Part shown: in pieces, positions 1 to 64,000 of the stretch
Layout: every line of letters starts with the position of its first letter
Numbering within the stretch: the stretch's first letter is position 1
Assembly: GCA_021780155.1 (NCBI GenBank)
Contig: JAJXZH010000011.1
Location: 846-64,845 of the forward strand
Length of the DNA: 64,000 nt
DNA from: a bacterium
Lineage (GTDB): Bacteria; Patescibacteriota; Minisyncoccia; UBA6257; JAGOQP01
Direction: 5' to 3'
The notes under the pieces: model-generated
Databases searched by the model: none
The model's input: only the letters and a program-made list of their open reading frames with translations
What the model was told of the DNA's origin: nothing
Made by a program: the position numbers and the translations under genes

Positions 1-147
1 GTTTATTTTTTGATTTTCAAAATAAATGTAAAAATTTACCCAACCAATAAAAACCGCTACGGCCAAAAAAATAATCCCCACCGCAAAAATCAACACCTTA
101 ACCGCCGATTTGCTCAATACATTTTTCATTAATCACATTATACCAAA

Positions 148-1635
148 TTAAATATGAATTGAAACGTTATCAATCAGATTAAAAAGTTTGGGGATGGACT
201 CAAGTTGCGCATATTTTCCTTTAAGTGATATGTTTTTGGTTATATTCTTTGATGCCTCAGGCAAAAATGGAGCCAGCATTACTCCAACGCTGTTTAATAA
301 AACCAGAAGATTAAACAAAATTTTTTCTTTTTCTACTTCTGGGATATCGGCGCTCCATGGCTTTTTTTCGTTGACATAACCGTCCCCAAAAGATATCAGC
401 GACCAAATTTCCGAAAGAGCGTCGTTAAATTTAAATTGATTCAAAAAATCATCAACATTTTTTTGAACCGTTTTAATTCTTTGTTCCAGCCCCAAATCAA
501 TCGCTTTAAAATCGTTGCGTATCGGATTTGGAAACTTGCTTGCCATACCCACGACTCTTGCCGAAAAATTTCCAAGCCCGTGCGCCAAATCGGAATTATG
601 GCGGTCAATAAATTTTTCTTCAGAATAACTTCCGTCTTCAAAAGGAGAAATTTCTTTCAAAAAATAATAACGGAGAGAATCGGAGCCGTATTTTTCAAAA
701 ATTTCGTTGGGGGAAATTATATTTCCAACCGATTTGGACATTTTTTGTCCTTCAACATTTATAAATCCGTGAACAAAGATTTTTTTGGGTAATGGCAATT
801 TTGCCGAAATCAACATTGCCGGCCAAATAGCGGCATGAAATCTCAGTATATCTTTCCCAATAACCTGGACATCGGCCGGCCACCATTTTAAAAATTCTTC
901 CTCGTCTCTTCCATATCCGATAGCGGAAATATAATTTGTTAAAGCGTCCGCCCAGACATAAATAACTTGCGATTCGTCTCCGGGAACGGGGATCCCCCAA
1001 GACAATTTATCTTTGGGTCGAGAAAAACTCACGTCTTCGAGTCCGTTTTCTATTAAAGACAAGATCTCGTTTGCTCTCCACTGGGGAATGATTTCAATTT
1101 CTTTGTCTTCTATTTTTTTCTTCAAAATTTTGGAATAAGCGGACAATCTGAAAAAATAGTTGTTTTCTTCAACCAATTCCGGCTCTTTATCGTGAAGCGG
1201 ACATTTGCCGTCAACCAAATCGGCGCTGGTTTTAAAAGATTCACATCCGGAGCAATAAAGTCCACGATAAGTTCTTTTATAAATATCGCCGGATTCTTCC
1301 ATCTTCGCCCAAATTTTAAACACTCCCGGCCAGTGGTTTTTGGAGTCGGTAGTTCTGATAAATTTATCCCAAGAAAGATTCAATATTTTTTTCAGGTCCT
1401 TAAACTTCTTGCTGTTGGCGTCAACAAGTTTTTTGGGAGTGATATTTTTTTGAAAGGCGGTTTTTTGAATTTTAGTTCCGTGTTCGTCGGTACCGGTTAG
1501 AAAAAAAACTTTCTGCCCCTTGGCTCTCGCGTATCGCGCCAAAACATCGGCTTGTATTTTTTCAAGAGAATGACCGATATGAGGAGCACCATTGGCGTAA
1601 TCAATGGCGGTAGTTATATAAAATTTTTTATCCAT
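148..1635 (-). CDS. metG: methionyl-tRNA synthetase
   Basis: Class I aaRS HIGH motif (PHIGHSLE) near the N-terminus and KMSKS (GQKMSKSVGN). Cys-rich zinc knuckle CSGCESF...CPLH typical of MetRS. Confidence 0.9.
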   Translation of the reverse strand: MDKKFYITTAIDYANGAPHIGHSLEKIQADVLARYARAKGQKVFFLTGTDEHGTKIQKTAFQKNITPKKLVDANSKKFKDLKKILNLSWDKFIRTTDSKNHWPGVFKIWAKMEESGDIYKRTYRGLYCSGCESFKTSADLVDGKCPLHDKEPELVEENNYFFRLSAYSKILKKKIEDKEIEIIPQWRANEILSLIENGLEDVSFSRPKDKLSWGIPVPGDESQVIYVWADALTNYISAIGYGRDEEEFLKWWPADVQVIGKDILRFHAAIWPAMLISAKLPLPKKIFVHGFINVEGQKMSKSVGNIISPNEIFEKYGSDSLRYYFLKEISPFEDGSYSEEKFIDRHNSDLAHGLGNFSARVVGMASKFPNPIRNDFKAIDLGLEQRIKTVQKNVDDFLNQFKFNDALSEIWSLISFGDGYVNEKKPWSADIPEVEKEKILFNLLVLLNSVGVMLAPFLPEASKNITKNISLKGKYAQLESIPKLFNLIDNVSIHI

Positions 1636-1653
1636 TGTTTATTTATTGGAAAA

Positions 1654-2664
1654 TTATTCTTGTGGTCTCCTTTTTCTTACCGACCACTCGTCAATCACCT
1701 CTTCAAAAATAATGCTTACCGGGACAGCCAACAAAACTCCGATAATTCCGGAAATTTCGGCTCCTGCCAGCATAGCGATAACAATTATCAGCGGATCGGT
1801 GCCAATAGCCTTGCTCATGACAAATGGCACCAAAAAATGGCCCTCTAATTGCTGAATAATGAAAAAAATCAAAACCGCCAACAACGCGGTTGAATATGAC
1901 TGGGGAAGAGTAATCAAAAACGTTATGGCGCCAACTGCTATCGGGCCAACATAAGGAATCAATTCAAACACGGCGGCAATCATTGCCAGCACCAGAGCAT
2001 AATCAACTCCCAAAATTATAAGCCCCAAGAAAGTAAGTCCACCTACAATAAAACTCAGAATCAATTGTCCCGACAACCAACGCCCTAATTTTCTTCTGGT
2101 TTTAAGATAAAGATTAACGGCATAATCCTCTTTATTTAGCGGCAGCACGGAACGGATAAATCTCTCCACTCCGTCCCTGCTTAACGTCAAATAAAACGCC
2201 AAAATCAAAGAAACGGCAATGAAAAAAATATTATTCAAAACACTTGAAAAAACTCCCGCCAAATTTCCCCCTCCATAAAACAAGACATTGATAATATTGG
2301 AAATTCCTTGATCAACTTGAGAAACCACACCCGAAGAACTGAAAAAATCAAGGACTGGAATTTTTAAGTCATTAAAATGAGACAAAAGATATTTAAATTG
2401 AATTAAAGTTACCGGCACTATCGTGTAAAGAAGCAAAAATAAAACTCCGATTCCAATCAAGTAGATAGCCATAACGCTCAAAACTCGCGGGATTTTTTTC
2501 TTTTCCAAATAAGTTACCGGACTATGAAGAGCCGAGGAGACGATTACCGCCACCAAAATCATCTCTAAGACGCTTCTGGTGTAATACAAAAACAGGGCAA
2601 AAATTGCCATAATCAAAATCTTCCAAAGGGAAGACCATTTTATCCCCGATGATTGGTTCTCCAT
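1654..2664 (-). CDS. AI-2E family (PerM/YhhT-like) polytopic membrane transporter, putative
   Basis: 336 aa with about 8 predicted TM helices. Size and topology fit the UPF0118/AI-2E family. No diagnostic motif was seen. Confidence 0.45.
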   Translation of the reverse strand: MENQSSGIKWSSLWKILIMAIFALFLYYTRSVLEMILVAVIVSSALHSPVTYLEKKKIPRVLSVMAIYLIGIGVLFLLLYTIVPVTLIQFKYLLSHFNDLKIPVLDFFSSSGVVSQVDQGISNIINVLFYGGGNLAGVFSSVLNNIFFIAVSLILAFYLTLSRDGVERFIRSVLPLNKEDYAVNLYLKTRRKLGRWLSGQLILSFIVGGLTFLGLIILGVDYALVLAMIAAVFELIPYVGPIAVGAITFLITLPQSYSTALLAVLIFFIIQQLEGHFLVPFVMSKAIGTDPLIIVIAMLAGAEISGIIGVLLAVPVSIIFEEVIDEWSVRKRRPQE

Positions 2665-2690
2665 TTATCTTTATTCTACTTCAAAATTGG

Positions 2691-3995
2691 TTATAAATAA
2701 AGAATTTTTTTGAATTTTTCGTCCGATTTATACGGACCAATAACCGAAAAATTAAGATTCTTATTTTGAAGTATCTGCCTTGCTAAACGAGCCAAATCGG
2801 CTTTTGTTACCGATTTTATCTTTTTTATAATTTGGTCGGGAGGAGAGGACTTACCTAAGACAATTTCCTGCTCTCCGTAGTAAAAAGCCAGGTCGCTGGA
2901 TGTTTCCAAGGAAAGCATAAAATTGCCCACATTGTGCTCTTTTGCCCTTGAAATTTCTTCGTCGGTTACCCCTTTTGAGACGACTTTTTTTAATGCTTGG
3001 ATAATCGCCTCAACCGCTTTTTGAGATTTTTTATGGTTAACACCGGCAAAAATCTCCAAATATCCGTGAGTGGCATAAAGACTGGGTGAAGCGCCGACAT
3101 AATAAGCCGCTCCCAATTCCTCTCTCACTTTCTGAAACAATCTGGAACTCATTCCGCCACCAATAATATCCGCCAGAATAGCAAGTGAAAATCTCCTTGA
3201 ATCAAAAATGGGGAACGCCTTAAAAGCCAGAGCAAAATGAGTTTGGTCAAGCTCCTTGAATTTAAATGTTGTTTTTGGTTTTTCTTGTTTATCCAAAACT
3301 GGTCGGCTCTTTATTTTTCCCCCGATTGGAACGCCGGAAAAATATTTTAGAGCCAATTTTTTTGCTTTTTGCAAAGAAATATTTCCGGCAAATATCAAAA
3401 ATGTTTTGGAAGCGACATAATGCTTTTTTCTGTAATCCAAAAAGTCGGACTTGTCCATTTTAACGATGTTCTCTTTCGGTCCGGCAACGTCCCACCCGGC
3501 AGGCTGGTCGCCATACATAATTTTTTCCAACATTTGCGAAACTTTTGACCTTGGTTGGTCCTCATACATATTAATTTCCTCTATTATTACTCCTTTTTCT
3601 TTTTTAATCTCTTCTTCTTTAAACAAAGGATTAAGATACATATCGGAAATCAAATCGGTTATTTGTTCGGCATGATCACAGGAAACTTTGCCATAATAAC
3701 CGGTTAAATCTCTTGAAGTGAAGGCATTGTAAGAAGCGCCTAAATTTTCAAATTCCGAAGAGATTAAAAATGGGGTGGGTCTTTGGGGGGTGCCTTTAAA
3801 GCACATATGCTCCAAAAAATGAGATATTCCATTATTGTTTTTTGTTTCATACGCCGAACCGGCTTGGACCAAAACAGCTACGGTAACCGATTTACTTTCT
3901 TTCATTGGAATAACCACCACTGAAAGTCCGTTTTTTAAATTGAATTTATTGAAATGCATAATTGACAATAATAGAACAAAAAAATAAAAAATCAA
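2691..3995 (-). CDS. M16 (pitrilysin/insulinase) family zinc peptidase
   Basis: Inverted zinc-binding motif HxxEH (HFLEHMCFKGT) near the N-terminus. Length 434 aa is typical of M16B. Confidence 0.8.
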   Translation of the reverse strand: MIFYFFVLLLSIMHFNKFNLKNGLSVVVIPMKESKSVTVAVLVQAGSAYETKNNNGISHFLEHMCFKGTPQRPTPFLISSEFENLGASYNAFTSRDLTGYYGKVSCDHAEQITDLISDMYLNPLFKEEEIKKEKGVIIEEINMYEDQPRSKVSQMLEKIMYGDQPAGWDVAGPKENIVKMDKSDFLDYRKKHYVASKTFLIFAGNISLQKAKKLALKYFSGVPIGGKIKSRPVLDKQEKPKTTFKFKELDQTHFALAFKAFPIFDSRRFSLAILADIIGGGMSSRLFQKVREELGAAYYVGASPSLYATHGYLEIFAGVNHKKSQKAVEAIIQALKKVVSKGVTDEEISRAKEHNVGNFMLSLETSSDLAFYYGEQEIVLGKSSPPDQIIKKIKSVTKADLARLARQILQNKNLNFSVIGPYKSDEKFKKILYL

Positions 3996-3998
3996 AAA

Positions 3999-5231
3999 TT
4001 ATTTATTTTCCTCCAACACCCCCAGCAACGCCTCTCTATCGGACCATTTTATTTTTTCTCCGTTTTTAATATGAATAAACTCTTCAGACCCTTTTCCCGT
4101 GCAAATTACAATATCGTTTTTATCCGCCAAAGAGACGGCTTTTTTTATGGCCTCTTTTCTATCCAATATTTCAAAGATGTTTTTTTCCGAAAACTTTTGA
4201 CTTAAAACTCCGGATTTTATTTTATTGGTGATATCTATCGGATTTTCGTCATATGGGTCCTCGTTGGTAAGAATTATTTTATCGCAATACAAAGCCGCAA
4301 TTTCTCCCATTTTTGACCTCTTCCATTTATCCCTACCTCCACCCGCCGAACCCAAAACGCAAATCAGTTGATTTTCTTTATGTTTTTTATTTTTTAAGTG
4401 ATTGTAAACCGCCTCAAGAGAATCCGGAGTGTGGGCATAATCGACAATTGCCGTAAATCGACTTTTTATCACCACCTCCATTCTTCCTTTGACCCCTTGG
4501 AAGTTTTCAATAGCAGATTTTATATCCTCCGCCGAAACACCGAAATTTTCCGCGACCATGGCGGCAGCGGAAACATTCGTTTTCATAAAATCAGCCGAAA
4601 GCGCTTGAGGAAGTTTTATTTTAAAAATATCCAAAGAATCTCGAGAAAATCTTATTACCGGAAAATTTTTTGAAGCTTTGACAAACTTTTCCGCATATTT
4701 ATCGTCGGTATTAACAAAAAATTTAGGAATTTTTGAATCAAACCTCGAAGAAGCATAATCAAAAAAAGACAGCTTCGCCTGCAAATAATTTTCAAAAGAA
4801 CCATGGGCTTCGATGTGCTCCGGATGGATATCCAAAAAAACTGCTCCATCCCAAAAAATAAAACGATGCCGATGCTGAGCGACTCCTTGAGAAGTAACCT
4901 CCACCAAAGCTACTTGGCATTTTTTCAATGCCGAATCGGATAGAAATTTTTGGATAAAAAATCTCCCCGGCATGCTGTTTCCGGTTGTGTTTTTTTCTAT
5001 ATCATCTCCCTTTTTGACATCCACCGAAGATATGAAAGCGGTTTTTATTCCGGCTTTTTCAAAAATATCGGACAAAATCGCCAAAGTTGTCGATTTCCCC
5101 TTAGTTCCGGTAATGCCGATAACTTTTATTTTTCTTGAAGGAAATCCGTAAAACAATGCCCCGAAAAAACTCATCAGCCAGTGATAAACGGAAAACAAAG
5201 AATATTTAATTTTTCTAATGACCTCGTTCAT
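3999..5231 (-). CDS. Mur ligase family protein (MurE/MurT-like) lacking the usual N-terminal domain
   Basis: P-loop GITGTKGKSTT and the DYAHTPDSLEAV motif characteristic of MurE/MurF-type ligases. Only about 40 aa precede the P-loop. Confidence 0.55.
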   Translation of the reverse strand: MNEVIRKIKYSLFSVYHWLMSFFGALFYGFPSRKIKVIGITGTKGKSTTLAILSDIFEKAGIKTAFISSVDVKKGDDIEKNTTGNSMPGRFFIQKFLSDSALKKCQVALVEVTSQGVAQHRHRFIFWDGAVFLDIHPEHIEAHGSFENYLQAKLSFFDYASSRFDSKIPKFFVNTDDKYAEKFVKASKNFPVIRFSRDSLDIFKIKLPQALSADFMKTNVSAAAMVAENFGVSAEDIKSAIENFQGVKGRMEVVIKSRFTAIVDYAHTPDSLEAVYNHLKNKKHKENQLICVLGSAGGGRDKWKRSKMGEIAALYCDKIILTNEDPYDENPIDITNKIKSGVLSQKFSEKNIFEILDRKEAIKKAVSLADKNDIVICTGKGSEEFIHIKNGEKIKWSDREALLGVLEENK

Positions 5232-5794
5232 TTTTTAGCAAAGATTTTTAATGCCGATTTTATTTTTTCTTCCGTTGTTTTGGCGGATGACGGAACCAAA
5301 GACAAAACTTCATCCACTTGTTTTTTGGAATACCCCAAAGAACGCAAAGCGTCTTTGGTCTCCGATAAAGCCGATTCGTTTTTGGCGCCATAAATTATTC
5401 CTTCTTTTTCCAATTTATCCTTCATTTCCAAAACTATTTTTGAGGCCGTTTTAAAACTCATTCCGGCATCTTTTAGAGTTTTGATATCTTCCCTTATTAT
5501 CGCCGACTTTAATGTTTTTATATCCAAAGAGTTCATTATTTTTAAGGCGATTTTGGGACCAATGCCGGACACCAAATTAAGCATTTCAAAAAAAACTTTT
5601 TGGGAATTTTTTTCAAAACCAAAGAGCTCAAACTGTTCGGGATATAAAACACAAAGAAGTTTGACTCGCTTGCCCAATGGAAGATCCAAAGCCAAATCGT
5701 TTAATATTAAAATCTTAAATCCGATTCCGGCAGTTTCCAAAACAACAAAGTTTTGGCCCTTGGCCGATATTTTACCGGTGATTGAATAAATCAT
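5228..5794 (-). CDS. ruvA: Holliday junction DNA helicase subunit RuvA
   Basis: N-terminus MIYSITGKI...VVLETAGIGFKI matches the RuvA OB-fold start. Length 188 aa. Confidence 0.8.
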   Translation of the reverse strand: MIYSITGKISAKGQNFVVLETAGIGFKILILNDLALDLPLGKRVKLLCVLYPEQFELFGFEKNSQKVFFEMLNLVSGIGPKIALKIMNSLDIKTLKSAIIREDIKTLKDAGMSFKTASKIVLEMKDKLEKEGIIYGAKNESALSETKDALRSLGYSKKQVDEVLSLVPSSAKTTEEKIKSALKIFAKK

Positions 5795-5845
5795 TTATAA
5801 AAACAATTATATCCCAATCCGATGTTATTAAAAAGGTCAAAATCG

Positions 5846-5874
5846 TTGACTTGTAAACAAATAGCTGTTAATAT
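5846..5874 (+). promoter_or_regulatory. sigma-70-like promoter for rpsT
   Basis: TTGACT (5846-5851), a 17-nt spacer, then TAATAT (5869-5874), about 30 nt upstream of the rpsT ATG. Confidence 0.45.
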
Positions 5875-5903
5875 CTAAAAATAAAATTTTAAACAAAAAA
5901 TAG

Positions 5904-6179
5904 ATGCCCAAAATAAAATCAGCCAAAAAAGCTCTTAGACAGAATATTCGAAGAAGAGCAAAAAACAACGAAAGAAAAACGGCTTTAAAAAAAGCGGTGA
6001 AAGATTTCAAAAAACTAATTGAGGCCAAAAAAATAGACGAAGCTCAAGACGCCTTAAAAAAAGTTTACAAAATTGCCGATAAAGTCGTTAAAACAAAATT
6101 CATAAAAAAGAACAAAGCCTCGAGAATCAAATCTCGAATGGCAAAAATGCTCGGTAAAAAAACCTCAGGCAATCAATAA
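5904..6179 (+). CDS. rpsT: 30S ribosomal protein bS20
   Basis: MPKIKSAKKALRQN...KNKASR lysine-rich 91 aa protein that aligns by eye with bacterial S20. Confidence 0.9.
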   Translation: MPKIKSAKKALRQNIRRRAKNNERKTALKKAVKDFKKLIEAKKIDEAQDALKKVYKIADKVVKTKFIKKNKASRIKSRMAKMLGKKTSGNQ

Positions 6180-6998
6180 AGACAATATTGCTTGTTCCGG
6201 TTCTAAAAATCCCGATTTGACGGCAACGTCGGCATCGGAGATTTTTTTTATCAAAGGTAAATTGCCGGCAGATTTAGAAAGATAATTCAAAATGGTATAG
6301 CTGTCTGTTTTTTGAAACATCAATTTTTCCCACAAGAACATTTTTTCTCCAATAGAATAATTGAAACAGACCGCTTTGGAAAAATCGAATATGCCGCTCT
6401 CTTGGCGATATTCATCCATAGAAAAAATAAGTTCTCGGGTTATGGGAATATTCAAAAAAGAAATTCTGTCCAGCTCATTTATGCAAGCATAAATATCTTG
6501 CTTAAAAAGTCCAAGAAAATAATCCAAAACCACCGGTTCAACTTTTATGTTTTTTAATTTTATTTCACGAACCAAGTATTCTTTCGCTTTGCTCTCGGAC
6601 AGTTTGTCAAAATAAAAATTTTTTAAACTGCCATCTTTCATAAAATTATCCAATATGGTCGGCGTTTTCCCTTTTTCCCAATTTTCGTTGAAAATCAAAA
6701 CACTTTCTTTGTCGACACCAAGCAAAAGAACAATTCTTTTGAAGGTATCACTCTCAAATTGAAAAGAGGAATTTTTTATTATTGCCACTCTTTTGGCGGA
6801 CTCAAATAAACTTCTTGGGACAATAAAGTCATACAAATTGTCCAACTCTCCCTCTTCGTCCAAAGAAAATCTTTTAAACGCCGTCTGGGGTTTTTTATCA
6901 AAAATTGCCGAACAGAGAGCTTCAAGCTTTTTGTTTCGGCCATATTCATCCGGTCCATTGAATAAATAGATCATTTTAATGGCTGACAATGGGGGCAA
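6165..6998 (-). CDS. DNA polymerase III delta subunit-like (HolA), putative
   Basis: N-terminus MIYLFNGPDEY resembles the HolA start. It is short (277 aa) and there are no ATPase motifs. Confidence 0.45.
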   Translation of the reverse strand: MPPLSAIKMIYLFNGPDEYGRNKKLEALCSAIFDKKPQTAFKRFSLDEEGELDNLYDFIVPRSLFESAKRVAIIKNSSFQFESDTFKRIVLLLGVDKESVLIFNENWEKGKTPTILDNFMKDGSLKNFYFDKLSESKAKEYLVREIKLKNIKVEPVVLDYFLGLFKQDIYACINELDRISFLNIPITRELIFSMDEYRQESGIFDFSKAVCFNYSIGEKMFLWEKLMFQKTDSYTILNYLSKSAGNLPLIKKISDADVAVKSGFLEPEQAILSLLIA

Positions 6999-7882
6999 AA
7001 ATAAGAAGACCTTTGACCTATCTTAACTCTTTTTATTTTGGTTTGGCAAAGAAGACAAGGCATTCCTTCCCGGCCATAAACATACCTTACCTTATCATAA
7101 CCGCCTCGCTTTCCGTAAGTATCGCGGTAATCGCTTGAAGATATTCCCCTCAGTTTAAGCGATTTTTTTATGATTTTTTTCGATGAAACAATAATTTTAG
7201 CGACTTCTTTTTTCGATAAAACATTGGATTTGGTTAGAGGATTTATTTTTGCAATAAACAATAATTCATCTCCATAAATATTTCCTATACCGGAAACGAC
7301 TTGCTGCTCAAGCAATATCGGCTTAACCGCTTTTTTTCTTTTTTTAAAAATTTGGCAAAGATAATCGGCATTGAATTTTTTAGAAAAAACATCCGGACCC
7401 AAATTTTTTAAATCTTTAAAATTATCCAACTCTTCTTGAGGAATCAAAACTACTTTGGCAAATTTTCTTAAATCGGAAAGCGCCATCTGTGCGCCGTTAT
7501 CCAAATAAAAAATCATTCTTATATAACTATTGTATTTGTCGGAGGAAATTGGCCCCTTGGTCTGAGGAATGGGAGTTATTTTTTTGCCTTCTTTTTTTAA
7601 TTTCCATTCGCCTATTAAAAAATGGCCGGTCATTTTCTGATGAACCAACATTGCCATGTCAGAATATTTTTTTTTATTCTTTGATTTTAATATAAAAATA
7701 ATATTCTTTCCCCTTCTTTGAACATCGGTTATAAAATAACCAACAATTTGATTGTAAAATTCTTTCGAAGAAAAACCCTTGATGAGTTTGGGTGTATCTG
7801 TCCAAAAATCAACGATGGTCCTTTTTGTGACTCGTTTTTTTAAATCATCAACAATTGTTTGCACTTCCGGCAATTCGGGCAT
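6971..7882 (-). CDS. mutM: formamidopyrimidine/endonuclease VIII-type DNA glycosylase (Fpg/Nei family)
   Basis: Catalytic N-terminus MPELPEV. C-terminal zinc finger CLLCQ...CPHCQ. Confidence 0.85.
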   Translation of the reverse strand: MPELPEVQTIVDDLKKRVTKRTIVDFWTDTPKLIKGFSSKEFYNQIVGYFITDVQRRGKNIIFILKSKNKKKYSDMAMLVHQKMTGHFLIGEWKLKKEGKKITPIPQTKGPISSDKYNSYIRMIFYLDNGAQMALSDLRKFAKVVLIPQEELDNFKDLKNLGPDVFSKKFNADYLCQIFKKRKKAVKPILLEQQVVSGIGNIYGDELLFIAKINPLTKSNVLSKKEVAKIIVSSKKIIKKSLKLRGISSSDYRDTYGKRGGYDKVRYVYGREGMPCLLCQTKIKRVKIGQRSSYFCPHCQPLK

Positions 7883-8036
7883 AAAAATAAATGACTAATA
7901 AATAATTATTGGTAGATAGTATAACACAAAAAATAATCGGCAAGGGAAAACTAACTATAGATAATTACGAGTTATCTTTTTATCTTATCACGTCCCGCTA
8001 CCCATATTTTTGTAATTATTTCGTATTTTGTAGCCC

Positions 8037-9365
8037 TTACTCAAATTCAATCAATTCTTTTTTTGGAATAACTTCGCGATTTGTCGGAAGAGTAAAATAA
8101 AAAGTAGTCCCTCTGTTGATTTCGGACTCCACCCATATTCTTCCCCCGTGACGAGTAATGATATTTTTTGCTATGTAAAGTCCCATGCCGGTCCCATCGG
8201 GAGAAAATTTAACAACATTGTCGGCTCTGAAAAATTTGGTAAAAAGTTTGTCTATCTGATTTTGAGGAATGCCGACGCCGGTATCTTTAATGGAGATTTT
8301 TACGAACGGCTCATTGTTTTCTTTTTCGGCAGAAACGGTAACTTCTCCGTTTTCAACGTTATATTTTATAGCATTGTCCAAAAGATTGGATAACACCATA
8401 TTCAATTTCTGCTGATCCACAAAAACATCGATTGACGGCTCTTGCGGTTTGGCAAAATAAAGTTTTATTCCATATTGTTTGGCAATAGTATTGGTTTGAG
8501 CCAAAAATTCTTCCAAATAAGATATGACATTTACCTGCTCAAATTGATATCCAAATCTTCCTTCTTCTATTTTTGAGACGTCCAAAAGGTCGTTGACGGT
8601 TTTGAGCATTTTTTTTGCCGCCGCAAAACCGGTGGTGACAAGTTCTTTTTGATCGGGAGCAAGTTGGCTGCTATTTAATCCCTCCAAAGCCCAGTTTATT
8701 GCGGTAAGTGGAGTTCTTAATTGATGAGCGGCAACAGTTATAAATTCGGTTTTTGATTTCAAAAGCTCCATCTCTCTGGTCCTGTTGGTTATCAATTTAA
8801 CAAATCCGGTGTTATTTCCTTCTCTATCAAAAATTCTATCGGTTACCACTCTCAAATCAAGTTCTGGAGCATCAAAAGAAACGTCAATTACTTGAGGATA
8901 AACACCGGGGTCGGAATGTTTTATCACCGCCGGCGCCAGAGAAGAAAAAACGACTTGCGCTAAGATTTTTAATTTTGGATCGTTGGCCATCGCTGCCGAC
9001 AATTTTATTCCGACAATATCTTCTTTATTTATAGAAAATATTTCTTGTGCCGCCGGATTAAAAGTAGTCACCTCAAAGTCGTTGCTATAGGCCAAAACTC
9101 CTATATTAAGATGCTCTACAATGCTTGAAACTTGGCCCGTCTCCGCCTTTAAGCGGACATTGATTTTAGAAAGCCTAAAGCTTGAAAAAATCATCAAAAA
9201 TAAAATAAGTGCCAATCCTCCAACAACAATCAATGCTATGCCTGATGGCAAATAAATAAAACTAATAACAAGAATAATAATTAAAATCGGCGCCAAGTAA
9301 AAAACAGGCCGAAACTCCGGCTGCATTAAATATTGAAAAAATTTTGAGCGCTTCTTGTCAATCAT
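8037..9365 (-). CDS. membrane-bound sensor histidine kinase
   Basis: Two N-terminal TM segments. H-box AAHQLRTPLTAI. N, G1 and G2 boxes (NAIKYN, DTGVGIP, GTGMGLYIAK). Confidence 0.85.
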   Translation of the reverse strand: MIDKKRSKFFQYLMQPEFRPVFYLAPILIIILVISFIYLPSGIALIVVGGLALILFLMIFSSFRLSKINVRLKAETGQVSSIVEHLNIGVLAYSNDFEVTTFNPAAQEIFSINKEDIVGIKLSAAMANDPKLKILAQVVFSSLAPAVIKHSDPGVYPQVIDVSFDAPELDLRVVTDRIFDREGNNTGFVKLITNRTREMELLKSKTEFITVAAHQLRTPLTAINWALEGLNSSQLAPDQKELVTTGFAAAKKMLKTVNDLLDVSKIEEGRFGYQFEQVNVISYLEEFLAQTNTIAKQYGIKLYFAKPQEPSIDVFVDQQKLNMVLSNLLDNAIKYNVENGEVTVSAEKENNEPFVKISIKDTGVGIPQNQIDKLFTKFFRADNVVKFSPDGTGMGLYIAKNIITRHGGRIWVESEINRGTTFYFTLPTNREVIPKKELIEFE

Positions 9366-9371
9366 TACTCA

Positions 9372-10604
9372 TTAATCTAAATTAAAAACATACAACTGAC
9401 CATCTAATCTATTTATAAAATAAATTTTGCCGTTCAATTCTTTTATTTTGGAAATGTCTAAATTTGTATTAGGTGCATTAAATAAAGTAGATACATCAAA
9501 ACTTTGCAAATCGATTTGATAAAGACCGTCATTAAAGTAAGCCCCCCTCATCAGATAATCATCGGGCAAAACGAGATCAGAGCCTTTGTTATTCAAAAAA
9601 GACAGGGCGCAATAAGCATATTTGGAATTGTAAGAAAAAGAACATTTCTCCGGAACAGTGCTTAAAACAATATCCGCCAATTTAGTCCCAGATTTATTTG
9701 TTAATGACACGTTATAATTTTTGGAATCGGCTGAAATAAATTCCATAGCATAATCAAATGGATAAGAAAATATTGCCCCAATTCCTTGACCTTGCCCAAA
9801 AAGATTGACTGTTTTTTTGTTTAAATCCAAGTACCATATTTGACCGGAATAATTAAAAGATTGTTTTGGCATTATAAAAATTTTATTCGCGTCTGGCCAT
9901 AGAATATTCGCATCCAAAATGTTTAAAGAAGATAGCAGAGTCACTTGATTTTTTGTGTTCGTCAAATTAATTGAATAAATATTTGCCGTTCCGCCGGAAT
10001 ATTTAAGAATAGCTAATTTTTTACCATCCGGGGAAAAATCAAAAGAGCTAACTCCCGAGCTTAATTCTTTCCAAACGCCAATACTTGAATCAAATAAAGC
10101 CAAGCTTCCGGAATCAAATTGAACAACAATTTCTTTGCCATCAATACTTTGGACTAATTTTAACGGCACTCCATAATTAGAAGCTGAAATAATTTTTTCT
10201 TGAAGAGGCCCCAAAATTTCAATCACCTCTCCTTTATTATTCAAATAAAAAACTCTTGGCAATACCTGGGAAGATGATGAAGTGGAGGTAGAGGTAGAAG
10301 TTGAAGAATAAATCCAATAATCAACTATCGTGTCATTATTGGTTAATAAAGATAATTTTTGCTTTTGTTGGTCATAAATTGACTGATCTTGAGTATTAGA
10401 ATTTGAAGTCGCAGAATTTGAATAAGAAGAATTATTTGATGAATAGTTATTACTGGAACTAGATGATGATATCGGCAAACTTCCCGATTGATTACTTTGA
10501 TTTGGGCTTGCGACAAATGATGATTTTTTGTAACCAAAATAAACCCCTACCCCTATAGCAATGATTATCAGAACAATTATCAAAACTAAAATTGTTTTTT
10601 TCAT
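9372..10604 (-). CDS. membrane-anchored hypothetical with Ser/Asn-rich linker and a beta-rich extracellular domain
   Basis: N-terminal TM. Long low-complexity S/N/T stretch. C-terminal part has alternating hydrophobic repeats (WD/propeller-like). No motif recognised. Confidence 0.35.
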   Translation of the reverse strand: MKKTILVLIIVLIIIAIGVGVYFGYKKSSFVASPNQSNQSGSLPISSSSSSNNYSSNNSSYSNSATSNSNTQDQSIYDQQKQKLSLLTNNDTIVDYWIYSSTSTSTSTSSSSQVLPRVFYLNNKGEVIEILGPLQEKIISASNYGVPLKLVQSIDGKEIVVQFDSGSLALFDSSIGVWKELSSGVSSFDFSPDGKKLAILKYSGGTANIYSINLTNTKNQVTLLSSLNILDANILWPDANKIFIMPKQSFNYSGQIWYLDLNKKTVNLFGQGQGIGAIFSYPFDYAMEFISADSKNYNVSLTNKSGTKLADIVLSTVPEKCSFSYNSKYAYCALSFLNNKGSDLVLPDDYLMRGAYFNDGLYQIDLQSFDVSTLFNAPNTNLDISKIKELNGKIYFINRLDGQLYVFNLD

Positions 10605-10620
10605 CTGTTATTTTTTATAA

Positions 10621-11622
10621 TTACCATTGAGCATGTATATGAGCCCCGCTTTTCCAATTACCTCCATCAAAAACAGAGCTGCAACTGTCATAAAACGTCC
10701 CACTTATCTCGCATTTTGCAAAAGATGCTCCATTTTGTTTCAAGGTTTTAACAAACTCATCCCAAACATTGGGGTCTTTTGAAGATGAAACAACTATATC
10801 CATTGCTCTTCCTTGATAGTGATACGAATTAGTGGCGTGTTTTCCTCCGGTCAGACTTGTAACCATAAATTGGGGTGGAGTCGGGCTCACGCAGCCGGGC
10901 GCTTGAGGGGCCATCCCCGTACCCAAATCAACGGTCCCTTGAGAATATGTACCACAAACAATACTATCCAAAGTTTCTAACATATTAATACTCAGATTAA
11001 CACTTCCACTGGTTCCCCCTCTAACACAGTCACAGCTTGGACTGCAAACGAAAGGAAGAACCCCATTGCTTACATCATTAATGATTGATTTTGCATCGGT
11101 TCCTGAAGAACAATCGTGACTTTGAGAAAAAATTACTTCGCTTGGACTTTTTGATAAAATACTTGAAGCTATCTGAGATAAAAGACTTCTTTGCTCCGTT
11201 GACCCTCCGTTATTTGTTCCGCCACTGGTTTGCATAGGAGGAACAGGTTGAGATATAAGATTTAAGCTCACTAATTGGGGATTTATGGTATTTAAGATAA
11301 GATATGACCCGGCAAGCAACAAAAGACCCCAAATGGCACTCATTATCCTATCTTTGGCATCTCCCAAGGCCGATTCGTTACCTCCACTGGCAAGATATTC
11401 TATACCTCCATAAATAATCATAATTATTGCTAAAGTTCCGGAAATCCCTATTGCATAATTATAAAGCCCGGACACAAAAGAAGGAATCGATTGGGAATTT
11501 AAAAATGACGGATAATCAACATTTATAGTGCTTGTCGATTGAGCGAATACTGGCAAAAATAAAATAAATCCCAATCCAAAAATAATTGAAAATAAAACAA
11601 AATAATTATATTTTTTTTTCAT
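10621..11622 (-). CDS. VirB2/TrbC-like T4SS pilin domain fused to a C-terminal M15 (VanY-like) zinc peptidase domain
   Basis: Signal peptide. N-terminal region with two TM helices around a GG-N-ES loop (GGIEYLASGGNESALGDAK...AIWGLLLLAG), homologous to the six pilin paralogs at 36.4-38.8 kb. C-terminus has SYHYQGRAMD (the M15 SxHxxGxAxD motif) and a distal AHIH. Confidence 0.5.
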   Translation of the reverse strand: MKKKYNYFVLFSIIFGLGFILFLPVFAQSTSTINVDYPSFLNSQSIPSFVSGLYNYAIGISGTLAIIMIIYGGIEYLASGGNESALGDAKDRIMSAIWGLLLLAGSYLILNTINPQLVSLNLISQPVPPMQTSGGTNNGGSTEQRSLLSQIASSILSKSPSEVIFSQSHDCSSGTDAKSIINDVSNGVLPFVCSPSCDCVRGGTSGSVNLSINMLETLDSIVCGTYSQGTVDLGTGMAPQAPGCVSPTPPQFMVTSLTGGKHATNSYHYQGRAMDIVVSSSKDPNVWDEFVKTLKQNGASFAKCEISGTFYDSCSSVFDGGNWKSGAHIHAQW

Positions 11623-11628
11623 ATTATT

Positions 11629-12393
11629 TTATTGAATAGTAAAACTTATAGAACTCTGGGCCGACTCAATCGGATTATTTGCATTTTGAGCAGTTAGTCC
11701 GATATCTACAATCCCCGAGTTTATATTTTTTCCGAAATTAACGGACAAAGAAAATGGATCGTTTGCTATTCCTCCAAATTTTTTGTTTTCAACAGTCCAT
11801 GTCGGAACGATATCATATAATAAATTGGCATTAAAAAAGAACGGAGCAGAAGACAAGCTAATCATTGAATTGGCATTAATAATATTGCTAAAATTTTTAT
11901 TAAAAATTACTACTTCCGGATTGACTATCGGGATAGTAATATAGTTATCAACAAAAGAAACACTTCCATCTGACGGATTTTCAACCTCCGAAGAAATCCT
12001 AACACTCAAATTGTCCGAAGCGATCCATTTGTTAATAGGAAAAGAAATCGATTTTAAACCCTGACCCTGGTCATAATATTGATTATTGACATACCACTTG
12101 ACCAACCGATTGGAAAGGTCGAGCACTTTACCAAGATTGGTTTTATCTTGACCAATTAATTCGAAAGAAATATTAACTCTTGATCCCTTGCTGGGCAAAA
12201 TTTTCCCCTGATACCATTGAGGAGCAAAACTGCTGGCATTCCAAGAAACCATAAATTGTGGGTCGGCAGCAAAAACACTCGTTGGTAAAAACAACTGTGC
12301 AAGAATAACTAAAAATACAGAAATGACCGAGTATTTTATAAAACGAGTTATCATCTGTTTTATTATATCAAATAAGACAATAAATATAAACAA
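11629..12393 (-). CDS. N-terminally anchored extracytoplasmic protein (VirB8/PrgL-position protein, hypothetical)
   Basis: One N-terminal TM, then about 220 aa of soluble domain. Sits between VirB4 and the hydrolase, as VirB8-like proteins do in Gram-positive T4SS loci. No motif recognised. Confidence 0.3.
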   Translation of the reverse strand: MFIFIVLFDIIKQMITRFIKYSVISVFLVILAQLFLPTSVFAADPQFMVSWNASSFAPQWYQGKILPSKGSRVNISFELIGQDKTNLGKVLDLSNRLVKWYVNNQYYDQGQGLKSISFPINKWIASDNLSVRISSEVENPSDGSVSFVDNYITIPIVNPEVVIFNKNFSNIINANSMISLSSAPFFFNANLLYDIVPTWTVENKKFGGIANDPFSLSVNFGKNINSGIVDIGLTAQNANNPIESAQSSISFTIQ

Positions 12394-12404
12394 CTTTCAA
12401 AAAA

Positions 12405-12953
12405 TCATCTTGCTATTTTCTTTGAATTCATAGCCTTGGATGCTATGCCAAATGTTTTGTTAAAAGATTCGGGACTATTTGTGCTCCAGATAGTTAAAAT
12501 AGCAGCCACAGTAGTTATCGGCAACCAATCTATCCCGGGAATAAGTTCTACCGCTTGAGCAATGACATTTTTTCCAACACTGTTTACGCCTTTTATAAAA
12601 AGCCAGGCAATAATAACGGGCGCAAAAACAAATCTTGTTACCCATATCCCATCAAGAATATCCGAAATAATAGAAAGACCCATATAAAATATAATTTCAA
12701 TCAGATCAAATCTGGGACCGGACGATGCCGACGATACATCTTGACTATCTTCGTCTTTTTCTTCATCTGATATTTCGTCATCATCTTCGGACTCATCTTC
12801 GTCATCACTCTCATCACCTGAAACATCTTCTTCATCTTCCGAACGCTCATTTTCATCATCATTTAGATCTTCTTCGTATTGAGAATCGGATCCTTCCAAA
12901 AAATCGTCGCCGGAAGTATTATCTTCATTTTGATTTTCTTTTTCTTCATCCAT
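12405..12953 (-). CDS. membrane protein with poly-acidic N-terminal tail
   Basis: The first ~85 aa are almost entirely D/E/S (EDEEDVSGDESDDEDESEDDDE). Two TM helices follow. Confidence 0.35.
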   Translation of the reverse strand: MDEEKENQNEDNTSGDDFLEGSDSQYEEDLNDDENERSEDEEDVSGDESDDEDESEDDDEISDEEKDEDSQDVSSASSGPRFDLIEIIFYMGLSIISDILDGIWVTRFVFAPVIIAWLFIKGVNSVGKNVIAQAVELIPGIDWLPITTVAAILTIWSTNSPESFNKTFGIASKAMNSKKIAR

Positions 12954-12968
12954 TTTTATAATAAACCC

Positions 12969-14726
12969 TTAAACTAAACTCTCTTCTTCTCCCAAAAGTT
13001 GCTGAGGTTTGGTAGTAACAATCTTATCTTCAAAATAGGAAGCGGTCACTTGAATGGCAACGTGTTTTAGCCCGGCAAAAAACAATCCCTGCCCGACTCC
13101 CGCTTCAAGCAACAAATTTTTCTCCGCTTCTGTCAGGTTAAACGCTTTGGCAATATTATCTATACTGGTTGGAGATTGTTTCAATAAAAGCTGTAAAGAT
13201 GAGTTGGTGACTATCGGTTTTCCGTAGGGAGAATTTAAAAAATCATCTACCTCTTGTGTGATGGTGGTAATGCCTAAATAATATTTTCTACCTCTTTTTG
13301 CCAAAGAAAACAAAAACGAAGCTCCTTCGGGATATTTCATAATCACCCACGCCTCGTCAATAACCAAAATTCTTCTTTCCATTTGAGATTTAACTACATT
13401 CCAAATAAAGTTCAAAACAACATACATTGCCATCGGCCTTAATTCCTCCTCCAAATCTCTCATAGAAAAAACAACGAGACGATTATTTATATCTATATTT
13501 GTTTTCTGATTTATGAATCCGGAATAACTTCCTTGAGTATATTTATAAAGACGCTCAGCCATTCCTCTTCCCCCTTCCATATTTCTCAAAACAGTTTCAA
13601 GGTCGGACAACGTGGGTGGTTCAAGACTCAAAAAATTAGGATTGCTCGGAGTGATGTCTCTTGAGGCGTATGTTTCTGTTAAAGCTCTGTCCAAAATTCC
13701 TTCCTCCTCAACCGTCATATCTCCAAGCATAATTTTAAGCAATCCGGTAAGCGTTAGAATGTTTGATTTAAAAACATCGGCCGGATCTTCTCCTTTGGGA
13801 ACTATCGGAATGTCAAACGGATTAACATGCTGATCGGAAGTAAGTGAAATTTTAAAATATGTTCCACCAACGGTATCACAAAGATTTTTATATTCATTTT
13901 CCGGATCAATAACCATTACTTTTGTGCCCATCATCATTGACCTTAAGATCTCAAGCTTGGTGGCATAAGATTTTCCCGAACCGGATTTGGCAAAAACAAC
14001 TTGGTGAGCATTTTCCAAAGAAAATCTGTCAAAAATTATGAGCGAATTATTGTGAAGGTTTATTCCATATAAAATTCCATCCTCGGATGTAAGATCCATA
14101 GAAACAAATGGGAAAAAAGAAGAAATCGGACCGGAATTCATCGGAGTTCGCACCGCCAATTTGTCTTCTCCGATTGGAAGAACCGATTCAAAGCCTTCAA
14201 TCTGCTGAAAAATAGCCGGCTTAATGTAAATAATTTTACTCTCAAAAAGATTGGTGATTACCTCCTCAAGCTCGTTTAACTTTTCCAAAGTGTCACCATA
14301 AATTGTAATATAGACAGCCGAATCAAAAAGACGCTCCTGCGCTTGTTGCAACTTATCGCGCAAGGCCTCAATATCGGAAAAGGCGGTTTCCAGCATCGGA
14401 TCACGAACAAAACCCTTTGATTCTTTTTCGGATATTTCAGCTTCAATTTGAGCGGCTTTTTTCCTAAGATTTCTTAAAGCCAAAGCAGTGTCTATTGGGT
14501 GAGCAAAAATTGAAATATCAAAAAGTTTTGCCAAATTTATTATCGGCGAAAACCATCCACTGGAAAGAAATCTCGGATAAGAAAACACAAAAAGAGTTTT
14601 GGCAAATTTATCGCCTATTTTTATATAGTTTTGGTCAACTTCCAAAGCCGCCGGAGCGATTAAATTTTTGACTTCCGATTCTTCTTGTCCGGTATAAGGT
14701 TTTATAACTTTTATTTCTTCACTCAT
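12969..14726 (-). CDS. VirB4/TraE-family T4SS ATPase, C-terminal 585-aa portion
   Basis: Walker A VFAKSGSGKSYAT. Walker B ILVIDEAWV. The YPRFLSSGW motif matches the VirB4 central region. Confidence 0.85.
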   Translation of the reverse strand: MSEEIKVIKPYTGQEESEVKNLIAPAALEVDQNYIKIGDKFAKTLFVFSYPRFLSSGWFSPIINLAKLFDISIFAHPIDTALALRNLRKKAAQIEAEISEKESKGFVRDPMLETAFSDIEALRDKLQQAQERLFDSAVYITIYGDTLEKLNELEEVITNLFESKIIYIKPAIFQQIEGFESVLPIGEDKLAVRTPMNSGPISSFFPFVSMDLTSEDGILYGINLHNNSLIIFDRFSLENAHQVVFAKSGSGKSYATKLEILRSMMMGTKVMVIDPENEYKNLCDTVGGTYFKISLTSDQHVNPFDIPIVPKGEDPADVFKSNILTLTGLLKIMLGDMTVEEEGILDRALTETYASRDITPSNPNFLSLEPPTLSDLETVLRNMEGGRGMAERLYKYTQGSYSGFINQKTNIDINNRLVVFSMRDLEEELRPMAMYVVLNFIWNVVKSQMERRILVIDEAWVIMKYPEGASFLFSLAKRGRKYYLGITTITQEVDDFLNSPYGKPIVTNSSLQLLLKQSPTSIDNIAKAFNLTEAEKNLLLEAGVGQGLFFAGLKHVAIQVTASYFEDKIVTTKPQQLLGEEESLV

Positions 14727-14743
14727 TTTTATTTTATTGAAAA

Positions 14744-15430
14744 TTAATTTGCCGCCTGTTTTTCCAAATCCGGTTCCTTGGTTAATTGTTGCTTGATAGA
14801 AGATGGGTTATATAAATTGTAATAAAGTTCGGTCAATTCTTGGTCATTTAAAACTACAGCCCTCAATCCGATTCTTTCTATGCCGGACAAAACTTGATCT
14901 ATTCTTTGCCTTAACTGAATCAGTTGTTGTTCATAGGATTCTTGTTTTTCTTTTTTGCTGTCTTTTGATTTTCCAAAAAAACCGGTAATATTGCTGGTTA
15001 ATTTTTTGGCGCCGGCATTTTCATACGGAACAACCACAAAAAAAGTTTTAGTCATTATCTCATTTTCTTTGACAAACCCCTTTATATATTCCACATATTC
15101 ATCTATTTGATTTCTCAATAGCTCACTTTCTTCCTGCTGTCTTCTTTGGGCCATTTTTGAAAGATAGTTATCTATATTTATTTTTCTGGAATGAATGACG
15201 ATTTGAGTCGAAAAATCCAGAGAATTAAGAAAATCTTGATAATTGGCGGTAATAATATTTTGTTCTTCTTCGGATTTAAGTTCAAAATTTATTCCCGAAA
15301 CCATAATAACCGACCTCAATGCCCCGTCTTTTAATTTAACGATGCCGTCTTTTACTTCTTCTATGTCCACAAATTGCTGGGTTGAATTGGGAGCGATTTG
15401 AGTAGTTGTTTTTTGTTTATCTTCAGCCAT
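14744..15430 (-). CDS. VirB4 N-terminal domain (CagE/TrbE/VirB N-terminal region) encoded as a separate ORF
   Basis: The pattern VDIEEVKDGIVKLKDGALRSVIMVSGINFELKSEEEQ matches the N-terminus of Gram-positive VirB4 homologs. It ends 17 nt before the start of the ATPase ORF, in a different frame. Confidence 0.6.
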   Translation of the reverse strand: MAEDKQKTTTQIAPNSTQQFVDIEEVKDGIVKLKDGALRSVIMVSGINFELKSEEEQNIITANYQDFLNSLDFSTQIVIHSRKINIDNYLSKMAQRRQQEESELLRNQIDEYVEYIKGFVKENEIMTKTFFVVVPYENAGAKKLTSNITGFFGKSKDSKKEKQESYEQQLIQLRQRIDQVLSGIERIGLRAVVLNDQELTELYYNLYNPSSIKQQLTKEPDLEKQAAN

Positions 15431-15479
15431 ATTTTTAAATTATACCAAAAATTAAAATTAAAAGATAAAAATCAGACTC

Positions 15480-16016
15480 TTACCTGTAATCAATCCTGCG
15501 TGCCACTTCTTTTTCTCCGCTGATTCTTCTGAAAACCTGGTATTGTTCTTTAATGTCCGAAATTGGTTTTTTGGGAATAACTTTCTCTCTTTTGGGAATC
15601 GGGTTTTTAGTCGTCGTCATATCCTGCCACAATTTCGAAATCTGAGAAATTCCCGATGACGCCAAATCCAAAGCGCTTCTTTTGGCTTCCACTGTTTGCG
15701 GCTTGACTTGAGGAATTTCAAAAGTTTCCTTGATAACCGGCCTTTTCCACAAAAACATTTTCGGCTGCCAAAAAAATTTAGCCGCCAAAAAAGACAACAT
15801 ATAAAGCGGACGCCCATTAATTTTAACAAAAGCAAATGCCCCACCAAAAGACATTAAAACTATAAAAATCATCACCCAAATTGCCGTGTTTAAAACAAAG
15901 AAAAGGAAAAACGAAATTAAAGCCGGAGCCGCTATAAAACCAAATTGTTTTAAAGTGAGCGGACCGACTATCTTAGATTCAATATCAATAAATTGTGGGA
16001 CTTCAAATTGAGCCAT
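15480..16016 (-). CDS. PrgI/VirB3-like small T4SS membrane protein
   Basis: N-terminus FEVPQFIDIESKIVGPLTLKQFGFI followed by two TM helices, as in the PrgI family. Immediately upstream of VirB4, as in Gram-positive T4SS loci. Confidence 0.5.
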   Translation of the reverse strand: MAQFEVPQFIDIESKIVGPLTLKQFGFIAAPALISFFLFFVLNTAIWVMIFIVLMSFGGAFAFVKINGRPLYMLSFLAAKFFWQPKMFLWKRPVIKETFEIPQVKPQTVEAKRSALDLASSGISQISKLWQDMTTTKNPIPKREKVIPKKPISDIKEQYQVFRRISGEKEVARRIDYR

Positions 16017-16084
16017 ATGTAAATTATATCAAAAATTGAAGGTCAAAAGCCAATTACATTTTCCAAAAAAACCGGCCAAATAAC

Positions 16085-17299
16085 TCATTTTCTCATCGTC
16101 AAATTACTCAAATCAACCATACCACCACCAATATCATTATTTTTGTTTTCTACGGATGATTTGGCTGACGGCTGATTAAATGACGTAATTGGTGTTGAAG
16201 TTTTTGAGTTATCGGGAACATTGCTTGCGACATCCGTCTTAAAATTATTATCCAAAGAAGTTTTAAAGTTGCTTATATGAACCGTCTTAACCGGTTCTTC
16301 TTCGTATTTTTTGACCACCACCGGAATTTTTTGAATCGGTTGATCGGATGATAGAGGCTTTATTTGAGAGGGCATTTCTATCTTTGCTGATGAAACAAAA
16401 TTTTGTGTTTTTGCTGTCCCAAATGATTTCATATCCGAGCCAAAAAAACCTCCAAAAGAAGACGGAGCAAAATTTTTAATCGTCTGAGATTGAGCGATGC
16501 TTTGAGATTCTTCTTTTTTATGAAGAATAACCGGTCCCTCAGGAATTGTCGGCTTTGAAGCGGTTGGTTGGGATACGTTTGATTTTGAACCGACAGATAA
16601 TTGACCAAGGTTGACCTCTTGATTTATTTGAGGCTTTGGAGAAATGGCTCCGGTTTCGGCTTGAAAAGTTTTTTGACTTTGATTTGTTTGACTAAACGAA
16701 GTATCCGCAGTCGCAAGTCTGACAACATTCATATTGGCAAAAGAAGCACCTCTGGGAAGTTGAGCCGACTGATTAGCTTGAAGATTGTCCAAAGATATTG
16801 GCGCTGATTCTTTTGGTTTTTGAGAAGTAATATCGCCTTCAATTTTCAGCTTAACGGGCTCGGTTGAAAGAGATGATTTTAAATCTACAATTTCCGGATT
16901 TTTTTCTTTTAAAACTACTTGAGAAGAAACCTGGGTCGGCTCAATGATTTCTGATTCTTTTATAACTCCAATTTTTGATTTTATATAATTTTCTTCAATC
17001 TCTTTTTTAAAAGATTCAAATATCTTTTTATCCACCTGATGATATATCTCCAATGCCAATCTTGGATCTATCTGGAGGGCGTCTCTTATCTCTTTATACA
17101 AATCTTCTGAATTTATAATCCCAAGCAATACATAAAGACAAAGTTCAGATAATTTTTTTGATTTGATATCGGACAAATGATTGTCTCTTGCTATTGAATC
17201 TATAGCTTCATTGCTAAGAGGAGAAAAAACCACATCCCTTAATGTATCAGGTAGTGCGTTCCATCTTTCTCCAATTATTTTTTTTGAAATTGATATCAT
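16085..17299 (-). CDS. hypothetical cytoplasmic protein with ~100-aa folded N-terminal domain and long S/Q/K-rich disordered tail
   Basis: No TM, no motif, and low-complexity composition. It sits inside the T4SS-like cluster. Confidence 0.3.
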   Translation of the reverse strand: MISISKKIIGERWNALPDTLRDVVFSPLSNEAIDSIARDNHLSDIKSKKLSELCLYVLLGIINSEDLYKEIRDALQIDPRLALEIYHQVDKKIFESFKKEIEENYIKSKIGVIKESEIIEPTQVSSQVVLKEKNPEIVDLKSSLSTEPVKLKIEGDITSQKPKESAPISLDNLQANQSAQLPRGASFANMNVVRLATADTSFSQTNQSQKTFQAETGAISPKPQINQEVNLGQLSVGSKSNVSQPTASKPTIPEGPVILHKKEESQSIAQSQTIKNFAPSSFGGFFGSDMKSFGTAKTQNFVSSAKIEMPSQIKPLSSDQPIQKIPVVVKKYEEEPVKTVHISNFKTSLDNNFKTDVASNVPDNSKTSTPITSFNQPSAKSSVENKNNDIGGGMVDLSNLTMRK

Positions 17300-17321
17300 A
17301 TAAAAAATACAATATAAAATA

Positions 17322-19541
17322 CTATTTTTTAACTTCTGATTTAGCAGATGACAAAGTTTCAGTATTAGTTGTCATTCCTCCCATTATTGACCCCATACCT
17401 CTTCCGAGATTATCCGCCAACTGCTTCATCTTTGGATTTTTGGAAGATTTTAAAATTTCGACAGCCTTATCGTATTGTCCACCACTCAAAGCAGCTTCGA
17501 ATTCAGCATCAAGATTTTTAGTTGTCTTTTCCATTGTCGTCTTTTTTTCTTTAACAGTCTGAGCAAATCCTGCGGGACGATTTATTTCCCTGACAACTTC
17601 TTGCTCTTCGTCTATCTGACCTAAATTACCTCTAGCGTTCTGAAGTAATTGACTGAACATTTTAGCCATATTTTCATCATTAAGCTTTGACGCAGTAGCA
17701 CCTATTCCTCTGCCCTGTCTACCTCCCATGTTAGCCAAATAATTTTCACGAAACCTATCAGAAGCATCCTTATTTAATCCAAGAATCTCCGGCTTGCCAC
17801 TGAAAGCTTCATTCCCTACATTGCCAGCCATCGCTCTCCAATCTTCGGGACTAAATTTTCCATAAAACTCTTCGGCTTTCTTTTGATATTCCTCATAATT
17901 TCCTTCTTTCAAAGATTTCATCATTTCAGTGCTCATACCAAGACTTTTTTCTAAATTGTTAGCAATATTAGTTCTCCCTCCTTGTCTCAAATAATCAGCC
18001 TGTCTTGTAATTTCATCTATTCCGCCAAAGGCAGCTATGGTATCGCCATCCAATCTTCCTTGTTGCTGCATCGCCATTAAAAGACCGAGTTGTTCTTCTC
18101 TGGGCAATCCGGCATATGCTTCTCTTTGCCTATTTTTGTCCCATTTTTTGTATTCTTCAACAAAAGTTTCCGGCGGTTTTCCAAAAACCGGTTCGGCTTT
18201 CCTTTTTTCTGCAGAAGCTCCAGCATTTATTAACCCTTTACCAGCACGCCCAACCGTCTCTCTAGCAACCCAACCAACGCCAGGCACTTTTATTTTTCCA
18301 GCAAATGAAGACATTCTCGCTCCGATTTTTTCTACTCCAATTCCTCTCCCAATTGCAGCAGCAGCGGCACCAGATCCTCTTTTAGCATATTGAGTGGTTT
18401 TCGATCTTGCCCATCCACTCATTTTCCCGGATACTTTACTTGATTGTTTTAAAATAAAACTGCTTCCCGCCATTCCCAAACTCTGAGAAATTTTAAGACC
18501 TCCTATAAGTATCGCTCCGGACATTAAAGTTAACATAATAGCATCAAATCCATGAACCCCACCCGATTGACTGGCGGAATTAGTAAGTCCGCTAAATCCC
18601 AAATTGGATGATTGGCTCATCATTATCATTGACAGTTTTACAAACAAAAGCATAAGCGGAGCGAAAAACACCCATTTTAGAAAATGCGTCCACCAGTCAC
18701 GCCAAAATCTGTATGCAGATGGAAATATCCACAAAAGCCACGCTCCTGGAGATAAAATTAGTAAAAATGATATATAAAAATATCTAAGCAAAAACATAAG
18801 CGCTAAAACCAATAAAACAAAAGAGACGAAAACTGCGGCCAATACTTGAATAAAAATATTTATAATGTCTCCTATGTTTTGAATATCTCCTTGCGTACTT
18901 TTTGAACTCACGTCCATTACAGTAGAGGTTGTCGTCAAGATTGTTCCTATCTCACTATTTTGGACAATCATCATACTGGTTTTGTCGCTGACTTGAACAG
19001 GATCATTGTGATCTATATTTTGTTTTAGTGTTATATCTTGCAAAAAAGAATTGGAAAAGACATCCGAAACTTTTATAATCGCTCCGCCGATCATTAAGCT
19101 AAAATTTACAATCAAAGCGGCAACCACCAATTTCCACAAAATCGATTGAGCTTGATAACTTTTAATTCTCAAGATGGTGGCAATCGCTATGACAATTATT
19201 CCCAAAACAAAACCTAAATTAGCCAAATCTCGAAAAGTAGTCCACCCCACATAAACAAAACTGTGTGAATCAAAAATTTGAGTGGTAATTTTTTGAGTGA
19301 GTGTCAGAGAGGCGGACAATATGGTAGCGGCAAGTTTCATCATTCCCGCCACTAAAATGTCCTTTATCGTAAGCAATACTTTCAAAAAAATATCCGAAAT
19401 GGCTCCGGTAGCAAAAGATCCTATATTCAACAAACTAGGTAATGCGTATGCTCTCTCATGAAATAAAGAAAATGCCAAAAACAACACCAAACAAAAAATA
19501 ATGACTTTGCTTTGATTTGTTAATATCTTATTTCTTTTCAT
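17322..19541 (-). CDS. VirB6/TrbL-like polytopic membrane protein with long hydrophilic C-terminal extension
   Basis: Signal/TM followed by at least 6 TM helices in the first ~330 aa. A ~400-aa Gly/charged-rich tail follows. Position upstream of the PrgI-like and VirB4 genes matches PrgH/VirB6. Confidence 0.45.
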   Translation of the reverse strand: MKRNKILTNQSKVIIFCLVLFLAFSLFHERAYALPSLLNIGSFATGAISDIFLKVLLTIKDILVAGMMKLAATILSASLTLTQKITTQIFDSHSFVYVGWTTFRDLANLGFVLGIIVIAIATILRIKSYQAQSILWKLVVAALIVNFSLMIGGAIIKVSDVFSNSFLQDITLKQNIDHNDPVQVSDKTSMMIVQNSEIGTILTTTSTVMDVSSKSTQGDIQNIGDIINIFIQVLAAVFVSFVLLVLALMFLLRYFYISFLLILSPGAWLLWIFPSAYRFWRDWWTHFLKWVFFAPLMLLFVKLSMIMMSQSSNLGFSGLTNSASQSGGVHGFDAIMLTLMSGAILIGGLKISQSLGMAGSSFILKQSSKVSGKMSGWARSKTTQYAKRGSGAAAAAIGRGIGVEKIGARMSSFAGKIKVPGVGWVARETVGRAGKGLINAGASAEKRKAEPVFGKPPETFVEEYKKWDKNRQREAYAGLPREEQLGLLMAMQQQGRLDGDTIAAFGGIDEITRQADYLRQGGRTNIANNLEKSLGMSTEMMKSLKEGNYEEYQKKAEEFYGKFSPEDWRAMAGNVGNEAFSGKPEILGLNKDASDRFRENYLANMGGRQGRGIGATASKLNDENMAKMFSQLLQNARGNLGQIDEEQEVVREINRPAGFAQTVKEKKTTMEKTTKNLDAEFEAALSGGQYDKAVEILKSSKNPKMKQLADNLGRGMGSIMGGMTTNTETLSSAKSEVKK

Positions 19542-19551
19542 ATCATTTTAT

Positions 19552-21093
19552 TTATTGAGCGGGACAAGAGAAAGACGATAAGGCGCTATTGAAATTATCC
19601 AACATCGTCTCGGTTGTTCCTGTCTGCCCGGAACCGGCCATTTGAGCATCACCCACTATTGTCTTATTGGCGTCGTTATTAATAAAATCACTATATTTTG
19701 ATTGTGCTTGACTAACGGCGCTGTCGTCGGAATAGTCAAGATTGTTAAGTTCGTCTAAATTAGCCGATGCTTCGTTGGCCACAGCGGAAAATCCCTGTCC
19801 AAATGTATTTAAATAATCTAAAGCGGCAGAAATTGTCATCTGGACCATAGTTCCCCCTCCTTGATCAAGAGAAATTTCGGAAGAAGAACAAGTGCTATTA
19901 AATCCACTAGCCAAAGCAATGTCGGCGTTAACTTTGGGAGTTAAAACATTATTTATATAACTGGAAACTTCGGTATATGTTTTAACGGAATCGGCTAAAG
20001 CTTGTTTATTGGCGCTTATTTTATCTCCTTGAATATTTGACGGGATATCGGAATTATTTATTCCCTGATTGGCTCCGCTTACCGACCAATCACTTCCATT
20101 ACTACTGATTCGGCTCAAACCATCTTTTAATATTCTTGACGCCAAAGCATTAAGAATTGCAGCCAAAGCGCTCTGAACATTTGAAGAAAATTCAAAATTA
20201 GCCCCAACAGCTTTCATTATTGCTCCTGCCGCTACGCTCCCGGGAGTTTTTATTTCCCAAGAAGTGCACTCACTCTGAACGGCATAATTAACACAAGCAT
20301 CGTGTTGTGGATCTCCTTCACATGTCGTTTCGGCATCGGCTAAAGCTTGTTGATCGGTACATACCTTATTATCAGTAAATCCCTGAGAAGCAATCGCTTG
20401 AGTTTGAGCGATCGTGCTTTGGGTTGATATTTTTTGATTCACCGCATCTTCAAGATTACTCCAGGCCAATGCAGAATCGACTTGAGGAGAAATTAAAGCA
20501 TCAAACCCCGACCAACCCATATCGGTAAAAATAGACACCGGTCCGTTTGGATTTTCAATATTTCTTTTTATATCATCAAAAGTACATTGAGTTGGAACCC
20601 CATAGTATTGGTCCCCACTTCCTCCGTATCCGTATTGTTGAGCCAAGATACCCAACCTTGCTTGAAATTGAACTCCCAGTGGAGCGCAAAGATTAATTTT
20701 GCCACTGCTTAAATCACCTACGTATTTTATCGCCGTGCTTACACCAATATCAGTCGCAGATTGACTTAAATAATTTTTCCAATCGGAAATATAACCGGAG
20801 CCGTTACTGCCATTTCCTGAATTGCCATTTATTTGAGCCACTATGTCTCTTTGCATTTTTGATATAACAATAGCTACAATCACATCCCTGTAATGTTTCT
20901 GTATTTCAGTCCAAGCAGTTGCCAAATATTCTTGTACAGCCGTCTGCAAAATACTAGGGATGCTAACCAAAACTGATGTCGGATAAAACGCTTGAGCTAC
21001 ATTTGTTTTTTGTCCAAAAATTCCAAAGAAATTAACTGCTACTACGGAAAAAATGACAAACAAAATAATAAATTTTTTAAATGCGGTTTTCAT
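19552..21093 (-). CDS. secreted Cys-containing hypothetical protein (possible surface/adhesin component)
   Basis: Signal peptide. 513 aa with multiple Cys pairs. No catalytic motif. Confidence 0.35.
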   Translation of the reverse strand: MKTAFKKFIILFVIFSVVAVNFFGIFGQKTNVAQAFYPTSVLVSIPSILQTAVQEYLATAWTEIQKHYRDVIVAIVISKMQRDIVAQINGNSGNGSNGSGYISDWKNYLSQSATDIGVSTAIKYVGDLSSGKINLCAPLGVQFQARLGILAQQYGYGGSGDQYYGVPTQCTFDDIKRNIENPNGPVSIFTDMGWSGFDALISPQVDSALAWSNLEDAVNQKISTQSTIAQTQAIASQGFTDNKVCTDQQALADAETTCEGDPQHDACVNYAVQSECTSWEIKTPGSVAAGAIMKAVGANFEFSSNVQSALAAILNALASRILKDGLSRISSNGSDWSVSGANQGINNSDIPSNIQGDKISANKQALADSVKTYTEVSSYINNVLTPKVNADIALASGFNSTCSSSEISLDQGGGTMVQMTISAALDYLNTFGQGFSAVANEASANLDELNNLDYSDDSAVSQAQSKYSDFINNDANKTIVGDAQMAGSGQTGTTETMLDNFNSALSSFSCPAQ

Positions 21094-21926
21094 TTGTTTA
21101 AATTATATTTTTTTATTATTGAATCATATAAAATAGCCAACTCTTGAGATTCACTTGTCATCTCCGTCGCTCCATCAGTGGAGGCGATATATGCTTTAAT
21201 CGGGTCGTTATTCCCATCTCTTATGGCTTCAAAAATAATGGCTGAATTTTTCAAAAATATCAGAGATTTTTCATGAAACATAACCAGGCTCGATGGAACT
21301 TCCAACTCTATAAGTTTATCATATCCGGAATTAAAATCCGAGATGAGCTGGTCTAATTGCTGGCTATTGCCATTATCCACTGCGTCGGTAAGAATTTTGC
21401 TTATTTGTTGAGGATGGGAAATAAAAGTATTTGCCGCTTGAGTAAAAATAATTGAATATTGCTGGCCATAATTTTGTAATGACGACGAAGAATTGTCGCT
21501 GGTTGTTAAAATGCTCGATGTAGCAATTGAGGAAATTAACCCCAATGGATTATTCTTAAATTGATCCATCAACTTATTGATATCCACAGACGAATTGGCT
21601 GAATTTATCTGGTCAACCAATGACTTAGAATCAGTCGTATTATTTAAATTGATTTTTGATAAAAATTGTGATGCCACATTATTGGATATTTGATCGGTTA
21701 AATTGTAAAATCCAACATTTGCGCTACTTGTTGAATTTTGTTGAGAGGAAACCGGACTCACATAAGGAGTAGATGAATTATTTAAAGAAGAATCGGACAC
21801 CGTAATAGGAGAACCGGCCCCGGAATTAACCGTCGATTTTCCCAAAAATCCGGAGGCTAACCAATAACCGACAAAAATAATCGTTATTAAAATAAAAACG
21901 GCAAAAATTTGATTTTCCTTGTTCAT
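21090..21926 (-). CDS. membrane-anchored Ser/Asn-rich hypothetical protein
   Basis: One N-terminal TM, then a low-complexity S/N/T-rich region. Its stop overlaps the start of the downstream ORF. Confidence 0.35.
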   Translation of the reverse strand: MNKENQIFAVFILITIIFVGYWLASGFLGKSTVNSGAGSPITVSDSSLNNSSTPYVSPVSSQQNSTSSANVGFYNLTDQISNNVASQFLSKINLNNTTDSKSLVDQINSANSSVDINKLMDQFKNNPLGLISSIATSSILTTSDNSSSSLQNYGQQYSIIFTQAANTFISHPQQISKILTDAVDNGNSQQLDQLISDFNSGYDKLIELEVPSSLVMFHEKSLIFLKNSAIIFEAIRDGNNDPIKAYIASTDGATEMTSESQELAILYDSIIKKYNLNK

Positions 21927-21954
21927 TCAAATAAATTATAGTATTTATTTATCT

Positions 21955-22755
21955 TCAAAACAATAGAGAAATTTTATAAACATCTCGTGGATTGATGTTT
22001 TGAGGGCGGACACTCCCGTTCAATGAATATTTTTCTAAAATAGCCGACGCCTCTTTTTTATTAACCCCTCCCGCAACAAGATTATTGATTAATGTTTTTC
22101 TCGGTTGTTTAAATGCTTTTCTTATAAAAGAATAATATTTGTCGGCATTTTTCCAATCAACATCATTTTTTAGACTCAGCTCCAACACGGCCGACTCAAC
22201 TTCCGGCGGAGGAGAAAAATTTCCGGCAGAAACCGACATTATAATTTTTGGCTTTGCCCAAAAACCGACGCTCATTGAGAGTAAGTTTGAATGAGGCGCT
22301 TGAGCGCAAATTCTCAAAGCGACTTCTTTTTGAATCAACAAAATCGCTTTTGTCGGTTTAAATTTCAATTCCCCAATAATTCGCAAAAGATGGCCGGTAA
22401 TGTAATAAGGAATATTGCCAACGAGTTTGTATTTTGTATTTTGTATTTTGTATTTTGAATGCAAAACGGGAAGAATTTTTAGAGCATCTCCGCAAATAAT
22501 CTTCACATCTTTGTCATTCAAAAATTTTTCTTCCAAAAAATCGGATAAGTGTCTATCTTTTTCAATCCCGATTATTTTTACTTTTGATTTTCCCTGCCTG
22601 CCGGTAGGTATAGGATTTTTGATTTTTTCCGTAAGTTCTCCGTGCCCCGGTCCTATTTCAACTATCAAGTCTCCCTCTTGGACATCAATGGCTTGTTCTA
22701 TTTTTTCCAAAATTGTTTGGTTTTTTAAAAAATGTTGTCCCAGATATCTTGGCAT
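21955..22755 (-). CDS. ksgA: 16S rRNA (adenine1518/1519-N6)-dimethyltransferase
   Basis: MPRYLGQHFL start. SAM-binding VEIGPGHGELT. VGNIPYYIT motif. Confidence 0.9.
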   Translation of the reverse strand: MPRYLGQHFLKNQTILEKIEQAIDVQEGDLIVEIGPGHGELTEKIKNPIPTGRQGKSKVKIIGIEKDRHLSDFLEEKFLNDKDVKIICGDALKILPVLHSKYKIQNTKYKLVGNIPYYITGHLLRIIGELKFKPTKAILLIQKEVALRICAQAPHSNLLSMSVGFWAKPKIIMSVSAGNFSPPPEVESAVLELSLKNDVDWKNADKYYSFIRKAFKQPRKTLINNLVAGGVNKKEASAILEKYSLNGSVRPQNINPRDVYKISLLF

Positions 22756-22788
22756 ATTTTGATGTTAAATATTAATTTTTTAATATCT

Positions 22789-24594
22789 TTAATCGTACTC
22801 TATATATCTTTCTTCGTCATCAAAAGAACGCTTACCTTCAAATTCAAGATTATTTGACGGCAATTCACTTAAAAACCTTGAGGGCAACTTATAAAAATTT
22901 AAGTAAAGTTCCTCTTTGGCTCTGGTCATTGCCACATACATCAATCTTCTCTCCTCCTCTATGTCCTGTGAAGAAAAAAATGATCTCTGGTGCGGTAGAA
23001 GCCCTTCGTTGACGCCAACAACAAAAACAACATCAAACTCAAGCCCCTTGGCAAGATGAATGGTCATCAGATTAATCCCGCTTAAATATTTTTTATCTCT
23101 TTTTTTGCGGACATTTCCATCAAGAGGAGAAGCTAAAGAAATTTTTTCCAAAAAATCGGCTAGATTTGAAAATTGCTGAGCAAAATAAACCAGTTCTTGT
23201 ATATTTTCCAAACGTTCGGAAAAGTTCGGGTAAGTTTTTTCAAGCAATGCCGAATAATCGGTTGCTTTCATAAAATAATCCACAATTTGAACCGGTTTTA
23301 AGGACGATTTTGATGGCAGTTCTTCTTTTATTTTTAAATATGTTTTTTTGTAAAAATTTTTTTCCAAACGCGACAAACTGATTTCATCCGATGGATTAGA
23401 ACAATATTTCAAAGCCGCCACCAAGTCCTTGATTTCTTTGCGTTCATAAAAAGTAAGCGCTCCAAACAAATTATATTCTATCCCATACTCCAAAAGCATC
23501 TGCTCCAAAGCGCGTGATTGGGCGTTGGTCCTAAATAAAATTCCGACATTTTTTCCTTGTTTTAAATAACCAGACGATGTCTGAATAACAAAATCCGCCT
23601 CTTCAAATTCATCCTCGTGCTCCACGACTTTTATTAGTGAACCTTCTTGATTTTGAGTCCAAAGTTTTTTTGGTTTTTGAAAAGCATTGTTAGCGATCAA
23701 ACCGGAGGAGGAATTAATAATATTTTTGGTTGAGCGATAATTTTGTTCCAAAAAAATAATTTTCGCTTCAGGCCAATCTTTTTCAAAGTTCAAAAAATTT
23801 CTGAAATCGGAAAATCTAAACCCATAAATTGCCTGCTGGTCGTCTCCGACAACGTTGATATTTTTGTGCGCTTCCGAAATCATTTTAATCAAACGATATT
23901 GGACGGTATTGGTATCCTGATATTCATCCACCAAAACATAATCATATTTGGATTGATATTTTTTTAAAATTTCTCCATCTTTCACAAAAAGCCAAAAAAC
24001 TTTTTCCAGCAAATCGTCAAAATCAAAAGCGTTGTTTCTTTCCAAAAACTTTTCGTATTCTTTGAAAAGAAAGATGATTTTTTTTGATTTTTCACTTTCT
24101 TGAAAATCTTCCTCATCGGTCAATTCGCTTTTTATCTTTGAAAATTCTTTAAGCGCCGTCGCTGGCGAAAAATCGGATGTCGGTATATTAAAATTTTTTA
24201 GTATTTTTTTAATGGCGGATAAGGAGTCATCTCTGTCAAAAATAGAGAAAGCTGAGTTTCTGCCAAAAAACTTGCCTTCTTTTCTTAAAATACTCGCCCC
24301 AAAAGAATGAAATGTGCCAACAAATGGTTCACTTGAAATTTTTATTTTAGAAGAAAAAAGGGCTTTTTTTACTCTCTCCTTCATTTCGTCAGCCGCTTTA
24401 TTGGTGAAGGTTATAGCTAAAATTCTCTCGGGTTTTATATTTTTCTGGCCGATTAAATAAGCCAATCTTGATGTTAAAGTTTTGGTTTTTCCCGAACCGG
24501 CTCCGGCCACTATCAAAAGCGGTCCGTTTCCATATTCTACGGCTTCTTTTTGTTTTAAATTAAGCTCATCATTCATCGTGTATTGAGAATACAC
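22789..24594 (-). CDS. UvrD/PcrA/Rep-family superfamily 1 DNA helicase
   Basis: Motif I AGAGSGKTKTL. DEYQDTN (motif II). Conserved arginine-containing motifs. 601 aa is short for the family. Confidence 0.85.
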   Translation of the reverse strand: MYSQYTMNDELNLKQKEAVEYGNGPLLIVAGAGSGKTKTLTSRLAYLIGQKNIKPERILAITFTNKAADEMKERVKKALFSSKIKISSEPFVGTFHSFGASILRKEGKFFGRNSAFSIFDRDDSLSAIKKILKNFNIPTSDFSPATALKEFSKIKSELTDEEDFQESEKSKKIIFLFKEYEKFLERNNAFDFDDLLEKVFWLFVKDGEILKKYQSKYDYVLVDEYQDTNTVQYRLIKMISEAHKNINVVGDDQQAIYGFRFSDFRNFLNFEKDWPEAKIIFLEQNYRSTKNIINSSSGLIANNAFQKPKKLWTQNQEGSLIKVVEHEDEFEEADFVIQTSSGYLKQGKNVGILFRTNAQSRALEQMLLEYGIEYNLFGALTFYERKEIKDLVAALKYCSNPSDEISLSRLEKNFYKKTYLKIKEELPSKSSLKPVQIVDYFMKATDYSALLEKTYPNFSERLENIQELVYFAQQFSNLADFLEKISLASPLDGNVRKKRDKKYLSGINLMTIHLAKGLEFDVVFVVGVNEGLLPHQRSFFSSQDIEEERRLMYVAMTRAKEELYLNFYKLPSRFLSELPSNNLEFEGKRSFDDEERYIEYD

Positions 24595-24610
24595 AAGATT
24601 TAATCAATTT

Positions 24611-26269
24611 TCAAAAGATAACCGCTACCATTACCAAAATAATATAACAAAGATAAGCAAAAAATATTGGCTTTTCGGAATAATTTTTTCTTGACGCCAG
24701 CCAATAAAAAATAATTCCAAAAATTATTGCCGGAAAATATAATGCCGAAATTTTTAAAAATATCGGGAAAATTATTGTTGACACAAAAAGTATCGCCCCA
24801 ATGATTTTTTTTCCGACACTCAGTCCAAATAAAGATGGGATGGTTGAAATAGATTGTTCTTTGTCTCCTTGAAAATCTTTAATGTCTTTAAAATTGCCCG
24901 CCAAAAAAACCGCCAGAATTGTTAAAAAAGCAATATTTATGGGGAAATCATTAATCGTCGCTTTGGGAAAGGCCACAAAAAATCCACCCATAACAAAAAA
25001 TAAATAGGCCATGGCTATTAAAAAAATGTTAAGCAAAAAAACTTTTTTTAATCTCAATGGAGGAGATGAATATAAGAAGGCCAACCCCAAAGAAGCAAGA
25101 ACCAGAATAAAAAAATAAAAATTGAGCACCAAAGAACCAATTAAGGACATCAAAGAAAATATGAGAGAAAGATATCTGAATTGAGAAGAGCTCATCTTGC
25201 CTGATGGAAGGGGTCTGTTTGAATTAGAAACGGCATCTATTTGATAATCATAAATGTCATTATGAAAAATTGTCGCCAAATGAAATAAAAATGCCGACAG
25301 CGCCAGGTCAATCAGGCAAAAAATATTGATGAAATTAAATTGAACCGGAATGTTTTGATATTTCCATGCCACTACCACTCCGATAAAAGACATCACCACA
25401 TAAGCCACTCCTCTTTCCCACCTAAAATTATCGACTACCGTTTTCAATAGATTTTTATTGTAAATGAAGAATAAAATAAAAATCCCCAACACGAAAGCAG
25501 GAAAAATGATAGCCGACGAAATTAAATCAAGCCAAATATTATAGGATTGAGAAGAAAGAAATTCAAAATAATTGTGTCCAACAAAAAGAATATTGAAATT
25601 ATTATAAAAAAGATTCAAAAAATAAGCGACCGGATGCAACGATAATGGATTTTGAAAAATAATAATAAAACTCGGCAACGAACCAAAAAGCATTATTGCT
25701 AAATAACCAAAAAATGCAGCCAGCAACGTCTTAAGCAAATTTCTTGTTTTGGCAAAAATATAAACTGCCATTAAAAACAAAAATACAAATATCTCAACTC
25801 GAATAGAAATGCTAAAATTAAAGACCGAATTAAAATTAAAAAAAAATCCAAAAATGCTCCCAAATAATTGGCTCCAATTTTGAGCAAAAATATAAGAATA
25901 AGATCTAAAAACTGGCTCATTTATCACGAAGGGCAAAAGGATTGAAATAAAAATTAAAGGAAAGAATATCAAAATTGATTTAAAAACCTTTTCTATTTTT
26001 TCTTTGGAAAATAAATGCAAAATTATAATAATAGAAATAACTACTGATGCATACCATAAAAACATATGCAAAAAAGAAGCGGCGGTTAAAAACTGACCCA
26101 AATACCCCAATCCCGAAAAACTATCCAAAAGAAATCTAAACAATACGACTACAAAGAAAAAACCTACCCAGTTTAATAACGAGGCATTATTATTTTCAAT
26201 CTTGTCTATTATTTTATTTACTAAGTTAATCATCTTTAATAATTGAATTTTACAACATTTATTTTGCAT
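24611..26269 (-). CDS. polytopic membrane protein with C-terminal UbiA-family prenyltransferase domain
   Basis: The C-terminal half carries the UbiA motif NDIYDYQIDAVSNSNRPLPSG. The N-terminal ~280 aa form an extra multi-TM domain of unknown function. Confidence 0.6.
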   Translation of the reverse strand: MQNKCCKIQLLKMINLVNKIIDKIENNNASLLNWVGFFFVVVLFRFLLDSFSGLGYLGQFLTAASFLHMFLWYASVVISIIIILHLFSKEKIEKVFKSILIFFPLIFISILLPFVINEPVFRSYSYIFAQNWSQLFGSIFGFFFNFNSVFNFSISIRVEIFVFLFLMAVYIFAKTRNLLKTLLAAFFGYLAIMLFGSLPSFIIIFQNPLSLHPVAYFLNLFYNNFNILFVGHNYFEFLSSQSYNIWLDLISSAIIFPAFVLGIFILFFIYNKNLLKTVVDNFRWERGVAYVVMSFIGVVVAWKYQNIPVQFNFINIFCLIDLALSAFLFHLATIFHNDIYDYQIDAVSNSNRPLPSGKMSSSQFRYLSLIFSLMSLIGSLVLNFYFFILVLASLGLAFLYSSPPLRLKKVFLLNIFLIAMAYLFFVMGGFFVAFPKATINDFPINIAFLTILAVFLAGNFKDIKDFQGDKEQSISTIPSLFGLSVGKKIIGAILFVSTIIFPIFLKISALYFPAIIFGIIFYWLASRKNYSEKPIFFAYLCYIILVMVAVIF

Positions 26270-26546
26270 TTTCTCTTGGTAATCGTCGATTGATTATTAT
26301 TATATAATAAGCAACGCAGAGAAAAAAGAGATCAATAGTTGTGAGGGGGGGGTTGATAACTCATCAAAATCCAATGGGAGCCACACATTCCACCGCTCAG
26401 GAAGTGGAAAGGTGATTAATCCTTCCACTAATCCCATCATTTGAAATATTCGAACAAAAAGTTCTAATATTTTATTTAATCAATTTTCAAAAAATAACCG
26501 CCACTACCAACCAATTTAAAATTATTTTCCTTTAAAATATCCATGC

Positions 26547-27590
26547 TTATGGATGGAAGAAAAATGCCACCGCTATTATGGCATAAGCCGCAATTAACTG
26601 AGCTCCTTCCAACCAATTGCTTTCGCCATCTTGGACAACCAGATCGGTTATAAAAACCGACAAGGCAATGGCGGCTAATTCAAATGGTTTAAAAACCAAA
26701 CTCATCTGATTTTTTAAAAACAAACTACTCAAAACCAAAACGGGAGCAACAAATAAAGCAATCTGAGTCGCCGAGCCAATTGACACCTGAATTGCCAAAT
26801 TCATTTTGTTTTTGATTGCCATAGTGATAGCCGAAGTATGCTCAGCCGCGTTACCGATAATTGCTATAAATATGACTCCGACAAATAACTCGGTCCATCC
26901 AAGTTTAATTACTAACGGCTCAATAGAACCAACAAGGATGTCGCTCATCCAAGCGACAAAAATGGTAGCGATAAATAAAATCAGAAGGCTTTTTTTCTTG
27001 CTCCATTTTGCTTCTTGTTCGCCGACTTCCTCCACATAAAGATGTTTATGCGTTTTTAATGAAAATAAAAGTTGAGCCACATAAATAAAAATCATAAACA
27101 CGGAAACAAAAATACTAAGCTCTTCAATAATTCCACTCGAAGAACCTCCGGTGTTGTAGAAAATCGCCGGAATAACAAGTGCGATGACGGCAAGTAACAG
27201 CGTTGAAGCGCTGGCCAAAACAGCCGTTTTATTAAATTCTTGTTTTTTATTTTTGATTCCTCCAAAAAACATTGCCATTCCCAAAACGAGCAGTAAATTT
27301 CCTATAATCGAACCAGTGATTGAAGCTTTGACCACCTCGAGCAATCCGGCTTTAATAGCCATTATGCCGATAATCAATTCGGTAGCATTGCCAAATGTCG
27401 CATTTAAAAGTCCGCCCAATGCCGGACCGGTATAAACCGAGAGTTCTTCGGTAGATTCTCCAATGTATTTTGCCAAAGGCACTATCGCCAAAGCGGAAGA
27501 GAAAAAAATTAAAACCGGCGATGCTCCAAAAAAATTTACCAGAGCCGCAATCGGCACAAAAATCAATAACCCCAAAAATATTTTATTCAT
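26547..27590 (-). CDS. Ca2+/H+ (cation/proton) antiporter, CaCA/CAX family
   Basis: Two alpha-repeat signatures GNATE (FGNATELIIG) and GNAAEH (IIGNAAEHTS). About 10 TM helices. Confidence 0.8.
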   Translation of the reverse strand: MNKIFLGLLIFVPIAALVNFFGASPVLIFFSSALAIVPLAKYIGESTEELSVYTGPALGGLLNATFGNATELIIGIMAIKAGLLEVVKASITGSIIGNLLLVLGMAMFFGGIKNKKQEFNKTAVLASASTLLLAVIALVIPAIFYNTGGSSSGIIEELSIFVSVFMIFIYVAQLLFSLKTHKHLYVEEVGEQEAKWSKKKSLLILFIATIFVAWMSDILVGSIEPLVIKLGWTELFVGVIFIAIIGNAAEHTSAITMAIKNKMNLAIQVSIGSATQIALFVAPVLVLSSLFLKNQMSLVFKPFELAAIALSVFITDLVVQDGESNWLEGAQLIAAYAIIAVAFFFHP

Positions 27591-27630
27591 TTTTAAAAAC
27601 TTAAATAAAATTATATCACTTAAATTTTAT

Positions 27631-29169
27631 TTAAGCCAAAACTCTTGTTCTGTAAGAAAATGCCTCGCTTAATGATTGTTCATCCACGATTTCTTTGCCA
27701 TCCATATCGGCAATTGTTTGGGCGACTTTCAAGATCTTAAAATATCCCCTCGCCGATATATATGCCTTATCCAATGCTTTGTTTAAAAAATTTTTAGACT
27801 TCAAATCAAGTCTGACGATTTCATCGGTCATTCTTGAAGAAAGTTCAGAGTTGGAATGGATATCCAAATTCATTTTCTTAAATCTTAACCTCTGGATTTC
27901 TCTAGCTGATTCAATTGTCTTTTTTAATTCTTGAGAATAATTTTTATCCGTTTCTTTTTGAAAATCGTCCGATTTCAAACGATTGACCCAAATATGAATA
28001 TCTATCCTATCCAAAAGAGGTCCTGATAATTTTTTTTGATATTTTAATATTTCATAAGCGCTACAACGGCATTCTTTTTCTTCATCTTGATAATATCCAC
28101 AAGGACAAGGATTTGACGCCGCCACCAGCATAAATTTTGCCGGAAAAACAACGGCGCCCTTTGAACGAGTAATGGTTATGTTTCCGTTTTCAAGCGGTTG
28201 ACGCAACGCCTCCAAAACATCTCTGTGAAACTCTGGCAGTTCATCCAGAAACAAAACCCCTCTGTGAGCCAGGCTTATTTCTCCAGGTTTTGGATTTTGT
28301 CCACCACCAACAATAGAAACCAACGACGCCGAATGATGGGGCGACCTAAACGGACGAGATGCCAAAAACTGCTTTCCAAAAAGAAGTCCTGCGGCGCTGT
28401 AAATTTGTGTTGTTTCCAACGCTTCATCAAAATCAATTTCGGGCAAAATCGATACCAATGCTTGAGCCAACATTGTTTTACCTGCGCCTGGCGGTCCGGA
28501 CATAAAAATATTGTGGCCTCCGGCAGCGGCAATGGAAAGCGCCCTTTTTGCCGATTCTTGACCCTTGATTTCTGAAATGTCCACACCTCCGGAAATTTTT
28601 TGAGGAACAAATTCTTCCGCATACAAAGATATAATTTTTTCTCTATTTTCAAGATGATTTATTAGCATTTTTAGAGAATCAACCGGATAGATTTCTATCC
28701 CTGAAATATTGGCAGCCTCTGCCGAATTTTGTTTTGGAATATAAACCTCTTTGAATCCTCTTTCTCTCGCCATAAAACAGATATTCAAAGCTCCGGCGAT
28801 GGGACGGATAGATCCATCCAAAGCAAGCTCTCCAACAAAAATTTTATCTTTGGAGTCAAAATTTTTTATTTGCTCGGAAGCGATTAAATAACCCAACGCT
28901 ATGGAAACGTCGTATTGAGAGCCAAATTTTTTTAAATCCGCCGGGGCAAGATTGACGGTTATTTTGCGATTTTCTCTGGTAGGAGGTTTGACGCCGACAT
29001 TTTTTAAAGCCGAGGAGACTCTTTCTTTCGCCTCAGAAACGGCCTTGTCGGCAAGACCAACCAAAGTAAACGACGATAAGCCGACGTTGATGTCCACCTC
29101 CACCTCTATAATTCTTGATGATATTCCTTCAATATCGGCGGTGTAAATTTTTGCTATTTTTCCCGACAT
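27631..29169 (-). CDS. YifB/ComM-family Mg-chelatase-like AAA+ ATPase
   Basis: N-terminal Lon-like domain. Walker A GPPGAGKTMLAQ. Walker B VLFLDELPEF. C-terminal Mg-chelatase ChlI-like region. Confidence 0.85.
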   Translation of the reverse strand: MSGKIAKIYTADIEGISSRIIEVEVDINVGLSSFTLVGLADKAVSEAKERVSSALKNVGVKPPTRENRKITVNLAPADLKKFGSQYDVSIALGYLIASEQIKNFDSKDKIFVGELALDGSIRPIAGALNICFMARERGFKEVYIPKQNSAEAANISGIEIYPVDSLKMLINHLENREKIISLYAEEFVPQKISGGVDISEIKGQESAKRALSIAAAGGHNIFMSGPPGAGKTMLAQALVSILPEIDFDEALETTQIYSAAGLLFGKQFLASRPFRSPHHSASLVSIVGGGQNPKPGEISLAHRGVLFLDELPEFHRDVLEALRQPLENGNITITRSKGAVVFPAKFMLVAASNPCPCGYYQDEEKECRCSAYEILKYQKKLSGPLLDRIDIHIWVNRLKSDDFQKETDKNYSQELKKTIESAREIQRLRFKKMNLDIHSNSELSSRMTDEIVRLDLKSKNFLNKALDKAYISARGYFKILKVAQTIADMDGKEIVDEQSLSEAFSYRTRVLA

Positions 29170-29221
29170 TATAATAAATAAAAAACCCTCATCCTTTTGG
29201 GTTGGGGGTTTAATAATTAAA

Positions 29222-29566
29222 TTATTTTTTACCTATATTTTTTTTATTACATTCCCGACAAAACTTCGCTTCGGGAGAAATGTCTAAAATTTCTTCTTCT
29301 ATTTCTCCGGAGCAATTTTCGCACTTTCCGTAATTTCCTTTTTGGATTTTTATCAAAGCCGATTCGACTTCATCCAGTTCGTCTCTAAGCGATGAAGCTG
29401 ACGAACGCTGGTTAAATGCCTGTTCGGATTCGTCGGTATTTTCATCCTCTCCGGGAAAATCACCCATATCCACGGGAGTTTCAAGATGATTAATTTCATC
29501 TTCTAAGGATTGCTTCATCTCTTCCAGCGTATTTTTATATTTTTCTATTTTTTCTTTGGATAACAT
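29222..29566 (-). CDS. DksA/TraR-family C4 zinc-finger protein
   Basis: Coiled-coil N-terminus, acidic tip, and C-terminal CxxC...CxxC (CENCSGEIEE...CRECNKK). Confidence 0.6.
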   Translation of the reverse strand: MLSKEKIEKYKNTLEEMKQSLEDEINHLETPVDMGDFPGEDENTDESEQAFNQRSSASSLRDELDEVESALIKIQKGNYGKCENCSGEIEEEILDISPEAKFCRECNKKNIGKK

Positions 29567-29575
29567 TTTGAAACT

Positions 29576-30892
29576 TTATGGATTAATTGTCGTCGTATTG
29601 GTCGTAGTAGAAGTTATTGGCGCAATCGGAGGAGGAGGAGCTATCGGAGTGGTCGTCGGAGCAGTTGTCGATGTAGTTGTTGGAGTAGTCAATGCATTCA
29701 CGGGCTGAGTTGATGCTACCGGCAATGCTTTCAATCTCTTTATAATATCAACCATCTGATTGTATGAAGTTGCCATAACCAAGTAATTATTTCCGCCGGC
29801 ATTCATCCAGGCGTATTCAAAAACATCGGCGCTTTTGAGATTATAAACCAAGTATCTAACCGAAACTCCATTAATGATACCTCCTTTAAAATCAACTTTT
29901 GAAGGAACGGCCGGACCTGAAACAAAAATATTTTTAACGTCCGAATAGGCGCCTTCAATTGTGGAACTAAATGAGGAAGATGCCTGGTCCAAACTTACCG
30001 AATTTTTTAATTTCAAGACTGTTCCAAATTTTGCTCCTCCAGTTTTGTCGTAATAAAGCCACGAGGTAAAATCTCTGTCGAAAATTTGACTCAACATCTG
30101 CGCTTCTCCCGGAAAATAAGATTTTAGAAATTGAGCCGATTCAATCGGAGTTGAACTGGCATCTACGAAAGCCAAATCCTTGACGCTTGAAGCGAGTAAT
30201 TTTTCCTTCGAGGAAGAGGCAACTGCCGACTGAAAATCTGGCAGATCAACCGGATTAATTACAAGAGTTTGAGATTTGGTCGGTTTTAAAATCAAAGATT
30301 GATGAACCAATGGAGGAATGACGGGGGCAACTGAAATTGGAGTAGTTGTAGGAGTGGTCGTGGGAGTGGAAGTGGGAGTTACCGGAGGGGCAAGTGCCGG
30401 CAAGCTGGCTGTTGTTGACGATTGAGTCGTTGAAGGAATTGAAATTTGAGGCGTTGAAGACAATCCCGAAACTAAATAATAAGCGCCGTACCCGATTCCT
30501 CCGGCAACTACTAATCCAAGAATTATAAATAGAATGGTTTTTAAATTAAGGCCAGGTTTTGGACTCGAAGCGGGTTGGCTATCGGATGGTTGATAAGAGG
30601 CCTGAGAAAATGGCGGCATCGACTCCGATTGAGATGGAGTTGTCGGCTGAGCGGGCGTTTCTTGCGCCGAATAATTTTGAACCGTCGGCGGTTGTTGTCC
30701 CATAGCCGACAATTCGGGAGTATTAATTATCTGAGATTGAGGGGCCTCTCCTCCACTTTGTTTCACTGATTCTAAATCGGATTGCATACTTCTCACGCCC
30801 ACTTGAGAATCCATCGATGGCGGTGGTGGCGGAATATTCGACGACTGATTTTGAGAATCGGGAAAATTGTACAGATTGGGATTGTTGTCCAT
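29576..30892 (-). CDS. membrane-anchored Pro/Thr/Ser-rich hypothetical protein
   Basis: Central TM. Extended P/T/S/Q low-complexity regions. Folded domain of unknown function. Confidence 0.35.
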   Translation of the reverse strand: MDNNPNLYNFPDSQNQSSNIPPPPPSMDSQVGVRSMQSDLESVKQSGGEAPQSQIINTPELSAMGQQPPTVQNYSAQETPAQPTTPSQSESMPPFSQASYQPSDSQPASSPKPGLNLKTILFIILGLVVAGGIGYGAYYLVSGLSSTPQISIPSTTQSSTTASLPALAPPVTPTSTPTTTPTTTPISVAPVIPPLVHQSLILKPTKSQTLVINPVDLPDFQSAVASSSKEKLLASSVKDLAFVDASSTPIESAQFLKSYFPGEAQMLSQIFDRDFTSWLYYDKTGGAKFGTVLKLKNSVSLDQASSSFSSTIEGAYSDVKNIFVSGPAVPSKVDFKGGIINGVSVRYLVYNLKSADVFEYAWMNAGGNNYLVMATSYNQMVDIIKRLKALPVASTQPVNALTTPTTTSTTAPTTTPIAPPPPIAPITSTTTNTTTINP

Positions 30893-30949
30893 AAAAATAT
30901 AATTTTAAATATAAATAAAAAACAAATGGCCTTTGAAAGATTATAGCAC

Positions 30950-30958
30950 AAAAGAACA
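30950..30958 (-). promoter_or_regulatory. extended -10 promoter (TGcTATAAT) for the 29576..30892 gene
   Basis: The minus-strand reading is TGTGCTATAAT, about 57 nt upstream of the ATG. Confidence 0.35.
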
Positions 30959-31284
30959 AAAAAACGATTGTGGATAACTTTTTATTTTTGAATCAATGAA
31001 AAATAACGCAAAATTCAATAAATTTTAATATCATAGATAAACACGCAAAGACAAATCTTTTGATTTCAAAAAACGAGGTGTACCCAAAACCCAAAAAACA
31101 AAAAATGTGTCGGGCATCATAACCATCTGTCTAAAATTCCGTTTAAAATATCCGAGCGATCAATGTGCGCGCAAATTAGAAAAACGGATAATTTTCCGTC
31201 CGATTTACGCCAAAATTACCAAAATGACAACCCCCAAGGGCAATCTGAGAGCCCAAACGGAGACAGACGGCCTTATGCAATTCC

Positions 31285-31312
31285 TTGACTTTCTGATTGA
31301 AACGAGTATAAT
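31285..31312 (+). promoter_or_regulatory. near-consensus sigma-70 promoter upstream of the 3D-domain gene
   Basis: TTGACT (31285-31290), a 16-nt spacer, then TATAAT (31307-31312). This predicts a ~125-nt 5' UTR. Confidence 0.45.
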
Positions 31313-31446
31313 TGTGATAAATCGTGCAAAAGGCGCGGTTTTTTGTTGCTTTGATAAAAAGCTCAATAGTAGATAAATTAACAAATGGCTTAAAATCTAA
31401 CTTTTTATTGGATTTTTAAGCTAAAATATAAGTAACCAAAAAAAAT

Positions 31447-31965
31447 ATGGGTAAACGTTTAAATTCAGTTCTGGTTTTTATAGCCGTTGCCACGGTTTTG
31501 GCCACTAATCTGACCACCAGCAGAATATCCGCTTCCGGATTTCTGGGGGCATTATATGGGGTAAAAACCAGCGCCCAAGAAGTTAATCCCGACAGAAGCC
31601 TGGCTTCCGACTCAAACACGAAGAATGATTCGGTCGTTGAGAGAAATTCGATCTCGGAACCAAGCAAAAGCAAGCAAATAAAAATCACGGTTACGGCCTA
31701 CACTAATGATCCGGCCGAAACCAAAGATTATGCCATCGGGATAACCGCGATGGGAACTCACACCAGAGATGGTGTCGCCGCCGCTAATTTTCTTCCTTTT
31801 GGAACAAAATTTCAGCTTCCGGAAATATACGGCGACAAGATATTTACCATAGAAGATAGAATGAATGTTAAATACAATAGTCAAAAAAGAGTGGATATCT
31901 GGATGTTAGAAAAGTCTCAAGCATTTTATTTCGGAAAGAAAACAACGGTTATGCAACTTCTTTAA
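31447..31965 (+). CDS. 3D-domain (MltA/YabE/Rpf-associated) cell-wall-binding protein, secreted
   Basis: Signal peptide. The C-terminal ITVTAYT...GITAMGTHTRDGVAAAN...DRMN pattern carries the conserved Asp residues of the 3D domain. Confidence 0.55.
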   Translation: MGKRLNSVLVFIAVATVLATNLTTSRISASGFLGALYGVKTSAQEVNPDRSLASDSNTKNDSVVERNSISEPSKSKQIKITVTAYTNDPAETKDYAIGITAMGTHTRDGVAAANFLPFGTKFQLPEIYGDKIFTIEDRMNVKYNSQKRVDIWMLEKSQAFYFGKKTTVMQLL

Positions 31966-31968
31966 ATC

Positions 31969-32040
31969 AAAATCCGCTTTTAAAGCGGATTTTGATTGTA
32001 AAAAAACCGCCCTTTGAATTTTATCTTGGGGCGGTTTTTT
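31969..32040. terminator. convergent rho-independent terminators
   Basis: Hairpin AAAATCCGCTTTTAAAGCGGATTTT for the plus-strand gene. Hairpin CCGCCC-N15-GGGGCGG with a T-run serves pnp on the minus strand. Confidence 0.5.
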
Positions 32041-32074
32041 ATTCCGTCTTAAAAACAAAACCTACAAATTAAAA

Positions 32075-34261
32075 TCAATTTGATTGCTCTGGCTGAGAAT
32101 TTGTCTTTCCGTTTGCTATTTGGTCTTTTGTTGTTGAAAGCGCCTTGATTGAAAGTCCAATTTTACCATTCTCGTCAACTTTAATGACTTTTGCCTTAAC
32201 CGTCTGACCCTGCTTTAAAACATCGGTAATTTTATTAACAAATCCACTTTTCACTTCAGAAATGTGAATCATTCCATCTCTGCCTCCGCCCAAATCGACG
32301 ATTGCTCCAAATTCCAAAAGTTTTATAATCGGTCCCTCTACAATTTCTCCAATTTCATACTCTTTAGTCATTCCATTTATCAAACTAATCGCTTTTTTGG
32401 CGCTTTCAGGATCGGTAGACGCGACAAAAACCTTTCCATCATCGTCAATATCAATAGAAATCAGCCCGTATTTTTCTATAATTCCATTAATCATTTTTCC
32501 ACCTGGACCAATAACCATTCCGATTTGATACGGTTTGACCTGAGTGAGCATAATAATTGGCGCGTAAGGGGAAAGCTGTTTTTTGGGTTCCGGTAAAACC
32601 TTTGCCATAACATCCAAAATTTCAAATCTGGCTTTTTGCGCCTGATCAATTGCTTGAGAAAAAATATCAGAAGTAATGCCTTCAATTTTAACATCCATCT
32701 GTAAGGCATTGACTCCGTCTCTGGTCCCGGCAACTTTCAAATCCATATCGCCATAATGATCTTCCGGTCCTTGAATATCGGTTAATACTTTAAAATCTGG
32801 GCTATTTTTTTTCGATTCATATCCTTCATAAGTTATAAGTCCCATTGCTATTCCGGCAACCGGTTTTTTAATCGGGACACCGGCATCCATCAAAGACAGA
32901 CACCCGGCGCAAGTGGTTGCCATCGAAGATGACCCGTTAGAAGACAAAACCTCTGAAACAATTCTAATGGTGTACGGAAATTCTTCTTGACTTGGTATTA
33001 CCGCTTCAAGCGCTTTTTTAGCCAAAGCTCCATGACCTATTTCTCTTCTCCCGGGCATTCCAACTCTTCCCGTTTCTCCCGTTGAATAAGGAGGAAAATT
33101 ATAGTGGAGCATAAATCTTCGTTTGAAAGAATTTTCCATTGTTTCTACTACCTGCTCCGAACCTGGAGCAGCCAAAGTAGTAACAGCCAACGCTTGAGTC
33201 TCTCCGCGCGAAAACAAAGCCGAACCATGCAATCTTTTAAAAAGACCGGTTTCGGCATAAAGTTCTCTGATTTCATCAAGCTTCCTTCCATCGGGTCTTT
33301 TTCCTGATTCTAAAATATTTTTATGAACAATGTCGTTTATGGCATCTTCCCAAATAGGCAGAACGTCGGATAAATTATCAACTTTTAATTCTTTCAAGTG
33401 CGCATAAAGCTCTTCCTCTAATTGAGAAAGTGAATTGTCTCTTTCGGTTTTCCCTTTTCCGTAAAGCGCTTCTTCCAATCTAGGGGCAATAAAATTAATA
33501 ACCGTTTCTTTTAATGCCGGATCTGTTTCCTTAAGAGCAACTTGAGTTTTGGGTCTTCCTATTTGAGAAATAATTTCTTTTTGAAAAGCTATCAGTTTTT
33601 TTATCTCTATGTGGCTATCGGAAAAAACTTTTTGTAAGTTTTCTTTAACAACGCTTTTTCCGCCGAGTTCAATCATATTAACTCTATTTTGAGTTCCGGA
33701 AAAGAATGAATCAAAAGAACCTTCCTCTTTCAAAATTTCTTCAACTTGAGAATTGGTTGGATTAAAAACAAAACCCTTTGATGGCGAATAAGCGGCTCTT
33801 ATTCCACCGATTGGTCCATTCCAAGGAATATCGGAAATGGATAAAACCAAAGAAGAAGTTACTTGTGCCAAAAAGTCCGGGTCATTTTCTTCATCGTAAG
33901 ATAAGATAGTAACAACTAATTGGACTTCGCGTCTCAATCGACTATCAAAAAGAGGACGAACGGATCGGTCTATTAAGCGCCCAGAAAGAACCGCCAAATC
34001 CGAAGGCCTCCCCTCTCTGCGAACAAATCGGCTGCCAATAATTTTTCCGGCGGCATAAAATCTTTCTTCATAATCAACGGTGAGCGGAAAATAATCCGTT
34101 GCCTTGTCTTGTTTTCCCATAACTGCGGTCACCAAAACCGAAGTATCTCCATATTGTCCAATGACAGCGGCGTTTGCCTGACCGGCAATATCGGAAATTA
34201 TAAATTTTAATTCTCTGTCGTGGAACGGAAGAGTAAACTCTTTTTTGTTTTTAAGCTGCAT
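32075..34261 (-). CDS. pnp: polyribonucleotide nucleotidyltransferase (PNPase)
   Basis: Two RNase PH domains, a KH domain, and a C-terminal S1 domain (GEIVEGPIIKLLEFGAIV). 728 aa. Confidence 0.95.
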   Translation of the reverse strand: MQLKNKKEFTLPFHDRELKFIISDIAGQANAAVIGQYGDTSVLVTAVMGKQDKATDYFPLTVDYEERFYAAGKIIGSRFVRREGRPSDLAVLSGRLIDRSVRPLFDSRLRREVQLVVTILSYDEENDPDFLAQVTSSLVLSISDIPWNGPIGGIRAAYSPSKGFVFNPTNSQVEEILKEEGSFDSFFSGTQNRVNMIELGGKSVVKENLQKVFSDSHIEIKKLIAFQKEIISQIGRPKTQVALKETDPALKETVINFIAPRLEEALYGKGKTERDNSLSQLEEELYAHLKELKVDNLSDVLPIWEDAINDIVHKNILESGKRPDGRKLDEIRELYAETGLFKRLHGSALFSRGETQALAVTTLAAPGSEQVVETMENSFKRRFMLHYNFPPYSTGETGRVGMPGRREIGHGALAKKALEAVIPSQEEFPYTIRIVSEVLSSNGSSSMATTCAGCLSLMDAGVPIKKPVAGIAMGLITYEGYESKKNSPDFKVLTDIQGPEDHYGDMDLKVAGTRDGVNALQMDVKIEGITSDIFSQAIDQAQKARFEILDVMAKVLPEPKKQLSPYAPIIMLTQVKPYQIGMVIGPGGKMINGIIEKYGLISIDIDDDGKVFVASTDPESAKKAISLINGMTKEYEIGEIVEGPIIKLLEFGAIVDLGGGRDGMIHISEVKSGFVNKITDVLKQGQTVKAKVIKVDENGKIGLSIKALSTTKDQIANGKTNSQPEQSN

Positions 34262-34414
34262 ATATTTTTTGCCTCAAACCCACACCTCTCCGCTTCAAGC
34301 GGATCCGCCCATCAAGGCGGAAAAATCTCAGAGCTGGCGCCCAAATAAATATTTGAGCAACAATTCTGAGTTTTGACGAATGAGTTTTTTGGACTGATTA
34401 ATTATATTTTATAT

Positions 34415-34930
34415 TTATCGACGACTTAATTTAGTTTTAAATAATACTTTTGAATTCTCATCCAAATCAATAAATGTGTCAACTGATTCTTTTAATTTAG
34501 AAGAGGAACTTCTGCCAAAAGAGGCGCACTCAACCTGCTTACCCTCGCCCCATTTTAAATATTCAACCAATGGAATAAAATCTCCATCTCCGGTAATCAA
34601 AATCACCACATCCAAAGATTTTGCCATTCTGATTGCATCAACCGCCATCCCCACATCCCAGTCGGCTTTTTTAGCGCCTCCGGAAAAAACTTGAAGGTCT
34701 TTCATTCTCAATTCTATTCCACTTTTTTCCAAAGCCTCAAAAAAAGCGCCCTCTCCGGCGGAGATGTCGCTTTTAACCACGTATCCTATGGCGCGGATTA
34801 GCTGTCTTGGACCAACAACCAATTTTACAAGCTCGGAAAAGTTAACCCTTGAACCATAAAGATGCTTTGCCGAGTGATACAAATTTTGAACATCCACGAA
34901 AATTCCGACTCGTTGGTCTTTGTAGCGCAT
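34415..34930 (-). CDS. NYN-domain (LabA/YacP-like PIN-fold) putative ribonuclease
   Basis: VGIFVDVQNL...DVGMAVDAI...VVILITGDGDFIPLV carries the NYN acidic residues. Confidence 0.65.
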   Translation of the reverse strand: MRYKDQRVGIFVDVQNLYHSAKHLYGSRVNFSELVKLVVGPRQLIRAIGYVVKSDISAGEGAFFEALEKSGIELRMKDLQVFSGGAKKADWDVGMAVDAIRMAKSLDVVILITGDGDFIPLVEYLKWGEGKQVECASFGRSSSSKLKESVDTFIDLDENSKVLFKTKLSRR

Positions 34931-34966
34931 AAAATTTATTTTAAAATATTATCAAAAAACGACAAA

Positions 34967-35233
34967 TTATTTTTTCAAACCAAGTTTTTTGATGAGTTTA
35001 GCGTATGCCTTTTCATCTTCTTTGGAAAGAAATTCCAAAAGTTTTCTTCTTTTTGAAACCATCTTCAAAAGTCCTCTTCGCGAGGATTGGTCTTTGGGAT
35101 TTGATTTTAAGTGCTTGGTCAGTTCGTCAATCTGCCTTGAAGTAAGCGCAATCTGAACCTGCGCCGAACCGGTATCGCTTTCATGCGATTGAACATCGTT
35201 TATAATTTTTGTTTTTATTCTTTTTGTAAGCAT
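34967..35233 (-). CDS. rpsO: 30S ribosomal protein uS15. The ORF-track start is too far upstream, and the likely true start is MLTKRIK.
   Basis: HESDTGSAQVQIALTSRQIDELTKHL...SRRGLLKMVSKRRKLLEFL...LGL aligns with S15. The first 22 codons of the track ORF are hydrophobic and do not resemble S15. Confidence 0.8.
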   Translation of the reverse strand: MLTKRIKTKIINDVQSHESDTGSAQVQIALTSRQIDELTKHLKSNPKDQSSRRGLLKMVSKRRKLLEFLSKEDEKAYAKLIKKLGLKK

Positions 35234-35362
35234 TAAAAAAAGTATATAAAAAATAAACAATAAAGTCAACCCACTATCAATCTTTAAATTAAAAAACAAA
35301 TCTGATTTGGCTCTCCATAATGTGTCGCAAAATAAAAAATATGGTAAAATATAAGAACAAAA

Positions 35363-36277
35363 ATGAATGAAGTTGAAAAATACATAAAAGAATATCTTGA
35401 TTATCTGGAAGTGGAAAAAAATCGCTCACCAAAAACGATAGAAAATTATCGTCGATATTTGAATTTTTTTGTCAAAATTTCCGAAATAAAAACCATTAAA
35501 GACGTTAACTCGGAAAACATCCGCCAATTCCGCCTCAATTTAGCAAGAAGGGCCGGTGAAGAAGGGGATTTTCTCAAAAAAACAACTCAAAGTTATTACG
35601 TGATAGCCATAAGAAATTTTTTGAAATATCTCATAAAAAATTCAATCAAAACTTATACTTCTCCCGAACAGATAGAACTACCAAAAATTTCCCAAAGGCA
35701 AATCGAGATTATTGAATATCCGGAATTGGAGAGATTTTTAAACAGTCCGTCGGGAGATTCCTTAAGAATTTTGAGGGATAAGGCGATTTTGGAAACCCTC
35801 TTTTCGACCGGACTTCGTATTTCCGAACTTTGTTCACTCTCAAGATATCAGGATTTTGAAAGAGGTGAAATAACTGTCAGAGGCAAGGGAGGAAAATTAA
35901 GAGTGGTATTTTTTTCCGACGACGCCAAACAAACAATCGCAAAATATCTGGAAAAAAGAAGCGACGCGGAAGAGGCACTTTTTGTAAGTTTGAGTAAATC
36001 AAAAAATCCAAAAGTCATAGGAAGAATTATTCCCCGCGCAATTCAGAGATTGGTCAGATATTATGCTAAAAAATCCGGAATATTGGGCAAGGTAACTCCT
36101 CATCAGTTAAGACATCAATTTGCCACAGATCTTTTAATGAACGGCGCAGACATTCGTTCGGTTCAAGCGCTTTTGGGGCACGCCAACATTGCCACTACCC
36201 AAATCTATACCCACGTCACCAATAAAGAGCTCAAAGAAATCCACAAATCATTCCATGGCAAAAGAAGAAGCAATTGA
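35363..36277 (+). CDS. tyrosine site-specific recombinase (XerC/XerD-type integrase)
   Basis: SAM-like N-terminal domain. Catalytic R...HxxR...Y region (LRHQFATDL...HANIATTQIYTHV). Confidence 0.85.
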   Translation: MNEVEKYIKEYLDYLEVEKNRSPKTIENYRRYLNFFVKISEIKTIKDVNSENIRQFRLNLARRAGEEGDFLKKTTQSYYVIAIRNFLKYLIKNSIKTYTSPEQIELPKISQRQIEIIEYPELERFLNSPSGDSLRILRDKAILETLFSTGLRISELCSLSRYQDFERGEITVRGKGGKLRVVFFSDDAKQTIAKYLEKRSDAEEALFVSLSKSKNPKVIGRIIPRAIQRLVRYYAKKSGILGKVTPHQLRHQFATDLLMNGADIRSVQALLGHANIATTQIYTHVTNKELKEIHKSFHGKRRSN

Positions 36278-36320
36278 TTTTTAACTATTGAAAATAGTAT
36301 CATTTATCTAAATAACGAAA

Positions 36321-36408
36321 GCCGAGGTGGCGAAATTGGCTATACGCACTAGCTTTAGGAGCTAGCGCTCGAAAGAGCATGCGGGTTCAACTCCCGCCCT
36401 CGGCACCA
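36321..36408 (+). tRNA. tRNA-Leu (anticodon UAG) with encoded CCA
   Basis: Hand-folded cloverleaf. Acceptor GCCGAGG/CCTCGGC. Anticodon stem CTAGC/GCTAG with loop TTTAGGA. 15-nt variable arm. T-arm GCGGG-TTCAACT-CCCGC. Discriminator A followed by CCA. Confidence 0.85.
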
Positions 36409-36412
36409 AAAC

Positions 36413-36439
36413 AAAAATCCGCCTTCAAAGCGGATTTTT
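36413..36439. terminator. bidirectional rho-independent terminator
   Basis: AAAAATCCGCCTTCAAAGCGGATTTTT is a perfect hairpin flanked by an A-run and a T-run. It lies between tRNA-Leu (+) and the first pilin paralog (-). Confidence 0.6.
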
Positions 36440-36462
36440 GTTAATAAATAAAATTTATTTTT

Positions 36463-36831
36463 CTATTGAGTAAGTCCGGAAGACAATGAACTCTGAACCA
36501 AGCTTACCACTCCATAAGAGAGCAAGGCAACGACTATGCCAACGATGGCATAAATCAGTTCCTGTTTGGCTTTTTTGGTTGTTTCCGTGTCCCCCTTGCT
36601 GGTAATGAAATGAAAAGCTGACAAAAGAATAAAAAGAACCGCGACAATAAAGATTATGTAATAGAACCATTTAACTACGGTAACTAACATTCCAACCCAA
36701 CCACTTATAGTAGTAGTATTCCCATAAGTAGGACCGAGATTAATAGGGGTTGTGGGCTGAGCGAAAACCGATACTCCTACCGCAAACAACAGAATCACCA
36801 ATCCAATTGACGCAAATATTTTTTTAACCAT
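36463..36831 (-). CDS. VirB2/TrbC-like T4SS pilin-family protein (paralog A)
   Basis: Signal peptide, variable region, then TM1-(SKGDTETTKKAKQEL)-TM2 hairpin (YAIVGIVVALLSYG), as in the other paralogs. Confidence 0.5.
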   Translation of the reverse strand: MVKKIFASIGLVILLFAVGVSVFAQPTTPINLGPTYGNTTTISGWVGMLVTVVKWFYYIIFIVAVLFILLSAFHFITSKGDTETTKKAKQELIYAIVGIVVALLSYGVVSLVQSSLSSGLTQ

Positions 36832-36903
36832 GATTTTTTTTATCGTTACGACCTTTACTTTTTAATATTTTTAATAATAGCATAAACATTTAATAATCTC
36901 AAA

Positions 36904-37296
36904 TCAATTCGCACCTCTGCTTTGCAAAAACTGAGTAATTGTCCAAGAAACACCGGAAGCAATCAGAGCTACGACTATAGCAATAATCGCATATTTTAAT
37001 TGAGACTTAGCCGTTTCTGCCTTCTTTTCATTTGCCCCTCCTTGGAGAAAATTGTAGGCCGCCAAAAGAATAAATAAAACGGCAACTACAAAAAATATAA
37101 CATAAATCCACTTAACTATACTAATCAATATATACCAGAATTGAGTAACGCCAGTTATCGGAGAAGAAATTTCGCTGTTTCCAAAAGGGTTTATATATCC
37201 TTCATTTACTGCGAAAACTTCAAAAATGCCGGTTGTCAAAAATATGGTTATAAATAAAAATGGCAATATCTTTAATAATTTTTTTTGTTTAAACAT
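36904..37296 (-). CDS. VirB2/TrbC-like T4SS pilin-family protein (paralog B)
   Basis: VKWIYVIFFVVAVLFILLAAYNFLQGGANEKKAETAKSQLKYAIIAIVVALIASG is the conserved core. Confidence 0.55.
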   Translation of the reverse strand: MFKQKKLLKILPFLFITIFLTTGIFEVFAVNEGYINPFGNSEISSPITGVTQFWYILISIVKWIYVIFFVVAVLFILLAAYNFLQGGANEKKAETAKSQLKYAIIAIVVALIASGVSWTITQFLQSRGAN

Positions 37297-37311
37297 AAAT
37301 TTAAATTTATT

Positions 37312-37698
37312 TTAATAAACTCCTCCGCTACCAAGAAATTGAGCGATAATAAATGAAAGACCCGAAGCAATAAGTGCGACAACTATAGAAATAGCGGCAT
37401 ATTTTAGCTGTCCTTTGGCAATCTCTATCTTTTTTTCGTTTGTTCCTCCTTGAATAAAATTATAAGCCGCCATCAGAATAAAAATAACTGCCACCACAAA
37501 AAATGCTCTATAAATCCAAATAACAATATTTCTTATAATATCAAACACGCCGTTCACGCTATTGACCGGAGATGCCGTATTTCCTGTGTTAAAAGGAGCA
37601 ATATTAACTCCGGAGGTATCCGGCGATCCGGCGGCAAGAACGATTATCGGCAACATCATCATAATTGCAGCCAATGATAAAAAAAACTTTTTTTTCAT
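37312..37698 (-). CDS. VirB2/TrbC-like T4SS pilin-family protein (paralog C)
   Basis: Core AVIFILMAAYNFIQGGTNEKKIEIAKGQLKYAAISIVVALIASG is nearly identical to paralog B. Confidence 0.55.
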   Translation of the reverse strand: MKKKFFLSLAAIMMMLPIIVLAAGSPDTSGVNIAPFNTGNTASPVNSVNGVFDIIRNIVIWIYRAFFVVAVIFILMAAYNFIQGGTNEKKIEIAKGQLKYAAISIVVALIASGLSFIIAQFLGSGGVY

Positions 37699-37712
37699 AT
37701 TTTTGATATTAA

Positions 37713-38030
37713 TTATTTATTACCCAAAAATGTATTTATTATTGTAGCAACTCCCGAAGCGGTTAGAGCGATAACCAAAGCAATAACGGCATATTTCAAC
37801 TGAGCTTTAGCGGTTTCTATTTTTTTGGGATTATCTCCTCCCTGAAGATAATTAAATGCCGCCAAAAGAATAAATCCGACAACAACAATATAAAAAGCTT
37901 CATACATATAAGTGACGGCTTTTTGCATCAAGGCAATAATATCATCAGCGGTATTTATTTGAGCAAATGCCACCATCGGAAATCCGGAAATAATCGCCGC
38001 CGCTATAATTGATTTTGTTTTATTTTTCAT
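37713..38030 (-). CDS. VirB2/TrbC-like T4SS pilin-family protein (paralog D)
   Basis: Core FILLAAFNYLQGGDNPKKIETAKAQLKYAVIALVIALTASG. Confidence 0.55.
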   Translation of the reverse strand: MKNKTKSIIAAAIISGFPMVAFAQINTADDIIALMQKAVTYMYEAFYIVVVGFILLAAFNYLQGGDNPKKIETAKAQLKYAVIALVIALTASGVATIINTFLGNK

Positions 38031-38050
38031 ATTTAAATATTTTTATTAAA

Positions 38051-38386
38051 TTAAGCGCCAATGAAATTTTTAACTACCGCCGCTATTCCTTTTGCCGCAA
38101 GAACTACGGCCATTCCGACAATCGTATAAGTAATCGTTTTCTTCCCTTGAGCAAATTTGCTTTCATTGCCGGCGGCGCCAAGCATTTGAAACGCTCCGAC
38201 AAGCAACATTATAACAAAAACGGGAGAAGCAAGTTCAACAATAAATGTCGCAATTTTATCAACCAAATCGGGCACGGTAGTGACAGACAACGGATTGGGC
38301 AGAGAAACTCCACCGTTATCGGCGGCACTGGCAACTATCGGTATCCCCGAAACAAAGATAAATAGCGAATAGAAGATTTTTTTCAT
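38051..38386 (-). CDS. VirB2/TrbC-like T4SS pilin-family protein (paralog E, divergent)
   Basis: Same architecture, with a divergent loop AAGNESKFAQGKKTITYTIVGMAVVLAAKG. Confidence 0.45.
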   Translation of the reverse strand: MKKIFYSLFIFVSGIPIVASAADNGGVSLPNPLSVTTVPDLVDKIATFIVELASPVFVIMLLVGAFQMLGAAGNESKFAQGKKTITYTIVGMAVVLAAKGIAAVVKNFIGA

Positions 38387-38410
38387 ATTTTATTTATTAT
38401 AGACATTATA

Positions 38411-38782
38411 CTATTGTGTCGGCAAATTTAAAAACTTCAAAACGGTATTAACCAAAATCCAGGCGCCAAAAGTCAAAACTATGCCGATTGCCGCCGCAGT
38501 TATTTTTTGCCTTCCTTTTTTAAATTTTCCTTCATCACCCGCCGAAATCGCCATTTCAATTCCTCCCCAAACGATAACAATGATTGCCACCGGTGTAACG
38601 ATGTCGGTTAAAACGAAAGTAACTACACCCTGAACTGTTTTTACAAAATCGGAATAGGTGCATGGATTTTGGCCGTTCCCTCCACAATTAACCAAAGCGG
38701 CAAAAGATTGCATGGCATTCATAAAAAACACCAGAGAAAAAAATAAAATTCCGTAACCGTATTTTCCGAATTTTTTTATCAT
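38411..38782 (-). CDS. VirB2/TrbC-like T4SS pilin-family protein (paralog F, divergent, Cys-containing)
   Basis: Same architecture. The loop GGIEMAISAGDEGKFKKGRQK resembles the pilin domain of the M15 fusion protein at 10621-11622. Confidence 0.45.
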   Translation of the reverse strand: MIKKFGKYGYGILFFSLVFFMNAMQSFAALVNCGGNGQNPCTYSDFVKTVQGVVTFVLTDIVTPVAIIVIVWGGIEMAISAGDEGKFKKGRQKITAAAIGIVLTFGAWILVNTVLKFLNLPTQ

Positions 38783-38840
38783 TTAATTAATTATACAGAA
38801 AACCTAAATATTATTCCAGAATTATTCTAACCGCTGTCGT

Positions 38841-40166
38841 CTATTGTCCCAAATTTGACGATGGCTGATATAAATTATTCAATGCCGCCTGAGCCGCTTG
38901 AACCGATGCCTGAACATTCAATTTCCCGGATAAAATATCATTAACCATTCCCGTAAAAATGGAATCAATGGACTGAGGATCAATCTGGAACCAATCCTTG
39001 GTAGTTAAAAATTCTTTCAAAAATACACCGTTGTCTCCGCCAAGATTTTGTTGGATCAGCGAAAGTAGAACGGGAAGTTTTCCTGTCGCCGTAAGATAAG
39101 AAGAGCTTATCGATGGCGTCATTGTCAGATACCTTATAAAACTCCAAGCGACATACGGATTTTGGGTTTGTTTGGAAACTGCCAATCCCCAATAACTCGG
39201 CCAATTGGCTATTTGCGAAGCGTTGGCATTTGTAAGCTGAGGCAAAGGAGCAACACCAAGATTGATGTAGGCATTTCTGTTTTTTATATTTTTGATTGAT
39301 TGATAATAATCCAAAATCATTGCCGTTTGTCCGGCGGCAAAAGAAGAAACTGAGTTATCAAAACTTTCATTCCAAGTGTAATAAGGACTGATGGGATTTG
39401 AAAATTGAGTATAAAATTGAACCGCTTTGTTAAAAGGGTCGTCCAAAATAACTCCATCGCCGGAGGGATTATTTATAGGAGAACCGGACTGCATCGCCAA
39501 AACGCTCAAAATATCCGGAACATTGTTTATATTGTAAGCCGAACCCAATGCGGCGGCAGAAAGAGATATTTTTTTATTTTGATCCATCTCCGTTATCTTG
39601 GCGACATCGGCAATGAAGTCGTCCCAAGTTGCCGGCGGAAAAACAATTCCTTTGGAATTAAAAATATCTTTGTTGTAAATAAGAGCCAAGGCGTCCATAG
39701 ACAGAGGTGAGGCAAAAATATTTCCCGATAAAACAAAATCTTTTGAAACTACCGACGGGAAAGATTGACTAAAAACCTGAGGCGTGACCAACAAAGACGG
39801 AGCGGGATAAAGTTTGTTCCAATTGTTATAAACCCAAAGATTGTTGACCATAAATATATCCGGCCCCTGATTGGCAGCAAGAGCGTCAATCAGTTTTTGT
39901 TGGTAGGCAACAGGATCATCAAATTTGGTGTAATTTATTTTTACATTTTTATAAACGCCCTGATACAATTTGATAATATCGTTATAAACGGAATATTCGT
40001 CTCCCACTCCCCACATCTGCAAAGTAACACTCCCGGTTGGAAAGTTTGGATCCGAATTGGTGGTCTTTTTTATTCCGGGAATTATTCCCATAAGTCCCAA
40101 AATAAAAACAATGGCGACCAACGCTATAATACCGACAACAATTACCTGATTTTTGCTAAAATTCAT
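38841..40166 (-). CDS. ABC transporter extracellular solute-binding protein (family 1, sugar-type), putative
   Basis: N-terminal TM/lipoprotein-like anchor. 441 aa. Composition and length fit SBP_bac_1. No metal or ATP motifs. Confidence 0.5.
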   Translation of the reverse strand: MNFSKNQVIVVGIIALVAIVFILGLMGIIPGIKKTTNSDPNFPTGSVTLQMWGVGDEYSVYNDIIKLYQGVYKNVKINYTKFDDPVAYQQKLIDALAANQGPDIFMVNNLWVYNNWNKLYPAPSLLVTPQVFSQSFPSVVSKDFVLSGNIFASPLSMDALALIYNKDIFNSKGIVFPPATWDDFIADVAKITEMDQNKKISLSAAALGSAYNINNVPDILSVLAMQSGSPINNPSGDGVILDDPFNKAVQFYTQFSNPISPYYTWNESFDNSVSSFAAGQTAMILDYYQSIKNIKNRNAYINLGVAPLPQLTNANASQIANWPSYWGLAVSKQTQNPYVAWSFIRYLTMTPSISSSYLTATGKLPVLLSLIQQNLGGDNGVFLKEFLTTKDWFQIDPQSIDSIFTGMVNDILSGKLNVQASVQAAQAALNNLYQPSSNLGQ

Positions 40167-40235
40167 TTCTTTAATTATCCGACATTAAAAAAATAAAAGC
40201 AATGTCTTTAAAAATATACAAATCAACCCCCAACA

Positions 40236-40268
40236 AAAATCCGCCCGAAGGCGGAATTGAGTTTTTAT
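40236..40268 (-). terminator. rho-independent terminator downstream of murI
   Basis: The minus-strand hairpin TCCGCC-TTCG-GGCGGA is followed by TTTTT. Confidence 0.45.
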
Positions 40269-40444
40269 TTTTAATCAAATCAAATTAGAGCGTTAAAAAA
40301 CCATCTCGGAGTTTCCGAAGGGATGCGTAAAGCAAAGAACTTTAACACCCACACAGTGTCCTTATGATTATTTCAAAAAAAAATCAAAAATACCAGCCCT
40401 AAAAAATATAAAAACAGAATTATTTAAAATCGTCAAATAAAAAA

Positions 40445-41257
40445 TTATTTCAAAGAAACTTTTTTGACTTCCACCGGCTGTCCATAAAATTGATTAAACA
40501 GATTTTTAACTCTCCAGGAATCTTCGGAGGAATAAAAAAATCTTTCTCCTTTTTTATCCAAAGACATTTCTATCTCCGGATGATGCTCTAAATATTTTTT
40601 TAATTTTTTAGCGACAATTTCTCCTTGTGAAATAATTTTTATTTTTGAAGGAGTGTATTTTTTTATTTTATTTTCGATTAAAGCGTAGTGAGTGCAAGCT
40701 AAAACCAGAGTATCTATTTTTTTGCTTCGCTCAAAAAGTTCTTTTAAATATTTTTTTAATATTGAGTCGAGCCCATCCCATTCCAATTCTCCGGCCTCCA
40801 CAATCGGTACCAGCAATGTTCCTGCCTGCTGATGGACTTTGATTGAGCTATCCATCTTGGTTATCTCTTTCGGATAAGCAAAAGATTGGACAGTGGCTTC
40901 GGTCGCTAAAATGCCAACTTCTTTTGTTTTTGTCTGTTCAACTATTTCCTCAGCGGTAGGAATAATTATCCCCAAAACTTTTTTTTGAGGATAATGTTTG
41001 GGAAGAAATTCCATTTGAATTCTTCGCAGAGCGGATGAGGAAGCCGTATTGCACGCCAAGATTACCATCTCGGCTCCTTTTTCAAACAAATAAGAGACGC
41101 CTTGTTTTGTAAAGCGATAAATTGTTTCATGACTATGAGAACCGTAAGGTGTTCGCGCGTTATCTCCAAGATAAATATAGGAATATTGGGGCATCTGTTT
41201 TTGGACTTCGCGCAAAACCGAAAGCCCTCCCAGTCCCGAATCAAAAAAACCCAACAT
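40445..41257 (-). CDS. murI: glutamate racemase
   Basis: MLGFFDSGLGGLSVL start. Catalytic ILACNTASS and a second Cys region (LACTHYAL). Confidence 0.85.
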   Translation of the reverse strand: MLGFFDSGLGGLSVLREVQKQMPQYSYIYLGDNARTPYGSHSHETIYRFTKQGVSYLFEKGAEMVILACNTASSSALRRIQMEFLPKHYPQKKVLGIIIPTAEEIVEQTKTKEVGILATEATVQSFAYPKEITKMDSSIKVHQQAGTLLVPIVEAGELEWDGLDSILKKYLKELFERSKKIDTLVLACTHYALIENKIKKYTPSKIKIISQGEIVAKKLKKYLEHHPEIEMSLDKKGERFFYSSEDSWRVKNLFNQFYGQPVEVKKVSLK

Positions 41258-41273
41258 ATAAAATTAAAAAAAC

Positions 41274-41561
41274 TTACTTAAAATAAGGAACATATTGACC
41301 GGTGCCGCTATTGACCGTTCCATAGTAATAGTAATTGGCATCGTGATTGACTACTTGATTGCATCCTTGAGAAGAATATCCTCCACTCCAACTTCCGACA
41401 ACCATTTGATTGCAAACATCAACCGTTACCGGCTTAAAATACGGGACATAACCATACCCATAAGAAGTCCCGGGAAAAGGCTGATTGCTAACAAAAAAAC
41501 TCACGGCTAAAATTGCCAAAAAAATTAAAAATATCGCTAAAAAATGTCTTTTATATTTCAT
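41274..41561 (-). CDS. small secreted Tyr/Gly-rich hypothetical protein
   Basis: Signal peptide. 95 aa with YGYGYVPYFK repeats at both ends and two Cys. Confidence 0.3.
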   Translation of the reverse strand: MKYKRHFLAIFLIFLAILAVSFFVSNQPFPGTSYGYGYVPYFKPVTVDVCNQMVVGSWSGGYSSQGCNQVVNHDANYYYYGTVNSGTGQYVPYFK

Positions 41562-43120
41562 ACTTTATGTTTTTTCTTAATTTCCTTTTCGGCACTCACT
41601 TCAAATTCTTCTTTGGCATTCTCCGCCTTTTTTCTTAAATTTTCAAGTTCTTTTATGGAAAGCTTGTTTAGCGCCTTTGATTCTTTTTCCAAAATTTCTT
41701 TTTTATTTTTTAACGGATCTTCTATAACAATCTCCAAAAGGGCATTCAAAATATGCCCTACCTTGGGACCGGGCTCGAGCGAAAGATTTTTTATCAAATC
41801 ATTGCCGTTTATTTTCAGCATTTTTGGAGAAATGGGATCTCTTTTGACCTTATCTATCATAAAAAGCAGGTGACGCAATTTATATGGGAAGGCCTTGGGG
41901 ACACCCGAACCAATTCTGTCCGCTTCTCTGACTTTAAGCAAATCGTCAACATTTTCCGGACCGACGCGCGCCAAAAATCTTCTCACTCCGGCTTCGGTAA
42001 CTTCGCCCACGTTATAATAAAAAAGATGATATCTGACCAAATGGACAACCTTTTCAACGACTTCTTTGGAAAACTTAAGATCTTCCAAAATTTTTTTAGT
42101 CATTTTCGCGCCGACATATTCGTGTTGATAAAAAGTGGAGTTGGCGCCTTCTCCGTTTTTGGTTCTCGGTTTTCCAACGTCGTGAAGTAGCGACGCCAAT
42201 CTGATTTCAAAAGAATATTTTTTGGAAACGGCATAACCCAACGCCAAAACATTATGTTCCCAGACGGTATAAATATGATGTTTGTTTTGAGCCACGCCAA
42301 TACCTTCAATTAATTCGGGGATGATGTATTTCATAAGCCCCAAATTTTGCAAAGCCCTAACGCCTTGCTCGGCGCCATCAGACATAATAGTTTTGGAAAA
42401 TTCATCTCTGATTCTTTCTTTGGATATTTTGCCAAGCAAATAAGCATTATCCCTAATGGCTTTTTGGGTGGTTTCTTCTATTGTCCAACTCGAAGAACGC
42501 GCTCCGCCAGAATAATCATTCAATTGCGATAAAAATCTTACCGCCCTCATCATTCTCAAGGCGTCTTCGCCGAATCTGTCTTGAGAATTGCCGACGGTCT
42601 TTATTATTTTATTTTTCAAATCATCAAGTCCGCCAAAAATATCAATAATTTTTATTTCTTCATTTTCTTTTTTGTTTTTGTCTTTTTCATTTTTAATTTC
42701 CAACGCCATGGCATTTATCGTAAAATCTCTGCGCGCCAAATCTTCCTCCAATGTTTTGGCAAATTTTATTTTTTCCGGATGACGGCTATCGGAATAATCA
42801 CTTTCAATCCGAAAAGTTGTTATTTCTATTAATTTTAGAGAATCTTTCAAAGAGTCGGTTTTTAGTCCTACGGTGCCAAAATTGTTTTCATAAATTGTCG
42901 ACTGTTTTTGTGGTTCCGATTTTCGATAATCAAAAAATATTTTTTGGATTTCTTCCGGCAAAGCGTCGGTAGCAATATCCCAATCTTTCGGTTCTTGATT
43001 TAAAATCAAATCCCTCACGCAACCACCAACCGGATGCGCTTTAAATCCCGCTTGATTTAGCGTTTTTACAACTTCAAGAATTTCTTTGGGTATTTTTTTT
43101 AACAAAATTTCTTTTGACAT
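41558..43120 (-). CDS. cca: tRNA nucleotidyltransferase (CCA-adding enzyme) with HD domain
   Basis: Pol-beta-type head GFKAHPVGGCVRDLIL...DWDIAT. HD motif LLHDVGK. C-terminal coiled-coil extension. Confidence 0.85.
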   Translation of the reverse strand: MSKEILLKKIPKEILEVVKTLNQAGFKAHPVGGCVRDLILNQEPKDWDIATDALPEEIQKIFFDYRKSEPQKQSTIYENNFGTVGLKTDSLKDSLKLIEITTFRIESDYSDSRHPEKIKFAKTLEEDLARRDFTINAMALEIKNEKDKNKKENEEIKIIDIFGGLDDLKNKIIKTVGNSQDRFGEDALRMMRAVRFLSQLNDYSGGARSSSWTIEETTQKAIRDNAYLLGKISKERIRDEFSKTIMSDGAEQGVRALQNLGLMKYIIPELIEGIGVAQNKHHIYTVWEHNVLALGYAVSKKYSFEIRLASLLHDVGKPRTKNGEGANSTFYQHEYVGAKMTKKILEDLKFSKEVVEKVVHLVRYHLFYYNVGEVTEAGVRRFLARVGPENVDDLLKVREADRIGSGVPKAFPYKLRHLLFMIDKVKRDPISPKMLKINGNDLIKNLSLEPGPKVGHILNALLEIVIEDPLKNKKEILEKESKALNKLSIKELENLRKKAENAKEEFEVSAEKEIKKKHKV

Positions 43121-43265
43121 TTTTTATATTTATAATAGAGTAATAACAGCAATAAAAATCGGTTTCGTCAATAATTGTTTATTATACACTCAAACAAAAG
43201 ATGACAAAAATCCTTTGACCAAAAAACGGGATGCGCAATCGATCTATTTTTTGTTTACACAACTT

Positions 43266-43337
43266 GCCCTCGTAGTGAAACGGATATCACGTTAGGCTTC
43301 GAACCTAAAATTCCGGGTTCAAATCCTGGCGAGGGCA
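43266..43337 (+). tRNA. tRNA-Arg (anticodon UCG), no encoded CCA
   Basis: Hand-folded. Acceptor GCCCTCG/CGAGGGC. Anticodon stem TTAGG/CCTAA with loop CTTCGAA. T-arm CCGGG-TTCAAAT-CCTGG. Confidence 0.75.
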
Positions 43338-43515
43338 CAAAAGAAAAGATTTGTTAAAGAATAAGTCACCGAGCCGATTTTGGAAGATAAAACAAAAAAG
43401 AACGGGAAAATTCTAATTTTATCAAACACCACTTCCGATCAATAAGCGGGTCAAATTAATTTTTTATCAATAATCTTGAAAAATAACATTGCTGGTGGCA
43501 CAATAAACCCATTCC

Positions 43516-43532
43516 GCCCGTAGCTCAGCTGG
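43516..43532 (+). other. truncated tRNA 5' fragment (degenerate copy of the tRNA-Lys 5' end)
   Basis: GCCCGTAGCTCAGCTGG matches the acceptor 5' strand and D-arm of the adjacent tRNA-Lys (CCCCCCATAGCTCAACTGG). It breaks off after the D-loop. Confidence 0.4.
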
Positions 43533-43544
43533 CCCCGTATAAAT

Positions 43545-43617
43545 CCCCCCATAGCTCAACTGGTAGAGCAGTTCCCTCTTAAGGAAAAGGTTCTAGGTTC
43601 GACCCCTAGTGGGGGGA
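43545..43617 (+). tRNA. tRNA-Lys (anticodon CUU), no encoded CCA
   Basis: Acceptor CCCCCCA/TGGGGGG. D-arm GCTC-AACTGGTA-GAGC. Anticodon loop CTCTTAA. T-arm CTAGG-TTCGACC-CCTAG. Confidence 0.8.
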
Positions 43618-43638
43618 CTATTAATGGATTTAACGGAA

Positions 43639-43663
43639 TTTTTGTTTTGAGCGGGTGAGCGGA
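43639..43663. repeat. 25-bp direct repeat copy duplicating the 3' end of tRNA-Gly plus flanking sequence
   Basis: TTTTTGTTTTGAGCGGGTGAGCGGA is identical to 43807-43831. The second copy overlaps the 3' end of tRNA-Gly. Confidence 0.6.
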
Positions 43664-43784
43664 CGCGTTGCTATCGTCCCGCTCGTCCCCGACCCCCAAA
43701 TAAGAAACCTTCTGGTTTCTTACGTCGCTTCGCTCCTATTTTCCAACACGGGGGCTCGCAGTCAGATTCCTGCATCACCCAAAA

Positions 43785-43812
43785 TAAAAAATATCCCTAC
43801 GGATATTTTTTG
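43785..43812. terminator. bidirectional rho-independent terminator
   Basis: AAAAAATATCCCTACGGATATTTTTT has a stem ATATCC/GGATAT with an A-run and a T-run on either side. Confidence 0.5.
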
Positions 43813-43817
43813 TTTTG

Positions 43818-43889
43818 AGCGGGTGAGCGGAATCGGACCGCCGTCTCAGCCTTGGCAAGGCCGTGTAATAGCCACTATACGACACCCGC
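43818..43889 (-). tRNA. tRNA-Gly (anticodon GCC)
   Basis: Minus-strand fold. Acceptor GCGGGTG/CACCCGC. Anticodon stem CGGCC/GGCTG (one G-U) with loop TTGCCAA. T-arm GGCGG-TCCGATT-CCGCT. Discriminator U, as is usual for tRNA-Gly. C at position 55 is atypical. Confidence 0.7.
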
Positions 43890-43961
43890 AAAATTGTGAA
43901 TTTATGTTATCGTGATTTTTAAAAAAAGTCCATATAAAAACTCCGCTCATTAAAGCGGAGT

Positions 43962-44198
43962 TTATGTTTTCTTTCTCCAAATCCATATCTTCATCTTAAC
44001 TTTGTCTTCGTTAATCATTTCGGAAAATTTAATATCCGGAATAAACATATTTTTTTCAAGCATTCCAATAGTTTTTTGAGTGTCGGAGTCGAAAATATTT
44101 CCATCAAAAGATTCAAAAATGGGGATATAAACAACCATTTCTTTGTTTGACATTATATATTCCTCCGCAAAGTTCTGAGAAAAATAATACAGCAACAA
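43962..44198 (-). CDS. small hypothetical protein
   Basis: 78-aa ORF immediately followed by a terminator hairpin (CTCCGC-N8-GCGGAG). Confidence 0.25.
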   Translation of the reverse strand: MLLYYFSQNFAEEYIMSNKEMVVYIPIFESFDGNIFDSDTQKTIGMLEKNMFIPDIKFSEMINEDKVKMKIWIWRKKT

Positions 44199-44208
44199 TT
44201 AAATTTGG

Positions 44209-45234
44209 TCAAAATTGACCACTTGAGGAAGAATTTGAAGTTGTTCCGGTAGAATTATTGTTAATTAAATTCAAAGAAGAATTTGATAAAGTAGAAGTGG
44301 CATTTTTTCTCGAATATAAAACATTTCCGTCTATGACTATTTGCTTAAAAATTTTATAAGCACTTTGCACCGATTGAATGGCGCTACTGAGAAGATCTTG
44401 AATTTGAGACAAAGTTTCAACATCTATATTTTGGCTTCCGACAAGTCCATTTGCCAAATCGGTGCTTGAAGCTGCCAAATTAACAAAATTGTCCGCTTGG
44501 TTTAGCATATTTTCAAGAGATAAAACATCTTTTCCTCTTTTTTTGACCCTGTCTATTTCTCGTTTGATAATTTCTTCCCTTCTTTGAGCGGTCTTTATGA
44601 CAACTTCCTGATAATGACCAAGATGAGCGGATAAAATAAGTTTTTTCAAATAGGATTGCTGATTAAAACGAATATTTTTTATATCGTTTGCCACCGTTCC
44701 CAAAGATTTGGCATCTGAAACGAAGTTTGTTTTCAAAAAAAGTTCGTTTAACGTTTTATTATCTTTACCAATCATATCAGAAATGTTTTTGCCGGCATTT
44801 CCGTAATAATCCGAATTTTCTTTTATCTCTGCGTCTAAATCCTGATTTCTTAAAATTAAAACATTGATGATGTCGCTTAAAATTTTCTGACTTTCGCGCA
44901 AATAATCGTTTTGAGCAGATTTATCGGCGGGTCCATTTTTTCCATAAATATTTTTTGCCGATTGAAAATCAGCAACGTCATTTTCAAATTTTTTATAAAC
45001 TACCGATAGATTTTGAGAATCGGAGGTGGTTTCCGGTTGAAAAATAGACGACGATTCAGTCAATTGGACTTTCGGCGGATATTTTATATTATTTGAGTCG
45101 TTTAGCCGATTATCCGTCTTAACTAAATTTACCGGAACAAAAAATGGACTTTGATTTTTGGCTTGAACTATGTCAAACAAAAAACCAAATCCCATAAAAT
45201 ATAAAATTGTCAAAAAAATAAAAATTTTTTTCAT
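44209..45234 (-). CDS. secreted coiled-coil-rich hypothetical protein (third gene of sigma module 1)
   Basis: Signal peptide. C-terminal ...SAIQSVQSAYKIFKQ is shared with the paralog at 52898-53878 (...NAYTGIKSAYDVFVKM). Confidence 0.4.
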   Translation of the reverse strand: MKKIFIFLTILYFMGFGFLFDIVQAKNQSPFFVPVNLVKTDNRLNDSNNIKYPPKVQLTESSSIFQPETTSDSQNLSVVYKKFENDVADFQSAKNIYGKNGPADKSAQNDYLRESQKILSDIINVLILRNQDLDAEIKENSDYYGNAGKNISDMIGKDNKTLNELFLKTNFVSDAKSLGTVANDIKNIRFNQQSYLKKLILSAHLGHYQEVVIKTAQRREEIIKREIDRVKKRGKDVLSLENMLNQADNFVNLAASSTDLANGLVGSQNIDVETLSQIQDLLSSAIQSVQSAYKIFKQIVIDGNVLYSRKNATSTLSNSSLNLINNNSTGTTSNSSSSGQF

Positions 45235-45240
45235 ATCTTG

Positions 45241-45885
45241 TTAAAACGACGCCAAAGTTGCATCAATGGCACTCATTGAATTTTCTTGACTGACAAATTT
45301 TGCCAAATTAGGGTCAAAACTCAAAGAATTTGCCTCCAAAGCTACCGACGAACTATCAAAGGGAAGAATATCGGAAGAACTCGATGTCGCAACCGATGAG
45401 TTAATCGCCTTTAAAAAAGAAGATTGGGCAACTTGAGTCGATTGCTTTTCTCCGGCAATGTAATTTTGAATAAAATTATCGGCTTTGTCGGCTGTTTTTT
45501 CTTCTTTGGAAATTTTGTTGATATCGGTTATTTGCGACTGTTCTTTCAAAAAAGGATTGCCCAAAAATACAACAACGGCAAGAATCGCCACAAATACCGG
45601 AATAGTGAATTTTATCCATTTATTAAAACCTATTTGGAATTTAATCTTGCTCGAAGTCAAAACCGGTTGGAACTTGCTACCGCCATTATTGTCTTGAGGA
45701 AGATTATTTAAAATATTTAAAAGCGCCGATTTTTCCGGTTCAATTTTATTTTCGATTTCATCGGCAAATTTCAAAAAGTCGGACAATTCTCTTTCTCCTT
45801 CCGAAATAAAAATCTCGGACATTTTAAGCCGGTTGTTTTCCTCCCCTATTTCATTTACTATTTTTTTTAAATTTTCCCTTTTCAT
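45241..45885 (-). CDS. single-pass membrane protein, putative anti-sigma factor
   Basis: Its start overlaps the stop of the upstream ECF sigma gene. Cytoplasmic N-terminus, one TM (IPVFVAILAVVVFLG), and a Ser-rich extracytoplasmic domain. Confidence 0.4.
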   Translation of the reverse strand: MKRENLKKIVNEIGEENNRLKMSEIFISEGERELSDFLKFADEIENKIEPEKSALLNILNNLPQDNNGGSKFQPVLTSSKIKFQIGFNKWIKFTIPVFVAILAVVVFLGNPFLKEQSQITDINKISKEEKTADKADNFIQNYIAGEKQSTQVAQSSFLKAINSSVATSSSSDILPFDSSSVALEANSLSFDPNLAKFVSQENSMSAIDATLASF

Positions 45886-46457
45886 TTTTTATTTTTCAAT
45901 AAAATTTCTTTTAACGCTTTAATGGCTCTAAACTGAAGCGCCCTTACCGCAGAGGATGATTTCCCCAAAATCTGGCAGATTTCGTCATTGGCTAATCCAT
46001 CAAAAAATTTCAAAGTTATCATCTCTCTTTGTTCTTCACTTAATTTAATAAGCGCGCTTCTTACATCTTTCAGTCTTTGAGAATAGTCATAATCTTCTTC
46101 AATATATTTTTTATCACCGGACGCCTCCAAAACTTCCAGATCATCAACAAAAATTTCTTTTTTCTTGCGCCAATAATCTATCAATGTGTTTTTGGCAATG
46201 GTGAAAAGCCAAGGCAGAATTTTTTGGCGGTCAATATCATTTCTGTCGTCGTTTTTGTCAACGATATTTTCCCAAGCCTTCATAAAAACCAATTGAGACA
46301 AATCTCGGGAAAGATTTTCATCGGCGGTTCTGACGATAAAATATCGATAGACCGGAGAAAGGTATTTTGAATAAATAATTTCAAAAGATTCTCCGTCAAA
46401 ATTTCTGGCTTGGTTTAAATAATCCTTGAAATTTTTTTTATTTTTTATCTCTTCCAT
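45882..46457 (-). CDS. ECF-type RNA polymerase sigma factor
   Basis: Region 2 (LPWLFTIAKNTLIDYWRKK) and a region 4 helix-turn-helix (ICQILGKSSSAVRALQFRAIKALK). 191 aa. Confidence 0.8.
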   Translation of the reverse strand: MEEIKNKKNFKDYLNQARNFDGESFEIIYSKYLSPVYRYFIVRTADENLSRDLSQLVFMKAWENIVDKNDDRNDIDRQKILPWLFTIAKNTLIDYWRKKKEIFVDDLEVLEASGDKKYIEEDYDYSQRLKDVRSALIKLSEEQREMITLKFFDGLANDEICQILGKSSSAVRALQFRAIKALKEILLKNKK

Positions 46458-46496
46458 AATAACGAGTTGGAATCAAAAATGTTATTTTTAAAAAAC

Positions 46497-47453
46497 TTAC
46501 AAAGACCTCATCAAATCGGAGATAACGCCTCTTATATAATCCATATAATCCGAGGAGTCAATTCCCCATGGATCTATATTTACCACCTTAAAAGAAGAAT
46601 TTTCAAGTAAAGTGGAAGCGCTTTGCGGATCGGAATTGGTATCGGTAATAATCGTTTTGGCTCCAATTTTTTTTAAATCAGTTCGCAAAACGGTTCCTAA
46701 TTTATCCAAATTATATTGAGTTGAAGATAAATCAAAAGCTCCAACGGTATGGATCTGAAGATTATCAACCAGTGGCGACCAAATTGTTCCATCCAAGGCC
46801 ACGCTTTCAGAATGAAAATTTTTTAAAATATCCAGAGTTGATCTTAGTAGTGTATCCAGTTTAATGGAATAATCATAGGCATTGTTTATATAATATTCTT
46901 TATTTCCAACATCGAATTTTCCCAGCTGTCTTCCTATACCTTGAATTATCTGCCTTACATCCTGCAAAGAAAGCCAATAATAAATCTGTCCGGAAGAAAT
47001 CGTTTTTTTGGAATTAAAAACATCAGGATAAGCAATGGAACTGGATGACGAAATAAATTGGTCCAAAGGAATAACTACTAATTTACCCCCTGATGAAGAT
47101 GATAGATTTTTTGTCCAGTCATCAAAACCATCGCCCATAGCAAAAAATAATCCTTGAGAAAATCCTCTTCTGTTTTTACCAATTTTATTTGTCCAATCCA
47201 CCAAAGAATTATCCGAAGGTGAAGCAAAAATTTTAACTTCAACTTTATCTTTCCCAACGGCATTTATCCAATCGGCAATCATTGGAAATGAGGTTCCTAT
47301 TTGAACCTTGGGTAAAGAGGAGTCGTTTACAACCGTATAATTTTTGTTTTCTATATTAGGCGCTTCTTTAACGACAAACAAAATTCCAACCAACAAAAAA
47401 ACCGCCAAAAAAATTATCACATCAGATTTTCTAATCCTCAAAAACATAAGCAA
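46497..47453 (-). CDS. membrane-anchored TroA/ZnuA-like (cluster A-I) solute-binding-fold protein, possibly degenerate
   Basis: Positions equivalent to the ZnuA DPHxW and HDAxxY motifs read QIYYW and NNAYDY. The metal-ligand His residues appear absent. Confidence 0.35.
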   Translation of the reverse strand: MLMFLRIRKSDVIIFLAVFLLVGILFVVKEAPNIENKNYTVVNDSSLPKVQIGTSFPMIADWINAVGKDKVEVKIFASPSDNSLVDWTNKIGKNRRGFSQGLFFAMGDGFDDWTKNLSSSSGGKLVVIPLDQFISSSSSIAYPDVFNSKKTISSGQIYYWLSLQDVRQIIQGIGRQLGKFDVGNKEYYINNAYDYSIKLDTLLRSTLDILKNFHSESVALDGTIWSPLVDNLQIHTVGAFDLSSTQYNLDKLGTVLRTDLKKIGAKTIITDTNSDPQSASTLLENSSFKVVNIDPWGIDSSDYMDYIRGVISDLMRSL

Positions 47454-47472
47454 AAAATATTTTTTAATATCA

Positions 47473-48798
47473 TCAAAAACTGCTAAACAAAAAATTCATA
47501 GGATCTTGATACCCAAAAAGCCACGGGTTGTCGGAAGTGTAGCCGACACAATTTGTTATTTTGCCATTGGGAATAACGCAAGTATCGCTTTTGGGGGAAC
47601 CAATAACCGGCTCGCTTTTTATTTCCAAGTGCAGATGAATATCATTTTCACCGGGTTGATCGCATCCATCTTTTCCTATTTTCCAATAATCGCATCCGTA
47701 TCCGGTATTGCCGACGGTCGCTATCTTCTGTCCGCCGGATATAATATCGCCTATTTTTATCCCCGCTTCAATAGAGCTCAGGTGCCCATATAAAGAGTAG
47801 ATTTTCTCTCCGTTTATTTTATGTTCCAAGATTATTGTATTACCCAAACCGGCGTCACCGTGTCCATTTGAAATTATATTTACAACAACTCCCGGATAAA
47901 TAGCATAAACTCCCCGATCAACGGCATCTTTATAAGGAGCCAAGTCCAAGCCGGCATGTTGAATGTATTCTTCTTTTTTGTCTCCGCTCCAAACACCTCC
48001 CGACCTGATGGGAGAATTATATCTTTGGCGAACCCAAAACTGAGACAGATTAACCGGAGCAAAGAAATTATCTTTCAATTTGGCATTATCCAACGTTACA
48101 TACGAAACAACGGCATCTCCGGTTTTAGCGGTATCGTAAAAAGTTTTTGCAATATCATCATTGAGTCGAATGCATCCTCCGGAAAATTGACTGGTAACTT
48201 TGGAGCCGTCTCCCCAGTAGGGAATGTTATGTATAAAAAAATCCTCATAAAACTGGACGGCATCTTCCATAAAAACCGGAACAACCGAAGATTTTAATTT
48301 TCTGGTTTTAACTCCAATATCAAAATAACCGGTTGGCGTTTCAAACCAAATTCCATAAGGAGCTTGGTAGGCAATGGGAAATATTTTTTGAACAACTCCG
48401 TTTTCATAAAATAAAATTTTATTGTCGGTCAAATTTATTTCAAATAAACGAAACGCATTTTCTTTGGGGGGTTTAAAACAATATTTTTGGTCTTCAGGAT
48501 TTAAAGACGCCATATTATTTCCGCAATAATTTATCGGCTGATTTTTTATTTCCGTTGAAGTTTCCGATGGTTGAGCAAAAGAAGGCAAAGCCGAACCCGC
48601 TAAATCAAGACCAACCGAAGACGTAATATTGCCACCAACAGTTGTTGATGATTCATTTGAATCTTTGGGATAGTAAACAATTTCTGAGGCCATCAATTTT
48701 GACAACTCATTTTTTAAAAAAATATTATTTTTAAAAACAAAAAAACCGCCGACAAAAAGCGCCACCAATAAAACAATTAATGATTTTCTCATTGCCAA
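47473..48798 (-). CDS. bifunctional L,D-transpeptidase (YkuD) / M23 (LytM) peptidase-domain cell-wall enzyme
   Basis: YkuD catalytic GGCIRLNDD. M23 HxxxD (EHKINGEKIYSLYGH) and HLHLE motifs. N-terminal TM anchor. Confidence 0.75.
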   Translation of the reverse strand: MAMRKSLIVLLVALFVGGFFVFKNNIFLKNELSKLMASEIVYYPKDSNESSTTVGGNITSSVGLDLAGSALPSFAQPSETSTEIKNQPINYCGNNMASLNPEDQKYCFKPPKENAFRLFEINLTDNKILFYENGVVQKIFPIAYQAPYGIWFETPTGYFDIGVKTRKLKSSVVPVFMEDAVQFYEDFFIHNIPYWGDGSKVTSQFSGGCIRLNDDIAKTFYDTAKTGDAVVSYVTLDNAKLKDNFFAPVNLSQFWVRQRYNSPIRSGGVWSGDKKEEYIQHAGLDLAPYKDAVDRGVYAIYPGVVVNIISNGHGDAGLGNTIILEHKINGEKIYSLYGHLSSIEAGIKIGDIISGGQKIATVGNTGYGCDYWKIGKDGCDQPGENDIHLHLEIKSEPVIGSPKSDTCVIPNGKITNCVGYTSDNPWLFGYQDPMNFLFSSF

Positions 48799-48835
48799 CT
48801 GATTTTAATCTAAAAATTATACAAATAAAAGAAAA

Positions 48836-48860
48836 GCCGCGTTTTTTAAAAAAACGCGGC
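48836..48860 (-). terminator. rho-independent terminator (perfect palindrome) downstream of the GC-rich small gene
   Basis: GCCGCGTTTTTTAAAAAAACGCGGC is followed on the minus strand by a U-run. Confidence 0.5.
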
Positions 48861-48887
48861 AAAAAACTAACATCCTCCAGTCACGCC

Positions 48888-49217
48888 TTAGGCGTGACCG
48901 AAGACAAAAAGAATGACCGAAGCGGCAAAAATTGCCGCCACGGTCATCCAGTCCGCCAGCAGAAAAAACTTCTGCCGGCGAACAGCGCGCTGGACGGAGC
49001 GTTGCGCCGCCCAGCCACAAAGAATCAAACCGGCGATGGAGCCAACCCCCATCGCCAGAGTCCACAACCTCTCGGGACCGGAGGACGAAAGCGCCCCCCC
49101 GAGCCCGAGATTCAAGTCCACCAAGAAACCGGCGAACCCGAAGATCACTGCGCCAAAAATCGCGGCGGCGGCGACAAAAATCGCCGCCACACCAAAGAAA
49201 ATCCACCGATTGAACAT
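48888..49217 (-). CDS. small 3-TM membrane protein encoded in a GC-rich islet
   Basis: 109 aa with three hydrophobic helices. Strong SD (AGGAGGGAG) 6 nt upstream of the ATG. Local GC is clearly far above the flanks. The TAA stop sits in the loop of hairpin GTCACGCC-TTA-GGCGTGAC. Confidence 0.5.
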   Translation of the reverse strand: MFNRWIFFGVAAIFVAAAAIFGAVIFGFAGFLVDLNLGLGGALSSSGPERLWTLAMGVGSIAGLILCGWAAQRSVQRAVRRQKFFLLADWMTVAAIFAASVILFVFGHA

Positions 49218-49373
49218 ATTACTCCCTCCTTTTTGCCCGCCTTAATCACTCTGTGCGAGCTGTTCACTACTTGTTTTGTTGTTGTTTTCAAACAAATCTA
49301 TTTTATATTATAGCAAATAAATGTAATTTGTCAATAACAATCAAAAATATGACAAATAAAATTCAAAAACGAA

Positions 49374-50111
49374 TTAATTGCCTGTGACCATCGATTCAAG
49401 CGTCTTGACGTCAAAAGGATTGGTTACCTGCTGAGCTTTGCCGTTTTTAATAACAAAGAGAGTCGGAGTTGATATATTTTGACCCATCGCCTTTTGCGCG
49501 TCGGACATAAAGCCGTTTATTTGGTTGGAATATTTTTGAGAGTCATAGCAAGAAGAAAATTGATTCACATCCATACCTATTTTTTTGGCGGAATTAACAA
49601 AAAAGTCTCTGGTCAAATTTCCGGAATTTTCATTGCTCTTGCCACTTTTAATTTCACTGAGTTCGGCATTATAGATTGAGTCATACATATCCCAAAATTT
49701 CCCCTGGTCGTTGGCGCATTCTGCCGCCTGAGCCGCATGCCATGACTCTCCACTTCCTCCTTTGTGAGCATAATCGTCAATGAAAGTTAAAATTTTAAAA
49801 ACCATATTGGCTTTGCCGGTATCAATCAAATCTTTTCTGATTTGTGGTTCGGCTGTTCCAAAAAACTGAGTGCAAGCGGAACATTGAAAATCTCCGAACT
49901 CTAAAATAGTGGCCGGAGCATCAGCCTTGCCAAGCACGGGCAGTCCTTCCACCGAAAGACCCTGATCAGAAAGAGAAAGAGGCGCCGTCGGCGTTTGATT
50001 GCCGGAATTATTTGCGGAATTTCTGGGGAAAAAATACATCAATCCCATTCCCGCCACAAGAATCACAATGACAATAATCAAATAAATAGTCAGCCTGTTG
50101 TTGTTTTGCAT
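49374..50111 (-). CDS. DsbA-family thiol:disulfide oxidoreductase, membrane-anchored
   Basis: N-terminal TM. Thioredoxin-fold CxxC (FQCSACTQF). Overall DsbA/BdbD-like length. Confidence 0.6.
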   Translation of the reverse strand: MQNNNRLTIYLIIVIVILVAGMGLMYFFPRNSANNSGNQTPTAPLSLSDQGLSVEGLPVLGKADAPATILEFGDFQCSACTQFFGTAEPQIRKDLIDTGKANMVFKILTFIDDYAHKGGSGESWHAAQAAECANDQGKFWDMYDSIYNAELSEIKSGKSNENSGNLTRDFFVNSAKKIGMDVNQFSSCYDSQKYSNQINGFMSDAQKAMGQNISTPTLFVIKNGKAQQVTNPFDVKTLESMVTGN

Positions 50112-50269
50112 ATTTTTTTTAATTAATAAGTTTTATAAGTATAAACCAAAACATAATTATCGGTCAAATGCCAAAATAAATAACAAAAAAATACTGGCCA
50201 TTTTGTTTCACGTTCTATTGACATAAATCCATTTTGAGATTAAACCAATTATAAACTATACTATTTTAT

Positions 50270-51586
50270 ATGCTGATTAAGATTAAACAGGCGATATTGG
50301 TTATTGGCGACATAATTTTTTTATACGCTTCGCTTTTTTTGATGATTCTCGTTCGCTATGGAAGAATAGACAAATTTCTTTTTGATGCTCACTTTGTTCC
50401 TTTTTCTATAGTTTTTATCTTATGGGTAGCGGTTTTTTACATCGCCGGTCTTTATGAATTAAGAGCGGTAAAAAACAGAACCGATATGATCCAACAATTA
50501 CTGGCAGCAACTATAGCCAGCCTGATTGTTTCGATTATAGCTTTTTATTCTATTCCGTCTTTTAACATCGCTCCGAAAAGAAATCTGGTCATTTTCTCAA
50601 TAATATTTTTTGTCTTTGCTTACGGATGGAGAGAGCTCTTCGGATTGTGGGCAAAAATTCCTCAAAAAAGAGTGCTTACCGTCGGAGGTGGGAAAGAAGA
50701 AGAGTCAATGAATATATATCTTTTTGAAAATCCTCAGCTTGGTTATAAAGTGGCCTTTCAAATCAGCGACATTAAACAATCCAGCGACAATTACTTTTCC
50801 AAAATAATAGAGGACTATGAAATTGACACTATAATTATAGGACCTCAAGCGGAACACTCCCAAGAAATTCTTGAGTCGGTGTATAAAAATCTGGATAAAG
50901 GAATTGAAGTTATGGATTTTACTTCGGCTTATGAACTTTTCTACAAAAAAGTTCCTCTTTCGGCCATCCATTATTTATGGGTGAGCACCAATGTCTCCAA
51001 AAGCCAAAGAATCTACGAAACGATAAAAAGACCTTTTGAGATTCTACTTTCTTTGATTTCAATTGTCGTTCTTTCACCTTTTATACTGCTTGCCTCTATC
51101 GGAGTAAAATTAAATTCCAAAGGTCCGGTTTTTTACACCCAATTAAGAGTTGGCAAAAAACGAAAAATTTTTAAAATATATAAGTTCAGGACGATGATAA
51201 AAAACGCCGACCAAAACGGACCAGATTGGACAGAAAGTCGCGACCCGAGAATCACCGGTTTTGGAAAAATATTGCGCTTTACCCACTTTGACGAAGCCCC
51301 TCAATTATTTAATGTCTTAAAAGGCGATATGTCTTTTGTCGGACCACGACCGGAAAGCGTTCCTTTGGTGGAAAGTTTCAGAAAAAAAATACCGTATTAC
51401 GACGCACGACACATAATCAAACCCGGAATATCCGGCTGGGCACAGATAAACTATAAACCAAGCGCTTCCATTGAAGAGGCTTATGAAAAATTTCAATATG
51501 ACCTCTACTATATAAAGGAGCGCTCCCTGACTTTGGACATTTTGATAATATTAAGGACCTTAAAAATGTTTTTATCTAACAATTAA
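50270..51586 (+). CDS. polyprenyl-phosphate glycosyl-1-phosphate transferase (WbaP/bacterial sugar transferase family)
   Basis: Multi-TM N-terminal region. The C-terminal catalytic domain carries KIYKFRTM, DE...PQL, and SFVGPRPE. Confidence 0.85.
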   Translation: MLIKIKQAILVIGDIIFLYASLFLMILVRYGRIDKFLFDAHFVPFSIVFILWVAVFYIAGLYELRAVKNRTDMIQQLLAATIASLIVSIIAFYSIPSFNIAPKRNLVIFSIIFFVFAYGWRELFGLWAKIPQKRVLTVGGGKEEESMNIYLFENPQLGYKVAFQISDIKQSSDNYFSKIIEDYEIDTIIIGPQAEHSQEILESVYKNLDKGIEVMDFTSAYELFYKKVPLSAIHYLWVSTNVSKSQRIYETIKRPFEILLSLISIVVLSPFILLASIGVKLNSKGPVFYTQLRVGKKRKIFKIYKFRTMIKNADQNGPDWTESRDPRITGFGKILRFTHFDEAPQLFNVLKGDMSFVGPRPESVPLVESFRKKIPYYDARHIIKPGISGWAQINYKPSASIEEAYEKFQYDLYYIKERSLTLDILIILRTLKMFLSNN

Positions 51587-51787
51587 AACCAACGGTATTT
51601 TATATGACGCAACGATTTTTAATCTATTTTCCCCTGTGATTTTAAAAAAACTTGGAATTTAATGAATATTGTGCCATAATTGTGATACATCCCCCATATT
51701 TGGGGGTTTAAATTAAAAACAGGAGTTATTTAAGCATCTTTTATCCCAGAAAGTGGGTGAAACACAAACAAGTTAAATTCGTTTTAT

Positions 51788-52345
51788 ATGGCAGATGAGC
51801 GCAACGACAACGAAAAACAGCTTTTAGAAAGCGCTATCCGGGGTGAGGCCTCGGCTTTTGGCTTGCTTTATGACAAATATCAACCGAATATTTTTCGGTT
51901 TATATTCTTAAAAGTAAGCCGGCGTGAGGAGGCCGAGGACCTCACTCATCAGGTATTTCTCAATGCCTGGCAAAACATAGAAGCCTTTGAAGATCAGGGA
52001 TTGCCATTATCAAGTTGGCTTTATAAAATTGCCAGAAACAAGGTGATTGATTATTACCGAACAAAAAAAAGCATCACCAGCATAGAAAATGTTTCGGAGG
52101 ACTATTTTGAAACCTCACGGGATGGAGGGATGGAAACAATAGGAAATAAAATAGAAGTAGAAGAAATATATAGAGCCCTCAAAAAACTTTCTCCCGAATA
52201 TCAGGAAATAATAATAATGAGGTTTGTGGAAGAATTGTCACCGCGAGAAATTGCAAAAATAACCGGCAAAAAAAACGGGGCAATCAGAGTTTTGCAATTT
52301 AGAGCATTGAGACGACTTAAAAAGATATTGGAAAAAAATGAATAA
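51788..52345 (+). CDS. ECF-type RNA polymerase sigma factor (paralog of 45882..46457)
   Basis: Region 2 (SSWLYKIARNKVIDYYRTKK) and a region 4 HTH (IAKITGKKNGAIRVLQFRALRRLK). Confidence 0.8.
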   Translation: MADERNDNEKQLLESAIRGEASAFGLLYDKYQPNIFRFIFLKVSRREEAEDLTHQVFLNAWQNIEAFEDQGLPLSSWLYKIARNKVIDYYRTKKSITSIENVSEDYFETSRDGGMETIGNKIEVEEIYRALKKLSPEYQEIIIMRFVEELSPREIAKITGKKNGAIRVLQFRALRRLKKILEKNE

Positions 52346-52898
52346 AAAACAAATAATCAACAATTTAAAACTATTAAAAGAAATCAATCCCGAAAATGAC
52401 TTTTCCAGAAAGTCCAGGTTAGCCATTCTTCAAACACCATTTGTTTCCAAAAAAGTTTTACAAGATGAATCAATTTTGTCGGCACTGGAGATGGCTCCAA
52501 TAAAATTAAAAAACTATTCCTTAAAAAGCATATTTTCTAACGGAGGCAGAGCAATATCCGTGGCAATGGCGACGGCAATTATTCTGGTTGGAATCTATTT
52601 TGCCACCTCTCAATTATCACCACTTTTTCTCCCGGGATTAAATCAAAGCAAGGTTGTTGCCGAAGCGGATATGATAAACAACACCATCAACATCCAGCTT
52701 TCTCATATAAGTAAATTTGAACAAACCGCCAAAGCAAGCACCACTGCTCTCAAAGAAGTTGCCGCTACCGCTCCCAATCACATAAATTCGTCTGTTATTA
52801 AAGCCGAACAATCTGAAATAAATTCAGCTTTCAATACTGATCCGCAATCGCAAAATAATCAGGATATAAGCAATATATTAAAAACAATTTCTCAATAA
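52338..52898 (+). CDS. single-pass membrane protein, putative anti-sigma factor (module 2)
   Basis: Overlaps the sigma gene stop. One TM (ISVAMATAIILVGIYFATS). The extracytoplasmic domain is Ser/Asn-rich. Confidence 0.4.
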   Translation: MNKKQIINNLKLLKEINPENDFSRKSRLAILQTPFVSKKVLQDESILSALEMAPIKLKNYSLKSIFSNGGRAISVAMATAIILVGIYFATSQLSPLFLPGLNQSKVVAEADMINNTINIQLSHISKFEQTAKASTTALKEVAATAPNHINSSVIKAEQSEINSAFNTDPQSQNNQDISNILKTISQ

Positions 52899-53878
52899 TG
52901 AAAACAAAAAACATCAAAAAAATATTTTTATCATCCATTTTTTGCAGTTTGTTGCTAACAGCATTTTTTGTGAACATTTCAAAAGCAAACGCCCAAGACC
53001 AACAAAGCGGTTCACTTTCGGATATAATTTCTCAAACCAAAGATGAAGTAAATCAACTTTTGAACCTCAAAGACGACACGACTTTATCTACAGACCAAAA
53101 ACAAAAACAAGAAACCGACTTGAATATAAAAATTATTTCAAATGTTTTGGATATTTCTCTTTCTCAAGTAAGTTCCACTATCCAACAATTTGCCAGCACC
53201 ACCCTTCCTCAAGGAAATGGTTGGTCTGACGTTGGGGAGTATATAAACAACTTGCTTAATAATGATTATCAATATTACCAAAACGCTCAGGCTGAATTTA
53301 ATGCATCTTCCACCTCAATGACTTTGGATCAATTAAAATTGTTTGCTAAAGATTTAAACGACAAGAAATCCGGCCAAACCGATCAAGACCTTCAAAGAAT
53401 CAATATTGTGATTGCCGCCTTAAATACGCCGAGCATTCTATCAATTGCCGATGAAAGACTCTCCAAAGTATCGCTGGATGTCAAAAAAATATACGACCGG
53501 AATATGACAAAAAACCAAACACTAAAGGATCTTTATGACCAGGCATCCAAATATTTGTCTAACGCTCACGACTACAACAACCAAGCTTTAGATATGATAT
53601 TAAACACATTCACCGCTTCAACTACCACTTCAACCAAAGATTACGTGACATCGCTTAAAGATAAAATATCAAAAAACAAAGAAATTGCCGCCAATGCTCT
53701 GTCGGATATATCCTCTCCCGATTCCAACTCAAGCTCCACTCAAGATTTTTCCGCAAGCCAGGAAGATATGGATAATTATTTGGCCAATTTGGTTTCAAAT
53801 GCCTACACCGGTATAAAATCGGCTTATGATGTCTTTGTAAAAATGAGCACTAATATAAATAAATATCTAAACAGTTAA
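52898..53878 (+). CDS. secreted hypothetical protein (third gene of sigma module 2)
   Basis: Signal peptide. The C-terminal SAYDVFVKM motif is shared with the 44209-45234 protein. Confidence 0.4.
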   Translation: MKTKNIKKIFLSSIFCSLLLTAFFVNISKANAQDQQSGSLSDIISQTKDEVNQLLNLKDDTTLSTDQKQKQETDLNIKIISNVLDISLSQVSSTIQQFASTTLPQGNGWSDVGEYINNLLNNDYQYYQNAQAEFNASSTSMTLDQLKLFAKDLNDKKSGQTDQDLQRINIVIAALNTPSILSIADERLSKVSLDVKKIYDRNMTKNQTLKDLYDQASKYLSNAHDYNNQALDMILNTFTASTTTSTKDYVTSLKDKISKNKEIAANALSDISSPDSNSSSTQDFSASQEDMDNYLANLVSNAYTGIKSAYDVFVKMSTNINKYLNS

Positions 53879-53934
53879 AGCAAAAGATAATAAAGTAGCC
53901 ATAAAAATCGCCAAAATAAAAAGGCGATTTTTTG

Positions 53935-54023
53935 TAAAATAAAAATAACCCCAAAGACCTCACCTTAGGGTTATTTTAATAGAATAAAAATAACCCCAAA
54001 GACCTCACCTTAGGGTTATTTTT
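53935..54023. repeat. tandem duplication (2 x about 44 bp) of a terminator-like hairpin
   Basis: ATAAAAATAACCCCAAAGACCTCACCTTAGGGTTATTTT occurs twice in tandem between convergent genes. The 52898..53878 gene has its own hairpin just upstream (AAAAATCGCC-N10-GGCGATTTTT). Confidence 0.55.
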
Positions 54024-54042
54024 AAGTGTTTAAACGCTAAAA

Positions 54043-54318
54043 TTATTTAACGGCTTCTTTAAGAGCTTTAGCGGCTCTGAATTTTGGCTTAATTGAAGCG
54101 GCAATTTGAATTTTTTCTCCGGTTCTTGGGTTGACACCTTCGCGAGCCGATCTCTTGACGACTCTGAAAGTTCCAAATCCGGCAACAGCCACCTCTTCTC
54201 CTTTAGCCATAGTTTTGGCTATCGTATCAAAGACAGCTTCAACAGCGGTAGTTGCTTGTTTTTTAACTTCAATACCGGCTGCTTTCATCACTGCTTCGAC
54301 TAATTCTGGCTTTTTCAT
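54043..54318 (-). CDS. hup: DNA-binding protein HU
   Basis: MKKPELVEAV...GFGTFRVVKRSAREGVNPRTGEKIQIAA carries the HU/IHF arm motif. 91 aa. Confidence 0.9.
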   Translation of the reverse strand: MKKPELVEAVMKAAGIEVKKQATTAVEAVFDTIAKTMAKGEEVAVAGFGTFRVVKRSAREGVNPRTGEKIQIAASIKPKFRAAKALKEAVK

Positions 54319-54520
54319 ATTATATTATTCATATTTTATCCCGACCTTTTTACCTACTGGACTAATTATAAACAATCACCTTTATAAAAACAAGCAAATA
54401 AGCGACTTTTTGTGAATTAATTGTTGACTGATAAAAAATGGCTTAAATGCTTATTATTTTAAAGCTCAAAAATCGGCATAAAATCTTATTTTAATTACCA
54501 ATACGAAATTATCAAAAATA

Positions 54521-54546
54521 AAAACCCCGAAATTTACGGGGTTTTT
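54521..54546 (-). terminator. rho-independent terminator downstream of rny
   Basis: AAAACCCCG-AAATTTA-CGGGGTTTT. Confidence 0.5.
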
Positions 54547-54560
54547 ATTTTAATTTTCAT

Positions 54561-56117
54561 TTATTTGGCGTACTCCACCGCGCGCGTCTCTCTCATAACG
54601 ACAACTTTTATTTCTCCCGGATATTTAAGTTCGGATTCAATTTTTTTGGCAATCTCTCGCGCCAATTCCAAAGATCCAAAGTCATCTATTTTTTCTGGAG
54701 TAACAAAAATTCTGAGTTCTCTTCCGGCTGAAATAGCGTAAGCATTCTTAACGCCCTCAAAACCGGTAGCAATATTTTCCAAATCTCCAAGACGTTTAAT
54801 GTAGTTTTCAAGAGTATCTCTTCTGGCGCCAGGTCTGGCGGCAGAAATTGCATCAGCAGCGGCAACAACATATGCCTCAGGAATAGCAAACGGATATTCT
54901 TCGTGATGAGCTTCCATCGCTTGCACGACTTGATCGCTTATTCCGTATTTTTTTAGAATTTTTCTTCCAATCTCTACGTGGCTACCGGAAACTTCGTGGT
55001 CAATTGATTTTCCAATGTCATGAAGTAGGGCTCCTTTTCTGGCAACATCGGCGTTCAATTTCAATTCTTCGGCAATCATTCCGGCAAATGAAGCCACCTC
55101 TATCGAATGTCTTAAGACATTCTGACCATAACTGGTTCTAAAATTAAGTCGTCCCAAAAGCTGAACAATTTCTTTGGGTAGGTCGTAAACCCCAACCTCA
55201 TAAGCGGCTCCCTCTCCCGCCTCCATTATTTTTTTTGAAATTTCTTGAGTAGCTTCCTCCACTTTTTCTTCTATTTTGGCCGGCTGAATTCTTCCGTCTT
55301 TAATCAATTTTTCCAAAGCCAGACGGGCGATTTCTCTTCGTACCGGGTCAAAAGAAGAAATAACAATACTATCGGGGGTTTCATCAATTACCAATTCAAC
55401 GCCGGTAACTTTTTCAAAAGTTCTTATGTTTCGCCCCTCTTTTCCGATAACTTTTCCTTTGAATTCCTCATCGGGGAGCTGGACGGAAGTCGTAGTTAAT
55501 TCAGCCGCCGAAGATCGGCCATATCGCTGAATAACGGTGGTCAATATTTCACTGGCTTTTTTCTCTATCTCATCTCTTCTTTCGCCCATCATTTTTTTCA
55601 CATACTCCGCCAAATCCTGCTGATATTTTTGTTCGGCATCTTTCATTAAAAGTTCTTTGGCTTCTTCTTGCGAAAGCTTGGCTATCTTTTCAAGTTCTTT
55701 TGAGATTCCGGCTTTAAGTTGTTCGATGTGACTCTTGGCCTCAATCAATTTTTGAACATCGGATTGGACGTTTTTTTCTTTTTCTTTTATTTCAAGTGAT
55801 TCCTTTTCAAGAGATTCTTCTTTTTTTAATAATCTCTCTTCTACTCTGTCTAATTGCGATTTTCTCTCCCTCTCTTCTTGTTTTATTTCTTCAAGAATTT
55901 GAGCGGATTTTTGTTGCGCTTCCAAAACAACCTCCTTTGATTTGGTTTTGGCTTCTTCAATTTGACGATTTATTTTTTCCTCCAAAGAGGCGGCTCTTTT
56001 AGAAACGAGGTTCTGCCTTACAAAGTAGCCGGCCGCTATCCCAACCACTAAGGCAATTCCGAGATAAACAAAATTTATCGTATCCATATGGTATACGGGC
56101 CTCAAGATTCTCCTCAA
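54561..56117 (-). CDS. rny: ribonuclease Y
   Basis: N-terminal TM, a long coiled coil, a KH domain (GKVIGKEGRNIRTFE), and an HD domain (ALLHDIGK). Confidence 0.9.
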   Translation of the reverse strand: MRRILRPVYHMDTINFVYLGIALVVGIAAGYFVRQNLVSKRAASLEEKINRQIEEAKTKSKEVVLEAQQKSAQILEEIKQEERERKSQLDRVEERLLKKEESLEKESLEIKEKEKNVQSDVQKLIEAKSHIEQLKAGISKELEKIAKLSQEEAKELLMKDAEQKYQQDLAEYVKKMMGERRDEIEKKASEILTTVIQRYGRSSAAELTTTSVQLPDEEFKGKVIGKEGRNIRTFEKVTGVELVIDETPDSIVISSFDPVRREIARLALEKLIKDGRIQPAKIEEKVEEATQEISKKIMEAGEGAAYEVGVYDLPKEIVQLLGRLNFRTSYGQNVLRHSIEVASFAGMIAEELKLNADVARKGALLHDIGKSIDHEVSGSHVEIGRKILKKYGISDQVVQAMEAHHEEYPFAIPEAYVVAAADAISAARPGARRDTLENYIKRLGDLENIATGFEGVKNAYAISAGRELRIFVTPEKIDDFGSLELAREIAKKIESELKYPGEIKVVVMRETRAVEYAK

Positions 56118-56277
56118 CGCTTTTGTTTTTCAAAAATTTAAAAAAATCAATGGTGTAAGAATTCATCCTAAAGTCCAAATTAATTCAAATGCGTATTTTT
56201 ATAATAAACCCAAAACAATCTGGCGTCAAACTGATTTTTCTATTATTATTAGTTGACGCTTCAATTAAACAAACAAA

Positions 56278-57828
56278 ATGAGAAACACGGTTATCTTAAT
56301 TGTTCTTGACGGCTGGGGAATTGGCGAAAGAGGAGAGTCCAATCCAATTTATGCCGCCAAGCCAAAAAACATAGCTTATATAAAAAATAATTTCCCATCC
56401 GGTTCATTGCAGGCCTCCGGAATTGCCGTTGGGCTTCCTTGGGGGGAAGAAGGCAACAGCGAAGTCGGCCACTTAACTATGGGAGCGGGAAAAATAATTT
56501 ATCAACATTATCCAAGAATCAGTTTATCAATAAGAAATAAAGATTTTTTTTCCAATCCAACGATTGAGGCTTTATTCGATAACGCCAAAAAAAATAATTC
56601 AAAAGTGAATTTAGTAGGACTCGTTGGAGAAGCCAATGTCCATTCTTCAATGGAGCACTTGCAGGCATTAATAGATATGGCATCAAAAAAAGAAGTCAAT
56701 TTTATGATACAAGCCATTACCGACGGTAGAGACAGCGCCCCGGAATCGGCAATGTCTCTATTAGAGAAACTTCCTCAGGGGCATATTGGAAGTATTGTCG
56801 GTAGATTTTATGCAATGGACAGAGACAAGCGATGGGATTTAACCCAAAGAGCTTACAATTTATTGACCGGAAACATAAGCGATTCTCAAATTATTCCGGA
56901 AAAAGACATCAAAAAGAATCTTCAACAAACTTACGACAAAGGACTCAATGATGAATACATATTGCCGATGATTATCGGTTCAAAAGAAAATATTATTCAG
57001 GAAAAAGATTCGGTTTTCTTTTTTGATTTTAGAGAAGATAGAATGAGACAATTAGTTGAGGGATTTATCAATCCTCAATTTTCACAATATCCGACAAAAA
57101 AACTCAAAGATGTTTTGTTTGCTTCAATGACTCAAATAAGAGAAGATTTTGATATTCCGGTGGCATTTCCTCCACAACACGTTGATAATCCGGTAGGAAA
57201 AATAATTTCGGAACACGATAAAACACAATTAAAAATTGCCGAAACTCAAAAATACGCCCACGTTACATTTTTCTTTAACGGCCTTAATGATGCGGCTTTT
57301 ACCAATGAATATAGAGTGCTTATTCCTTCAAGAATTATCCCTCGCCAAGACCAGGACCCGATAATGATGGCGCCGGCAATAACAACAAGATTAATTCAGG
57401 CAATAGAAGAAGAAGCGTTTGATTTTATTTTGGTTAATTACGCCAATCCGGATATGGTGGCACATACCGGAAATTTTGACGCCTCCATTAAAGCGATTCA
57501 GGTGATAGACGAACAATTGGGAAATGTGGTCCAGGCGATACTCAGACACAACTCCACCGCCATCATCACTTCCGATCACGGAAATATAGAGCGTTTATTT
57601 AATCCTCAAACCGGAGAACCGGAAACAAAACACGACACCAGTCCGGTTCCCGTATATCTTGTTGGAACAAAATATTTCAAACCTCAAAATCCATCAGATG
57701 TTGATGAAAGAGAAAAATTTACTATCGGCATGCTATCGGATATAGCACCGACAATTTTGGAACTAATGGGAATGCCCAAACATCCGGATATGACCGGAGA
57801 AAGTTTAATAAGAAATCTCCTGTATTAA
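56278..57828 (+). CDS. gpmI: 2,3-bisphosphoglycerate-independent phosphoglycerate mutase
   Basis: ILIVLDGWGIGE...GNSEVGHLTMGAG is the metal-binding N-terminus. 516 aa. Confidence 0.9.
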   Translation: MRNTVILIVLDGWGIGERGESNPIYAAKPKNIAYIKNNFPSGSLQASGIAVGLPWGEEGNSEVGHLTMGAGKIIYQHYPRISLSIRNKDFFSNPTIEALFDNAKKNNSKVNLVGLVGEANVHSSMEHLQALIDMASKKEVNFMIQAITDGRDSAPESAMSLLEKLPQGHIGSIVGRFYAMDRDKRWDLTQRAYNLLTGNISDSQIIPEKDIKKNLQQTYDKGLNDEYILPMIIGSKENIIQEKDSVFFFDFREDRMRQLVEGFINPQFSQYPTKKLKDVLFASMTQIREDFDIPVAFPPQHVDNPVGKIISEHDKTQLKIAETQKYAHVTFFFNGLNDAAFTNEYRVLIPSRIIPRQDQDPIMMAPAITTRLIQAIEEEAFDFILVNYANPDMVAHTGNFDASIKAIQVIDEQLGNVVQAILRHNSTAIITSDHGNIERLFNPQTGEPETKHDTSPVPVYLVGTKYFKPQNPSDVDEREKFTIGMLSDIAPTILELMGMPKHPDMTGESLIRNLLY

Positions 57829-57836
57829 ATAAAAAA

Positions 57837-59123
57837 TTAAAAAACTACCGATTCTTTTTTCCAAATTTCAAGCGCTCTGCTGTATTTTGCCATTCTTTCC
57901 GGTTTTCCCGGAGCTCCCGATTTGATACCCCAGGCACCCACGCCAACAGCCAAATCAGCGATAAAAGAATCCATCGTCTCCCCACTCCTGTGGCTGACCA
58001 CTTGTTGCCAACCATTGTCGCGAGCCATTTTTATAACTTCAATTGTTTCAGATAAAGTTCCAATCTGATTAAGTTTGATTAAAATGGCATTTCCGGATTT
58101 TTTTTCTATCGCCTCCTTCAATCTTCCCGGGTTGGTGGTTGTAAGGTCGTCGGTGATAATAAGTTTTTTGTTTTTTTGAGTTTGTTTTTCGGTCAACAAA
58201 TTACCACTTAACCGAGAAAAATCATCAAAAGATTCTTCATCAAAAGGATCTTCCAAAGAAATCATTTCATAACGTTCAAATAAATCCAGATAAAAAACAG
58301 AAAGCTCTTCCGGCGTCATTTCTTCTTGTTCTATGGTGTATAAATTATTTTGTTTTGAATAAAATTGAGAAGCGGCCGCATCAAGTCCGATTTTCAATGG
58401 ATAAAGATGGTGATTAATTAATTCCTGCATTATCTCAAGAGCTTCTTGATTTGTTTTAAATGGACAAACATAACCGGCTTCATCGCCCAATAAAACATTT
58501 TCTTTGCCATAAATTTTTGAAAGTTCCTTGCCGAGTTTTTTATAAAATTCCTGACCAACGCTCAAGCCGATACCAAAATCTTTAATTGTTGGAATTACTT
58601 GAAACTCCTGTAAGTCCAAACCTTTTTTGATTCCGAATTTTTTCTCCCAATCTTTTGGTATCTCGACATGAGCCCCGCCATTGATAACATTAAATAATGG
58701 TCGAGGAAAATCTTCAAAAAATTTTTTTTGATTATCGGACAAATCTTTTAGATAACGATAAAGTTCTATTCCTCTCGATTTTGCCCAAGCTCTGGCAAAA
58801 GCCAACGATAAAGACAAAATTAAATTAGCCCCAAGATTGCTCTTGTTTTGCGTCCCATCAAAAGCAATGAGCAATGAATCAAATTCTTTTTGGTCTCTAA
58901 AATTAATTTTCAAAATATCTTTTTTGATTTCTGAAAATTTTTCAAAGGCCTCTTTGGGATTTAAAACAAACGCCTCATGAGCGCCGGTACTCTTGCCGGC
59001 AGGAACAGAAGCAAAAGCAACTGCGTTTTTGCCTTCCCCTTCCCGAGCCAAAAGATGGGCCTCCAGAGTATCATGTCCGCGAGAATCTTTTATTATCTTT
59101 ATCTGGCCATCTATTATTTTCAT
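57837..59123 (-). CDS. eno: enolase (phosphopyruvate hydratase)
   Basis: The enolase signature SHRSGETMDSFIADLAVG near the C-terminus. 428 aa. Confidence 0.85.
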   Translation of the reverse strand: MKIIDGQIKIIKDSRGHDTLEAHLLAREGEGKNAVAFASVPAGKSTGAHEAFVLNPKEAFEKFSEIKKDILKINFRDQKEFDSLLIAFDGTQNKSNLGANLILSLSLAFARAWAKSRGIELYRYLKDLSDNQKKFFEDFPRPLFNVINGGAHVEIPKDWEKKFGIKKGLDLQEFQVIPTIKDFGIGLSVGQEFYKKLGKELSKIYGKENVLLGDEAGYVCPFKTNQEALEIMQELINHHLYPLKIGLDAAASQFYSKQNNLYTIEQEEMTPEELSVFYLDLFERYEMISLEDPFDEESFDDFSRLSGNLLTEKQTQKNKKLIITDDLTTTNPGRLKEAIEKKSGNAILIKLNQIGTLSETIEVIKMARDNGWQQVVSHRSGETMDSFIADLAVGVGAWGIKSGAPGKPERMAKYSRALEIWKKESVVF

Positions 59124-59154
59124 ATTTTTCCTTAATTCGGAAAATCGGCAAAAG

Positions 59155-61650
59155 TTATTTGTTTTTGGATAAATACACTATCGTTTTTACGACCGAATCA
59201 GGATTTAGCGATATTGCTTGAATTCCTTCTTTAACCAAAAACTTGGCAAATTCAGGATAATCGCTGGGAGCTTGCCCACAAATACCGACATATTTTTTCC
59301 TGGCATTACATTTTTTAATCGCTTGAGAAATCAAATTTTTTACGGATTCATCATTCTCGTTTCCGACTCCTTTCAATCTTTCTATGCCATCTCTATCCAA
59401 ACCCAATGTCATTTGAGTCAAATCGTTTGAGCCGATACTCATCCCATCAAAAATATCCAAAAATTTATCGGCCAAAATAACATTGGATGGAATCTCGCAC
59501 ATCACATAAACATTAAAGCCACCACCTTTTTTAAGCCCGTATTTATTCATAATCCCTAAAACTTTTTTTCCTTCTTCAACGGTTCGACAGACGGGTATCA
59601 TTGTTTGAACATTGGTCAATCCCATTTCCTCTCTTACTTTTTTTATCGCTTTTATTTCAAGAGCAAACGCCGGAGCAAACGCCGGATGATAATAACGAGA
59701 AGCCCCACGCCAGCCGATCATTGGATTTTCTTCGTGTGGTTCATAAATTTCTCCTCCAATTAATTGCCTATATTCGTTTGTCTTAAAATCACTAAAACGA
59801 ACAATGATGTCTTTGGGGTAGAAAGCGGCGGCAATCTTACCTACTCCATAAGCCAAATTGTCAACATAATATTTCTTTTTATCTTTTGCCCATCCGGTTT
59901 TTTTCTCTATTTGAGAAATAACTTTTTTAATTTTTGGGTCTTTTTGAGATTTTTTAAGCAATTGATCAAACTCAATCAAAGCCATCGGATGAATTCCAAT
60001 ATCGGAAGCAATAATAAATTCTTCTCGCGCCAAACCAACTCCACTATTTGGCAAAAATGATTTTTCAAAAGCGGTGTCGGGAGTGGCGATATTCATTGAA
60101 ATTTTTGTTTTTATTTTGGGAAGTTTTTTTATATCATGCTCCACGACATTAAATTTAAGAGTGCCGTCAAAAACATAACCCTCACTGCCGGTAGTATCAA
60201 CGGTTATCATCTGCCCTATTTTTATTTTTTTGGTGGCATTTTCTGTCCCGACAATACACGGGATTCCAAGCTCTCTGGAAACAATTGCCGCATGAGAAGT
60301 TCTGCCTCCTTTGTCGGTGACAATCGCCGAAGCAATTTTCATTATCGGTTCCCAGTCGGGGTCAGTCATGTCGGTTACCAAAACTTCTCCCGCCTTAAAG
60401 TTGCCGATTCCTTTAACATCCATAATGATATTAGCTTTCCCGGTAGCAATTTTATTTCCAACCGAAATTCCTTTACACACTTCTTTTCCGGTCTGAGATA
60501 ATTGATATTCTTTAATAATCGAAAAATCTCTTTGAGCTTGAACCGTCTCCGGTCGAGCTTGAACGATATAAAGTTCCTGAGTTTTCCCGTCTTTGGCCCA
60601 TTCAATATCCATCGGTGTCCAAACTTTTCTCACTCGCGAGTAATGATCTTCAATCATTTTTCCCCACATTGAAAGAGTTAAGATTTCTTTATCATTCAAA
60701 ACATAAGCCCGCCTTTCTTTTTCTTCGGTTGCAACAATTTTTGTCGGCTTGGGTCCTTGAAAATTATAAATCATTTTCCTGTCTTTTGAGCCGTGCTTTT
60801 TGGCGATTATTGGAATAATCGCCGCAGATTTGTGCTGGTCCTTATCCGCACTATTCCGCGTTTCTATCCGCGCGGATCCGCGCTCCTGAAGAAAGGGCTT
60901 GTAAACAATATATTCATCGGGAACAATTTCTCCTTGAACAATCATCTCTCCCAATCCCCAAGTGGCATTAACAACAACCACATCTTTAAAACCGGATTCG
61001 GTATCAACGGTGAACATAACCCCTGAGGCCGCCTTATCGGAACGAACCATTTTTTGGACTCCGACTGATAGCGCTATTTTCAAATGATCAAAACCCTTGT
61101 CTTGTCTGTATGAAATTGCTCTGTCGGTGAAAAGAGAGGCGATACATTTTCTAACGGCAACAATTAAATTTTCTTCACCAACAATATTTAAATATGTTTC
61201 CTGCTGACCGGCAAAAGACGCTCCGGGCAAATCTTCGGCAGTAGCCGATGAACGGACGGCAACATCAACATTGGTAAAATATTGCTTCTCCATTTTTCTG
61301 TAGTAAGAAATTATTTGTCTTTTCAAATCCATCGGAAGTTCGGCGGAGACGACCGCCTTTCTGACCATTTCTCCTTTTTTATAGAGTTCTTTTATGTCTT
61401 TGGTATTTAAATTCTTTAAAGTATCTTTGATAAAATTTTTCAAAATCATTTTTTTTCCATCAGCGCCTTTAACGACGCCTTCGTTTATAAAATGACGATA
61501 AGCGGAAGCGGTAATAACAAATCCGTCCGGAATGTTAACTCCTTTGGGTTTTAAAAATTTAAGCATTTCTCCCAAGGAAGCATTTTTGCCTCCGGCTTCA
61601 GGAACATCTTTAATAGTGAGCGAGGACATCTCGCGAATGAATGGTTTCAT
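59155..61650 (-). CDS. ppsA: phosphoenolpyruvate synthase (pyruvate, water dikinase)
   Basis: N-terminal ATP-grasp. Phosphohistidine domain GGRTSHAAIVSRELGIPCIVG. C-terminal PEP-utilising TIM barrel (MCEIPS...SIGSNDLTQ). 831 aa. Confidence 0.8.
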   Translation of the reverse strand: MKPFIREMSSLTIKDVPEAGGKNASLGEMLKFLKPKGVNIPDGFVITASAYRHFINEGVVKGADGKKMILKNFIKDTLKNLNTKDIKELYKKGEMVRKAVVSAELPMDLKRQIISYYRKMEKQYFTNVDVAVRSSATAEDLPGASFAGQQETYLNIVGEENLIVAVRKCIASLFTDRAISYRQDKGFDHLKIALSVGVQKMVRSDKAASGVMFTVDTESGFKDVVVVNATWGLGEMIVQGEIVPDEYIVYKPFLQERGSARIETRNSADKDQHKSAAIIPIIAKKHGSKDRKMIYNFQGPKPTKIVATEEKERRAYVLNDKEILTLSMWGKMIEDHYSRVRKVWTPMDIEWAKDGKTQELYIVQARPETVQAQRDFSIIKEYQLSQTGKEVCKGISVGNKIATGKANIIMDVKGIGNFKAGEVLVTDMTDPDWEPIMKIASAIVTDKGGRTSHAAIVSRELGIPCIVGTENATKKIKIGQMITVDTTGSEGYVFDGTLKFNVVEHDIKKLPKIKTKISMNIATPDTAFEKSFLPNSGVGLAREEFIIASDIGIHPMALIEFDQLLKKSQKDPKIKKVISQIEKKTGWAKDKKKYYVDNLAYGVGKIAAAFYPKDIIVRFSDFKTNEYRQLIGGEIYEPHEENPMIGWRGASRYYHPAFAPAFALEIKAIKKVREEMGLTNVQTMIPVCRTVEEGKKVLGIMNKYGLKKGGGFNVYVMCEIPSNVILADKFLDIFDGMSIGSNDLTQMTLGLDRDGIERLKGVGNENDESVKNLISQAIKKCNARKKYVGICGQAPSDYPEFAKFLVKEGIQAISLNPDSVVKTIVYLSKNK

Positions 61651-61818
61651 AATAAATTTATTTGATTAATTATTGTTTTGTTGATTATATCACATAATTT
61701 TATTTTTTGGCATCTTAAAAATAGTGAACTAAAAACAAAAAATGCGAGTAAATAAAAACAGGCGCTTATGTTTTTACATAAACGCCTGCCGGTTATTTAT
61801 CTAATGAGTTTTTTGATT

Positions 61819-63855
61819 TTAAACAAAAAGCAAAGCCAAAGCCAAAGTCAAAGTCGATAAAAGTTTGATTAAAACATGTAACGAAGGACCGGCGGTGTCT
61901 TTGAATGGATCTCCGACGGTATCTCCAGTAACAGAAGCTGCATGAGCAGCACTTTTTTTGCCTCCCAAATTTCCCTCTTCTATATATTTTTTGGCATTAT
62001 CCCAAGCCCCTCCTCCATTATTCATCATTGTTGCCATCAATATGCCGGTGATAGTGCCGACCATCAAAAATCCGGCTTCGGCTTCGGCGCGCAAGAAAAC
62101 ACCAACCAAAATAGGAACAGCAACCGCCAAAACTCCCGGCAAAATCATTTCTTTGAGTGCTCCTTTGGTGGTAATATCAACCGCTCGAGCGTAATCCGGC
62201 TTCTCGGAACCATTCATAATTCCCGGCTTTTCTTTAAATTGAGCTCTAACATCATTAATTATGTAGTAAGCGGCTTTTCCGACAGCGCGAATTGCCAATG
62301 AAGAAAATAGAAAAACAAGCATCGCCCCAATCAGCGCTCCGACAAAAACTTTCACTTTTGCCAAATCAACAACTGAAATATGAACCTCTTCCAAATAAGC
62401 GGAGAACAAAAGAAATGCCGCCAACGCCGCAGAACCTATGGCATAACCTTTAGTCAGAGCTTTTGTGGTATTTCCAACTGCATCCAATTTGTCGGTAGTT
62501 TTTCTTATTTTTTCCGGAGCATTACTCATTTCCGCAATTCCTCCGGCATTGTCGGTAATCGGTCCAAAAACATCCATTGCCAAAACATAAGCCGCAGTCG
62601 CCAGCATTCCCATCGTCGCCACGGCGGTTCCATAAAGTCCTCCCGTTGGAACGCCGCTTTGTGAACCAAACCAATAAGAAAGCAGAAGCGAAGCGCTGAT
62701 GCCAACAACCGTTAATCCGGTTGATTCCAAACCAACGGCAAATCCAGAAATAATATTAGTCGCGTGTCCTGTTTGAGAAGCAATGGCAATTTCTCTAACC
62801 GGTCTGAAACGAGCTTCGGTGTAGTATTGAGTGATATAAACAAAAGCGATTGAATTGGCTATTCCGACAAGTCCCGCCCAAAAAAACCACAAATTCCCAA
62901 GCATAATATCTGTAACAAAATAAAAAGCGATAGCAGCCAAAATGCTCGTTACCCAATATCCTTTATTTAAACTTTTCATCGGGTTGTCTCCTTCTTTACT
63001 TTTGGCGCTATAAATTCCGATAATGGTAGCAATCAATCCAAAAGCTCTTAGAACCAGCGGGAACATGATTCCCTTGATTCCAAAAACCGGATAAAGAGCC
63101 ACTCCCAAAATCATTGCTCCAATATTTTCAGCGGCAGTGGATTCAAAAATATCCGCTCCTCTTCCGGCACAATCTCCAACATTATCTCCCACCAAATCGG
63201 CAATGACTGCCGGATTGCGCGGATCATCTTCGGGAATGCCGGCTTCTATTTTTCCAACCAAATCGGCTCCAACATCGGCCGCTTTGGTAAAAATTCCTCC
63301 ACCCAATTGAGCAAAAAGCGCAACCAACGAAGCTCCAAATCCATAACCAACAATCAAAGAAGGAATTTTTATAGCTTCATATCCCAAAAGAGAATAAAAC
63401 AAAAACAAGATTGAAATTCCAAGCAAGCTCATTGAAACAATAATTATTCCTGAAACCGCCCCACCTCTTAACGCCACTTTTAATGCTCCTGATAATCCAT
63501 CTTCGGCGGCGGCGGCAGCTCTGACATTGGAACGAACCGACATTGACATTGCCACTATTCCGGCAATTGCCGATGATGCCGCTCCAAAAACAAAAGCCAA
63601 TGCCGTTTGCCACCCTTGGTCCCATTTACCGGAAAATCCATAAACAAAAAATAGTAAGATAGCCAAAATAGCTCCGATAAATCCAATCGTTCTATATTGA
63701 CGCTTTAAAAAAGCGCTTGCTCCTTGTTTAATAATATTTGAAACTTCCTGCAAAGAACTTGAACCCTGCGGCTGACGCAAAACCCATTTTGCCAAAAAAG
63801 CGGCAAAGACAAGCGCCAACAAAGAAATACCCAACGCCAATAAATTGTAATCCAT
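61819..63855 (-). CDS. hppA: membrane-bound proton/sodium-translocating pyrophosphatase
   Basis: GDNVGDCAGRGADIFES and DNAGGIAEM motifs. About 16 TM helices. 678 aa. Confidence 0.9.
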   Translation of the reverse strand: MDYNLLALGISLLALVFAAFLAKWVLRQPQGSSSLQEVSNIIKQGASAFLKRQYRTIGFIGAILAILLFFVYGFSGKWDQGWQTALAFVFGAASSAIAGIVAMSMSVRSNVRAAAAAEDGLSGALKVALRGGAVSGIIIVSMSLLGISILFLFYSLLGYEAIKIPSLIVGYGFGASLVALFAQLGGGIFTKAADVGADLVGKIEAGIPEDDPRNPAVIADLVGDNVGDCAGRGADIFESTAAENIGAMILGVALYPVFGIKGIMFPLVLRAFGLIATIIGIYSAKSKEGDNPMKSLNKGYWVTSILAAIAFYFVTDIMLGNLWFFWAGLVGIANSIAFVYITQYYTEARFRPVREIAIASQTGHATNIISGFAVGLESTGLTVVGISASLLLSYWFGSQSGVPTGGLYGTAVATMGMLATAAYVLAMDVFGPITDNAGGIAEMSNAPEKIRKTTDKLDAVGNTTKALTKGYAIGSAALAAFLLFSAYLEEVHISVVDLAKVKVFVGALIGAMLVFLFSSLAIRAVGKAAYYIINDVRAQFKEKPGIMNGSEKPDYARAVDITTKGALKEMILPGVLAVAVPILVGVFLRAEAEAGFLMVGTITGILMATMMNNGGGAWDNAKKYIEEGNLGGKKSAAHAASVTGDTVGDPFKDTAGPSLHVLIKLLSTLTLALALLFV

Positions 63856-64000
63856 CTTAAAATAAAAAATTAATTATAATATTTTCCTTTAATCGGCCAT
63901 ATAAAAATCAAACGTTTTTGAAAACTCAAACAAAGCGACATTTGATTTCAAAAAAGCCAACTTAGGAATTTTAAGGTTGATAAAAATTTAACAAAAAATT

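Follow-up and report, generated by a model that had tools for sequence, protein, structure and literature searches.

T4SSs of the Patescibacteria clade have been surveyed in 3,035 genomes, with TrsD, PrgI, VirB6, and VirB2-like pilins as recurring components (Quinonero-Coronel et al, 2025; PMC12102498). Their VirB4 proteins form a monophyletic clade inside the MPF-FATA type, the genes for the other components are found near virB4, and ksgA is common nearby (PMC12102498). In Southlakia epibionticum, epibiotic growth requires the T4SS and its pilin array, and the locus follows the same core order as the one described here, with a Hedgehog/DD-peptidase domain protein encoded right after virB4 (Wang et al, 2023; PMC10633639). 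Competence in this species runs through ComEC as a distinct system that the cell can do without. A cultivated parasite of the same phylum, OT8, forms tubular host-interface structures that may be T4SS pili (2026 preprint). Relaxase-less, pilin-bearing T4SSs of this kind have already been published (Wang et al, 2023; Quinonero-Coronel et al, 2025; FEMS review, 2025).

Here, we analyzed a 64 kb stretch of DNA (the window) from an organism that, judged by sequence, is a Paceibacteria (Wolfebacteria-like) member of the Patescibacteria. Ten co-directional ORFs occupy positions 10621-21926, all on the minus strand and exactly where the original prediction had placed them, with intergenic gaps of -4 to 68 nt; this block is a real T4SS cluster. 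An additional gene, K410, lies outside the originally predicted coordinates and completes a conserved 11-gene block, whose GC content equals that of the rest of the window. The genes of the block and of a separate pilin array are as follows:

A278, 21090-21926, minus strand: first gene of the block; membrane anchor at the N-terminus (residues 7-25), joined through a Ser/Asn-rich linker to a C-terminal helical domain
B513, 19552-21093, minus strand: signal- or anchor-bearing extracytoplasmic protein with eight cysteines and a C-terminal helical hairpin
C739, 17322-19541, minus strand: extended VirB6/TrbL-like polytopic membrane protein
D404, 16085-17299, minus strand: soluble protein with an N-terminal helical domain and a low-complexity tail
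PrgI/VirB3-like small membrane protein, 15480-16016, minus strand: Pfam PrgI
TrsD-like protein, detached VirB4 N-terminal segment, 14744-15430, minus strand: NCBIfam VirB4 models and TrsD
VirB4 ATPase, CD1110/MPF-FATA-like, 12969-14726, minus strand: Pfam, NCBIfam, and PDB profile
H182, 12405-12953, minus strand: small membrane protein with 2-3 TM segments
I241, 11629-12354, minus strand: signal-anchored, beta-rich extracytoplasmic protein
J333, 10621-11622, minus strand: VirB2-like pilin fused to a putative Hedgehog/DD-peptidase (LAS) zinc-peptidase domain
K410, 9372-10604, minus strand: anchored TolB-like beta-propeller; 11th and last conserved gene of the block
Six tandem VirB2-like pilin genes, 36463-38782, minus strand: Pfam T4SS_pilin
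Array pilin genes 1-3, 38411-38782, 38051-38386, and 37713-38030, minus strand: Pfam T4SS_pilin
Array pilin genes 4-6, 37312-37698, 36904-37296, and 36463-36831, minus strand: Pfam T4SS_pilin

The block is very probably an MPF-FATA-derived T4SS of the Patescibacteria clade, in a layout typical of the class Paceibacteria, that serves contact-dependent traffic with a host and not conjugation. It shares with the surveyed systems a VirB4 of probable MPF-FATA affinity, and with these and the S. epibionticum locus (SEML1_0004-0019) a TrsD-like protein and PrgI preceding VirB4, with VirB6 upstream. Common to both are also VirB2-like pilins including a six-gene array, a Hedgehog/DD-peptidase protein downstream of virB4, Ig-like exported proteins, and a chromosomal location with ksgA nearby and no relaxase or T4CP in the cluster. 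Several features set the present locus apart: the peptidase domain is part of a pilin fusion protein, whereas in the known locus it resides within a 1,113-residue protein; about 14.5 kb separate the pilin array from the core block, to which it is adjacent in the known locus; an NTF2/VirB8-like protein is not recognized; a TolB-like propeller closes the block; and within the window the block is not beside dnaA.

The gene order, namely VirB6-like, VirB3-like, (TrsD), VirB4, and cell-wall hydrolase, resembles that of Gram-positive MPF-FATA systems, as originally predicted; conjugative comparators are pCF10 (PrgH-I-J-K-L), pGO1 (TrsC-D-E), and CTn2 (CD1110 family). As in these systems, the architecture is monoderm, without VirB7, VirB9, or VirB10, and CD1110 is the best VirB4 model. 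Unlike them, the block has VirB2-like pilins, occupies a fixed chromosomal place, is inherited vertically, and has neither a neighboring relaxase, T4CP, or oriT nor a PrgB-type adhesin. The Helicobacter pylori ComB, archaeal Ced, and Bordetella Ptl systems are likewise VirB4-driven without a dedicated relaxase and provide a precedent for uptake or toxin export, but no specific homology extends beyond VirB4, and ComB and Ptl, with their VirB7-10 proteins, are of the diderm type.

The VirB4 assignment of the product of 12969-14726 was borne out by concordant Pfam, NCBIfam, and PDB profiles: it matches P-loop_TraG (E 3e-30) and AAA_10 in Pfam, conju_CD1110 in NCBIfam (E 1.8e-112, 377 bits; cutoff 325), and the VirB4 C-terminal domain structure 4ag5 (E 2e-46). 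Its GxxGxGKS and DE motifs are intact, and an alignment of 13 homologues (66-83% identity) shows no variation at the Walker A residues G249, G251, K252, and S253 or at the Walker B residues D457 and E458. The best-matching curated models are of MPF-FATA types (CD1110 and a Mycoplasma ICE); matches to CedB and CedD are weak, far below cutoffs, and attributable to the common ATPase fold. The 120 best VirB4 matches and 80 fetched loci all come from Patescibacteria or metagenome bins, and the nearest homologues include Wolfebacteria and Paceibacterota. The nearest matches and the curated models are compatible with a placement of this VirB4 within the Patescibacteria clade.

The first ~180 profile positions are missing from the main body of VirB4 and are encoded by the gene before it, 14744-15430. 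The product of this gene had been proposed as an anchored protein in the VirB8 position. This identity was rejected on the basis of three observations: hydropathy analysis found no TM or other hydrophobic segment, the protein matches VirB4 N-terminal profiles and TrsD instead, and fusions to VirB4 exist. The NCBIfam matches cover VirB4_plasma positions 92-238, VirB4_CagE 11-179, and CD1110 2-133, in addition to TrsD (E 4e-9), and precomputed matches comprise PF26593 (TraC-like) and PF27097 (VirB4_TrbE_N). In related genomes, the TrsD-like gene adjoins virB4 in 73/73 loci (here and below, counts refer to eligible Paceibacteria loci, with a denominator that differs from gene to gene); in three of them (L012, L019, and L048), the two form a single ORF. 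By these profile matches and fusions, the gene product is a TrsD-like, detached N-terminal part of VirB4.

A VirB4 in two ORFs, in a window without relaxase and T4CP, could also be read as the remains of an integrated conjugative element in decay, with no current function. Conservation data contradict this reading, to which we give almost no credence: separate ORFs for TrsD and VirB4 are the conserved arrangement (70/73 loci), VirB4 retains 57-79% identity over the best aligned segment across 80 loci from other species genomes, with Walker motifs invariant in the 13 homologues, dozens of genera carry the 11 genes intact and in syntenic order, and S. epibionticum requires its homologous system.

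VirB3-like and VirB6-like components adjoin virB4, the support being weaker for VirB6. The originally predicted PrgI/VirB3-like protein (15480-16016) scores above the cutoff of Pfam PrgI (E 9.9e-8, 32.9 bits; cutoff 27) and is present in 66/67 loci. For C739, the prediction of a VirB6-like polytopic protein agrees with hydropathy, which places ~7 TM segments within residues 1-350, followed by a hydrophilic C-terminal extension of ~390 residues. VirB6 homology of C739 (found in 49/53 loci) is weak, and is suggested by a weak precomputed match of the identical protein to PF19590 (TrbL_3) and by its positional orthologues, 5 of 34 of which match Pfam TrbL (best E 1.1e-6). None of the other products matched VirB8, PrgL, or TcpC in Pfam, NCBIfam, or PDB profile searches.

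VirB2-like pilins (PF18895) are encoded once in the cluster and six times in tandem, all above the gathering cutoff. The cluster pilin J333, originally described as a peptidoglycan hydrolase fused to a pilin domain, indeed combines a T4SS_pilin domain (E 4e-7, 30.4 bits; cutoff 26.6; TrbC E 9e-4) with a LAS-type C-terminal domain. The protein features a signal peptide, a two-helix hairpin (residues ~44-113), and a Cys-rich extracytoplasmic part with the predicted zinc-peptidase domain (~240-333). The family profile of its C-terminal domain (A14) matches the Sonic hedgehog N-domain in the PDB, which has the LAS/DD-peptidase fold, at E 2.2e-5 with both zinc motifs aligned. Both motifs, H268-x6-D275 and H328-x-H330, are present and invariant, and the zinc motif coincides with sub-threshold matches to the Pfam families HH_signal, Peptidase_M15_4, and M15_2; the AF2 model (pLDDT 45) is too poor to confirm the fold. 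Given the profile match (E 2e-5) and motifs, we regard the domain as a putative zinc peptidase, and J333, with its HxxxxxxD...HxH zinc site intact, as the predicted cell-wall hydrolase (VirB1/PrgK analogue). A pilin occupies this position in 57/59 loci, with VanY, NlpC/P60, YkuD, or CHAP domains in positional orthologues of J333. Thus, the cluster pilin often bears one of several peptidoglycan-enzyme domains in the Paceibacteria loci compared, which is the incremental point of this analysis.

The array at 36463-38782 was overlooked in the original prediction. Each of its six pilins scores 33.7-45.2 bits against Pfam T4SS_pilin (gathering score 26.6); the other five and the J333 pilin domain are 16-29% identical to the first. 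A 220-nt repeat is common to three of the copies, with 62-70% identity, and public assemblies show the same array. The term minimal gives the wrong impression of a T4SS with at least 11 clustered genes and this array.

The remaining products form a conserved accessory set. K410 features an N-terminal anchor and a conserved C-terminal Cys pair; its family profile matches TolB structures (E 7e-12), with a weak match to TIGR02800, and it is found in 48/52 loci. I241 is present in 66/70 loci and starts with ATG at 12354 in public gene calls, in place of the TTG at 12393 of the mechanical ORF; weak Ig-like matches (Hoc, E 0.0018) were the only ones of its family profile in the PDB, and the protein probably consists of tandem Ig-like domains. 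The stop of A278 overlaps the start of the next gene by 4 nt; the protein has one hydrophobic segment by hydropathy and a homologue in the same position in 38/49 loci, and it matched no Pfam or PDB profile. B513, likewise in 38/49 loci, has conserved Cys, GGW, and TPG motifs and an AF2 model that is confident at residues 355-510 only (pLDDT 80-94); PDB profiles gave no match and Foldseek against the PDB nothing significant. Alignment of D404 (51/59 loci) shows a conserved N-terminal helical domain of ~100 residues and a long Ser/Gln/Pro/Lys-rich tail, with no TM segment by hydropathy and no match in Pfam, NCBIfam, or the PDB. H182 combines an acidic, disordered N-terminus of ~80 residues with 2-3 TM segments and a conserved E-x-IP...LP motif; it matched no Pfam or NCBIfam family and was detected in 42/78 loci, and is therefore fast-evolving.

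With seven pilin domains in the window, no coupling protein nearby, and cluster pilins of related genomes that bear variable, surface-exposed domains, the VirB4/VirB6/VirB3 core might build tethering VirB2-type pili for adhesion or display without translocating any substrate. We consider this unlikely: Patescibacteria already have type IV pili for adhesion and motility, and a channel with partners in the cytoplasm is suggested by the soluble D404 and by the conserved VirB6 with its extension.

The original prediction had also stated that VirD4, VirB11, and relaxase are missing from the 64 kb. Accordingly, none of these families was matched by window ORFs of at least 110 aa that are not inside or across a longer annotated ORF, a result whose scope is the window and which, for VirD4, does not imply absence from the whole genome. 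No att-like direct repeats flank the T4SS genes, and the sole tyrosine recombinase in the window (35363-36277) lies 13 kb from the block, behind housekeeping genes. The synteny check in relatives found the 11-gene order conserved in Wolfe-, Jorgensen-, Harrison-, Kaiser-, Giovannoni-, Nomura-, Azam-, and Zambryskibacteria loci. The uvrD-ksgA surroundings upstream are likewise conserved: a co-directional ksgA precedes the block in 39 loci, and uvrD precedes it in 26. This class-wide conservation indicates a vertically inherited part of the chromosome rather than an integrative element. An integrative conjugative element or conjugative plasmid was rejected in view of the missing relaxase and T4CP in the window, the lack of att repeats, and the class-wide occurrence at the same chromosomal site.

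A conjugative DNA export machine, with coupling protein and relaxase encoded elsewhere in the genome or too divergent for recognition, is nevertheless worth weighing, as VirB4 is nearest to the conjugative CD1110 and Mycoplasma-ICE models, 2,918 Patescibacteria genomes have VirD4-type homologues, usually a long way from virB4 (PMC12102498), and the DNA inspected comprises the window and a few kb beyond. However, relaxases were found in only 103/3,035 genomes (PMC12102498), the T4CP homologue of S. epibionticum is non-essential while its T4SS is essential, the site with its housekeeping flanks is conserved across the whole class, and there is no adjacent integrase or att-like repeat. Conjugation is thus very unlikely. 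The non-conjugative use of a Gram-positive-type T4SS, as originally proposed, agrees with our results and with published work (PMC10633639, PMC12102498, PMC12857230). The suggestion of an undescribed interaction system did not hold, as the Patescibacteria-clade T4SS has been surveyed and is essential in S. epibionticum; with chromosomal Patescibacteria (CPR) T4SSs already described, the block is interesting and real but not undescribed.

The locus thus encodes a translocon of VirB6-like, PrgI/VirB3-like, and two-piece VirB4 (TrsD-like N-segment and main body) components, seven VirB2-like pilin domains, six free-standing in the separate array and one peptidase-fused in the cluster, and conserved extracytoplasmic or anchored accessory proteins (the TolB-like propeller, the Ig-like protein, and two with unassigned folds). 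In the mechanism we propose, VirB4 would power pilin extraction and polymerization into a pilus or tube at the host contact site, the pilin-borne peptidase would locally cut peptidoglycan peptide stems of the cell's own wall and/or that of the host, and the propeller and Ig-like proteins would act as a scaffold or anchor for the wall-crossing structure. Instead of conjugative DNA transfer, which the proposed role excludes, the T4SS would serve contact-dependent macromolecule traffic with the host, by effector export or by uptake of host material.

The ten open reading frames at 10621-21926 lie where they had originally been placed, all on the minus strand and with gaps of -4 to 68 nt, and the block has a conserved eleventh gene, K410, outside the span first described. 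Its GC content (0.35-0.385) is no different from that of the remainder of the window. A scan for promoters and terminators did no better than on shuffled sequence, so the operon limits are not set by it.

Genes of the block, with loci that hold a homologue out of the eligible loci (those whose flanking sequence is long enough for the gene)
21090-21926, minus strand, A278, protein without a PDB profile match; 38/49
19552-21093, minus strand, B513, protein without a PDB profile match; 38/49
17322-19541, minus strand, VirB6-like protein; 49/53
16085-17299, minus strand, D404, protein without a PDB profile match; 51/59
15480-16016, minus strand, PrgI/VirB3-like protein; 66/67
14744-15430, minus strand, TrsD-like protein; 73/73
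12969-14726, minus strand, VirB4 ATPase
12405-12953, minus strand, H182; 42/78
11629-12354, minus strand, Ig-like protein I241; 66/70
10621-11622, minus strand, cluster pilin J333; 57/59
9372-10604, TolB-like protein K410; 48/52

Searches against Pfam, NCBIfam and the PDB agree on the VirB4 label. The protein matches P-loop_TraG (E 3e-30) and AAA_10 (E 1e-15) in Pfam, the NCBIfam model 'VirB4-like conjugal transfer ATPase, CD1110 family' (E 1.8e-112; 377 bits, cutoff 325) and the solved VirB4 C-terminal domain 4ag5 (E 2e-46), and its Walker A and B residues are invariant across 13 homologues. The PrgI/VirB3-like protein likewise belongs to its predicted family, above the Pfam cutoff. The VirB6-like label is borne out by about seven hydrophobic segments within residues 1-350 followed by a 390-residue hydrophilic tail, by a weak precomputed TrbL_3 match of an identical public protein, and by Pfam TrbL/VirB6 matches in 5 of 34 positional orthologues (best E 1e-6). 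The anchored protein proposed for the VirB8 position can only be the product of 14744-15430, which has no hydrophobic segment; it matches instead several VirB4 models over their first ~130-180 positions, as well as TrsD (E 4e-9). The VirB4 gene downstream covers positions 182-733 of the CD1110 model. Since the two products match successive positions of VirB4 models, they are complementary VirB4 pieces, and a single ORF of 786-790 residues replaces the pair in three related loci (L012, L019 and L048).

Among the accessory proteins, the family profile of K410 matched TolB beta-propellers (E 7e-12). PDB profile searches with the A278, B513, D404 and TrsD-like families gave no match. The AF2 model of B513, built from a nine-sequence alignment, reached a pLDDT of 53 with the C-terminal helical hairpin alone confident, and Foldseek returned non-significant prefoldin-like or coiled-coil matches only; a word-indexed homologue search with this protein returned 10 proteins. 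A 31-nt repeat of 94% identity occurs at 24598-24628 and 26474-26504, one copy lying just upstream of the uvrD-like start and overlapping the 3' end of a UbiA-family gene, the other in the gap upstream of the UbiA-family gene. A weaker copy is found at 12384-12405, upstream of the Ig-like gene; the repeat may act as a common promoter or regulatory motif.

The VirB4 is 100% identical to proteins in assemblies GCA_021837745.1 and GCA_027423195.1, and its best homologues all come from Patescibacteria, including Wolfebacteria, Paceibacterota and Parcubacteria. We fetched 80 loci from species-representative genomes, bearing Wolfe-, Jorgensen-, Harrison-, Kaiser-, Giovannoni-, Nomura-, Azam- and Zambryskibacteria names, and ran iterative searches of their ORFs with every protein of the window. 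The hypothetical proteins, whose co-occurrence with virB4 had been proposed as a check, are present alongside it. Gene order and orientation are kept in most loci with full flanks, and a co-directional upstream ksgA is found in 39 loci and uvrD in 26. Together, the homologue counts, the gene order and the ksgA/uvrD context indicate that the unit has been passed on vertically and stays at a fixed place in the chromosome, which excludes a recently acquired or decaying integrative conjugative element (ICE).

As originally predicted, the window lacks VirD4, VirB11 and a relaxase: no such family (VirD4/T4CP, VirB11, relaxase) was matched in a Pfam scan of its ORFs of at least 110 aa, excluding those inside or across a longer annotated ORF. 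Housekeeping genes flank the block: upstream lie ksgA, a uvrD/pcrA-like helicase gene and a UbiA-family prenyltransferase gene, and downstream a histidine kinase gene, fpg, ruvA, genes for a Mur ligase and an M16 peptidase, and metG. The sole recombinase of the window lies 13 kb from the block, within the following group of genes.

Features around the recombinase
32075-35299, rpsO (S15), NYN-domain gene and PNPase, adjoining the pilin array
35363-36277, plus strand, XerC/D-type tyrosine recombinase, directly beside the pilin array
36321-36408, tRNA-Leu, adjoining the recombinase and the array
36463-38782, array of six tandem small genes

An ICE origin of the block was rejected because no att-like direct repeats bracket it, the integrase is not adjacent and the chromosomal context is conserved. 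Sister-assembly contigs reaching a few kb past the window contain no T4CP or relaxase: one side has only small unknown ORFs, the other a diversity-generating retroelement. The latter (L093:1127-2461 and L095:1193-2527, past the right end of the window) lies upstream of the H+-pyrophosphatase gene and comprises an RVT_1 reverse transcriptase (331 aa), a bAvd accessory protein (114 aa) and an adjacent candidate target gene (353-375 aa).

Genes for two sigma factors of the sigma-70/ECF type (45882-46457, with an ECF-family match, and 51788-52345) each precede a co-directional gene pair without a family match (regions 44209-46457 and 51788-53878), an arrangement that probably represents anti-sigma modules. 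One protein (47473-48798) joins YkuD L,D-transpeptidase and Peptidase_M23 domains, relevant to wall remodelling, and a nearby DsbA-like thioredoxin (49374-50111) is relevant to disulfide formation in Cys-rich T4SS exoproteins. The segment 56278-63855 carries a cluster of genes for lower glycolysis and energy conversion (iPGM, enolase, pyruvate phosphate dikinase and a membrane H+-pyrophosphatase), as is typical of fermentative metabolism in CPR bacteria.

The block had been put forward as a candidate for an undescribed interaction system; such a system is already in the literature (PMC10633639; PMC12102498; PMC12857230). In Southlakia epibionticum, Tn-seq showed a T4SS locus and a six-pilin array to be essential for growth on the host, with coupling and relaxase proteins missing, and protein export or another role was proposed (Wang et al, 2023; PMC10633639). 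A survey of 3,035 Patescibacteria genomes (Quinonero-Coronel et al, 2025; PMC12102498) placed 2,425 VirB4 proteins in a monophyletic clade nested in MPF-FATA, with TrsD as the most frequent VirB4 partner, PrgI/VirB3, VirB6 and VirB2-like pilins (441 arrays) nearby, and ksgA among the commonest virB4 neighbours. Relaxases were found in only 103 of the 3,035 genomes and VirD4-like genes, common in the phylum, were rarely near virB4; the authors concluded that the T4SS was co-opted for non-conjugative functions. A 2025 FEMS review adds it to the T4SS superfamily as a new member (PMC12857230), and a PNAS perspective calls its role 'completely unknown', with effector delivery and nutrient or nucleotide uptake as candidates (PMC11665869). 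From work on OT8, a cultivated parasite in the same phylum, a 2026 preprint describes uptake of host RNA and, where parasite and host meet, tubular structures that may be pili of a T4SS. The outline interpretation of the original prediction coincides with this published view, and there is therefore no new system here: the feature is real, was correctly read in outline and is of an already known kind.

The gene 10621-11622 had been predicted to fuse a hydrolase to a pilin, and we accept it as a pilin fused to a probable peptidoglycan peptidase. J333 begins with a VirB2-like pilin domain (T4SS_pilin, 30.4 bits; cutoff 26.6), and its topology, a signal peptide followed by two TM helices, places the C-terminal domain outside the cytoplasm. 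At normal thresholds this domain has no Pfam match; at relaxed thresholds HH_signal, Peptidase_M15_4 and Peptidase_M15_2, all of the LAS superfamily, fall on the same motif. A six-sequence profile of the domain matches the Sonic hedgehog N-terminal domain (E 2.2e-5) in an alignment spanning its S-x-H-Y-x-G-R-A-x-D zinc motif and H-x-H motif, and H268, D275, H328 and H330 are invariant. The pattern H-x6-D...H-x-H is the established signature of LAS zinc peptidases. The AF2 model (three-sequence alignment; mean pLDDT 45) gave meaningless Foldseek matches and is too poor to confirm the fold, so the fold claim stands on sequence profiles. Independent support comes from SEML1_0007 of S. epibionticum, an essential gene immediately downstream of virB4 with an ECOD Hedgehog/DD-peptidase domain (PMC10633639). 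A word-indexed search with the C-terminal domain returned three proteins. By an exhaustive representative search the architecture is not rare. The search found 26,563 relatives at E <= 1e-3, and 45 when the limit was E <= 1e-30; the alignments of at least 20 representatives cover both the pilin and the peptidase domain, and 137 of the 150 best matches (of 26,563) are at least 200 residues long.

T4SS_pilin is matched by 48 of 50 positional orthologues of the cluster pilin, and the region after the pilin hairpin is highly variable (total length 106-646 residues). Several lineages have a different peptidoglycan enzyme fused there: VanY (L053, residues 317-417; E 4e-11), NlpC/P60 (L041, residues 431-551; E 5e-7), YkuD (two members), Peptidase_M15_4 (one member) and CHAP (L034, a weak match), and close relatives carry one or two copies of the window-type Hedgehog-like domain. 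An hhalign comparison of the J333-type domain with the VanY-type fusion aligned the zinc motif with a non-significant score. According to the 2025 survey, it is mainly in Paceibacteria that VirB1 homologues accompany virB4 (PMC12102498), and a search of its text for fusions returned VirB3-VirB4 fusions only, with none of the pilin-hydrolase kind. The varied fusions may be an incremental addition, a modest refinement and no new kind of system.

The six tandem genes at 36463-38782, which the original prediction did not include, all encode VirB2-like pilins (PF18895, 33.7-45.2 bits) with only 16-29% identity to the first pilin of the array, and the same array is found in public assemblies. Three of the six share a 220-nt segment (36914-37933; 62-70% nucleotide identity, ~400-nt spacing), a pattern that points to relatively recent tandem duplication and divergence inside the array. 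Shufflon-like pilin switching by the neighbouring recombinase was considered and rejected, there being no inverted repeats in or around the array. Between the tRNA-Leu and the last pilin gene, at 36410-36442, lies a near-perfect 16-bp palindrome that resembles a bidirectional terminator. The S. epibionticum pilin gene SEML1_0024 likewise lies beside S15 (PMC10633639), and the pilin-rpsO neighbourhood may be conserved across classes. PNPase has been linked to host-RNA feeding in a 2026 preprint.

Gene content, membrane topology, conservation and chromosomal context are directly established, and the remaining mechanism we infer. We are highly confident that the system is correctly identified and is non-conjugative, taken as one claim, and the reading to which we commit is contact-dependent macromolecule traffic with the host, not conjugation. 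The VirB6-like and PrgI-like proteins and the two-piece VirB4 would form the membrane platform, with VirB4 powering the extraction of pilins and their assembly into a polymer, as it does in other T4SSs that have VirB2. Free-standing pilins would supply variable pilus subunits, and the cluster pilin would carry its wall-cutting enzyme to the assembly site or pilus surface. K410, I241, B513 and A278 may serve as wall-spanning or adhesive accessories and D404 as a cytoplasmic partner.

A bolder proposal, which we regard as unlikely, is that the Paceibacteria cluster pilin is a modular 'pilin plus wall-cutting enzyme' within a host-wall-piercing, import-directed T4SS, in which lineages fuse one VirB2-like hairpin to LAS/Hedgehog-type, VanY, NlpC/P60, CHAP or YkuD domains. 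If true, the pilus would act with the TolB-like propeller and the conserved unknown-fold proteins as a conduit importing host macromolecules such as RNA, with tip or surface enzymology tuned to the host cell wall.

Few machines have been shown to be essential for epibiotic life in this very large, mostly uncultured bacterial radiation, and the Patescibacteria T4SS is among them. As a Paceibacteria example the window is clean and fully syntenic, and its part list now stands corrected: VirB4 is split, a TolB-like propeller closes the conserved 11-gene block, the six-pilin array lies at a distance, and one pilin is covalently joined to a Hedgehog/DD-peptidase domain. The varied enzyme fusions in several of the compared lineages give a testable hint, suggesting that the pilus acts on a cell wall, possibly that of the host, and could steer experiments in the few cultivable Paceibacteria.

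Follow-up and report, generated by a model that had tools for sequence, protein, structure and literature searches.

Within the window, i.e., the whole analysed stretch of 64,000 nucleotides from an ultra-small Patescibacteria bacterium, an ATG-started ORF from the ORF list fills the studied interval exactly. It lies inside an operon, i.e., 6 nt after the preceding ORF (which ends at 11629) and 16 nt before the next one (which starts at 10604), and an identical protein (P0001) is present in public collections. The product joins a VirB2-like pilin module to a Cys-rich, zinc-peptidase-type C-terminal domain (C-domain), and we refer to it as the fusion. This two-part architecture, including the SxHxxGxAxD motif and a later HxH, was recognized in a preliminary description of the locus, and the SYHYQGRAMD, the HIH and the many Cys listed there (eight in the C-terminal part) are all encoded. 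A gene-fusion artefact or a miscalled ORF is rejected, since the same architecture recurs in hundreds of independent assemblies. Respective features are collected in Table 1.

Table 1. Positions of the fusion, its parts and the neighbouring T4SS genes within the window.
Feature	Position	Strand	Basis
Whole gene, pilin module plus Hedgehog/DD-peptidase-type domain	10621..11622	-	333 aa plus stop; ORF list
Putative signal peptide, aa 1-27	11542..11622	-	sequence; model helix 2-21; cleavage after VFA inferred
Mature N-terminus and VirB2-like pilin hairpin, aa 28-115	11278..11541	-	PF18895; model; conservation; alignment with array pilins
Flexible linker, aa 116-142 (27 aa), QLVSLNLISQPVPPMQTSGGTNNGGST	11197..11277	-	translation; low pLDDT
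Cys-rich catalytic-type C-domain, aa 143-333 (190 aa)	10624..11196	-	domain model; Foldseek; PDB profile search; hhalign
H262, aligned to second His of Shh 'GHH'	10837..10839	-	alignments; 99% conserved
SYHYQGRAMD, H268-x6-D275, predicted zinc ligands one and two	10798..10827	-	translation; aligned to Shh
C304-E305, E305 being the candidate general base (Shh E177 position)	10708..10713	-	translation; profile alignment
H328-I-H330, HxH motif, third predicted zinc ligand and putative catalytic His	10633..10641	-	translation; conservation
Conserved 410-aa membrane-anchored ORF directly downstream of the fusion	9372..10604	-	synteny; BLAST E 1e-9 to 1e-106
Two conserved ORFs without assigned function (254 aa, 182 aa) between virB4 and the fusion	11629..12953	-	synteny
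VirB4-like T4SS ATPase, three genes upstream of the fusion	12969..14726	-	NF045971 CD1110-family VirB4, 377 bits; P-loop_TraG, E 3e-30
TraC-like VirB4 N-domain ORF	14744-15430	-	PF26593 TraC-like in syntenic loci
PrgI/VirB3	15480-16016	-	PrgI in syntenic loci
Array of six small T4SS_pilin paralogs, likely pilus subunits	36463..38782	-	PF18895, 33.7-45.2 bits each

The N-terminus is signal-peptide-like and reads MKKKYNYFVLFSIIFGLGFILFLPVFA, followed by QS beyond the putative cleavage site. The pilin module matches the Pfam family T4SS_pilin (PF18895) at aa 44-110 with 30.4 bits (cut-off 26.6), as the preliminary description had expected, while a TrbC/VirB2 match to the N-terminal part is weak. 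AlphaFold predicts two long helices for the module (46-78 and 83-113). That is, a signal peptide precedes two hydrophobic helices with a short polar loop between them, all in a VirB4-type T4SS context. The claimed kinship with the six array pilins holds as well: all belong to PF18895, the fusion N-terminus is 15-29% identical to them, and in fusion and array alike the signal peptide is followed by two helices with a GGNE..K..AK loop in between. Beyond these, no further pilin or C-domain copies were found within the window. The hairpin of the fusion ends in LNTINP, with L110, T112, I113, N114 and P115 invariant among full-length homologs. Fusion pilin modules show 56-64% identity across different cargos vs. 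about 25% for array pilins; this stronger conservation, seen at the sequence level, would fit contact with conserved parts of the machine. Compared with the closest ortholog (L001), the linker is 63% identical vs. 85-89% for the folded parts, and the signal peptide reaches 59% only. Linker residues 120-138 have a pLDDT below 50 in the AlphaFold model.

The preliminary description had assigned the C-domain to the M15/VanY peptidases and made this name depend on a significant M15 match. None of the Pfam and NCBIfam M15 models is significant on the C-domain (Peptidase_M15_2: 11.5-12.6 bits, cut-off 27; M15_4: 13.8, cut-off 25; NCBIfam MepK: 12, cut-off 185), and the best M15 E-value among 16 relatives is 0.019-0.035, such that the name formally falls. 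HH_signal (PF01085) also remains below its cut-off (13.6-14.6 vs. 22.1 bits), with a weak match in 8/16 relatives (best E 0.0011). A PDB profile search with the C-domain returns Hedgehog N-domains (Shh, Ihh) at E 2e-4, followed by M15C L-Ala-D-Glu endopeptidases. When the C-domain is aligned to the Shh N-domain with hhalign (90% probability, E 1.5e-6), H262, H268 and D275 pair with the Shh GHH...H...D. A C-domain profile of 126 sequences matches a solved Hedgehog member with 29.9 bits and aligns the fusion's 'cE' (E305) with the Shh 'YYE' (E177). The profile matches to Hedgehog span 40-56 residues only; the Hedgehog/DD-peptidase (LAS) core corresponds to about aa 250-333.

Modelled alone, the C-domain is predicted with a pLDDT of 87.8 and a pTM of 0.84 (AlphaFold). 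The top 24 Foldseek matches of this model in the PDB are all Hedgehog N-domains (probability 0.90-1.0, 1.0 for most; E 4e-3 to 0.14). Respective alignments mostly comprise 83-84 columns at an rmsd of 2.5-2.9 A, with a few longer ones at 7.5-9 A, and the TM-scores of 0.28-0.45 are low since the core alone (~83 residues) superposes well. Next in the list are Ply500, LysECD7, the RB49 peptidase, LdcB, 1lbu and VanXYc/VanY. Within the viral library BFVD, Peptidase M15A and MepK are found, and phage tail-tip proteins in which a gp5 OB-fold is joined to an M15A peptidase are among the neighbours. A Foldseek search with the full-length model was discarded; spurious matches to helical proteins arose from its hairpin, and LdcB alone appeared besides (E 3.4).

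Profile search, hhalign and the predicted fold place the C-domain in the LAS / Hedgehog-DD-peptidase superfamily, which is Hedgehog/DD-peptidase in ECOD and clan Peptidase_MD in Pfam, the fold being that of a model. Both by profile and by fold, it comes closest to the Hedgehog N-domain and to M15A-type DD-peptidases. It is not VanY-like (M15B, ExxH): of the VanY/M15B motif pair, SxHxxGxAxD is present, but the second motif is HxH and not ExxH. The M15/VanY identity was thus imprecise, i.e., right as to a zinc-peptidase-type domain but not as to the VanY branch. The H-X-H motif defines Hh/DD-peptidases (PMC6027127). Given this placement, the fusion family would add a large bacterial branch to the superfamily.

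Conservation was assessed for 126 divergent relatives drawn from clusters at 50% identity. H268, G271, D275 and H328 are conserved in 100% of them, H262 in 99% and H330 in 94%, with Asp in most other sequences at position 330. Position 305 holds Glu in 80% and Asp in 15%, and six Cys are 89-100% conserved. The C-domain motifs are not chance occurrences, as this sequence conservation indicates, and the domain is probably a zinc enzyme that cuts cell-wall peptides.

The fusion family comprises 1123 clusters at 50% identity, and 139/156 of the C-domain proteins checked carry the pilin module, the remainder being mostly fragments. At the level of sequence, the pilin-peptidase fusion is therefore common in Patescibacteria and not a one-off; the preliminary description had considered the architecture unusual, which applies to classical T4SSs but not to this group. 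Our non-exhaustive literature searches found no description of it. Other searches were narrower in yield: a related-locus search seeded with the single fusion protein recovered L001 as the sole close ortholog plus two loci with pilins only, and a word-indexed search with the C-domain alignment 5 proteins only. Starting from long variants, a further search gave proteins of Yanofskybacteria and Paceibacterota, without any named Saccharibacteria protein among them.

The cargo varies among relatives. Elsewhere, the 'YLILNTINPxL' pilin module carries VanY (P0053, with 'EPWHW') or SLT (P0055), and P0073 and P0139 combine an Hh/DD-peptidase with SLT in one chain on the module. Large N-terminal extracellular extensions are present in P0130, P0080 and P0113. 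The swapped cargo of P0013, P0014, P0015, P0017 and P0042 shows the motifs GTExGH...VDLR...HWHV; hhalign relates it to LAS with 5% probability and it has no PDB match. The heads seen on the module are Hh/DD-peptidase, VanY, SLT, peptidase plus SLT, and further Cys-rich domains.

The fusion gene is part of a T4SS gene cluster by its sequence context, as had been proposed, with the VirB4-like ATPase and PrgI/VirB3 both present. The order VirB6-like, g404, PrgI, TraC-N, VirB4, g182, g254, fusion and g410 is kept in L001, L004, L005, L006 and L013, and homologs of the 254-aa and 182-aa ORFs occupy the same position in L001, L004, L005, L006 and L007. Six loci (the window and five others) have the fusion as the third gene after virB4, and the operon order persists at a fusion identity as low as about 35%. 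Other placements occur. An SBP gene immediately precedes the fusion in L012 and L010, where the fusion opens a pilin array; in L011, the next gene also encodes a pilin domain. In L007, whose VirB4 is 91% identical to that of the window, the cargo is replaced by an unrelated domain. P0130 (in L009) lies away from virB4 and adjoins an SLT_2 gene. Relative to L001, the fusion is 79% identical vs. 98.8% for VirB4.

A Pfam scan of the operon gave no match to another wall hydrolase (VirB1, SLT, CHAP), and the fusion protein itself has no Pfam match to an SLT, lysozyme-like or CHAP/NlpC domain. Origin of the cluster from a mobile element or conjugative plasmid is rejected in view of its housekeeping flanks (MetRS, Mur ligase, RuvA, Fpg, KsgA, UvrD, PNPase). 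Rfam matches in the window are restricted to tRNAs. Since a Mur ligase and a glutamate racemase are encoded in the window, the cell itself has a wall that must be crossed.

We tentatively favour, at a level just short of what we would call probable, that the fusion is a dedicated peptidoglycan peptidase of the Patescibacteria T4SS that cuts the cell's own wall. That is, it would be a functional analogue of VirB1 in diderms and of PrgK and TraG, the membrane-anchored SLT+CHAP enzymes of monoderms. The protein would be exported via Sec and its signal peptide removed. The VirB2-like hairpin would then be inserted in the cytoplasmic membrane, both of its ends facing outwards, such that the 27-residue linker would hold the disulfide-stabilised, 190-residue Hedgehog/DD-peptidase-type domain in the wall zone beside the T4SS. 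H268, D275 and H330 would hold the Zn2+, and E305, assisted by H262 and H328, would activate water. Local cleavage of peptide stems or cross-links in the own peptidoglycan may then make room for the channel and a VirB2-type pilus. What the sequence shows for this model is the domain composition, the fold class, the conserved catalytic-type residues, the place in the operon and the repeated wall-hydrolase cargo on the pilin module; membrane topology, zinc binding, substrate and own-wall action are inferred.

The preliminary description had gone further and assigned the wall-cutting activity to the pilus or channel subunit itself; an enzyme anchored in the membrane would agree with the data just as well. 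A related reading, which we regard as quite possible if on balance doubtful, is that the fusion is a minor or tip pilin that leaves the membrane to join a VirB2-type pilus formed with the six array pilins, and that its exposed C-terminal peptidase, shown on the surface or tip of the pilus, cuts host peptidoglycan. Such cutting would let the epibiont attach, insert its pilus or open a conduit. Here, the module's score above the pilin cut-off and its full pilin layout are as expected, and in VirB2/TraA pili both termini face outside, with F-pilin tolerating C-terminal additions. The large N-terminal extensions of some members and the phage tail-tip proteins among the structural neighbours point the same way. 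So does the divergence of the fusion from L001, faster than that of VirB4 and typical of host-interaction proteins. Array-head position (L012, L010, L011) and the cargo exchange between close relatives (L007 vs. the window) would fit a pilus-borne, target-adapted role better than own-wall housekeeping. On the other hand, a 190-aa domain is hard to pack into a VirB2-type helical filament except at its end, the fusion's pilin module is conserved while the array pilins are hypervariable, and in six loci including the window the neighbours of the gene are core machine genes and not the pilins. Patescibacteria T4SS and pilins are essential for epibiotic growth (PMC10633639), which is in line with a host-directed role.

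The cut wall might also have nothing to do with secretion. A general wall-remodelling enzyme for growth, division or peptidoglycan recycling, whose hairpin is a mere membrane anchor of pilin ancestry, would account for members away from virB4 such as P0130 beside its SLT_2 gene, and the weak matches MepK and LdcB (LAS/M15) are housekeeping wall enzymes. We consider this improbable given that the virB4-operon position is kept at 32-45% fusion identity, or the gene lies within pilin arrays, and that the C-domain almost never occurs without the pilin module. Highly improbable in our view is a non-catalytic module that retains its zinc site as in animal Hedgehog and acts as a ligand or adhesin, e.g., on host wall peptides. 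Hedgehog signalling domains are indeed the closest relatives in sequence and fold, and Hedgehog keeps these same residues without an agreed substrate. Yet not only the metal ligands but also the residues needed for catalysis only, i.e., H262, E305 (or Asp) and H328, are near-invariant, and hydrolysis is suggested by SLT in the same chain and by paralogous fusions that have VanY or SLT instead.

A bolder extension, possible but rather unlikely in our judgement, sees the 'YLILNTINPxL' module as an all-purpose adaptor for display, by which exchangeable wall-degrading heads are put onto the Patescibacteria VirB2-type pilus. On this view, the fusion would prime the pilus or sit at its tip, and the pilus would work as an enzymatically armed drill that opens host peptidoglycan. 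If so, cargo swapping would track host wall chemistry, and the fusion would be the first enzyme-bearing conjugative-type pilin and provide a mechanistic reason for the essentiality of the T4SS in epibiotic life.

Patescibacteria, which live attached to other microbes, account for a large part of bacterial diversity. In the single species that has been tested, epibiotic life requires the chromosomal T4SS and its pilins (PMC10633639). Most Patescibacteria genomes with VirB2 are without a VirB1 homologue, and other hydrolases may take that role (PMC12102498). A widespread pilin-peptidase fusion would fill this gap of a missing recognisable VirB1 in most of these systems and may explain how the secretion machine or pilus passes through the cell wall. 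It further suggests that enzymatic cargo can ride on a conjugative-type pilin. With four or five putative catalytic residues and a separable domain, it offers a mutable target to address how the machine crosses the wall, and whose wall it is.

When compared with known systems, the fusion shares signal peptide, two-helix hairpin and VirB4 context with VirB2/TrbC/PF18895 pilins, including the essential Patescibacteria arrays. It differs from them in its 220-aa C-terminal extension, and its helix 2 ends in the invariant LNTINP, which the six array pilins are without. With the Hedgehog N-domain and bacterial Hh-DD-peptidases (LAS; MEROPS M15A, e.g., the Streptomyces albus Zn DD-carboxypeptidase 1LBU), it has H-x6-D and H-x-H in common. 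The strings 'GxH....SxHYxGRAxD' and 'AHIH' are nearly identical to Shh and the order of core secondary structures is the same. Unlike Hedgehog, the fusion has an extra Cys-rich N-subdomain (aa 143-224), with three disulfides probably formed by its conserved Cys, an insert of 20 residues that separates the Glu strand from the HxH strand, and a fused pilin. Phage tail-associated M15A lysins (gp5 OB-fold plus peptidase; MepK-like) likewise place a LAS peptidase on a fibre or needle subunit for local wall penetration; carrier fold and assembly machine are unrelated, and the likeness is one of analogy only.

SEML1_0007 of Southlakia epibionticum ML1 (Saccharibacteria) is essential in Tn-seq, is encoded directly downstream of virB4 and has a C-terminal ECOD 'Hedgehog/DD-peptidase' domain at residues 951-1105 (Table S2, PMC10633639). 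Compared by annotation only, it thus resembles the fusion in virB4 adjacency and domain type, but it comprises 1113 aa and has no PF18895 match listed. VirB1, PrgK (pCF10) and TraG (pIP501) are, like the fusion, encoded in T4SS operons. PrgK and TraG are extracytoplasmic, membrane-tethered proteins of monoderms presumed to open the wall locally, and the fusion would have a comparable topology. Their design of peptidase plus glycosidase (PMC12102498) is resembled by the relatives P0073 and P0139, which pair the peptidase with SLT. Unlike all three, the fusion's catalytic domain is a LAS zinc peptidase instead of SLT, lysozyme or CHAP, and its anchor is a VirB2-like two-helix pilin module in place of a single TM helix.

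The ORF of the fusion, i.e., of the protein that joins a signal peptide, a pilin module, a linker and a Cys-rich C-domain (aa 143-333), starts with ATG and has the extent and length that a preliminary description had assigned (see table). Within its minus-strand operon, it is separated by 6 nt from the upstream and by 16 nt from the downstream ORF. The window is of low GC content (about 36%) and carries housekeeping genes along its entire length. Homologs of the fusion stem from Patescibacteria/CPR metagenomes (Jorgensenbacteria, Yanofskybacteria, Adlerbacteria, Paceibacterota and 'Patescibacteria group').

Judged by sequence, residues 1-27 resemble a Sec signal peptide. The Pfam family T4SS_pilin (PF18895) matches residues 44-110 with 30.4 bits, i.e., above the cut-off of 26.6. 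TrbC/VirB2 matches the same N-terminal module weakly. In the AlphaFold2 model, this module contains two long helices (46-78 and 83-113). Since all six small ORFs of the pilin array are PF18895 pilins that align with this module (15-29% identity, common layout), the earlier observation of a shared N-terminal hairpin is confirmed. Helix 2 of the fusion is closed by an invariant L-N-T-I-N-P, which the alignment finds in none of the six array pilins and which is present in every recovered protein that combines a pilin module with a C-terminal cargo domain. The module is followed by a Pro/Gly/Ser/Thr linker of 27 residues with pLDDT below 50.

Features of the window and of related loci (g: operon ORFs named by length in aa)
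Feature	Sequence	Coordinates	Strand	Remark
Operon 1: VirB6-like	window		-	739 aa
Operon 2: g404	window		-	404 aa
Operon 3: PrgI/VirB3	window		-	178 aa
Operon 4: TraC-like VirB4 N-domain	window	14744-15430	-	228 aa
Operon 5: VirB4 ATPase	window	12969-14726	-	585 aa
Operon 6: g182	window	12405-12953	-	182 aa, directly after virB4
Operon 7: g254	window		-	254 aa
Operon 8: fusion	window	10621..11622	-	333 aa
Operon 9: g410	window	9372-10604	-	410 aa, directly after fusion
Operon 10: histidine kinase	window		-	442 aa
NYN-domain gene	window	34415-34930		adjoins recombinase gene
Tyrosine recombinase	window	35363-36277	+	abuts array 3' end
tRNA	window	36321-36405	+	abuts array 3' end
Array of six pilins	window	36463-38782	-	PF18895
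SBP_bac_1	window	38841-40166	-	directly upstream of array
tRNA cluster	window	43266-43889		three genes: two plus-strand, one minus-strand
SBP_bac_1 and array	L012	5358-9527		
SBP_bac_1 and array	L010	3058-7266		
T4SS operon ending in fusion	L005	12708-15209		adjoins origin genes
T4SS operon ending in fusion	L006	9709-12369		adjoins origin genes
P0017	L007	8001-8858		replaced C-domain

The fusion gene shares its operon with VirB6-like, PrgI/VirB3 and VirB4 genes, and the identical gene order, in which the fusion follows VirB4 as the third gene, is kept in five further loci (L001, L004, L005, L006, L013) down to a fusion identity of about 35%. The two-part architecture and the T4SS link drawn in the preliminary description both stand. 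In all syntenic loci, VirB4 is divided into a TraC-like N-domain ORF and an ATPase ORF. The likewise syntenic g182 is without family match; its N-terminal residues (about 75) are nearly all Asp/Glu/Ser and precede hydrophobic helices. For g410, conserved in L001 and L004-L007, we also find no family match; an N-terminal TM helix is followed by a long Ser/Asn-rich low-complexity stretch and a region with a weak WD40-like match. In L005 and L006, the operon adjoins dnaA-dnaN, rnpA and yidC, i.e., the replication origin, in agreement with the origin-proximal T4SS placement reported in PMC12102498.

For the C-domain, Pfam/NCBIfam HMM searches yield no curated family model above cut-off: HH_signal, Peptidase_M15_2, M15_4 and MepK cover the same 20-50 residues with 11-15 bits, far under their cut-offs. 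The more powerful profile, hhalign and Foldseek searches agree among themselves. In the PDB, a 16-sequence profile finds the N-domains of Sonic, Indian and Desert hedgehog (E 2e-4 to 2e-3), with M15C L-Ala-D-Glu endopeptidases next (E about 0.1). The stretch TSLTGGKHATNSYHYQGRAMDIVV is aligned by hhalign to the Sonic hedgehog N-domain (ShhN; probability 90%, E 1.5e-6), where the ShhN sequence used agrees in its central part with the HMMER output of the PDB search. A 126-sequence profile scores 29.9 bits against Shh over a longer alignment that places the family's 'C-E' opposite Shh 'Y-Y-E'. Modelled alone (190 residues), the C-domain reaches pLDDT 87.8 and pTM 0.84. The first 24 Foldseek matches of this model in the PDB are Hedgehog N-domains (probability 0.90-1.0; mostly 83-84 columns, rmsd 2.5-2.9 A, 20-25% identity), followed by Ply500, LysECD7, RB49 L-Ala-D-Glu peptidase, LdcB, S. 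albus DD-peptidase 1LBU and VanXYc/VanY. Neighbours in a viral structure library are 'Peptidase M15A C-terminal', MepK and tail proteins with gp5 OB-fold plus peptidase.

The defining Hh/DD-peptidase signature, H-X6-D plus H-X-H (PMC6027127), is found in the fusion as H268-x6-D275 and H328-x-H330. Among 126 relatives sampled from clusters of at most 50% identity, no exchanges occur at H268, G271, D275 and H328; H262 is conserved in 99% and H330 in 94% (Asp in most others), and position 305 holds Glu in 80% of the relatives and Asp in a further 15%. We predict H268, D275 and H330 as Zn ligands and consider E305, H262 and H328 candidate catalytic residues. Six Cys of the C-domain are 89-100% conserved; they probably pair in three disulfides, which would suit a protein located outside the cytoplasm. 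Taken together, the concordant matches and conserved residues place the C-domain as a divergent member in the Hedgehog/DD-peptidase (LAS) superfamily; its active site appears intact.

This replaces the earlier M15/VanY label. A VanY-type (ExxH) enzyme is rejected since the second motif is H-X-H, and membership in any curated M15 family is rejected given the low scores. Of the proposed HMM assignments, T4SS_pilin holds and Peptidase_M15 does not, and in the structure comparison the M15 lysins, DD-peptidases and VanXYc/VanY rank behind the Hedgehog domains.

When 1.84 billion cluster representatives were scanned exhaustively by HMMER with the profile of the C-domain, 1123 proteins matched at E<=1e-3, of which 237 reach E<=1e-10 and 64 reach E<=1e-30. 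In 139/156 proteins examined, the pilin module precedes the C-domain; most of the remainder are short fragments. The C-domain therefore occurs natively, and almost obligatorily, in fused form. Members vary by large N-terminal extensions (P0130, P0080, P0113), inserts of 200-250 residues between pilin and peptidase (P0016, P0019, P0024) or an added SLT lytic transglycosylase domain (P0073, P0139); the long variant P0130 sits elsewhere, adjoining an SLT_2 gene. About ten members of roughly 550-640 aa (P0060, P0062, P0063, P0065, P0066, P0071, P0091, P0106, P0111, P0151) carry a second, partial C-domain copy in tandem (profile positions about 24-140), in which the HxH strand is apparently missing. 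The same pilin module also bears VanY alone (P0053), SLT alone (P0055) and several further Cys-rich or coiled-coil domains that have no family assignment.

Compared with L001, the closest relative, VirB4 is 98.8% and the fusion 79% identical (pilin module 89%, linker 63%, C-domain 85%). Evolutionary rates are very uneven inside this single operon, as the VirB6-like protein (64%) and g404 (56%), encoded within 16085-19541 (-), illustrate. In L007 (VirB4 91% identical), the pilin module is kept at 64% identity and at the same operon position, and a different Cys-rich domain with the motifs GTDGAH...THSLGCKAD...HWD replaces the C-domain (P0017); hhalign gave a LAS relationship of this domain a probability of just 5%.

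The fusion gene also occurs in a second context. It heads a pilin array in L012 and L010, where it comes immediately behind a gene for an extracellular solute-binding protein (SBP); in L011, another pilin-domain gene follows it and a VirD4-like gene is nearby. An SBP_bac_1 gene lies directly upstream of the array in three unrelated loci (window, L012, L010), which suggests that the SBP belongs functionally with the pilins. The window's tyrosine recombinase probably belongs to the Xer-like enzymes instead of marking a mobile element, given that the NYN plus integrase pair also occurs in L007. Rfam matches in the window are restricted to the four tRNAs of the table.

VirB2/TraA pilins have both termini outside the cytoplasm. 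By analogy, the C-domain would lie outside the membrane, and its putative substrate is a peptidoglycan peptide. In the fusion, a flexible tether links the VirB2-like module to a LAS-type domain whose catalytic-type residues are conserved, and wall-hydrolase cargo recurs on the pilin module. Our preferred, still tentative reading is a membrane-anchored enzyme that would open the producer's own wall, i.e., make room for T4SS and pilus assembly. A housekeeping wall enzyme is ranked as improbable, and a non-catalytic Hedgehog-like binding domain as very improbable.

Quite possible, if less preferred, is a reading in which the module acts as a genuine minor or tip pilin and the pilus brings the peptidase to the wall of the host. 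The location in pilin arrays, the exchange of cargo and the faster evolution of the fusion speak for this reading. Conservation of the pilin module and the gene's place in the virB4 operon argue instead for action on the producer's own wall. An own-wall enzyme would be a functional analogue of VirB1/PrgK/TraG and would explain why VirB1 homologues are reported to be scarce next to Patescibacteria virB4 (PMC12102498).

Patescibacteria T4SS, VirB2-like pilin arrays and their essentiality in S. epibionticum are already known (PMC10633639; PMC12102498; PMC12857230). Our literature search found no account of a covalent Hedgehog/DD-peptidase fusion to a pilin module, of the size of this pilin-peptidase family or of its interchangeable-cargo pattern. 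Compared with known wall hydrolases of T4SSs, the predicted enzyme would have both a new anchor and a new catalytic family. The presence of a Hedgehog/DD-peptidase domain beside Patescibacteria virB4 is not new, since 'peptidase and lysozyme homologues' downstream of virB4 are mentioned in PMC12102498 and Table S2 of PMC10633639 lists the essential SEML1_0007 (1113 aa) directly downstream of virB4, with an ECOD 'Hedgehog/DD-peptidase' domain at residues 951-1105 and no PF18895 match given. Compared by description, SEML1_0007 resembles the window's fusion in carrying a domain of this superfamily downstream of virB4.

Follow-up and report, generated by a model that had tools for sequence, protein, structure and literature searches.

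The GC-rich islet at positions 48874-49250 of the window (the whole 64-kb stretch of DNA analysed here) is very probably a genuine, vertically inherited single-gene transcription unit, with a sigma-70 promoter, an 83-nt leader, a Shine-Dalgarno (SD) sequence, a 109-aa ORF and an intrinsic terminator. With the same high confidence, its product is an orphan small membrane protein and its GC excess reflects a conserved chain of hairpins in the transcript, not foreign ancestry. The whole explanation, in which this description is blended with a proposed function for the structured mRNA, is one that we favour on balance, its functional part being the more tentative.

The islet is the strongest GC outlier of the window. 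GC reaches 0.617 in the best 300-bp segment (48874-49173; z = 5.4 against a mean of 0.368 and an SD of 0.046 for 300-bp segments), and the runner-up (z = 3.2) adjoins two tRNA genes. In steps of 20 bp, GC jumps at 48881, from 0.35 to 0.65, and is again below 0.35 past 49260, so that the elevated local GC and abrupt breaks reported in a preliminary description are upheld by measurement. The same description held that GC richness opens every reading frame; ORFs of 93-177 aa span the islet in five of the six. GC at third codon positions (GC3) is 0.70 in the 109-aa ORF against 0.34 ± 0.04 (maximum 0.43) in the 55 other ORFs of the window, and its A fraction is 0.097 against ~0.32 elsewhere. The anomaly of composition exceeds what amino-acid content explains.

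All parts of the unit lie on the minus strand. The promoter (49307..49334) consists of TTGACA, a 16-nt spacer and a TG-extended TATAAT, and a perfect TTGACA/TGnTATAAT sigma-70 promoter (12/12 consensus matches plus TG) is found upstream of the gene in all five lineages that carry it. This element was absent from the preliminary account. With transcription taken to start ~7 nt after the -10 hexamer, the AT-rich 5' UTR is ~83 nt long (49218..49300; 72-84 nt among the lineages). A small stem-loop, GCTCGC...GCGGGC (~49235-49260), lies just 5' of the SD and is visible in five of five lineages by eye, unscored. The SD, AGGAGGGAG (49222-49230), sits 4 nt upstream of the ATG that opens the coding sequence (48888..49217), which was assigned by a frame test and hydropathy. 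The intrinsic terminator (48827..48860; consensus helix 10) is an 11-12-bp perfect palindrome, GCCGCGTTTTTT(T)AAAAAACGCGGC (48836-48860), followed by the T-run TTTTCTTTT. The stand-alone arrangement described at the outset, in which a minus-strand ORF of 109 aa for a three-helix membrane protein has its own SD, a TAA stop in a hairpin loop (48874-48904) and a palindromic terminator next to it, is therefore confirmed in each part and is extended by the promoter.

Five lineages carry the gene at one and the same locus; their protein identities are 34-71%, and the gene is single-copy and strictly syntenic. The gene order is an ECF sigma operon, the small gene, ZnuA and, wherever the contig extends far enough, a second ECF sigma gene. 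The neighbours in the window are chromosomal (thioredoxin-like, YkuD/M23, ZnuA and ECF sigma genes), and the YkuD/M23 gene adjoins in only two of the five lineages. The constant ZnuA-like neighbour and the flanking ECF sigma operons hint at a putative role as an envelope- or metal-related partner. In lineage L012, the same promoter is separated from the small gene by a pilin-like gene, which is likewise GC3-rich (0.72) but only moderately structured (z = -3.4). The gene is GC-rich in all five lineages (GC3 0.61-0.78) on host contigs with a GC of 0.37-0.45; the L008 copy has a GC3 of 0.61 against 0.33-0.48 in its neighbours. Three independent assemblies are identical in the region at 99.97%, with a single difference, at 49046, in the loop of hairpin 4. 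Copies added by scans of genomes, metagenomes and viral contigs, where there were any, all belonged to the same lineages. In the sister lineage (L007), a copy of a dispersed 24-30-bp palindrome stands on either side of the unit; border repeats around the islet were not found in the window.

Several features mark the ORF as a coding sequence. It is 108-112 aa long in five of five lineages, with the start codon and SD conserved. The mean pairwise BLOSUM62 score per column is 1.82 in the annotated sense frame and ≤0.99 in the other five, and differences per site at codon positions 1, 2 and 3 are 0.47, 0.36 and 0.58. The motifs DLNxG and GPERL are retained despite synonymous changes, including Arg encoded as AGG, CGG, AGA or CGA. 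Because conservation is frame-specific, the ORF is judged to be translated, and with a dN/dS of 0.33 between the window and the sister lineage the pattern of substitution indicates a protein-coding gene under purifying selection. Hydropathy places three hydrophobic segments in the 109-aa protein, and an AF2 model of low confidence (pLDDT 60.8, pTM 0.34; five-sequence alignment) has helices at residues 2-37, 48-79 and 83-107. The first loop contains the conserved motifs DLNxG and (S/T)GPERL, and the second is rich in Arg/Lys. The hydropathy and positive-inside pattern are kept in five lineages, and the positive-inside rule predicts that the N-terminus and the Arg-rich loop 2 are cytoplasmic, with the DLNxG...GPERL loop outside. 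The protein terminates within or just after TM3 (...LFVFGHA), with at most one charged residue among the last 20.

Searches with all five proteins against Pfam and NCBIfam gave no family at E < 0.01 for more than one member. PHROGs and PADLOC gave nothing significant (the PHROGs matches were insignificant and to families of unknown function), and a PDB sequence search gave no match. In word-indexed protein searches and exhaustive HMMER the family ends at five clusters; it is an unannotated orphan membrane-protein family in a poorly known bacterial group. We considered, and abandoned, a DsbB/VKOR-like partnership with the thioredoxin-like protein encoded nearby. Such a role requires two Cys pairs; the family has one invariant Cys, the thioredoxin gene is absent in three lineages, and the sole VKOR match (E = 0.011, one member) is not significant.

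The transcript is predicted to fold into eight consecutive hairpins of 11-15 bp, which begin near codon 9 and end shortly after the stop codon, and then into the terminator. Hairpin 1 (49160..49195; -23.2 kcal/mol) covers the first half of TM1 and corresponds to consensus helix 3, in which 8 of 16 pairs are changed on both sides. Hairpin 2 (49111..49142; -15.7 kcal/mol) spans the end of TM1 and the DLN motif and is partially captured by consensus helix 4, while hairpin 3 (49070..49110; -26.8 kcal/mol; consensus helix 5) spans loop 1 and the SGPE motif and hairpin 4 (49030..49058; -21.6 kcal/mol; consensus helix 6) falls in TM2. Next come hairpin 5 (48985..49018; -20.6 kcal/mol; consensus helix 7) and hairpin 6 (48951..48983; -23.3 kcal/mol; consensus helix 8), the latter within a 47-nt block that is invariant, without synonymous change, between the window and the sister lineage. 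Hairpin 7 (48911..48949; -27.3 kcal/mol; consensus helix 9) lies in TM3. Hairpin 8 (48874..48904; -22.5 kcal/mol; 13-14 bp, core GTCACGCC/GGCGTGAC) holds the TAA stop in its 3-nt loop, and this stop-codon hairpin is found in five of five lineages. Consensus helix 1 is a predicted pairing of the SD with the U-tail of the terminator (96.7% of cells paired, five of five lineages); it is 6 bp long, G.U-rich and generic for any purine-rich SD, and the unpaired probability of the SD is 0.06-0.63 across lineages (0.06-0.39 in three). An origin of the chain as a tandem palindromic repeat was rejected: the hairpins do not repeat a common unit, and only one 37-nt direct repeat (TM1/TM3) is present.

The minimum free energy (MFE) per 330 nt is -181 kcal/mol for the gene against a mean of -74 for the other ORFs of the window, whose own z is -0.76 ± 1.3. 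In dinucleotide shuffles of whole transcripts from four lineages, z is -11.4 for the window, -13.0 for the sister lineage, -8.25 for L009 and -2.7 for L008. The native MFE is also 25-41 kcal/mol better than that of synonymous-codon permutations in four of the five lineages (z of -6.2, -6.5, -7.3 and -4.0); in L008 (z = -1.3) the structure is no better than expectation and, given this lineage, the hairpins may not be the sole driver of GC richness. In the window copy, GC3 is 0.83 in stems and 0.34 at unpaired positions, a contrast that is partly a folding artefact and clearly exceeds the permutation control only in the window and L008, and which is kept as weak support for a GC excess in stems.

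Covariation points in the same direction. Across the five sequences, from which the consensus structure was itself derived, the paired share of cells is 81.4%, compared with 37-53% once partners are slid, and 45 of the 115 consensus pairs are changed on both sides (14-27 in slid controls), a compensatory pattern part of which could be mimicked by templated (quasi-palindrome) mutation. None of 500 shuffles matched any covariation measure. The fold energy is -235.9 kcal/mol for the sense and -166.8 for the antisense strand (antisense z = -8.1), and since about a fifth of paired cells (20.5%) are G.U we assign the structure to the sense RNA. The rates of substitution bear a corresponding imprint: between the window and the sister lineage the gene has a dS of 0.56, where four flanking genes have 0.89-1.33, and third positions differ at 23% where paired in both lineages, at 38% where unpaired (n=13) and at 35-39% in the flanks. 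Protein sites evolve 2-3.5 times faster than those of the neighbours, and synonymous sites more slowly. Even where protein identity has dropped to 34%, the helices keep their codon positions; loop sequences vary freely. Taken as comparative evidence, these patterns indicate an evolutionarily conserved RNA secondary structure, with synonymous codon placement very probably selected for the helices. Among the 4227 families of Rfam 15, the best matches at 48000-50000 are terminator-like fragments (25 bits against gathering thresholds of 49-58); at the gathering thresholds the whole window contains four tRNAs only, and ARAGORN found no tmRNA in it.

We tentatively suggest that the design serves the mRNA itself, which may be strongly transcribed, nuclease-resistant, long-lived and slowly translated. 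Short local hairpins would reform behind each ribosome; few single-stranded A/U-rich sites would be left for endonucleases, and each hairpin would block 3'-exonucleases. RNase III usually needs roughly two helical turns, and stems of 11-15 bp would be too short for its usual cleavage. Structure throughout the ORF would lower translation efficiency, and the membrane would receive a very hydrophobic protein at a low, steady rate. A link between ORF-wide mRNA structure and low translation efficiency has been described in E. coli (Burkhardt et al. 2017, PMC5318159).

Less readily accepted is a dual-function RNA, in which the ~480-nt hairpin chain would have its own job that conserves the helices, for example binding proteins as a scaffold or sponge, serving as ribonuclease decoy or acting in regulation; we consider this unlikely. 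Dedicated structured RNAs show folding z-scores and helix-by-helix covariation of the order seen here (z of -8 to -13), a consensus promoter and strong terminator are typical of an abundant small RNA, and both the fast protein sites beside slow synonymous ones and the 47-nt block would suit such a job. The stems are simple, however, with no conserved loop or bulge sequences beyond positions fixed by the protein; the loops are free to vary, no Rfam family is matched, and nothing observed demands more than effects on the stability and translation of the mRNA itself. A bifunctional RNA of a new kind, combining an eight-hairpin scaffold (a protein-binding platform, ribonuclease decoy or membrane-localising element) with an orphan membrane protein, is just as unlikely. 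If it were real, protein-coding sequence and RNA device would have evolved in step, nucleotide by nucleotide, in an uncultivated lineage of bacteria.

It is quite improbable that the locus is a type I toxin-like module, that is, a strongly transcribed and self-silenced mRNA whose SD is paired to the 3' U-tail and whose membrane-damaging protein is withheld until processing. The small hydrophobic membrane product, consensus promoter, leader of 72-84 nt and extreme mRNA structure would all fit, as would the predicted SD/U-tail pairing in every lineage and the low accessibility of the SD in three of them; a similar long-distance sequestration of the SD has been reported for the aapA1 toxin mRNA (PMC6733600). 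Type I toxins, however, are proteins of 20-60 aa with an antisense RNA antitoxin (PMC8594479), and the present protein has 108-112 aa and three helices. The gene is single-copy and strictly syntenic, not patchy or repeated, the SD/U-tail helix is short and generic, and the dN/dS of 0.33 and conserved loop motifs fit a protein with a specific partner. A consensus scan, which non-canonical promoters would escape, found no antisense promoter-like site in L008, L009 or L012, three of the five lineages; the site in the window and L007 falls inside the YkuD/M23 coding sequence. The earlier suggestion of a toxin-like peptide thus fails on most of the traits of type I toxins, size and antisense partner among them.

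The palindromes are very unlikely to be a mutational or DNA-level by-product without RNA function, arising by quasi-palindrome template switching or serving as cruciforms or protein binding sites. Mutagenesis by template switching can alter an inverted repeat in its two arms at once, in imitation of compensatory evolution, and the 37-nt internal direct repeat of TM1/TM3 and an antisense strand that also folds above chance would be in keeping with it. Yet the 20% of paired cells that are G.U would turn into C.A mismatches on the other strand and into mispairs at the DNA level, and the sense RNA exceeds the antisense in stability by 69 kcal/mol. Nor would a by-product of this kind account for helices fixed at the same codon positions to 34% identity or for constrained synonymous sites.

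A non-coding structured RNA, with an ORF that is accidental in stop-poor, GC-rich sequence, is highly improbable. Open frames are certainly abundant (five of six, with a second sense frame stop-free in two lineages), and structured RNAs are known to stand out as GC-rich islands where a genome is AT-rich, as exploited in the GC-IGR approach (Stav et al. 2019, PMC6429828). Against this stand the frame-specific conservation, the gradient across codon positions, the motifs kept via synonymous codons, and a start codon, SD, hydropathy and positive-inside pattern that are conserved in five lineages.

Recent acquisition of a foreign cassette, and an assembly chimera or contaminant, both raised in the preliminary description and in accord with the abrupt compositional break, the atypical GC3 and the palindromes bracketing the unit in the sister lineage, are scarcely credible and are set aside because five syntenic copies, diverged down to 34% identity, are all GC-rich. 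The promoter and leader are host-like, and the junctions are identical in the three independent assemblies. A neutral two-state model with the flanking dS of 0.89-1.33 caps GC3 at 0.49-0.58 even from a starting value of 1.0, below the 0.68-0.71 observed in the window and sister lineage. Searches with the protein and the segment found no donor: there was no homologue beyond the clade among 5.8 billion and 1.84 billion proteins, and no match in phages, plasmids (tblastn, blastn) or viral contigs.

Set beside known systems, the islet resembles the non-coding RNAs found by the GC-IGR approach (PMC6429828) in being a GC-rich stretch of an AT-rich genome under apparent selection for stable base pairing; it differs in that the structured RNA doubles as conserved protein-coding sequence, with no match among 4227 Rfam families. 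A sharp GC island in an AT-rich genome can therefore signify selection for RNA structure over a coding sequence, and not foreign DNA or a non-coding RNA. With the mRNAs of type I toxins such as hok, aapA1 and tisB (T1TAdb, PMC8594479; Masachis et al. 2019, PMC6733600), it has in common a strong promoter, a long leader, a compact and highly structured mRNA, a hydrophobic product and a possible pairing of the SD with the 3' end. The islet protein, by contrast, is roughly double the size of the largest such toxins and contains three helices. Its gene is inherited vertically, as a single copy at a syntenic locus, no antisense partner was found for it, and the fold extends through the ORF instead of acting chiefly to mask the SD.

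Class I phage holins (three TM segments, ~100 aa) are similar in size and number of hydrophobic segments, and a wall hydrolase gene is adjacent in the window. A holin-like or immunity protein beside a wall hydrolase had been proposed, a reading that the comparison does not support. The hydrolase is absent in three of five lineages, a charged C-terminal tail is lacking, and no phage or prophage lysis-cassette context was found among the chromosomal neighbours. Searches of the holin families gave only NCBIfam holin_4 at E = 0.33 in one of five members and nothing in Pfam, and neither PHROGs nor PADLOC matched.

The 330-nt gene offers a compact test system for the effects of intra-ORF structure on mRNA lifetime and translation and for ribosomes meeting back-to-back hairpins. 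It is also an unusually clean natural case of double coding, with an amino-acid sequence and eight helices maintained jointly over deep divergence. A further parallel is with the ORF-wide structure of E. coli mRNAs (PMC5318159). In both systems structure is confined to one ORF, pairings are local, the initiation region is comparatively open and lower translation per mRNA is expected. The islet differs in its -181 kcal/mol per 330 nt, its eight discrete strong hairpins, its covariation across lineages and its visible GC island, four traits that are undescribed for the E. coli genes of that study.

The GC content of the window averages 36.8%. A sliding-window scan, proposed in the preliminary description and run here with 300-bp windows, peaks at 48874–49173 with 61.7%, which exceeds the mean by 5.4 standard deviations and is the maximum for the whole 64 kb; the runner-up (z = 3.2) adjoins two tRNA genes. 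In 20-bp steps GC rises from 0.35 to 0.65 at 48881 and lies at or below 0.30 beyond 49260, confirming both the contrast with the flanks and its abruptness at either end. The islet had also been described as open in every frame, which holds for five of the six (ORFs of 93–177 aa). The minus-strand gene was found as first drawn. A 109-aa ORF (48888–49217, ATG start, TAA stop; the small gene) has a Shine-Dalgarno (SD) site, AGGAGGGAG, 4 nt 5' of its ATG, and its TAA lies within the 3-nt loop of a 13–14-bp hairpin (48874–48904, minus strand). On the same strand, 3' of this hairpin, the terminator is a perfect palindrome, GCCGCGTTTTTT/AAAAAACGCGGC (48836–48860), followed by a T-run. GC at third codon positions (GC3) is 0.70 in the small gene versus 0.34 ± 0.04 (maximum 0.43) in 55 other window ORFs, and A makes up 9.7% of its coding-strand bases versus about 32%, so the compositional anomaly goes beyond amino-acid content. 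Its exact product (109 aa, Val58) is absent from a 15-billion-protein collection in which its neighbours are present; the gene was apparently left uncalled on its own contig.

A 99%-identical protein (one substitution, V58I) is encoded beside the same neighbours on contigs of three independent assemblies (Logan SRR13178630, GCA_027423175.1 and ENA ERZ27236866). DNA identity to the window is 99.97% across the two longer contigs (3.2–3.7 kb), and the only base of the 521-bp unit at which all three depart from the window, 49046, lies in a hairpin loop. A sister lineage (GCA_027423215.1, contig JAKANP010000012, WY5.bin78) carries a 109-aa homologue of 71% identity and shares the gene order thioredoxin-like, small gene, YkuD/M23, ZnuA, ECF sigma. 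For the protein, the suggested database search combined profile searches against 5.8 billion proteins with an exhaustive HMMER scan (1.84 billion representatives); it added only three more lineages (proteins P0003, P0004 and P0005; 34–42% identity). In all three the small gene has a divergent ECF sigma operon on one side and a ZnuA-like gene on the other, so the window's sugar transferase, thioredoxin-like and YkuD/M23 genes are later arrivals at an old locus. The window's ZnuA-like gene lacks adjoining ABC permease or ATPase partner genes and is followed by an ECF sigma gene plus two ORFs without Pfam match; a further ECF sigma operon, which includes two ORFs without significant Pfam match, lies on the opposite side of the small gene (46497–47453, 45882–46457 and 51788–53878). 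This arrangement is kept in L008 and L012, the two contigs of the further lineages that are long enough. A dispersed 24–30-bp perfect palindrome, CACRGTTTCAATATTGAAACYGTG, which may be a REP-like element or operator, has three copies within 12 kb of sister-lineage sequence (contig L007, 1037–1060, 5777–5800 and 6481–6504), two of which flank the small-gene unit; it is also present in sequences L004, L005 and L006 and absent from the window.

All five copies of the small gene are GC-rich (CDS 0.55–0.61, GC3 0.61–0.78; contigs 0.37–0.45), and each has a perfect TTGACA-N16/17-TG-TATAAT promoter. For four flanking genes, dS between window and sister lineage is 0.89–1.33, at which a two-state decay model permits a GC3 of at most 0.49–0.58, even from a start of 1.0. 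The small gene stands at 0.68–0.71 in both lineages, over this ceiling, and its GC excess is therefore actively maintained. The recent foreign cassette or assembly chimera first suspected is extremely improbable, being contradicted by the three assemblies, the five-lineage locus, the decay model and the lack of any match in phage, plasmid or viral-contig collections.

Comparison of the five lineages shows that this ORF genuinely encodes a protein. The annotated frame scores a mean pairwise BLOSUM62 of 1.82 per column versus 0.99 or less in the other five, and differences per site at codon positions 1, 2 and 3 are 0.47, 0.36 and 0.58. Two motifs, DLNxG and (S/T)GPERL, show little or no amino-acid change despite varying codons (Asp GAC/GAT; Leu TTG/CTG/CTC; Arg AGG/CGG/AGA/CGA). 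Length (108–112 aa), SD and start codon are kept, and for P0003 the better start lies 12 nt 5' of the one called and brings back the conserved MxNRxI N-terminus. These coding signatures make a pure non-coding RNA very improbable. The three hydrophobic helices proposed earlier are supported by hydropathy in four of the five lineages, the middle segment of L008 falling under the cut-off; AlphaFold2 also gives three helices, at low confidence (pLDDT 61). The window protein is strongly hydrophobic (GRAVY 1.15), with a lone conserved Cys in the second segment and a basic cluster (residues 73–83) separating the second and third. Topology was assigned by the positive-inside rule, which would place the N-terminus and basic loop in the cytoplasm and the conserved DLNxG...GPERL loop outward. 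Pfam, NCBIfam, PHROGs, PADLOC and the PDB are all blank for this protein, an orphan.

Folding the minus-strand transcript from 49300 to 48820 (start and end inferred) gave a minimum free energy (MFE) of -235.9 kcal/mol, against -168 ± 6 in dinucleotide shuffles (z = -11.4); z is -13.0 in the sister lineage, -8.25 in L009 and just -2.7 in L008. The predicted fold is a chain of eight adjoining local hairpins (49195–49160, 49142–49111, 49110–49070, 49058–49030, 49018–48985, 48983–48951, 48949–48911 and 48904–48874), each of 11–15 bp and -15.7 to -27.3 kcal/mol, followed by the terminator. The chain covers most of the islet and starts only at about codon 9, leaving the initiation region comparatively open; in the leader, a stem-loop lies directly 5' of the SD. 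The leader sequence GAACAGCTCGC (49255–49265) is also complementary over 11 nt, with one mismatch, to GCGCGCTGTTC (48980–48990) in an invariant 47-nt block of the ORF. This long-range pairing might compete with the local hairpins, and the sister lineage's two A-to-G changes would retain it as G.U.

Permuting synonymous codons within each gene, which retains protein, codon usage and GC content, loses 25–41 kcal/mol in four lineages (z = -6.2, -6.5, -7.3 and -4.0) and only 7 kcal/mol in L008 (z = -1.3). The 55 other window ORFs average z = -0.76 ± 1.3, with a mean MFE over 330 nt of -74 kcal/mol versus -181 for the small gene. The second most structured window ORF is an ECF sigma gene (51788–52345, plus strand; codon-permutation z = -4.6, fold z = -5.5) with an extended, imperfect hairpin (about 110 nt, at about 51840–51950) towards its 5' end; it is the small gene's divergent neighbour in three other lineages. 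An RNAalifold consensus of the five-sequence alignment, a small sample in which the structure was drawn from the same sequences then counted, has 115 pairs in 10 helices. Standard pairs fill 81.4% of its cells versus 37–53% after sliding partners by 1–3 columns (in-phase ±3 slides included), two-sided changes occur at 45 pairs versus 14–27, and none of 500 column shuffles came up to any of these measures. The lineages form 0.92, 0.96, 0.73, 0.70 and 0.77 of the consensus pairs, and the stop-codon hairpin is present in all five, although unaligned by MAFFT. Synonymous sites are also constrained: between the window and the sister lineage, small-gene dS is 0.56 versus 0.89–1.33 in the flanks while dN is 0.19 versus 0.05–0.09, and 23% of third positions paired in both lineages differ, against 38% of unpaired ones (n = 13), a value near the 35–39% of the flanks. 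Palindromes arising by mutation or at the DNA level are a quite unlikely source of this pattern: G.U accounts for 20.5% of paired cells and the antisense strand folds 69 kcal/mol more weakly, so the structure belongs to the sense RNA.

The hairpins are the best-supported cause of the GC excess, though perhaps not the sole one. In L008, where there is little excess structure, GC3 is still 0.61. On L012, a type IV pilin-like gene (2423–2903; N_methyl motif, 125 aa) that separates the small gene from the conserved consensus promoter has a GC3 of 0.72 versus 0.36–0.42 in its neighbours and only moderate structure (z = -3.4). The difference in window GC3 between stems (0.83) and loops (0.34) is partly produced by the folding algorithm and clearly beats the permutation control only in the window and L008; the five-lineage sample also counsels caution. 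Elsewhere in the window, six tandem paralogous small ORFs (36463–38782, minus strand; 104–129 aa) all match PF18895 T4SS_pilin, one weakly matching TrbC/VirB2 as well, and form an array of pilin-like genes.

We are highly confident of the unit as described: a consensus promoter, a leader stem-loop 5' of the SD, a conserved hairpin-packed ORF, a stop-codon hairpin and a strong terminator. Our functional reading, an abundant, long-lived and slowly translated mRNA, is tentative. Local hairpins would reform behind each ribosome and leave little single-stranded A/U-rich RNA open to endonucleases, while successive stems and the terminator would hinder 3'-exonucleases. Stems of 11–15 bp are shorter than usual RNase III substrates. 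Genes for PNPase (RNase_PH, KH and S1 domains; 32075–34261) and an NYN-domain ribonuclease (34415–34930) lie about 15 kb from the islet, and suggest solely that the host has a 3'-exonuclease activity that hairpins could block. In E. coli, intrinsic ORF-wide structure correlates with low translation efficiency (PMC5318159). Strong transcription with little translation per mRNA could then supply the membrane with a very hydrophobic protein at a steady, low-noise rate.

A self-silenced mRNA of the type I toxin kind would share the promoter, leader, structure and hydrophobic product, and a helix between SD and U-tail is predicted (96.7% paired); we nevertheless consider it unlikely, since the protein is twice the 20–60 aa range of such toxins (PMC8594479), the gene is single-copy and syntenic, and a consensus scan of the five lineages found no conserved antisense promoter. 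One promoter-like site (TTGACA-18-TATTAT, 11/12; 48699–48728, plus strand) falls within the YkuD/M23 gene and faces the islet in antisense direction; the sister lineage keeps it, but within conserved coding sequence, and it is missing from the three lineages without YkuD/M23. Somewhat less doubtful is a transcript with a second, RNA-level function, given structure and covariation at a level typical of dedicated RNAs and a fast-evolving protein, but the RNA loops vary freely and no observation requires that function.

The small-gene element falls in none of the curated families tested and is very narrowly distributed (five lineages), and the open-access literature yielded no report of a membrane-protein ORF filled by a chain of conserved hairpins. 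As a case in which constraints on protein and on RNA structure overlap within an orphan gene, it is striking and cleanly documented. Three known phenomena come closest to it: it behaves like cases in which ORF-wide mRNA structure tunes translation, has its layout in common with type I toxin mRNAs, and bears the same genomic signature as the GC-rich structured RNAs of AT-rich genomes (PMC6429828).
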